Shown: positions 1 to 24,908 of the stretch, one piece after another
Position numbering within the stretch: the first letter of the stretch is position 1
Layout: the number at the start of each line of letters is the position of its first letter
From: an uncultured Nitrososphaeria archaeon
Lineage (GTDB): Archaea; Thermoproteota; Nitrososphaeria_A; Caldarchaeales; Wolframiiraptoraceae
Direction of reading: 5' to 3'
NCBI GenBank assembly: GCA_964488635.1
Contig: CAZAVQ010000001.1
Location: forward strand, 1 to 24,908
Length of the DNA: 24,908 nucleotides
Made by a program: the position numbers and the translations under genes
The notes under the pieces: model-generated
What the model was told of the DNA's origin: nothing
Database searches by the model: none
The model's input: the letters and a program-made list of their open reading frames with translations, nothing else

Positions 1-58
1 AAGGATATATCGGATAGAAATGTTTCACGTCGAGGGTTCCGTCTATTGACGAACGGCA

Positions 59-66
59 TTTATAAA
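59..66 (+). promoter_or_regulatory. TATA box (TTTATAAA) of the ECF-S/kinase operon, probably a leaderless transcript
   Basis: TTTATAAA at 59-66, 28 nt before the TTG start at 94; this is typical archaeal spacing. Confidence 0.6.
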
Positions 67-93
67 TTTGACGAATAAATCCTGAAAGCGGAT

Positions 94-852
94 TTGAGCC
101 AGGGTCGAGAGATAAGGCGGACCGTCGAGATCTCCTTAACGGCCTTAAACGCGGCTCTCTACGCGGGATTTGGTTATCTCACGTACCTGGGCCTATTCAC
201 ACCGGTCTTCGGCACGGTCAGATTTTGGCCAGCAGTAGTCATACCTGCGGCTTTCTCAGTACTCTTTTCTCCAAAGATCGGGGGAATAGGGGCCGCGATA
301 GGGATATTCATAAGTGATATGCTCGTCCACGGCAACCCCATTCTAAGCCTCACCGTCGGGGTTCCATCTAACTTCATAGCATTTTATCTGATAGGCTATC
401 TGGCGGAGAAATGGAGCGTGATAAAGACGAGTCACGTAATCTCCTCTATACTCGTCCAGTTAATCCCGGTGGCGGGCTCCCTCGTGATATATTTCGGCGC
501 ACTTCTCGATGAAGTTGTAGCATTAGTTTTTCTCGCGGTATCGATAATCGTCTTCGCGTTCACCTTGATCATCAGCCTCATCCAGAGAAAATACCTCGCC
601 ATTCTACAGGCATCTACCATCGGTTTACTGATCGGCAGCGGGATAATAGGCCTCGGCCTCTGGGCTTACAGCCAATTCGCGATCCTTCCAATAGGAGGAG
701 TTCAAAACGCGCCGCTCATCGCCGCGGCCATCTGGTTTCTCTGGACCTATCTCACCGAGATACCATTCCTTTACTTCGTTCTTCCACCTCTCATCCGCGC
801 CCTCCGCAGGGCGATACCACCTGATTTAAGGTTCCCTAGAGGGGAGGGTTGA
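94..852 (+). CDS. ECF transporter substrate-binding (S) component, possibly for pantothenate/pantoate
   Basis: Highly hydrophobic 252-aa protein with S-component-like segments 'VRFWPAVVIPAAFSVLFSPKIGGIGAAIGIFISD' and 'SLTVGVPSNF'. TTG start; its stop overlaps the start of the next gene (TTGA). Confidence 0.75.
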   Translation: MSQGREIRRTVEISLTALNAALYAGFGYLTYLGLFTPVFGTVRFWPAVVIPAAFSVLFSPKIGGIGAAIGIFISDMLVHGNPILSLTVGVPSNFIAFYLIGYLAEKWSVIKTSHVISSILVQLIPVAGSLVIYFGALLDEVVALVFLAVSIIVFAFTLIISLIQRKYLAILQASTIGLLIGSGIIGLGLWAYSQFAILPIGGVQNAPLIAAAIWFLWTYLTEIPFLYFVLPPLIRALRRAIPPDLRFPRGEG

Positions 853-1790
853 GAATCATGGGCGTCATCAAGGGGTATGCCAGCGCGCCGGCGCCGCTCT
901 CCAGCATCTTTTCTCCCAAACTTTTCTATGACGATGAACCAAGACAGGATGTCGATGAGATAGGGGCTAGGGGAGGAGGCTTCACGCTCTCCAAGGGCGT
1001 CGAGACCCTGGTCACCTTCTCTCCTAGAGCAGGGGAGGACGTCAAGGTCTATGTCAACGATTTAGAACTCGCGTTTCCGACCTCGCTTCGAGCCGCCGAA
1101 GCCGCGAAGAAGCTCTTAGACTTGAGGGGAGAAGTGGAGATACGCCATAGAATTAGGGTTCCCCTCGGAACGGGGTTCGGGACGAGCGCCGCCGCCGCCC
1201 TGACGACCCTGCTCGCCTTATTCAGGATAGCCGGCAGGGGGATAACCCTCCAAGAGGCTTGCAAGATCGTCCATAGGTTGGAGCTTGAATGTAAGACGGG
1301 GTTGAACAGTGAGGCCGGATTTCTCTCAGAGGGGTTGATCTTGGTCTTGGAGGAGGGAGCTCCTCCGAGGGTTAGGGTGAACTCGATACCGCTTCCACAC
1401 GACTCCGTGATCATCGCCGTCGTCGCCGCCCCCCTCGACACATCGAACCTCTTGAGGAAGATGGAGAAGCTTAGGGAGATCGAGGAGATCGGCGATAAGA
1501 AGCTCGCGGAGATCCTGAGAAGACCAACCCCCGAGAACTTTCTCATGAAGTCCAAGGAGTTCGCTGAAGAGACTGGTTTAACCACGAAACGGGTTCGCGA
1601 AATCTTCGAGGAGCTTAGGAGACTCCCGGTAATAGGATATGCACAAAACATGATAGGCGAGGCCTGCCACATCCTAGTCCACGCTGAAAAGGTCGAAGAA
1701 GTCGCCTCAAAGTTGAGGGAAACTTTCCCGGAGTACCGCGTGATCTCATCTGAGATAAGCGGATTGATCAGGGCCTCCGCCGAGATCTAA
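849..1790 (+). CDS. GHMP-family kinase, pantoate kinase (PoK)-like
   Basis: GHMP ATP-binding loop 'PLGTGFGTSAAAAL', PoK-like 'GARGGGFTL', 'HRLE..TGL' and 'YAQNMIGEA'. Coupled to the upstream gene by a TTGA overlap. Confidence 0.8.
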   Translation: MRIMGVIKGYASAPAPLSSIFSPKLFYDDEPRQDVDEIGARGGGFTLSKGVETLVTFSPRAGEDVKVYVNDLELAFPTSLRAAEAAKKLLDLRGEVEIRHRIRVPLGTGFGTSAAAALTTLLALFRIAGRGITLQEACKIVHRLELECKTGLNSEAGFLSEGLILVLEEGAPPRVRVNSIPLPHDSVIIAVVAAPLDTSNLLRKMEKLREIEEIGDKKLAEILRRPTPENFLMKSKEFAEETGLTTKRVREIFEELRRLPVIGYAQNMIGEACHILVHAEKVEEVASKLRETFPEYRVISSEISGLIRASAEI

Positions 1791-2967
1791 ACTCCTCCAC
1801 CAATCCATCAAATTCCCGAATAAAATCGCGTTCCTTTCCGGCCGGGATGAGGGCTGATGCGGCGAAGCTGTGGCCATCTCCTGACCCACCCACGGCTTCA
1901 GAGGCCTTTATGGTTAAAGTTGAAACCGGAGGCATGGTGCCCCTCTTGATCTGATCCGATAGTTGCTTGGGAACTCTAACCGAGGTCTTCACCCATTCAC
2001 CTTCAATCCTTCCCAGGCCCGGGATGTCTGGTAGAAAATTCATGAAGCCTATCAAGTATTTTTGGGGGTTAACCACTCTCCGATAGCTGAGCATGGAGGT
2101 AAAGGTCCCAACCGCCTTCGAACCCAGCCCCTTGAACAGGTCGCCGAGGTGATACCACTGGACGAAGTTTCCCGAGTTTAATCCCCTCTTTGAGACTATA
2201 GCAAATGCTTGGGCGAATTTCTTTTTCCTCAGCGCCTCAAACTTCTCCGCCAGATCCTCGGGTATTCTCCTCTGTTTAAGATTCTCGATAGCTGAGAGAG
2301 GGGCGCCCTCATAGTAACCCATGCTCCCTATCGCGGTCAGAGTTGATGAGAGCTTATTCCAAGGCTTCTTCAAGAATTTGATGACATATTTTTCGGATTC
2401 TCCAGATCCCAACACCTCAATATCCCCAACCTCAACCGCGTCTTCAAGCGCGATCCTATTGAGACCTTTGAGGGGGCCCGGGATCTCCGCAGATCCTATA
2501 ATCGCCATCCATGCCGCGTCCTTTATGTCCGCGGCCTCGCGCATTAAGAGATAGGTTGCCGTCGATCCGCTGACGTCGGTTTCCCCGCTATAGCCATAGA
2601 ACTCTGGATTTAGGTGGATTAGTTTCTCGGACTCAACTTTTACTGGATCGTGGTGATCAGCTATTATCGCCTCCCCGCCGCTGCGCCCGATTTCCTCGGC
2701 TATCAGGTCCGCCCTCCCCGACCCTATATCGACGTAGATGTAGAGAGCTTCGCCCAGCGAGTGGATGAGCTTGACTATCTCGGGTGAAAGCTTTTCCACG
2801 CAGATCGGCCTCTGTTTTATGCCGAGCCTTTCTAGGGCCAGCGACGCTATGGCGCCCGCGCAGAGCCCATCCGCGTCGTCGTGGAATATGACTATGGCGT
2901 TAAGCGGGGATCCGCGTATCCTTTTTGCGGTCTCCCGGAGGTCGTCAAAATAGGCGGATTTGCTCAT
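1768..2967 (-). CDS. DHH-family phosphoesterase, RecJ/GAN-like
   Basis: Motif I 'HDDADG', motif II 'YVDIGS', motif III 'DHH', and a C-terminal DHHA1-like 'GSGDGHSFAAS'. Confidence 0.85.
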   Translation of the reverse strand: MSKSAYFDDLRETAKRIRGSPLNAIVIFHDDADGLCAGAIASLALERLGIKQRPICVEKLSPEIVKLIHSLGEALYIYVDIGSGRADLIAEEIGRSGGEAIIADHHDPVKVESEKLIHLNPEFYGYSGETDVSGSTATYLLMREAADIKDAAWMAIIGSAEIPGPLKGLNRIALEDAVEVGDIEVLGSGESEKYVIKFLKKPWNKLSSTLTAIGSMGYYEGAPLSAIENLKQRRIPEDLAEKFEALRKKKFAQAFAIVSKRGLNSGNFVQWYHLGDLFKGLGSKAVGTFTSMLSYRRVVNPQKYLIGFMNFLPDIPGLGRIEGEWVKTSVRVPKQLSDQIKRGTMPPVSTLTIKASEAVGGSGDGHSFAASALIPAGKERDFIREFDGLVEEFRSRRRP

Positions 2968-3021
2968 CGGTTTAGATTGTTACCCGGCGTCCTATAAGTC
3001 GTGGCCTCTTGAAAAATGAAT

Positions 3022-3029
3022 CTTATATA
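3022..3029 (+). promoter_or_regulatory. TATA box (CTTATATA) with purine-rich BRE-like element upstream, for the DUF2148 gene
   Basis: GAAAAATGAA-T-CTTATATA, about 26 nt before ATG 3055. Confidence 0.55.
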
Positions 3030-3054
3030 TGAAGAGAGATAGAGATAACGCCCG

Positions 3055-3603
3055 ATGAACATGGATCTGAAATCCGCCATAATTGATGCAGCACGGCTCA
3101 TGGCAGTAAGTGCCCGAACGGCTCCCAAGACCCGTGGAATAGACGATATAGAAATCGTCCTCCTAGAAAGGGAAGAGGAATTAAATAGATTGGCCGATAA
3201 GATGGAGGAGATCGGGAAAGAAACCGATAGGAAATTCTTCATACGAGACTCCAAGAACGTGAGACAATCCCAGGCCATATTACTGATAGGCGTGAAATCC
3301 TCGAAGCCGAAGGAACTCGACTGCGGCGGATGTGGATACAAGACCTGCGAAGAATTCAGAAAATCCGCGAGAATCTCAGGCAGGGATCTAACAGGCCCGG
3401 GGTGCGCTTTTCAGCTAATCGATCTCGGCATCGCGGTAGGCTCCGCGGCTAAGACCGCCTCTCTCTTAAATGTCGATAACAGGGTGATGTTTTCAATAGG
3501 CGTCGCCGCGGTTAAACTCGGCCTTCTAAAAGAATCGGATATCGCTTTAGGTATACCGCTCTCCGCCTATGGAAAGAACATATACTTCGATAGGAAGATG
3601 TGA
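3055..3603 (+). CDS. DUF2148 / ferredoxin-domain-containing protein (COG4739-like)
   Basis: 'MAVSARTAPKTRGIDD', Cys cluster 'CGGCGYKTC', 'GPGCAF..IDLGIAVGSA' and C-terminal 'GKNIYFDR' match my recollection of this family. Confidence 0.8.
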   Translation: MNMDLKSAIIDAARLMAVSARTAPKTRGIDDIEIVLLEREEELNRLADKMEEIGKETDRKFFIRDSKNVRQSQAILLIGVKSSKPKELDCGGCGYKTCEEFRKSARISGRDLTGPGCAFQLIDLGIAVGSAAKTASLLNVDNRVMFSIGVAAVKLGLLKESDIALGIPLSAYGKNIYFDRKM

Positions 3604-3614
3604 GATCTCGGTTA

Positions 3615-5900
3615 TTACTCGAAGAACTCCATTAACGTGGATTCGCCCGCCGTTTCTAAGATTTTTTCATGGTTTATGCCGACGGCTTCGAGGATCCGCC
3701 CACAGGCCGGGGCGACCTGTTTTTCTAAGTAGTAGTTCCAGTCGACCTCATCTCTCGTGATCTTGAAGTATGGCTTCACCCTCGCGTAAAGCGGCCCGGA
3801 TCCTTTCGCGATTATGTAGCCGACTTTGTCTCCCGGCTGAATTCTCCAACCTTCATTTACCAGCATCCTCGCGACGACTATATGCGGCTGGGTTGCGGAA
3901 TACTCGCTTAGGGGTCGGGTTATCTGCCTCCAGATTATGAGCTTCTTTAGGTCGACCTCACCGCGTTTCACCATCCTCGCGTATTCCCTTGCCTTGTTCA
4001 GGGCCTTCCCTGGGTTGCCGGTCTTCAGTAAAACCTCTATCGTAGCCTTCTGCGCTTCTCTTGCTATCGCGCTCCAGTCTCCGCGTATCGCCTCGAGCCC
4101 CACTATCTCGACCACGCCGTCCTCGGTTATCCCCGCGTATTTCTTCTTGGCCTCGGTGAAGACCACGCGCTTGAAGATTTTATCTATCTTCGCTTCCAGC
4201 CCTAGGTCTTCCTCTATCCATTTCATCAGCCTCTCGAGTCTATCCTCGTAGTTCTTCAGGAAGAGGGAGTCGGTGTCGGAGTAGATAACCCGCATCCCCA
4301 GCTCCTCCGCCTTCTTAATCGTCGAGTTTATGACCTCGCGCCCCCACGCGGTCGTCGCCTCCGCCACCTCTCTCGTATACCACCTCGCGCCCTTCCAACC
4401 AGTATAGCCGTAGATCGCGTTCGCGATTATCTTAACGGCCCTCTGACGCGCATCTAAAACCCTAGCCTCAACGCTTCCCTGGACCGCTCTCTTTAATTTC
4501 TCTTGTATCTTCCGACGCTCCTCGAGGAGGGTTTTTAGGGCATGTGGGAGGAAGCCTTCTGGGCTTGATTTGAATCTATATCCATTCGGCGCGATGTTTT
4601 CTCCATCCTCGCTGAGGGTGTCGAAGGAGATGTTGTATTTGATCATCAGGCTCGGATACATGGATCTGAAGTCTAGGACGGCGACGCTTTCATGCATTCC
4701 CGGGGTCGGCGCCTTGACCAAACCTCCCGGATAGCTCACATGCAATACCTCTGTCCTTTTCGGAATCAATTCTCCAACCTTCACGGCGAGAGACATCAAG
4801 TAGTTCTCCACCCTGAATCCGGCGGAGGCCGTTAGAACATAGTCGGCCGGCATCGAGGTCAGCTCGCTCAGGCTGAAGATGAAGTCCCTCACGGCCTCAT
4901 ATGCCTTCAGTATCGCTTCAGCCCTCTGCATAGAATACTTCTTCACGGCCTCCCTATCCTCAGCCCATTTCTCCGCGAGCTCGTACTCCTCTATCGTGTC
5001 GAACTCCGCCTCGACCCCGAGATAGCCGGCGAACTCCTCAAGGGTCTCGACCGTGAGTTCCGGGATCTCCCGGGCCATGTCTTCTAAGTCTATGTTAATC
5101 CTGCCGCGTATGGAGACGTGGCCGTGAACGCTCATCCTAGGCTCGGCTCCCAGTCTCCCAACCAGCGGCTTTATGCCGAGCTTTTTAGCGCGTTCCTCGA
5201 GGTAGTTCCATTGGACGCGATTTAGCCCGAACCCCACGATTATGTCCGGATCTTTTTCCCTGATCGCAGAGATGAAGGAGCTTATGACCTCCTCTTCCTC
5301 TCCCTCGAATTGAATCCTCTGACCATCGCTGAAGTAGATGGAGATCAACCTTATCGGGTCGCGTTCAGCCCTCGCAGACCCCTTCTCAGCGAAGAACACG
5401 AAATCAACGGCGGCGGCGGAGAGCCTGGGCGAAGGCGATGGCCCGAGGATGTTGATGGCCCTTGGTTTAAAGAAACGTATCCCTTCCTCTTCTCCGATGA
5501 ACTCTCCCTCAACATCTATCCAAGAACAGGGCTTAATCCCGGTTTCTAGGAGATATTTCGCGGCAGACCTTATGTCCTCTTCATAGACCTCGACCTCGCC
5601 GCCTATTCTCTTAACCAGCTTCTCGGCGACCTTTTCGGGGTCTTCGCGGTCAACGTATATCTTCACGGCCTCAACGGGTTTGCCTCGTATCCTCCTCTCA
5701 CAGCGCTCCCATTTCAGCTTCTCCGCCTTAAGGATGGACTCCGCCTTCTTCAAATCGCCGACGAGATAAAAACTCGGGATATACCTTTGTTTTATTACCC
5801 AAGTAGACCCATCTTCTCCCTTACACCAGAGCCAGAGAAGGGGCTCCTCCTCCTGCTCTGAAGCGATATCGAGTAACCATAGCCTAAGCTTCATTACCAT
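3615..5900 (-). CDS. polB3: Family B DNA polymerase, PolB3 type, with degenerate 3'-5' exonuclease
   Basis: Polymerase motifs are intact: 'YPGG', 'DFRSMYPS', 'KIIANAIYGY', 'YSDTDS', 'KKKYAG'. The exonuclease motifs are substituted (see findings). No intein. Confidence 0.92.
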   Translation of the reverse strand: MVMKLRLWLLDIASEQEEEPLLWLWCKGEDGSTWVIKQRYIPSFYLVGDLKKAESILKAEKLKWERCERRIRGKPVEAVKIYVDREDPEKVAEKLVKRIGGEVEVYEEDIRSAAKYLLETGIKPCSWIDVEGEFIGEEEGIRFFKPRAINILGPSPSPRLSAAAVDFVFFAEKGSARAERDPIRLISIYFSDGQRIQFEGEEEEVISSFISAIREKDPDIIVGFGLNRVQWNYLEERAKKLGIKPLVGRLGAEPRMSVHGHVSIRGRINIDLEDMAREIPELTVETLEEFAGYLGVEAEFDTIEEYELAEKWAEDREAVKKYSMQRAEAILKAYEAVRDFIFSLSELTSMPADYVLTASAGFRVENYLMSLAVKVGELIPKRTEVLHVSYPGGLVKAPTPGMHESVAVLDFRSMYPSLMIKYNISFDTLSEDGENIAPNGYRFKSSPEGFLPHALKTLLEERRKIQEKLKRAVQGSVEARVLDARQRAVKIIANAIYGYTGWKGARWYTREVAEATTAWGREVINSTIKKAEELGMRVIYSDTDSLFLKNYEDRLERLMKWIEEDLGLEAKIDKIFKRVVFTEAKKKYAGITEDGVVEIVGLEAIRGDWSAIAREAQKATIEVLLKTGNPGKALNKAREYARMVKRGEVDLKKLIIWRQITRPLSEYSATQPHIVVARMLVNEGWRIQPGDKVGYIIAKGSGPLYARVKPYFKITRDEVDWNYYLEKQVAPACGRILEAVGINHEKILETAGESTLMEFFE

Positions 5901-5980
5901 CTCAAAAATAGGATAAAGGAGAGATAAGTTTATCCAAGCTAGCGGGAAGCAGCGATATACGGGAAGAGAGGATGGGCTAG

Positions 5981-6002
5981 GTGGCGCCGGACGAGGCGCC
6001 GC
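5981..6002. repeat. GC-rich 8-bp hairpin GTGGCGCC-GGACGA-GGCGCCGC, with a T5 run at 6008-6012 on the + strand
   Basis: Inverted repeat read directly from the sequence (one G-U pair on the + strand); it lies between polB3 and the zinc-ribbon gene. Confidence 0.6.
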
Positions 6003-6010
6003 GTGTGTTT

Positions 6011-6256
6011 TTACGCCTCGGCCTTGACCTCGATCTTCACCTTCGCAGCCTCTTTCTCGACGTCCTCAGGGATCTGAACTACCTTGGCATTTCTCAGCGA
6101 CTTCTTCTTCCTCGGCGAATTCCTCAGCAGGATCCCGCAGTACGGGCACCTGACGCTGTCGGTGAGGTAATAGACGCGGCAGCGAGAGCAGTACTTGTAT
6201 CCATTCGCGTAACTCCTCCTCAGGGACATCTTAGGCTGCTTATCTGGGAACATCAT
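6011..6256 (-). CDS. Small zinc-ribbon protein (CxxC...CPxC)
   Basis: 'YANGYKYCSRCRVYYLTDSVRCPYCGILLRNSPR' resembles the thaumarchaeal Y.G.K.C..C...CP.CG..LR..PR small-protein family. Purine-rich GAGGGGG SD-like element upstream. Confidence 0.75.
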   Translation of the reverse strand: MMFPDKQPKMSLRRSYANGYKYCSRCRVYYLTDSVRCPYCGILLRNSPRKKKSLRNAKVVQIPEDVEKEAAKVKIEVKAEA

Positions 6257-6339
6257 TTTTCTCTAACCCCCTCGTTGTCCCCCTGGAGACCACTACATAA
6301 ACCTTATGTCCTAATTTGTAAGTAATGTAAATAGATACC

Positions 6340-7395
6340 ATGGCCGAAGAATCGCCAGAAACCGTCTTTAGGAGGCTTCAAAGGGTTGGAAAGGCCACTT
6401 ATGCGATCTCTCTTCCGAAGCGGTGGGTGGTAAGGAGGGGGCTTAGGCCAGGGGACACCGTGGAGATAAGCGAGGAACTTGATGGAAGCCTGAGGATAAA
6501 GCCGTTGGAGATAAAGTCTAGGGCCCTCTCCTGTAGGATAAACGCGGAGCTGTGCAGGAACCCGGCCCAACTAGCGAAGCTCGTCACAGCCTGTTATAGG
6601 GTCGGATATGACTCTATTGAGGTGTCATTCGCCGGCGGAGCCGCCCTCGAGACCTTGAAAACCGTAAGAGAGGTGATCGCGAAGGGGCTTCCGGGCTTCG
6701 AGCTTATCGAGGAAACGGGGTCAAAAATCTTCATTCAAAACGTATTGGATCAGTCAAGATATCCGCTGAACGACCTGCTGAGGAGGATCCAGCTCGTCGC
6801 CTCCGCGATATTCAACAACCTCATCGAGTTCGTAACCACGAGGAGATACGAGCTCATCCCCTATATCAAGGACCTTAGGGGGAGAGCTTCAGAGATCCTT
6901 CAGCTTCACAACCGGCTATTAATATTGTATCTTAAGAAGCGGGAGATCGGGCGATTCTTGAAGCCTAGGAGCGCCGCCCACATATACTCCGCAATAGTCG
7001 TGGCGAGGATACTTAATGAAGTTATTAACGATCTGGTCTCTTTCGCTGAGAGTATTTCGAAGATAAGGAAGAAGATCTGGGCGAGGCCTGAAGTCCACAG
7101 GATCTTAAGTCAGCTACTTGAATCCGCTTCAAGACTCTTTGATGACAGCGTGGCTTCCTATTTTTCCATAGATTTTGATCGGGCGATTTACGTTCTCAGC
7201 GTATCAGAGGATACGTTCTCAACAGTTATAGAAGAGACCCTTCGGGAGAAAATAGTCAAAGACCTTACCCTCAATAGATTCTTGATTCAATCGGCGATAC
7301 TTCTCAGGAATGTGACATCTAGATGCCATGAAATAGCCCAATTAACTCTTGACATGTTCGTGGAGTCCGAGAACCCGATCCTACAAAGAGTGTAG
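6340..7395 (+). CDS. AbrB/SpoVT-PhoU family regulator (archaeal phosphate uptake regulator type)
   Basis: N-terminal AbrB-like 'RRLQRVGKATYAISLPKRWV...GDTVEI...DGSLRI', followed by helical PhoU-like domains. Confidence 0.85.
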   Translation: MAEESPETVFRRLQRVGKATYAISLPKRWVVRRGLRPGDTVEISEELDGSLRIKPLEIKSRALSCRINAELCRNPAQLAKLVTACYRVGYDSIEVSFAGGAALETLKTVREVIAKGLPGFELIEETGSKIFIQNVLDQSRYPLNDLLRRIQLVASAIFNNLIEFVTTRRYELIPYIKDLRGRASEILQLHNRLLILYLKKREIGRFLKPRSAAHIYSAIVVARILNEVINDLVSFAESISKIRKKIWARPEVHRILSQLLESASRLFDDSVASYFSIDFDRAIYVLSVSEDTFSTVIEETLREKIVKDLTLNRFLIQSAILLRNVTSRCHEIAQLTLDMFVESENPILQRV

Positions 7396-7399
7396 GAAG

Positions 7400-8053
7400 C
7401 TAACCTAATCTTCTGAATAGACCTCCCTCCCCAACGAATGGGTTCATGGTCTTTTCCACACGGAGCACAGTCGAGGGACCGTGCCCAGGATATACCACGT
7501 AATCATCTGGGAGACAGAATAACTTGTTAAGAATTGAGGAGATCAGCTTCTCCGGATCACCTCCCAATAAATCAGTCCTCCCCACTGAGCCCGCGAAAAG
7601 CGTATCTCCCGTGAAAACACATCCCTCTGAGACAAAGCAAACGCTTCCCGGCGTGTGCCCCGGTGTGTGAAGCACCCTCAGCTCTAAGTTGCCCACTCTT
7701 ATTATATCGCCCTCCTTCATCAATCCATCCGGATGCGGAGGCGGTGGAATCGATATTCCTAAGAGACGCCCTGCTTCTAAGGGGGCCTGGGACAATATCT
7801 CTAGATCCTGTTCATGAATGTAAAATTTGCAATTCAGCTCCTTTACCAGATCGTTAACCGCGAGGACGTGGTCGAAGTGGCCGTGGGTCAAATATATTCC
7901 GAGCATTTTTACATCATGCCTCCCTATGACCGATAGAATCTTATATGGGTCGCCTCCCGCGTCTATAAGCACCCCTTCCTTGCGTTCTGAATCAAAGACC
8001 ACATAGGAGTTCGTGTCTAGGGGGCCGACGGTAATGCGTTCAACAACTAACAT
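7400..8053 (-). CDS. Metallo-beta-lactamase-fold hydrolase (glyoxalase II-like)
   Basis: 'THGHFDH', 'HTPGHTPG', 'FTGDTLF', 'YPGHG'. Start moved to ATG 8053, which has GGAG upstream and lies 4 nt after the dapA-like stop. Confidence 0.9.
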   Translation of the reverse strand: MLVVERITVGPLDTNSYVVFDSERKEGVLIDAGGDPYKILSVIGRHDVKMLGIYLTHGHFDHVLAVNDLVKELNCKFYIHEQDLEILSQAPLEAGRLLGISIPPPPHPDGLMKEGDIIRVGNLELRVLHTPGHTPGSVCFVSEGCVFTGDTLFAGSVGRTDLLGGDPEKLISSILNKLFCLPDDYVVYPGHGPSTVLRVEKTMNPFVGEGGLFRRLG

Positions 8054-8057
8054 CGTT

Positions 8058-8957
8058 TCAGCTCCGACCGCTGTGAGAATTAAGCACATTTTTCGCGGCT
8101 AGTCTGCGTTTGAGCTCCTCTAATTCCATTTTACTCGGCATTTTGAATGGGGGCTTCGGATAACCTACGTCGATCCCTCTCAGCCTCAGGAGCGCGTAGC
8201 TTGTGGGGATAGGGTCACCGGTGAATAAGATTTCCCTTAATTCTATTGCGAGGAACTGTTTCTTGAATGCCTCTTTGAGGTTTCCGGATTTTGCGAGGCT
8301 ATATAGTTCTGTGACGAGTTCGGGGAATATATTGGATAATCCAGATACGCAACCATCTGCTCCAGCCAGCACCGCGGGCACTAGAAGTGCTTCTGTCCCT
8401 ATCAAGAATACGAAATCCCGTTTCTCGACGGCCGACATGTAGCGGTAAAACCTGACCAAATCTCCGCTACTTTCCTTTATGCCCGCTATTCCCTCATCTG
8501 CTAGTTTGGAGAGCATGCCGGGAGGTAGGTTAAATCCAACTCTGGACGGGATATTGTATATGAATACGGGTAGATCTACGCTTGACAGCAACATCGCATA
8601 AAACCTGTGAACGGCCTCGACATCATAGCTATAGTAAAAGGGCGGGGTGCTCGCGACGGCATCCGCCCCTATTTGACGAGCATACTTCGCCAATTCTCTA
8701 GAGACCTCGGGAGACGTGGAACTCACATTCACTATTATTTTCGTGTTTCTTCCAGAAAACTCTATGCTTAGCTCGATGACCCTCTTTCGCTCCTCAACGG
8801 TCATCATAGGCCCGGATCCGAAAGTCCCGCACACGAATAAGTTTCGAATACCGTTTTTCCTTAGGAATTCTATGAAGTCTTTGAAGCGATCTTCAGACAC
8901 CGCGCCTTCCTTAGTGAAAGGCGTGAGGATGGGGGTGATCACGCCTTCAAATGTCAT
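8058..8957 (-). CDS. Dihydrodipicolinate synthase family aldolase (DapA/NAL/KDG aldolase superfamily)
   Basis: 'TPILTPF', 'GTFGSG', 'PPFYY', catalytic Tyr in 'IYNIP', Schiff-base Lys in 'GIKESSGD', and 'GADGCVSG'. Confidence 0.88.
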   Translation of the reverse strand: MTFEGVITPILTPFTKEGAVSEDRFKDFIEFLRKNGIRNLFVCGTFGSGPMMTVEERKRVIELSIEFSGRNTKIIVNVSSTSPEVSRELAKYARQIGADAVASTPPFYYSYDVEAVHRFYAMLLSSVDLPVFIYNIPSRVGFNLPPGMLSKLADEGIAGIKESSGDLVRFYRYMSAVEKRDFVFLIGTEALLVPAVLAGADGCVSGLSNIFPELVTELYSLAKSGNLKEAFKKQFLAIELREILFTGDPIPTSYALLRLRGIDVGYPKPPFKMPSKMELEELKRRLAAKNVLNSHSGRS

Positions 8958-9003
8958 TTCAACTTTAACTGGCGATTGGGGAAATATTTAAGGTTGTAAA
9001 AAT

Positions 9004-11496
9004 TTACATGAAATGTTCTAGACTTGTTATGCCTATGATTCTATCGAAATCTATTCCGAGCGCGTCGAGAACTTGCTCGAAGGTCGATGTCAAGTATTCC
9101 ACGTATTTATCGACGTCAATTTGATCTTTTCTAGCGAATTCTAATGGCTCGACCCCCTCGCTATCCTTCGTTTTGACGTAAGCAATTATGTCTCCTGGAA
9201 CTACCTGTATCCCCCTATTCATGAGCTTTCGAGCTGCCTTCACGTGGGGTGGAGTGGTCTTCACGTATCTCTCAACGCTCTTAGACAGCATTACCTTGAA
9301 CGATAAGTCCTCTAAATTGTATTCTCCCCTCTTTAAGGCGTAGTATTTCGACTTGAGAATCTCCATGATCTTCCTCTTCGCTTCCTCGAATTCCTCCTCA
9401 GATTTCACCTCACTCAGGATCTTCAACATATCCTCAAATGCGTCTTTGATGAATCTTGGTATGTGGCTCTTCTTACCGGTTAGCCCCTTAACATCGACTA
9501 TGCCCTTATCCGTGACGCCGAGATAATTCTTCTTCCTCTGAGAGAAGACGATGTATCTATATCGTTTATCTATCTCTAAGTCTAGTTTAAGCTCCTTCTT
9601 CACCCACGTCACCAACTCATTTATCACACGTTCATCTGAAGTCTTTAGGAAGAGGCTATCGGTGTCGCCGTAGAGGACCTCCACCCCTAGTTCCCTGGCC
9701 TTCTCCACAGCTTTCTTGAAAGCGTATCTGGCTATCGCCGCCGTGCTCTCGGCGACCGGAGGACAATAGAGCGGGAACTCCTCGAAACCGAAGACCCCAT
9801 ACGCCGCATTCAGGAATACCTTTAGCGCCCTCTGAACCACGCTGTACCACCTTCTCTGGATCTCCGGGATATTTTGATCTGAACTCTTCGGCTTATACCA
9901 CCGCACCCGGATGTCTCTGAGACAACCTATGACCTCGCTCTGAATTCCCCTCCTCTTCTTACATATCCAGTGAGTCGTCTCCGGCACGACGTTATCCCTG
10001 CATTCGGGATGAGGACATCTGGCGGTTTCATAGCTGAGATTCCATTCCTTTAGAACTGAGGGATAGAGTGATGAGAAGTCTAGGACCGTGACGTTGAAGT
10101 GTACCCCTGGAACCGGATTGACGACTATCGCGCCGCGGTATTTCTTCCCCTCTATCACGGCTTTGGTTGAGATGACGCCTTTCTCCTCCATGAGCTCGTC
10201 ATGCCTCGGTATCAGGCACCCGCGTTTTCTATGCTCGAAATAGAGAAGACTCTTAATCCACCCTGATACACCATGTCGACACACGTCTTCGATCGGCATC
10301 TTGCTTATCCTCGACAAAACGACCAACAGCTTCAGCAGTAACTCATTATCGGATGTCAGGAGCTCATGGACTAGAAGCGCGTCTTGGAAACAATATTTCG
10401 CGAGCTCTTCGCCCGTCAATTCCCCTATGGGCTTCTCTATCTCGATCTTACCCTTTCCCAAGAGAGCCTGCGCGATCGCCTCTAAGGTATGCTCCCTATA
10501 TTTATTGTCAAACGCGTAAACTTGAATGCTCTTATTCATGAACAATTTATAGAGATCGATGTGTATTCCCCGTCGGAGAGATGCGCCTTCCCTGCCCAAC
10601 GTTATCGGAATCTGCTCCTTCGGTATCTTCAGTACCTCGCCCCTGTGCCTTAAGTACGGCATATCGAAGTCGTCGCCGTTAAAAGTCGCCACCACGGGGT
10701 AACCATCCATGACCTTGAAAACGTCCCTTAGCATCTGAACCTCGTCTTCGTACACCTTGACATCGAATTGATCGCTCCGGGGCTCTTTAAATCCGGGGGT
10801 CTTCAGGAGATATACTTCCCTCCTACCATCGCTGCCGATCAACGCGACCGCGATTACCTTGTCCCTGGCCTTACTCGGCGATGGAACCCTCGTGGCTACG
10901 GGCGATAATACCTCGATATCTAATGAAAGGTGTTTGAACTTTGGCTGCGCGGCCTCTAAGAGGCTAACCCAATCCATTAGAAGCCTTTTCTCTTCTTCGG
11001 ATAAGTCGCCGAAGACCTCCTCGATCTTCTTCTTTATCTCTTCTTCGCCGGGCGCCGCCTCTATCAGCTTCCCGTCCATTAGATAATAGGGCGCGCATGG
11101 TGTAAGCCGCATATCATATAGATAAGAGAGGTGATAGGGGATGTCGGCCTCCCATGCCTTTATCTTCTCCCTTATGGAGTTACTGCTTCCACCTATGGCC
11201 AGGGGGTCGCTCGCTATTATCTTAGTTACCTCGATTTCCCGATCCCTCAGTAAATCATATTTTCTTTCCCTGACTAAATCGACGACCCCGGGTAGCCTCA
11301 TTTCCTTAACTTTCTCCAAGGTCTCCTTTACGTAGCAGTATGGTTTATGGCCGCTTTCATCGTAAACGATCTTAACTTCCTGAGACTCGGCGTTTAATAG
11401 TTTGAGATACGCCTTCCCCGCCTTACCGTCATAGCTACACCCTATCAAGAAGAAAAGATCTCCGTGAATGTGATCTTCAAGGCTGGTCTGTCCCAT
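9004..11496 (-). CDS. polB1: Family B DNA polymerase, PolB1 type, with intact proofreading
   Basis: PolB1-type N-terminus 'SYDGKAGKA'. ExoI 'DIE', ExoII 'FNGDDFD', ExoIII 'YCFQD'. Polymerase motifs 'YRGA', 'DFSSLYPS', 'NAAYG', 'YGDTDS'. PolB1-specific 'RCPHPEC...HWIC'. Confidence 0.95.
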   Translation of the reverse strand: MGQTSLEDHIHGDLFFLIGCSYDGKAGKAYLKLLNAESQEVKIVYDESGHKPYCYVKETLEKVKEMRLPGVVDLVRERKYDLLRDREIEVTKIIASDPLAIGGSSNSIREKIKAWEADIPYHLSYLYDMRLTPCAPYYLMDGKLIEAAPGEEEIKKKIEEVFGDLSEEEKRLLMDWVSLLEAAQPKFKHLSLDIEVLSPVATRVPSPSKARDKVIAVALIGSDGRREVYLLKTPGFKEPRSDQFDVKVYEDEVQMLRDVFKVMDGYPVVATFNGDDFDMPYLRHRGEVLKIPKEQIPITLGREGASLRRGIHIDLYKLFMNKSIQVYAFDNKYREHTLEAIAQALLGKGKIEIEKPIGELTGEELAKYCFQDALLVHELLTSDNELLLKLLVVLSRISKMPIEDVCRHGVSGWIKSLLYFEHRKRGCLIPRHDELMEEKGVISTKAVIEGKKYRGAIVVNPVPGVHFNVTVLDFSSLYPSVLKEWNLSYETARCPHPECRDNVVPETTHWICKKRRGIQSEVIGCLRDIRVRWYKPKSSDQNIPEIQRRWYSVVQRALKVFLNAAYGVFGFEEFPLYCPPVAESTAAIARYAFKKAVEKARELGVEVLYGDTDSLFLKTSDERVINELVTWVKKELKLDLEIDKRYRYIVFSQRKKNYLGVTDKGIVDVKGLTGKKSHIPRFIKDAFEDMLKILSEVKSEEEFEEAKRKIMEILKSKYYALKRGEYNLEDLSFKVMLSKSVERYVKTTPPHVKAARKLMNRGIQVVPGDIIAYVKTKDSEGVEPLEFARKDQIDVDKYVEYLTSTFEQVLDALGIDFDRIIGITSLEHFM

Positions 11497-11587
11497 TCCA
11501 GATAAATTGGGTAAAAGGCGGTAATTTAGAGTTTTGGATCAGGAAGATTAAAGTTAAGACACCCTAGATAAAAATCGAGGCCCGAGG

Positions 11588-12901
11588 ATGCGGATCGAGG
11601 AAACCGCCGAATCGCTGGCTCTAGCCTTTCTAGCCGTCAAAAGGCACGTGGAGGCCGAAATCTCGTTAAAGGCTGGGCTCTATCAGGTTTCAAAATCCAG
11701 AAATCCGAGTGTAAAAGTCTTGAGATTGGCTAGGAAGCTTCTCCACATCTACGCGGTCGAAGAGAATAGGATTAGCCCGATACTGAGCGAGATTTTAATG
11801 GGAGAGGAGATTTCAGAGGACTCTAGGATCCTCCTCAAGCTATTAATCTCCGGAATATTGTCGGATTTAGATCTCGGAGATCCCGAGAAACTGGTTAGGG
11901 CCTTAAGGAGGGCGTTGAAGAAGCTTTGGCCCGGAGACATAGAGCCCTGGATAGGGGTCATTAATGCAATTACCCGAAAAACCGTGGAGATACCTAAACT
12001 GGAAAATTACCCTCCCTGGTTCATCAGATTTCTCTACAAAGTTTTGGGTAGAGAGGAGGCCCGAGAACTCATGAGGTTCCAGGATGATAAGAAGCCCGTG
12101 ATGTATGCGGTTTTAAACTCGTTGATGTCGCAAAGCGATGAAATCTTAAGAGAGATGGAAAGGGAGGGAATAGAACTCGAGCCAGACACCAGGCTTCCGG
12201 GGATATATGTTGTAAAATCCGTCGAAGAGACGAGAAAACTGGTGAAATTCATCAAGAGGGGCCTCCTCCTAATTCAAGATTTCTCGAGCTATTATGCCGT
12301 TTACTCCGCCAAATTGAAGCCCGAAATGAGAGTTTTGGATATTTGCGCCGCCCCAGGTGCGAAAACGATCTTGATGGGAATCCGGATGAAGAATAGGGGG
12401 CTAATCATATCGGTAGATTCTTCTCTTGAGAGGATCAGAACCCATCTCAAGAGGATTAGGAAGATTGGGCTCAAGATCGTGGAAGACGTGGCCGCGGACG
12501 CGACCCTTCCATTACCCTTTAACTTTAAGGCCGACGTGGTGTTACTCGACCCCCCATGTAGCTCTACGGGGCTTTTTTGGAGGGAGCCGTCCTATAGGTG
12601 GCTCATCAAGCCTAGGCATGTAAAGATGTTCGCGAAATTACAGGCGAAGATGTTGGAGAACGCCGCAAGACACGTTAAAGAAGATGGTTATCTGATATAC
12701 TCTACATGCAGCATCTCACTGGAGGAAAACGAGATATTATTGGAGGACTTCCTAAAACGGCACCCGGAATTCGAATTAACGGAGATAGAGCCGGCCCTAG
12801 GATCGAGCGGACTACGCGGAATCTCTGAAGCCAGGAGACTTTATCCACATAGAGATCTATGTAATGGATTTTTCATCGCGAAGCTCTCGAAGAAGTGGTA
12901 G
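11588..12901 (+). CDS. RsmB/NOP2-family RNA (cytosine-C5) methyltransferase, long Fmu/Sun-like form
   Basis: 'DICAAPGAKT', 'DPPCSSTG', 'YSTCS' (both catalytic Cys present), 'GFFIAKL'. Confidence 0.9.
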   Translation: MRIEETAESLALAFLAVKRHVEAEISLKAGLYQVSKSRNPSVKVLRLARKLLHIYAVEENRISPILSEILMGEEISEDSRILLKLLISGILSDLDLGDPEKLVRALRRALKKLWPGDIEPWIGVINAITRKTVEIPKLENYPPWFIRFLYKVLGREEARELMRFQDDKKPVMYAVLNSLMSQSDEILREMEREGIELEPDTRLPGIYVVKSVEETRKLVKFIKRGLLLIQDFSSYYAVYSAKLKPEMRVLDICAAPGAKTILMGIRMKNRGLIISVDSSLERIRTHLKRIRKIGLKIVEDVAADATLPLPFNFKADVVLLDPPCSSTGLFWREPSYRWLIKPRHVKMFAKLQAKMLENAARHVKEDGYLIYSTCSISLEENEILLEDFLKRHPEFELTEIEPALGSSGLRGISEARRLYPHRDLCNGFFIAKLSKKW

Positions 12902-13757
12902 ACGCGGTTAACAACGCTTCATACACGGCGTAAACAGCATTTGCAGCACTCTGACCGTTATCGAAAAGTGGATTAACCTCAACGACGTCTATCCCCACCA
13001 GTTCTTTACTCGAAACCAATTTTATCAACTGAAATAGATGAAGAGGTGAAATTCCCCCGGGCTCGGGGTTTCCAACTCCAGGCGCATATGCGGGATCCAG
13101 CACATCGATGTCTATGCTTAGATATATCTTCTCCGAGGTTGAAATTATTTTAGAAATTTTTTCGCGACACTTCTGGACATCTTCGTTTATTTCGAGGCTT
13201 GTCACGATTCCTAACTTGTTTCCTTTAGCGTATTCGAACTCTTCTCTCGTATATGCCCTGGCTCCGATAACTAATGTCTTAAGATTCTTTCTCTTCTCAG
13301 TCAGCCTCCTTAACCAAGTAGTATGATTTATTCGGGTATCCATGTATTCATCTCGGAGATCTAGGTGTGCGTCAAATACGACCAAGATCACCTCTTCGGG
13401 AACCCTCGAGGCAGCCGCCAGGGTCAGGGTGTGCTCTCCGCCGAGGATCACCGGAATCTTCCTTTGGACCATAATTTTTTCAGTAACGGTTCCCACTCTT
13501 CTCAACATAGCCTCAACGTTATTCGTCGGAGGTAAATCGCCTAGGTCAGCTAACTCGATTAAATCTTCCTCGGGGATCTCCAAATTCTCGGACATCATTC
13601 TCAAGAAAATCGGCGCAAATCTCGACCCCGGCCTATAACTCGCCGTAGCATCGAAAGGAACCCCAAAAGCGACATACGTCGCTTCTTCAAAGCTTTTTTC
13701 CGAGCCTATAAACGATGGGCCTTTATAAAAATAGAAACGGATCCAATCCTCAGACAT
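12873..13757 (-). CDS. speB: Agmatinase
   Basis: 'GVPFD...RPGSRFAP', 'GGEHT', 'DAHLD', 'SIDIDVLDP..APG', 'DVVEVNP'. ATG 13757 preferred; GTG 13769 is an alternative start. Confidence 0.9.
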   Translation of the reverse strand: MSEDWIRFYFYKGPSFIGSEKSFEEATYVAFGVPFDATASYRPGSRFAPIFLRMMSENLEIPEEDLIELADLGDLPPTNNVEAMLRRVGTVTEKIMVQRKIPVILGGEHTLTLAAASRVPEEVILVVFDAHLDLRDEYMDTRINHTTWLRRLTEKRKNLKTLVIGARAYTREEFEYAKGNKLGIVTSLEINEDVQKCREKISKIISTSEKIYLSIDIDVLDPAYAPGVGNPEPGGISPLHLFQLIKLVSSKELVGIDVVEVNPLFDNGQSAANAVYAVYEALLTASTTSSRASR

Positions 13758-13822
13758 CCCCGGCTCCACATCATGTGAGGATGATTAATATTAAACTTGG
13801 CTCACATGAGCAGTGTGATCTT

Positions 13823-16069
13823 ATGAGGGGGGCGAGGCGTCTAACTCTCATAATTCTCCTCATAGGATTAATTTCGCGCCTACTCCCCTCTGCCTTTTAC
13901 GCTCACCCCTGGGACATGTATATCTGGATGAAATCCGGAGAACTGGGATTACACGAGATCAACATATATCACTTCAATAACCCGGTTGATTATCCATGGG
14001 GATTTTACGCATATCCCCCGATGTGGCTTTACTGGCTCATCGCCGCTGTGAAACTCGGGGACATCGTCGGAAACTTAAACTTCAAAGTTTTTCTGATAAA
14101 ATTTCCAATAATTGTCGCAGACATCTTTGTGGCGGTCATCTTATATCGATTAGCCAGGAAGCTTGGATTCGATGAGAAACAATCGCTGGTGGCTATGACG
14201 CTTTGGCTCTTCAATCCGATAACCTATTTCATATCCGCTATATGGGGCATGTTCGACTCGGTAGCGGTGCTCTTCGCACTATTGGGCATATACTACATAC
14301 TAGACGAAAAATACGTCAAAGCGGGGGCGGCGATAGGAATAGGTACCGCCGTCAAGATCATCCCCGCATTAATACTCCTACCCGCTCTCGTTTACTTGGT
14401 TAAAGAAAAGAAGACTACCGTCAAAGATTTCATCATTAAGCTGGTGATCCCCTCCGCATTAGTGTTCTTGATAATCTCGACGCCGTTTCTCAGCTCTCCA
14501 CTCCAATACTTTAAGGCCCTGCTACAGCATACGAAAAGCGTCGGAGGATTTACGTATTGGATGGCCCTCTCCACGTTTGTTAATTTATCGAACTTTTGGT
14601 TCATTCCAGTTATATCATTTGGGGTGATCATGGTAGTTATAACGAAGAAGATGCGCTCCGGAGAGCTGGGGTTCATCTGGGCGTGCGCTTTAATAATCGC
14701 ATCCCTATTCGCAACCTCTCCAAAAGTAAACATCCAATACACCAATTTCTTAATTCCATTGCTCTTGGTCTCAAGGGAATTTTGGAATGAAAAGAGGGTA
14801 AAACGGAATTTCTTCCTATTGATGGTCGCCGCCGTGTTGTGGATCGCCTCCTCTTGGGTTATCCTAACAGGATACAGCCTAGAGTATTTGGGAAGACTCT
14901 ACGTCACGGAAAGCTATGAGATAAGCCCCGCGTACATCCTGACAGTCGTGGCCGGGATCTTCGGCGGAACCCGCTTCATCGCCCTCGTAATGGATTACTT
15001 AAATCTACAGAAGCTGGATACAGCATACATCAGCAAGTGGAACGTAACGATCTACATATTAGTCATATTGATTGGATTGGCATGCATCCTTCCATCGCCC
15101 ACGGGAGTCGTTATGCCCTATACCCCGATTAGGATCGGAATTCCGGAAAGCCCGGATTCCGCCTTCATCCCAGGATCGGATAAAAGTGTGGATCAGTTCC
15201 TAAAACACTATAATGTAACCCATGTGGTGATCGCCTTTTCACCTGACTTCGTAAATACCTATAATGGATACGAGCCGAATCGGGATGTCACGGCCTATTT
15301 CAAATTCAAGATACATAATAACCGGTGGACTCAACGGGATGTATACCACCTCGTTAGGGACCTGCATTCTAGGAGAATTAGGGTGTTGCTGGGAGTTTAC
15401 CTAAAAGCCCAAGATATATCCTATCGATATGGCATCCAGGGATTCTCTACTGAATGGATTCAAAAGCACCCAGACTTGATAGGGCCCCAGAAAATATTAT
15501 TGTTTAACTCCACGATAAAACTCTCAGATCAGGAGCTACCTTACAGCCAATATTTCTCAACAAAAATAGGAAAAATTATGGACGACTTCGGCTTCGACGG
15601 AGTTTATTTGATGGATTGGGATGATCGGCGGATAAAAGGCGACAGGCTAAGCCACATAACACCCCTAATCGAGGAACTCAGGAAGAAGATCGACAAACCC
15701 ATCTACATCGAGGGCCCTGATTACATAGACGACGTAGAACACCTATTGACCTTATTAGATAAAGCGGACTACGTAGTGCTGAAGACCGCCCCCTGGATAA
15801 AGCAAGTATATTATACGCTTTCCAGCAACTCGTCTCTAATGAACTATGAGAAAACCCTTGTTAATGTTTTAAACAATATACCAGCCGATGAAAGAGATAG
15901 AATATTATTCAGCGCCTATACGTTTAGCTTCGTCGACGGGTGGCTAAACCCAGCAATAGAACTCCAGATAGAAGTGAATAAGTTCCATGAAATAGGGTTT
16001 AGGCAGGGATATGTGATATATTACGCCGATAGATATGTTCCGTATAAGCTAACAATTAAATCCGAATAG
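13823..16069 (+). CDS. Polytopic GT-C glycosyltransferase (GT87/PIG-M-like) fused to a C-terminal glycoside-hydrolase-like TIM-barrel domain
   Basis: N-terminal GT-C hallmarks 'HPWD', 'YAYPP', 'ADI', 'FNP..YFISAIWGMFD', 'VKIIP' with many hydrophobic helices. Soluble C-terminal part of about 300 aa containing 'GFDGVYLMDWD'. ATG 13823 chosen because the ORF-track start at 13715 overlaps speB. Confidence 0.75.
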   Translation: MRGARRLTLIILLIGLISRLLPSAFYAHPWDMYIWMKSGELGLHEINIYHFNNPVDYPWGFYAYPPMWLYWLIAAVKLGDIVGNLNFKVFLIKFPIIVADIFVAVILYRLARKLGFDEKQSLVAMTLWLFNPITYFISAIWGMFDSVAVLFALLGIYYILDEKYVKAGAAIGIGTAVKIIPALILLPALVYLVKEKKTTVKDFIIKLVIPSALVFLIISTPFLSSPLQYFKALLQHTKSVGGFTYWMALSTFVNLSNFWFIPVISFGVIMVVITKKMRSGELGFIWACALIIASLFATSPKVNIQYTNFLIPLLLVSREFWNEKRVKRNFFLLMVAAVLWIASSWVILTGYSLEYLGRLYVTESYEISPAYILTVVAGIFGGTRFIALVMDYLNLQKLDTAYISKWNVTIYILVILIGLACILPSPTGVVMPYTPIRIGIPESPDSAFIPGSDKSVDQFLKHYNVTHVVIAFSPDFVNTYNGYEPNRDVTAYFKFKIHNNRWTQRDVYHLVRDLHSRRIRVLLGVYLKAQDISYRYGIQGFSTEWIQKHPDLIGPQKILLFNSTIKLSDQELPYSQYFSTKIGKIMDDFGFDGVYLMDWDDRRIKGDRLSHITPLIEELRKKIDKPIYIEGPDYIDDVEHLLTLLDKADYVVLKTAPWIKQVYYTLSSNSSLMNYEKTLVNVLNNIPADERDRILFSAYTFSFVDGWLNPAIELQIEVNKFHEIGFRQGYVIYYADRYVPYKLTIKSE

Positions 16070-16085
16070 AGGAGATAAAGAGTGA

Positions 16086-16448
16086 ATGAACGAGGACGGG
16101 GGAGATCTTTGGAAAAAAGCGAACGAACTCGAAAGAGACGGGAAACTAAGAGAAGCCCTAGAAATATACGTTAGAAACGCGGAAAAGGGAGATGACTTAG
16201 CCCTCTCGGCCATAAACTTCCTAGCGGCTGCTAGGTGCGCGGTTAAGCTTGGGAGGATGGATGAGGCTAGAGAATTTTTCAGAAAGGCTGGACAACTTTA
16301 TGAAAAACTCGGAGAAAATCTTGAAGGGGATTCCTATAATTATGCTGAGTGGGCATATCGCATGGCATCTAACTGTTATAGGCTTTCCGGAGACCTAGAG
16401 CTCTCGAGAAACGCTTTAGAGAAGGCAGAGAAACTTAAGAGAGCTTGA
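16086..16448 (+). CDS. Small TPR/SNAP-like helical-repeat protein
   Basis: Repeated 'A...AA.C..KLG...A..F..A..Y' pattern. GAGGAG SD upstream; 16 nt after the GT gene stop. Confidence 0.6.
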   Translation: MNEDGGDLWKKANELERDGKLREALEIYVRNAEKGDDLALSAINFLAAARCAVKLGRMDEAREFFRKAGQLYEKLGENLEGDSYNYAEWAYRMASNCYRLSGDLELSRNALEKAEKLKRA

Positions 16449-16456
16449 ATAAGAAG

Positions 16457-16909
16457 TTATTCGAGGGGGATTCTCCTCCATTTAGCGACCTGAGGATAGA
16501 GTTTTCCATCCCTTGTAATTCTACTAGAGCCAAGGTATAGGTCTCCGCATTTTCCTATGAGGTATTTTCCCTCGTATTTTCTCGGAGCCGGTATGACTTC
16601 TGCTCTCATCCACCTCTCGGCGTCTTCCTCATCAAGATCCAATACATTCTTTGTTATTCTTCCATTCAGGATCTGGCTTCCCTCTATGGAGAGAATAACG
16701 TCCCCCTTAGAGATCTTAGCGACGTATACTCCGATTTGTTGAACCTTCCTAAGTCTTCTAGCGACTTCAAATGTCTCCTTAGTCGCCGCCCTGATCCTTC
16801 CTTGCCCCGCCGCGATCAGTATGAGTCCCTCGAATGGTTTTTCAACTCCGTATTGTTTCTTTAGTCTGAGTTCAAAATATCTCCGCTCGCCAGCATCCAT
16901 CAGCCTCAT
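16457..16909 (-). CDS. RsmF C-terminal / NIP7-like (pre-PUA/PUA) protein
   Basis: 'QIGVYVAKI....LSIEGSQIL....KNVLDL..E.AE.WM.AE' is typical of the archaeal partner of NOL1/NOP2 enzymes. ATGA overlap with the upstream methyltransferase. Confidence 0.75.
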   Translation of the reverse strand: MRLMDAGERRYFELRLKKQYGVEKPFEGLILIAAGQGRIRAATKETFEVARRLRKVQQIGVYVAKISKGDVILSIEGSQILNGRITKNVLDLDEEDAERWMRAEVIPAPRKYEGKYLIGKCGDLYLGSSRITRDGKLYPQVAKWRRIPLE

Positions 16910-17850
16910 TCCCCATCAACCTCTTTCACTATTTTCGCGATAAAGAACCCCTCAGCCCAATTATCGTAAGGCATAATCCTAAAAGCTTTTTCTAGGTCTT
17001 GGTTGAGTCGTCTCCCGCCCCATTCCACGACGCCCTTCCTAAACCTCAGTGACGGCAGGTGGATTCTCCCTAAGCGCGCGTTTTTGCGATTGTTGAGAAG
17101 CCTATCCACAACGAATTCATTTTCCTCTACCGTAAGCGTGCAGGTAGAATATACCAGAACCCCACCGGGCTTCAGGCAGTCGAACCCCGCCTCGAGTAAT
17201 TGGTATTGGATTTTGCTCAACCGCTGCACGAGATTTGAGGACCATGATTTAGCTATTCCCCAGTCTTTACTGATAATTCCTAGGGAGCTACATGGGACGT
17301 CGACTAACACTTTATCGAAAAAATTCCTCGCGAACTTCGGGTATTTTCTTCCATCGGTCAAGGTTATCACGCAGTTCATTACGCCAAATCTCTGGAGATT
17401 AGAAGATAGAGCTTTAATTCTCTCGTGGTTCACGTCGTTGGCGACGATTACCCCCCTTCCCTCAAGAAGTTGGGCTATTTGAGTACTCTTACTCCCAGGC
17501 GCGGCGCATAAATCTAACACCAGTTCACCCGGCTTCGGGTCCAGTACCTCGACCGGGGCCATTGAAACGGGTCCTTGAAGGTATATGAGGCCTAACATGT
17601 GTTCTAGGGTTTTACCTAATTCGCCGGCTTCCTTAAGGACGTAACCGTATCTCGCCCACGGGATTTTCTCGAATACGAACCCCTTCCGTTTCAACCTTTT
17701 CAAAACATTTTCCTCAGATGATTTGATTGTGTTCACCCTGAAGCCTTCTGGAAGCGAGCGTTCACAGGATTCTAGGAATAGTTCTAACTCCAAATCGGGT
17801 ATTTTGTTCAGATAATCCCTTAGATCGTCGCTCATCATCAGCCGGCTCAT
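16906..17850 (-). CDS. NOL1/NOP2/Sun (RsmF/YebU-like) RNA m5C methyltransferase
   Basis: 'RVNTIK', 'DLCAAPGSKST', 'DVPCSSLG', 'YSTCT...ENE', 'EGFFIAKI'. Confidence 0.9.
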   Translation of the reverse strand: MSRLMMSDDLRDYLNKIPDLELELFLESCERSLPEGFRVNTIKSSEENVLKRLKRKGFVFEKIPWARYGYVLKEAGELGKTLEHMLGLIYLQGPVSMAPVEVLDPKPGELVLDLCAAPGSKSTQIAQLLEGRGVIVANDVNHERIKALSSNLQRFGVMNCVITLTDGRKYPKFARNFFDKVLVDVPCSSLGIISKDWGIAKSWSSNLVQRLSKIQYQLLEAGFDCLKPGGVLVYSTCTLTVEENEFVVDRLLNNRKNARLGRIHLPSLRFRKGVVEWGGRRLNQDLEKAFRIMPYDNWAEGFFIAKIVKEVDGE

Positions 17851-17924
17851 CTAAATCTTCGAGAGTATTGGCCATGCGGCGACTTGAATACTTACCCCTT
17901 TCCCGATCTTTTATGAGAGTATTA

Positions 17925-17933
17925 TTTTTATAA
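17925..17933 (+). promoter_or_regulatory. TATA box (TTTTTATAA) of the EVE gene
   Basis: AT-rich TATA-like element about 20-27 nt upstream of ATG 17952. Confidence 0.5.
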
Positions 17934-17951
17934 GTAAATTCTAGGACGATA

Positions 17952-18440
17952 ATGAGTATGGAGAATTACTGGGTATTCATCGTGAAAGATCACGTCCACA
18001 TGGGTAAGATCATCCCAGCCCGCGAAGTCCTAGCGAACAGGGTCGCCAATAAATTTTGGTCACTAAGCGCCAAGGCCGCGAACCTCAGGCGATTGCAGAA
18101 AGGAGATCGCGTTCTTTTCTACGTTACGGAATCCACCGAGAGGGGATTCATGGGAAAGGGAGTTCTCGCAGGTCCGGCTCACCCGATGACCGACGAGCAG
18201 AGGTTCCACATAATCGGGTCACCCTCGATTAGCTTTGAATACGCAGTTGAGTTTGATGAAGCAGAAATGTGGCCATTCCTAATACCGTTAGATCAAATAA
18301 AGGATCGGATGCCGCTTCTCTTGGGAAGAAAGATGGCTGCCCGCGTTTTCAGGGGAAGTATAAGAAGGATTACTGAAAGAGATTACGAGGTCGTAATGGA
18401 ATTTTATGAAAAAATTTCCCGAGAAAAGGGACAGGGTTAA
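17952..18440 (+). CDS. EVE domain protein (PUA-like)
   Basis: 'NYWVF', 'W.L.....NLRRLQKGDRVLFY', 'GFMGKG' and C-terminal 'SIRRITERDYE' fit the EVE fold pattern. Confidence 0.8.
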   Translation: MSMENYWVFIVKDHVHMGKIIPAREVLANRVANKFWSLSAKAANLRRLQKGDRVLFYVTESTERGFMGKGVLAGPAHPMTDEQRFHIIGSPSISFEYAVEFDEAEMWPFLIPLDQIKDRMPLLLGRKMAARVFRGSIRRITERDYEVVMEFYEKISREKGQG

Positions 18441-18455
18441 ACTAATTTTTTACGT

Positions 18456-18857
18456 TTACAGATCGGTAAACTGTTTTTCCTCTCTTCTTATCTTCATGAA
18501 GTCTAGATTGGAGTTTCTTCTAATAACCTGCATAGGGCCGCTGGATTTCAAGATCTTTAACAGGAATTCGGCTTTTTCGATCGCCTTAATGGTCTTAGAG
18601 GGCTTCCTCGATTCAGATATGGATTCGGGTTCTTTCTCGCGATCCCTTGTTACCTCCTCTATAGTCAGTCCTACCGCCAGCACTTCCGCCAATCCCTTGT
18701 CCTCTAGAAACTTCGCATAGGAATACGAATATACCTTCTCCATACCGGTTTTGATGTCTTTAACTAGGGCGATCCCCCTCAGATGGTTGTAACGAATTAG
18801 CTCATGTAATTTGAAGCCTTGCGCAAGTGCCTCTAATTTCTCGAAGGGACTAATCAG
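18456..18857 (-). CDS. Hypothetical protein; start uncertain
   Basis: The ORF from ATG 18743 is open upstream to the stop at 18891-18893 and reads protein-like (LISPFEKLEALAQGFKLHELIRYNHLRGIALVKDIKTG). A CTG at 18857 follows AAGGGGGGATTAGGG. Confidence 0.5.
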   Translation of the reverse strand: MISPFEKLEALAQGFKLHELIRYNHLRGIALVKDIKTGMEKVYSYSYAKFLEDKGLAEVLAVGLTIEEVTRDREKEPESISESRKPSKTIKAIEKAEFLLKILKSSGPMQVIRRNSNLDFMKIRREEKQFTDL

Positions 18858-19145
18858 CCCTAATCCCCCCTTAACCGTTACTTCACGGCTTTAGGCCGGT
18901 CTATAGCGAAAACGCCGATAACTATGGGGAAAAGTTCCGATTAAGTGTTATCGATCCATTTTTAACAAAATTGCAAGAAAAATAACCTTACATTAAACAA
19001 AATAACCCAAAAGAATCCGCATGAAAAAAGGCGATCAACACGCACGCGAGATGGTCAAAAGCGCCTCCCACAATGATGAAGAAGAATAAATCCAGGAAGC
19101 TAACGCCGTTCTAATGGGATTAAGAACCCAACCCAGCTATAATAT

Positions 19146-19150
19146 AAAAA
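19146..19150 (-). terminator. T-tract immediately after tRNA-Asn
   Basis: The minus strand reads ...GGCGCA TTTTTATATT. Confidence 0.5.
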
Positions 19151-19152
19151 TG

Positions 19153-19237
19153 CGCCGGCGGGTGGATTCGAACCACCGACCCCCGGGTTTCTGCTTTGTT
19201 TAACAGCCCGGCGCTCCACCAACTGAGCTACGCCGGC
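19153..19237 (-). tRNA. tRNA-Asn(GTT) with a 12-nt intron at 37/38 (19189-19200)
   Basis: Minus strand: GCCGGCG acceptor, GCTC/GAGC D-stem, CCGGG/CCCGG anticodon stem, CT-GTT-A|AACAAAGCAGAA|A, GGTGG-TTCGAAT-CCACC, discriminator G. CCA is not encoded. Confidence 0.95.
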
Positions 19238-19370
19238 TTTCCGTGATTTGAATCCTGGAATAACCCCTTTTCTATCCTCTTTATATATTTCAGCTCAGCT
19301 AGGCTGCTTTCCCCCTCCTGAACGTCTGGATTTAACGTTATTTTGTGGCTGTTTTATTTAATGCGGGGGA

Positions 19371-20177
19371 ATGAGCGGGGAAGGGCTTAGGATTGTTGTC
19401 TTGATTAAGCAGGTTCCGGATATCGAGAAGGTGAGGTTCGACGTCGAGACGGGGAGAATTGATAGGAGCTCGGCTCCGGCTGAGACGAATCCCTTTGATT
19501 TACATGCCTTAGAGGCGGCGGTTCAGCTCAAGGAGAGAGTCGGCGGATCTATAACGGTTATAAGCATGGGGCCTAAGCAGGCGGAGTCCAGCCTCAGGGA
19601 TGCGTTGGCGCGGGGCGCGGATCGCGCGATACTCTTAACTGATAAGAGGTTCGCCGGGGCGGATACCATCGCGACCTCGCGGACCTTGGCCGCCGCGATT
19701 AGGAAGCTTGGGGGCTTTGATTTGATATTGTGTGGGGAGAAAACAGTTGACGGCGATACGGGTCAGGTGGGGCCTGAGGTCGCCGAGATCCTAGATATTC
19801 CTCACGTCGCCTACGTATCTGAGATTCGGGAGATCTCCAAGGACAAAATCGCGGTGGTCTCCGATATGGGGGACAAATATCTCTATGAGGTTAAGTTGCC
19901 GGCCCTCCTAACGGTTACGAGGGAACTTAATACTCCGAGGCTTCCGACCCTGAGAGATGTCTTGAAGGCGAGGAAGAAGCAGATAGAGCTTTGGAACGTC
20001 GATGACCTAACCGATTACGAGGACCCGGATAGATTCGGCATCAAGGGGTCGAAGACAATCGTGGTGAAAGTAGTCATACCCGGAGTTGAACATAGAAAGG
20101 GGGTAATATTCAGGGGAGAAGACGCCGCCGAGAAATTACTCAAGGTATTGGAAGAGGGGGGATTCGTGAAGCCATGA
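19371..20177 (+). CDS. etfB: Electron transfer flavoprotein subunit beta
   Basis: 'KQVPD', 'NPFD..ALEAA', 'SMGP', 'RGAD', 'GADTIAT', 'DGDTGQVGP'. Confidence 0.95.
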   Translation: MSGEGLRIVVLIKQVPDIEKVRFDVETGRIDRSSAPAETNPFDLHALEAAVQLKERVGGSITVISMGPKQAESSLRDALARGADRAILLTDKRFAGADTIATSRTLAAAIRKLGGFDLILCGEKTVDGDTGQVGPEVAEILDIPHVAYVSEIREISKDKIAVVSDMGDKYLYEVKLPALLTVTRELNTPRLPTLRDVLKARKKQIELWNVDDLTDYEDPDRFGIKGSKTIVVKVVIPGVEHRKGVIFRGEDAAEKLLKVLEEGGFVKP

Positions 20178-21163
20178 GCAGCGGAGTCCTCGTTTATGCC
20201 GAGACGGCGGATTCCAAGATACATCCGGTGTCATTTGAGCTATTAGGTAAGGCACGGGAGATCGCCGAGAAACTCGGACTCGAGGTCTGGAGCGTGATCA
20301 TCGGATCCGATGTTAAACAATATGCGAGGGAACTCATTTACTACGGCGCAGATAAAGTCTATGTTTACGATGATGAACTCCTAAAGGACTTCAACGTTCT
20401 AACGTACAAGGACGTCTTGGTGAGGCTTGTAAAAGAAACTAATCCGGAAATATTCCTCATAGGCGCCACACCCCTCGGCAGGAGTTTAGCCCCCAGAGTT
20501 GCCGCCGCCCTAGACACAGGATTAACGGCAGACTGCACAGATCTTCAGGTGGATGAAGAAGGAAACCTAATCCAGATTAGGCCGGCCTTTACAGGAAATA
20601 TCCTAGCGCATATAAAGACCGCGAGTAAGCCGATTATGTCAACTATTAGGTATAAGGTCATGCCGATTCCTAAGAGAGATGAGGGTAGGAAAGGGGAAAT
20701 CGTGATCAAGGAGCCCCCGGAGAAAATCGATGTGAGGATAAAAAGTCTCGGCAGAATCTCTAAGAGAACGGTAAACATAGCCGACGCCGAAATCATAGTA
20801 TCAGGCGGCAGAGGCTTGAAGAGTAAGGAGGATCTGAAAATGTTAGAGGAGCTGGCCAAGTTATTGGGAGGAGTGTTAGGGGTCAGCAGGCCGCTGGTTG
20901 ACGATGGATGGATCGCAAAGGATCATCAAGTAGGATTCAGCGGAAACACAGTTAAACCCAAGCTCTATATAGCGTGTGGAATCTCGGGCTCTCCGCAGCA
21001 TCTAGCAGGCATGAGGGACTCGCAGATAATAGTCGCCATAAACATAGATCCCTCAGCTCCCATATTCAGGCACGCGGATTACGGCGTAGTCGGAGATCTA
21101 TATGAGGTCGTGCCAAAACTTATTTCGATGATTAAGAAAATTAAGGGAGTGAGTGGGTCTTGA
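20174..21163 (+). CDS. etfA: Electron transfer flavoprotein subunit alpha
   Basis: 'GLTADCT', 'RPAFTGNI', 'VSGGRG', 'SRP.VD.GW', 'QVGFSG', 'GISGSPQH.AGM', 'AINID'. Confidence 0.95.
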   Translation: MSSGVLVYAETADSKIHPVSFELLGKAREIAEKLGLEVWSVIIGSDVKQYARELIYYGADKVYVYDDELLKDFNVLTYKDVLVRLVKETNPEIFLIGATPLGRSLAPRVAAALDTGLTADCTDLQVDEEGNLIQIRPAFTGNILAHIKTASKPIMSTIRYKVMPIPKRDEGRKGEIVIKEPPEKIDVRIKSLGRISKRTVNIADAEIIVSGGRGLKSKEDLKMLEELAKLLGGVLGVSRPLVDDGWIAKDHQVGFSGNTVKPKLYIACGISGSPQHLAGMRDSQIIVAINIDPSAPIFRHADYGVVGDLYEVVPKLISMIKKIKGVSGS

Positions 21164-22536
21164 GGGAAGAAATCCTTTCAGAACTCCGCTCAATCGTCGG
21201 AGACGACTGGGTCGTAACCGGTGAAGACAGAGTTCAAGGATACCTCTATGATGAAACACCTCCGCCCATGCTACCCGAGGCATCCAAGGACATAGTCGTA
21301 GTTAAGCCCGGGAATACAGAGGAGGTCTCGGAGATCATTAAGCTGGCGAATCGACATAAGATCCCGGTCTTTCCGAGAGGTGGAGGAACCGGGCTCGTCG
21401 GAGCTTGTGTTCCCACTTTAAGTGGGATAGTATTGTCCTTAGAGAGGATGAATAAAATCACGGTTGATAGGGAGAACCTAATCGCGGAAGCCGAAGCCGG
21501 GGCCACGCTCGCGGACCTCATAAAGGCCGCAGAAGATGCTGGGCTATTTTTCCCACTTCATCCCGGGGATGAAGGCGCGCAGATAGGCGGTTTATTGGCG
21601 TGTAACGCGGGAGGAGTCAGGGCGATAAAAACCGGGGTTATGAGGAACTATGTGAAAGGCATGGAGGTCGTCCTACCGACAGGCGAGATATTGACCCTAG
21701 GTGGGAAACTCGTGAAGAACAACGCCGGATACGATTTGATGCACCTCATAATTGGAAGCGAGGGAACCCTCGGCATCATAACCAAGGCGTGGATACGGCT
21801 CCAGCCAAAGGCCGCGGCCAGCGCGACTATAGTGATACCGTTTAGGGATCGGGAGACGGCGCTTAAGGCTGTTCCAGCGATATTCCACGAGGGAATCATA
21901 CCTCTTGCAATAGAGTATATGGAGAAGGATCTCTTAGAGAAAACCGCCAAACAACTTGGTTTGACATGGCCGTGTAAAGAGGGAGACCACCAACTCATGT
22001 TAATCCTCACAGAGACGAGTGAGTCAGCGCTCTACGATGAATGTGAGAAATTGATGAACCTCTGTGAGAAACTGGGATCGCTTGAACCATTGTTGGCCGA
22101 GAGTAGGGAAGAACAGGAGACGATACTAAAGATACGAAGCGAGATTTACTCCGCCCTAAGACCTAATCTAATAGACATCTTGGACACAACCGTCCCTCCA
22201 GCCCAACTCGTAGAACTCATAAAGGCCGCAGAAGAACTCGGCAAAAAATATAACACATATCTTCCAGTCTTCGGCCACGCCGGCGATGGAAACCTCCACA
22301 TACACATTATGAAGGAAGAGGGATGGACTGAGGAGGAGTACGATAGATTGAGGGATGAAATTTACCAAAAGGCCGTTGAACTCGGGGGAACGATAACGGG
22401 AGAACATGGGATCGGATATACCAGAAAGAAGAGCATAGAGAAATTCCTCGATAAAAAGGCCCTAGAACTCATGAAGGCCATAAAGCGCATATTCGATCCA
22501 AACAACATCCTAAATCCCGACAAAATATTCCCATGA
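21160..22536 (+). CDS. FAD-linked oxidase, D-lactate dehydrogenase / glycolate oxidase GlcD (LctD-like)
   Basis: 'RGGGTG', 'NAGG', 'GSEGTLG', 'HAGDGNLH', 'GEHGIG', 'FDPNNILNP'. TTG start overlaps the etfA stop. Confidence 0.9.
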
Positions 22537-22575
22537 AGATTATTTTAATCTCCAAATTTTTCAAATCATTGTAAG

Positions 22576-23649
22576 ATGCTCTTCATACTTTACACAACCG
22601 GGCGCTGCAACCTGAAATGCAGGTACTGCGGGGGAAGCTTTGACCCTCGAATCGTGCCATGGGATGTTAAGTATTCGCTGAGACTTTTAGAAGAGTTATT
22701 TAGAGAGGGAGATTCGATCGCATTTTACGGCGGTGAACCGCTTCTTAACGTGGACTTTATAAGAGATGTCATGGAGACGTTCGACGCCGCGCATTACATT
22801 ATTCAGACCAATGGCCTTCTCATTGATAAGCTAGATGATGAAATCTTGGAAAAGATGGATACGATCCTCCTATCGATCGACGGCCGGAAAAATCTCACGG
22901 ATAGGAATAGGGGTCTTGGAACATACGACGCCGTGATTAAGGGTGCAAAGCTGCTTCGCGCAAAGGGTTTCCGAGGAGACCTAGTCGCGAGAATGGCTGT
23001 AACCCAAGACTCCGACATCTATCTGGATGTTACTCATCTTCTAAACTTGGGTCTTTTCGATCACGTCCACTGGCAACTCAGCATGATCTGGGTGGGTAGG
23101 GAGGAGTGGAGTGACCTGTGGGGCTGGATAAACGAGTCATATAAACCCGGCCTCGAAAAACTTTTCCAGCTCTGGGTCAACGCTATGCGGGGTGGCTTAA
23201 TTAAGGGAATAGCTCCATTTCAAGGAGTCTTGAAGAGGATTATCTATGGAGGACCTTATCCACCATGTGGGTCGGGGGCCGATTCATTCACGATACTCAC
23301 GGATGGGAAAATCATCTCCTGTCCAATAGCGGTCGTCGAAAGCTGGTCAAGAATAGGGAGGCTCGGCGAAGTCGATAGGAGAGATCTAGAGAGATCTCTG
23401 CCTATAGTGGATGAGCCGTGCAAATCTTGCAGTTACTTGAAGGAATGTGGAACTCGCTGTCTCTACACGCATGTTGAGAGACTTTGGGGAGACGAGGGGA
23501 TGAAGGCCATTTGTGAGTGCTCAAGATATTTGATAGACCTCATTAAAAATGGATTAGAGTTAATCAGAGAAGCCTTAGAAGAAGGAGGACTCCGCATAGA
23601 CGAAGCCCTCTATCCGAAATACAATAACACGGTTGAGATTATCCCATAA
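22576..23649 (+). CDS. Radical SAM/SPASM protein, resembling TIGR04084 (AF0577 family)
   Basis: 'CNLKCRYC', 'FYGGEPLL', 'QTNG', 'SIDG', SPASM Cys 'PCGSG...CP' and 'CKSCSYLKECGTRC' (CxxCx5Cx3C), and C-terminal 'EIIP'. Confidence 0.85.
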   Translation: MLFILYTTGRCNLKCRYCGGSFDPRIVPWDVKYSLRLLEELFREGDSIAFYGGEPLLNVDFIRDVMETFDAAHYIIQTNGLLIDKLDDEILEKMDTILLSIDGRKNLTDRNRGLGTYDAVIKGAKLLRAKGFRGDLVARMAVTQDSDIYLDVTHLLNLGLFDHVHWQLSMIWVGREEWSDLWGWINESYKPGLEKLFQLWVNAMRGGLIKGIAPFQGVLKRIIYGGPYPPCGSGADSFTILTDGKIISCPIAVVESWSRIGRLGEVDRRDLERSLPIVDEPCKSCSYLKECGTRCLYTHVERLWGDEGMKAICECSRYLIDLIKNGLELIREALEEGGLRIDEALYPKYNNTVEIIP

Positions 23650-23756
23650 AGCCCTGAAAGAAGCCGAGATAATGGGCTCAAAATTTTTTAACGAGACGAG
23701 AAACCTAAAAATGCCGAAGCAAGGTCCTGAAATTAAGGACCAAATAGAGCCATGTG

Positions 23757-23853
23757 GGGCCCGTAGCTCAGCCTGGTCGGAGCGCCCGGCTGATAGTTGA
23801 AGGGTAATCGATCAGACACCGGGAGGTCGTGGGTTCGAATCCCACCGGGCCCA
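23757..23853 (+). tRNA. tRNA-Ile(GAT) with a 22-nt intron at 37/38 (23796-23817), canonical BHB
   Basis: GGGCCCG acceptor, CCCGG/CCGGG stem, CT-GAT-A|GTTGAAGGGTAATCGATCAGAC|A. BHB helix CUGA/UCAG with 3-nt bulges and a UUGA/UCGA intron stem. Discriminator A; CCA is not encoded. Confidence 0.96.
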
Positions 23854-23865
23854 TCAACACGATTT

Positions 23866-24831
23866 TTATGATGGTTGGGAGGGGCAGATTACGGGTTCTG
23901 CTTTTAGGACTTCGCTGGAATCTATTATCGACGGCAGGGGCCACATCATCAGCGCCTCATAACTCAGGTTCATCGGCTTCTCCACTTCTCCCGATCCGCC
24001 TAACAATAATTCCAGCAGGCTGGGTTTCTGGGGTTTAATCCACTTCGCAGGAGCGGATTCTGGGAGACCTGCTAATCTCCTTGCTAGATCTATGGCGTCG
24101 CTCAGGGACCCGACTTTATCCACAAGTCCGAGTTCGAGGGCTTCGGTTCCGAGGTAGGGTCTTGCCGTTAGAATGGAGTCCCAATCCTTTATCCTATCTC
24201 CCCTCTGTTCTCTCACTCTCTCCTCAAAAGTCCTCGCTATCGAGTTGATTATTGATTGCATTACCTCCTTTTCTTCCTGCGTCATATCCCTCCAAGGACT
24301 ACCGATATCCTTCAGCCTACCACTCTTAAAGGTCTCCGCTTTTATTCCCAGCTTCTCCATCAGCTCCGCGTAGTTTATTATTATTGAGACCGCGCCGACG
24401 GAACCCGTGAAAGCATTCGGCGAGGCAACTATTCTATCGCTGGGAAGGGAAATGTAGTATCCGCCGGATGCCCCGTATTCCGCGATGTAGGCCACGACCA
24501 CCCGATCTTCTGCGAACTCCTTTATCATCTGGTAGATCTCCTCGGATGCGGCGGCGCTTCCACCAGGGCTATTTATCACGAGGACTACGGCTCTAGCCGA
24601 GGGATCTGCTTTAACCATCTTAATCAGGCTCTCGACCTTGCTAGGCGTCAGGGTCTCCCCGGAGAATATCGCTAATGGCGATTCCGAGTAGGAGATTGTT
24701 CCGGAGAGTTCTATTAAGGCCACGTGCTCGATCTCCCTAACCTCAACGGTTGAGAGAGACCAGACTGTCGCCGTAATCGCGATTCCTATACAGACTCCGA
24801 CGATGAGCCAGATCCACCACTTAATGGCCAT
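23866..24831 (-). CDS. sppA: Signal peptide peptidase SppA (S49)
   Basis: N-terminal transmembrane helix, 'INSPGGS', 'GASGGYY', 'GSVG', 'KSG..KD', 'LGLVD..G'. Confidence 0.92.
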   Translation of the reverse strand: MAIKWWIWLIVGVCIGIAITATVWSLSTVEVREIEHVALIELSGTISYSESPLAIFSGETLTPSKVESLIKMVKADPSARAVVLVINSPGGSAAASEEIYQMIKEFAEDRVVVAYIAEYGASGGYYISLPSDRIVASPNAFTGSVGAVSIIINYAELMEKLGIKAETFKSGRLKDIGSPWRDMTQEEKEVMQSIINSIARTFEERVREQRGDRIKDWDSILTARPYLGTEALELGLVDKVGSLSDAIDLARRLAGLPESAPAKWIKPQKPSLLELLLGGSGEVEKPMNLSYEALMMWPLPSIIDSSEVLKAEPVICPSQPS

Positions 24832-24908
24832 AGCTCAGAGGGATATGAACCGCTCCGACTAATTAAGAGTTTATTTCCGCCTCTAGGCCGGACTACCTCC
24901 TTTGAGAT

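What the first reader, a model, noticed from the sequence alone, without database searches (positions are those of the whole stretch)
4923..5405. PolB3 with a dead proofreading exonuclease but an intact polymerase site, 3 kb from an intact PolB1
Seen: ExoI reads D-F-V instead of D-I-E (GTG at 5397-5399). ExoII reads 'GFGLNRVQW' instead of 'GYN..FDW' (CAA at 5211-5213). ExoIII reads 'YSMQR' instead of YxxxD (AGG at 4923-4925). Polymerase motifs A, B and C are all canonical and the ORF is full length. The neighbouring PolB1 keeps every exonuclease carboxylate. Known: the typically inactivated archaeal family is PolB2, whereas characterised PolB3 enzymes are proofreading. Inference: loss in all three exonuclease motifs with no ORF decay suggests specialisation, for example a low-fidelity, lesion-bypass or strand-displacing repair polymerase, with PolB1 (and possibly PolD) replicating.
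Basis: partly seen in the sequence, partly recalled or inferred. Interest (0 to 1): 0.72.

Follow-up and report, generated by a model that had tools for sequence, protein, structure and literature searches.

The report
Proofreading-dead PolB3 polymerase clade
This archaeal gene encodes a family-B DNA polymerase (PolB3 type) whose polymerase site is intact but whose proofreading site is destroyed, and the same loss is shared by a whole, apparently undescribed branch of PolB3 enzymes in Aigarchaeota, Bathyarchaeia and their relatives.

Summary
ORF 3615-5900(-), 761 aa, reads ExoI D-F-V, ExoII GFGLNRVQW and ExoIII YSMQR, so three of the four DEDD carboxylates are gone. Polymerase motifs A, B and C are canonical. 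The neighbour at 9004-11496(-) is a bona fide PolB1 with an intact exonuclease site.

The protein is a PolB3, not a PolB2. Its best solved relative by sequence and by fold is Pyrobaculum calidifontis PolB3 (5mdn). It lies inside the TACK PolB3 clade (NJ bootstrap 95-100). It keeps DTD in motif C and has no iRadA/PPB2 operon.

The loss is not local. None of the 120 closest homologues keeps the second ExoI carboxylate or the ExoIII aspartate, whereas 120/120 Thermoprotei PolB3 keep all four. The exo-dead sequences form one clade, sister to Thermoprotei PolB3 (bootstrap 59-72).

The dead domain is under purifying selection (dN/dS 0.08-0.19) and models confidently, so it is a retained scaffold and not decay.

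A RecJ-like nuclease gene sits next to polB3 in about 20 loci and is fused to it in one lineage.

The most likely role is a PCNA-tethered, non-proofreading accessory polymerase for lagging-strand, gap-filling or repair synthesis. That role is inferred, not shown. I found no published description of this clade.

The parts
3615..5900 (-). polB3 gene, 761 aa (gene callers in related contigs start one codon later, 760 aa): exonuclease-inactivated, polymerase-intact family-B DNA polymerase
   Evidence: Searches give the ORF. Pfam PF00136 and PF03104 hit. Best PDB sequence hit is 5mdn at E 8e-158. AF2 model has pLDDT 91.9; Foldseek best hit is 5mdn at TM 0.83.
5391..5408 (-). ExoI region V-D166-F-V168-F-F. 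Canonical PolB3 has F-D-I-E; here the Glu is Val.
5208..5234 (-). ExoII region GFGLNRVQ230W. Canonical PolB3 has GYNSNGFDW; here the Asn is Gly and the Asp is Gln.
4923..4937 (-). ExoIII region Y322-S-M-Q-R326. Canonical PolB3 has Y-x-x-x-D; the Tyr is kept and the Asp is Arg.
4650..4676 (-). Polymerase motif A, LDFRSMYPS, with catalytic Asp410 and steric-gate Tyr415.
   Evidence: Invariant in all homologues.
4404..4433 (-). Polymerase motif B, KIIANAIYGY.
4266..4283 (-). Polymerase motif C, YSDTDS, with both catalytic Asp residues.
3618..3641 (-). C-terminal PIP-box-like tail STLMEFFE, a putative PCNA-binding motif.
   Evidence: an L-x-x-F-F-type core is present in the last 20 residues of 90/118 clade members and 113/119 Thermoprotei PolB3. 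This is a sequence-level inference only.
1768..2967 (-). RecJ-like DHH/DHHA1 nuclease gene, 399 aa, downstream of polB3 on the same strand. The motifs DxD, DHH and GGSGDGH are intact.
   Evidence: Pfam DHH and DHHA1. PDB hits are a protein deposited only as 'Conserved protein' (7bhi), M. jannaschii RecJ2 and T. kodakarensis GAN (deposited as 'SsDNA-specific exonuclease', 5ghr), at E 1e-23 to 1e-22, and P. furiosus RecJ (5x4h, deposited as 'Uncharacterized protein') at about 1e-20. NCBIfam RecJ_archaeal scores 179 bits, below its cut-off. The gene is linked to polB3 in about 20 loci and fused to it in P0101.
3055..3603 (+). DUF2148 ferredoxin-domain gene lying between polB3 and recJ on the opposite strand. 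It is probably unrelated to the polymerase.
   Evidence: It is conserved at this position in the closest loci.
6011..6256 (-). 81-aa zinc-ribbon ORF (CxxC...CxxC), 110 bp upstream of polB3 on the same strand. It is more conserved than polB3 itself.
   Evidence: Weak RpoP-like hit below the cut-off. Called as a gene in L028 and L029.
9004..11496 (-). polB1 gene, 830 aa, with intact exonuclease and polymerase sites.

Best explanation
The gene is an orthologue of TACK-type archaeal PolB3. It belongs to a large, old subfamily in which the DEDD 3'-5' exonuclease site was lost while the polymerase site stayed intact.

Shown:
- The carboxylates that hold the two catalytic metals are replaced by hydrophobic, amide or basic residues: Val168, Gln230 and Arg326 here, and other non-acidic residues in relatives.
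- The rest of the exonuclease domain, including many residues invariant in proofreading PolB3, is kept and is under purifying selection.
- Motifs A, B and C, the steric-gate Tyr and a C-terminal PIP-like tail are conserved.

Inferred:
- The enzyme is an active, PCNA-tethered, dNTP-specific DNA polymerase that cannot edit its own errors.
- The dead domain serves as a structural scaffold, as in eukaryotic Pol alpha and Pol zeta.

Most likely role (inferred from analogy and gene context, not shown): short-tract synthesis where editing is dispensable and strand displacement is useful. That means lagging-strand or Okazaki-fragment completion, gap filling and repair or extension synthesis. The proofreading PolB1 encoded 3 kb away would do accurate bulk replication, together with PolD if present.

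The conserved neighbour, a RecJ/GAN-like nuclease that is fused to the polymerase in one lineage, is a candidate working partner. It could remove displaced 5' strands or primers, or trim 3' ends.
For: Identity and placement:
- 5mdn, which Kazlauskas et al. 2020 (PMC7544198) call PolB3, is the best hit by sequence (E 8e-158, against 1e-112 for Thermococcales PolB and 7e-40 for Sulfolobus PolB1).
- 5mdn is also the best hit by fold.
- NJ trees put the query inside a clade with Thermoprotei PolB3, with bootstrap 96% (192/200), 95 and 100.
- The exo-dead clade is monophyletic at bootstrap 72 and 59. All 20 of its representatives and all 57 of its members lack DEDD.
- The convergent polB3-dnaG synteny that Makarova et al. 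2014 (PMC4104785) describe for crenarchaea is found next to both exo-dead and DEDD members.

Specific loss of the site:
- 0/120 of the closest homologues keep the second ExoI carboxylate or the ExoIII aspartate, against 120/120 Thermoprotei PolB3. Polymerase residues are 120/120 in both sets.
- The positions lost are the catalytic ones. G174, P182, D217-P218-D219, N227, W231, R237, the P254...S257..GH.S..GR.N.D271 block and W312 are kept.

Selection:
- Whole-gene dN/dS is 0.05-0.12. The exonuclease domain gives 0.08 against L029 and 0.19 against L016, compared with 0.026 and 0.10 for the palm.
- Exo/palm divergence is 1.3-1.6 in this clade and 1.2-1.3 in proofreading PolB3.

Fold: AF2 pLDDT is 91.9, with the exonuclease domain at roughly 86-98.

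Context:
- The recJ-like gene is adjacent in about 20 loci, in two orientations.
- A PolB-RecJ fusion is present in three independent assemblies.

Analogy:
- Thermococcus PolB (a PolB3) acts in lagging-strand synthesis and Okazaki maturation through strand displacement (PMC13136892).
- Sulfolobus PolB3 is non-essential and affects damage sensitivity (PMC8100216).
Against: - No biochemical data exist for any member, as far as my searches show.
- Loss of activity is inferred from residues, not measured.
- Clade-specific conserved acidic positions exist in or at the edge of the exonuclease domain (E253, E304, E305, E307, D339).
- Monophyly of the exo-dead clade has only moderate NJ support. In a smaller tree the clade was paraphyletic in most replicates (monophyletic in 74/200).
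- The recJ linkage is not tied to the exonuclease loss. It also occurs next to a DEDD PolB3 (L047). It is absent from most Bathyarchaeia-type members, which have dnaG instead.
- The PIP-like tail is absent or unclear in about a quarter of clade members.
- PolD, PolB2 and Y-family polymerases in this genome were not examined, so the division of labour is conjecture.
Confidence: 0.7

Rival explanations
1. It is a basal member of PolB2, the translesion 'inactivated' family. The published TACK PolB2 lineages that retain the DxD motif sit closest to PolB3, and this protein could be one of them.
For: PMC11791011 reports TACK PolB2 sequences with an intact DxD motif and more complete exonuclease domains, placed nearest PolB3. 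Like PolB2, this protein has a dead exonuclease site. One relative (P0073, loci L032/L033) has a RadA-family gene 0.8 kb downstream.
Against: - No iRadA or PPB2 gene lies next to polB in the window or in any of about 110 related loci. The RadA gene near P0073 carries the HhH, RecA_N and Rad51 domains of a full-length RadA.
- Motif C is YSDTDS, and the ExoIII helix with its Tyr is present. In PolB2, ExoIII is missing and motif C has one Asp (PMC7544198).
- The protein is full length (761 aa) and about 38-44% identical to 5mdn.
- It is nested in the TACK PolB3 clade and shares the dnaG synteny.
- I had no PolB2 reference sequence, so no direct joint tree was made.
Confidence: 0.06
2. The exonuclease is still active, using substitute acidic residues or a one-metal mechanism, so the enzyme still proofreads.
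For: D166 is kept in the query and in half of the clade. Several acidic positions are conserved only in this clade (E253, E304, E305, E307, D339). The domain is strongly constrained.
Against: - No new conserved acidic residue appears inside the ExoI, ExoII or ExoIII segments.
- The replacing residues differ between sublineages: D/S/N/H at ExoI-1, I/V/F/L at ExoI-2, D/Q/H/I at ExoII and R/N at ExoIII. That is what is expected after loss of catalytic constraint.
- Arg at the ExoIII Asp position would occupy the metal site.
- The Glu-Glu stretch at 304-305 also occurs in proofreading Thermococcales PolB at the aligned position, so it is not a replacement site.
Confidence: 0.07
3. It is a dedicated translesion or mutator polymerase (lesion bypass or mismatch extender, Pol zeta-like) and not a replication-fork enzyme.
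For: - A dead exonuclease site is typical of bypass and extender B-family enzymes such as Pol zeta and PolB2 (PMC8764526, listed).
- The template-uracil 'read-ahead' pocket residues are also not conserved. KOD P90, V93 and F116 correspond to E, E and S here, while they are invariant in Thermoprotei PolB3.
- Loss of Sulfolobus PolB3 changes damage sensitivity.
Against: - There is no damage-response gene context. The neighbours are housekeeping genes, recJ, dnaG and polB1.
- The gene is universally retained and single-copy in context across a very broad clade, with a replicative-type active site and steric gate.
- Nothing here tests bypass.
- This rival overlaps with the best explanation and does not exclude it.
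Confidence: 0.15
4. It is a decaying or redundant paralogue (pseudo-enzyme in both sites or on its way to loss), or a mobile-element or viral polymerase.
For: PolB3 is dispensable in Sulfolobus and Thermococcus. One crenarchaeon has lost it (PMC6647314, listed).
Against: - dN/dS is 0.05-0.12.
- All polymerase catalytic residues are invariant in 120/120 homologues.
- Chromosomal synteny is conserved across classes.
- There are no integrase or viral genes nearby.
Confidence: 0.02

Closest known systems
Crenarchaeal (Thermoprotei) PolB3, e.g. Pyrobaculum calidifontis Pc-polymerase (PDB 5mdn) and Sulfolobus Dpo3
   Same: It is the sister clade in the trees. It has the same five-domain fold (TM 0.83), the same polymerase motifs, many identical non-catalytic exonuclease-domain residues, a C-terminal PIP-like tail, and the convergent dnaG neighbour seen in many members.
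   Different: These enzymes keep all four DEDD carboxylates (120/120) and the uracil-pocket residues. The query's clade keeps neither. The query matches no NCBIfam PolB equivalog; only the superfamily model TIGR00592 passes its cut-off.
Thermococcales PolB (Pfu, Tgo, KOD, 9°N), the biochemically best-known PolB3
   Same: Same family and fold (TM 0.85-0.86). A role in lagging-strand synthesis and Okazaki maturation alongside other replicases has been shown for this group (PMC13136892).
   Different: These are strong proofreaders with uracil read-ahead, and are more distant in sequence (about 33% identity). Engineered exo-minus mutants (D141A/E143A) are the laboratory equivalent of what this clade is naturally.
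Archaeal PolB2 (Dpo2) with iRadA and PPB2
   Same: A B-family paralogue with an inactivated exonuclease site that coexists with proofreading PolBs, and has a repair or translesion role.
   Different: PolB2 lacks ExoIII, usually has a single Asp in motif C plus a D(K/R) motif, is shorter, and is encoded in an operon with iRadA and PPB2. None of these applies here.
Eukaryotic Pol alpha and Pol zeta catalytic subunits
   Same: B-family polymerases with an active polymerase site and a structurally retained but catalytically dead exonuclease domain. They work beside proofreading paralogues in a division of labour.
   Different: They belong to a different clade (Delta-like), carry Cys-rich C-terminal domains and accessory subunits, and show no specific relationship to this clade. 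The resemblance is convergent.
Bacterial DNA polymerase I (polymerase plus 5'-3' nuclease in one chain)
   Same: Only for the fused form P0101 and as an analogy: a polymerase joined to a single-strand nuclease that could process the strand ahead during gap filling.
   Different: The folds are unrelated (A-family polymerase, FEN-type nuclease). The polarity and substrate of the RecJ-like partner are unknown.

Membership tests
Archaeal PolB3 (B3 group of the B1-3-like clade) | Phylogenetic placement with recognised PolB3 and apart from PolB1 | tested here: met
   The query groups with Thermoprotei PolB3 including 5mdn at NJ bootstrap 95-100 and 192/200. PDB score order is 5mdn, then Thermococcales PolB, then far below PolB1.
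Archaeal PolB3 (B3 group of the B1-3-like clade) | Complete N-terminal, exonuclease, palm, fingers and thumb architecture | tested here: met
   AF2 model has pLDDT 91.9 and pTM 0.88. Full-length Foldseek match to 5mdn at TM 0.83 and to KOD/9°N at TM 0.86.
Archaeal PolB3 (B3 group of the B1-3-like clade) | Canonical polymerase motifs A (DxxSLYPS-type), B (KxxxNSxYG-type) and C (DTDS) | tested here: met
Archaeal PolB3 (B3 group of the B1-3-like clade) | DEDD 3'-5' exonuclease catalytic residues. This is typical of all characterised members; it is not a phylogenetic criterion. | tested here: not met
   The pattern is D-V-Q-R instead of D-E-D-D.
Archaeal PolB3 (B3 group of the B1-3-like clade) | TACK polB3 gene context: convergent dnaG (Makarova et al. 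2014) | tested here: inconclusive
   The context is present next to many exo-dead clade members and next to DEDD members. It is not present in this window, where the neighbour is recJ-like. Locus L047 has polB3, recJ and dnaG together.
Archaeal PolB2 | Operon with iRadA and PPB2 | tested here: not met
   Neither gene is in the window or in the related loci. The only RadA-family neighbour (L032/L033) carries HhH, RecA_N and Rad51 domains, as a full-length RadA does.
Archaeal PolB2 | Motif C with one Asp plus a D(K/R) motif, and ExoIII absent | tested here: not met
   Motif C is YSDTDS. The ExoIII helix with Tyr322 is present.
Archaeal PolB2 | Clusters with PolB2 reference sequences in a tree | not tested
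Membership is argued against only indirectly, from nesting inside PolB3.
Archaeal PolB1 | Match to the PolB1 equivalog model and to the Sulfolobus PolB1 structure | tested here: not met
   The target scores 220 bits against a cut-off of 780 for NF004417. The neighbouring gene at 9004-11496 does meet it (1069 bits; 1s5j at E 9e-220).
Archaeal RecJ/GAN family (for the neighbour 1768-2967) | DHH and DHHA1 domains with motifs DxD, D, DHH and GGGH | tested here: met
   HDDADG, DIGSG, DHH and GGSGDGH are visible in the alignments to 7bhi and M. jannaschii RecJ2. Pfam reports DHH and DHHA1. The NCBIfam RecJ_archaeal score of 179 bits is below the 360 cut-off, so this is a divergent member. Polarity and GINS binding were not tested.

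The most novel reading that the evidence does not exclude
The exo-dead PolB3 and the adjacent RecJ-like nuclease act as one two-part machine, and in the P0101 lineage as a single chain. In this reading the polymerase has given up its own editing site and works with a DHH nuclease. One option is that the nuclease degrades the displaced 5' strand or RNA primer, giving Pol I-like nick translation in Okazaki maturation. The other is that it trims mismatched 3' ends in trans. This would be a previously unrecognised archaeal polymerase-nuclease module and a natural parallel to the split between polymerase and exonuclease subunits in PolD and bacterial Pol III.
Probability: 0.2. Interest if true: 0.8.

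Novelty: new variant of a known kind. Interest (0 to 1): 0.62.

Why it matters
PolB3 is treated in the literature I could search as the widespread, active, proofreading archaeal B-family polymerase, with PolB2 as 'the' inactivated group (Makarova 2014; Kazlauskas 2020).

If a whole branch of PolB3, covering Aigarchaeota, Bathyarchaeia and related TACK lineages, has been proofreading-dead since before those classes diverged, three things follow:
- PolB3 cannot be the high-fidelity replicase there. Models of who replicates what in these uncultured, globally abundant archaea need adjusting.
- B-family paralogues lost proofreading repeatedly and independently in archaea. This gives a prokaryotic parallel to the origin of Pol alpha and Pol zeta.
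- These are natural, thermostable, exo-minus B-family polymerases, of the kind that biotechnology currently makes by mutation.

The conserved link and the fusion with a RecJ-like nuclease give a concrete, testable lead on how archaeal PolB3 is coupled to strand processing.

Tried and rejected
- PolB2 assignment. I looked for iRadA/PPB2 neighbours in the window and in about 110 loci and found none. Motif C and ExoIII do not fit. Rejected, with the caveat that no PolB2 reference was available for a joint tree.
- Local oddity or sequencing error. Rejected: the same residues occur in independent assemblies, and the loss is clade-wide.
- Relaxed selection or decay of the exonuclease domain. Rejected by per-domain dN/dS. 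The domain is only modestly faster than in proofreading PolB3.
- 'RecJ compensates for the lost proofreading'. Weakened: recJ is also adjacent to a DEDD PolB3 (L047) and is missing from most Bathyarchaeia-type members. The linkage looks ancestral to TACK polB3 and not a response to the loss.
- Compensating acidic residues. Five clade-specific acidic columns were found, none inside the Exo motifs. Model coordinates are not retrievable, so distances could not be measured.
- Kazlauskas 2020 supplements, searched for the PolD/PolB distribution in Aigarchaeota: no hits.
- RNA evidence of expression: only DNA metagenome runs hold the sequence.
- ORFs 2964-3341(-) and 5981-6325(+) overlap better-supported genes on the other strand and are probably spurious.
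- Literature searches for a prior description of exonuclease-dead PolB3 found none. The library is open-access only, so absence is not proof.
Full report
**1. The observation**

The window carries a 761-codon ORF on the minus strand, 3615-5900.
- ExoI is V-D166-F-V168-F-F, with GTG at 5397-5399.
- ExoII is G-F-G-L-N-R-V-Q230-W, with CAA at 5211-5213.
- ExoIII is Y322-S-M-Q-R326, with AGG at 4923-4925.

In the HMMER alignment to the closest solved structure, Pyrobaculum calidifontis polymerase 5mdn, these residues lie opposite FDIE, GYNSNGFDW and YVLDD. Three of the four metal-binding carboxylates and the ExoII Asn are therefore replaced, and only the first ExoI Asp remains.

Motif A (LDFRSMYPS), motif B (KIIANAIYGY) and motif C (YSDTDS) are canonical.

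The second polymerase gene, 9004-11496(-), has DIE, NGDDFD and YCFQD. It matches Sulfolobus PolB1 (1s5j) at E 9e-220 and passes the NCBIfam PolB1 equivalog. It lies 3.1 kb from polB3.

**2. Which family**

The target's best PDB match is 5mdn, at E 8e-158. Thermococcales PolB follows at about 1e-112 and Sulfolobus PolB1 is far behind at 7e-40. Kazlauskas et al. 2020 (PMC7544198) explicitly call 5mdn a PolB3.

An AlphaFold2 model built on a 67-sequence alignment is confident (pLDDT 91.9, pTM 0.88). This includes the exonuclease domain, residues about 132-337. Its best Foldseek hit is again 5mdn, over the full length at TM 0.83.

In neighbour-joining trees the query belongs to a clade with Thermoprotei PolB3:
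- bootstrap 192/200 with a small outgroup set;
- bootstrap 95 among 145 representatives of 50%-identity clusters;
- bootstrap 100 in a third data set that adds metagenomic loci.

PolB2 is characterised by three things: loss of ExoIII, a single Asp in motif C with a D(K/R) motif, and an operon with iRadA and PPB2 (PMC11791011). None applies here. I had no PolB2 reference sequence, so a direct joint tree is missing. That is the main gap in the family assignment.

**3. The loss is clade-wide and old**

The organism is a Caldarchaeales (Aigarchaeota) archaeon close to Candidatus Wolframiiraptor (L002, 88% identity). It comes from hydrothermal vent and marine sediment metagenomes.

The 120 best homologues in a 5.8-billion-protein collection run down to 40% identity. 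Where sources name them, they are Aigarchaeota, Nitrososphaeria, Bathyarchaeia, Thermoproteota and Brockarchaeota-like MAGs.
- None has Glu at the second ExoI position, and none has Asp at ExoIII.
- All 120 keep the motif A Asp and Tyr, the motif B Lys and both motif C Asp residues.
- By contrast, 120/120 homologues of 5mdn (Pyrobaculum, Vulcanisaeta, Thermofilaceae, Hyperthermus, Thermogladius and others) keep all four carboxylates.

In the 145-representative tree the exo-dead sequences around the query form one clade of 20, with bootstrap 72. It is sister to the proteins with the D-E-D-D pattern that include 5mdn. In the third tree the clade has 57 members, all without DEDD, at bootstrap 59.

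A single ancient loss is the simplest reading, but support for monophyly is only moderate. At least two other PolB3 groups lost the site independently: P0349/P0382, and P0298/P0309/P0327/P0341/P0376, each at bootstrap 100. One sequence at the base of the DEDD clade (L065) reads D-E-V-A, a partial loss.

Shared synteny supports orthology. The convergent polB3-dnaG pair described for crenarchaea (Makarova et al. 2014) flanks both DEDD members (L030, L045, L059, L062, L063, L080, L086) and about 35 exo-dead members.

**4. Not decay**

dN/dS (Nei-Gojobori method) by comparison:

| Comparison | Whole gene | Exonuclease domain | Palm |
|---|---|---|---|
| 99%-identical relative (L028) | 0.09 (21 synonymous, 7 non-synonymous changes) | – | – |
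| L029 (89%) | 0.054 | 0.08 | 0.026 |
| L016 (78%) | 0.117 | 0.19 | 0.10 |

Across protein pairs, the exonuclease domain diverges 1.3-1.6 times as fast as the palm in this clade. The ratio is 1.2-1.3 in proofreading PolB3. So the dead domain is slightly relaxed but still strongly constrained.

The residues invariant in proofreading PolB3 that are lost here are essentially the catalytic-site ones: ExoI I-E, ExoII Y-N and F-D, the ExoIII Asp, and the Thr four residues after it. About 30 other invariant positions of the domain are kept.

Five acidic positions are conserved only in the exo-dead clade: E253, E304, E305, E307 and D339. None lies within the Exo motifs. The 304-305 pair has a counterpart in proofreading Thermococcales enzymes.

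**5. Other features**

- The steric-gate Tyr and all dNTP-binding residues are invariant, so this is a DNA polymerase and not an RNA polymerase.
- The C-terminus, STLMEFFE, is PIP-box-like, as in most relatives.
- The residues that form the template-uracil pocket in Thermococcales PolB (P90, V93, F116) are invariant in Thermoprotei PolB3. They are E, E and S in the query and variable across the clade. This suggests that read-ahead uracil sensing has gone too. That alignment region is less certain.

**6. Gene context**

Downstream on the same strand lies a 399-aa RecJ-like DHH/DHHA1 nuclease, 1768-2967(-), with all catalytic motifs. It is most similar to an entry deposited only as 'Conserved protein' (7bhi) and to M. 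jannaschii RecJ2, T. kodakarensis GAN and P. furiosus RecJ.
- An orthologue lies next to the exo-dead polB3 in about 20 loci, in two arrangements. In Caldarchaeales it is co-directional, 0.6-1.3 kb away. In other Nitrososphaeria it is convergent, 10-60 bp away.
- It is absent from two Geocrenenecus loci and from the Bathyarchaeia-type members, which have dnaG instead.
- In one lineage the two genes are fused. P0101 (1187 aa) has a DHH part 43% identical to the window's protein. The fusion appears in three independent assemblies. Its closest unfused relative has the two genes 67 bp apart.
- Locus L047, a DEDD PolB3, has polB3, recJ and dnaG in a row. The linkage therefore seems ancestral to TACK polB3 and is not a consequence of the exonuclease loss.

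Known archaeal RecJ proteins have either polarity and are part of the CMG helicase. They include 5'-3' DNA exonucleases, 3'-5' RNA/DNA exonucleases and a proposed proofreader of mismatched RNA primers (PMC5615345, PMC3675489, PMC5737688, listed).

Upstream of polB3, on the same strand, an 81-aa zinc-ribbon ORF (6011-6256) is more conserved than the polymerase. It is 100% identical in loci where PolB3 is 88-99% identical, and 80-89% identical where PolB3 is 67-78%. It has a weak, sub-threshold resemblance to RNA polymerase subunit P.

**7. Mechanism**

Shown: this is a PolB3 orthologue with an intact polymerase site, a destroyed DEDD site, a conserved exonuclease-domain scaffold and a PIP-like tail. 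It is maintained by selection across several archaeal classes.

Inferred: the enzyme polymerises DNA on PCNA without self-editing.

Most likely role: short-tract, strand-displacing synthesis at the lagging strand, in gaps or in repair. PolB1 (and PolD, which Raymann et al. 2014 infer for the Thaumarchaeota/Aigarchaeota ancestor) would provide accurate bulk synthesis. The basis is fourfold:
- the recent demonstration that Thermococcus PolB works in lagging-strand and Okazaki maturation through strand displacement (PMC13136892);
- the dispensability and damage phenotypes of Sulfolobus PolB3;
- the general knowledge that loss of 3'-5' exonuclease increases strand displacement in B-family enzymes;
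- the RecJ and dnaG context.

A dedicated translesion or extender role, as for Pol zeta, is compatible and cannot be separated from this by sequence alone.

**8. Novelty**

The sequences are public and annotated generically as 'DNA polymerase II' or 'DNA-directed DNA polymerase'. The two main surveys of archaeal PolB diversity treat PolB3 as active and single out PolB2 as the inactivated group. Five full-text searches found no description or biochemical study of an exonuclease-dead PolB3 clade. The library covers open-access papers only.

I rate this as a new variant of a known kind. It is worth a specialist's attention mainly because of its breadth and the RecJ fusion, not because of this one gene.

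Noticed in passing
window 6011-6256 (-): An 81-aa zinc-ribbon ORF sits 110 bp upstream of polB3 on the same strand. It is 100% identical in L002, L028 and L029, and 80-89% identical in loci whose PolB3 is only 67-78% identical. It has a weak, sub-threshold RpoP-like hit (NF001606, 22 bits). It could be RNA polymerase subunit P with extensions, or a small partner of the polymerase.
   Followed up: partly
window 1768-2967 (-); L027 3886-7449: A RecJ-like DHH nuclease gene is conserved next to polB3. It occurs as a natural PolB3-RecJ fusion protein (P0101/P0389, 1187 aa; P0388 partial) in three independent assemblies.
   Followed up: yes
window 5550-5640 (-), residues about 88-116 of PolB3: The residues aligned to the template-uracil pocket of Thermococcales PolB (P90, V93, F116) are E, E and S here. 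They are invariant P, V/I and F/Y in 119 Thermoprotei PolB3. This suggests loss of uracil read-ahead sensing together with proofreading.
   Followed up: partly
P0349, P0382; P0298, P0309, P0327, P0341, P0376; L065: At least two other PolB3 groups outside the query's clade lack the DEDD residues while keeping the polymerase Asp residues. One sequence at the base of the DEDD clade reads D-E-V-A. Loss of proofreading therefore seems recurrent in PolB3. Their taxa are unknown.
   Followed up: partly
L023, L036-L053 and others; L030, L045, L059-L063, L080, L086: A convergent polB3-dnaG (Toprim) gene pair, usually under 40 bp apart (up to about 2.7 kb in a few loci), is shared by exo-dead Bathyarchaeia-type and DEDD Thermoprotei-type polB3. 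L047 has polB3, recJ and dnaG together, possibly the ancestral TACK arrangement.
   Followed up: partly
window 3615-11496: polB3 and polB1 lie within a few kilobases of each other on the same strand. This arrangement is conserved in the closest relatives (L004, L006, L016, L018, L028, L029).
   Followed up: partly
L021 10001-12307: A MAG labelled 'bacterium' (BP4.bin65) carries an exo-dead PolB3-like gene, 30% identical to the query, that groups inside the archaeal exo-dead clade with P0270. This points to mis-binning, mislabelling or transfer.
   Followed up: no
window 11588-12901 (+) and 16906-17850 (-): There are two RsmB/F-family RNA methyltransferase genes within 5 kb of each other. Also present are an arginase-family gene (12873-13769), a large MptA/GT87-like membrane glycosyltransferase (13715-16069) and an ETF alpha/beta plus FAD-oxidase cluster (19371-22536).
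   Followed up: no
window 2964-3341 (-) and 5981-6325 (+): These mechanical ORFs overlap better-supported genes on the opposite strand (DUF2148 and the zinc-ribbon ORF). Gene callers do not call them in related contigs, so they are probably spurious.
   Followed up: partly
window 6340-7395 (+): A 351-aa protein has an AbrB/MazE-type N-terminal DNA-binding domain and is divergently placed relative to the zinc-ribbon-polB3 unit. It is conserved at this position in nine related loci and could be a local regulator.
   Followed up: no
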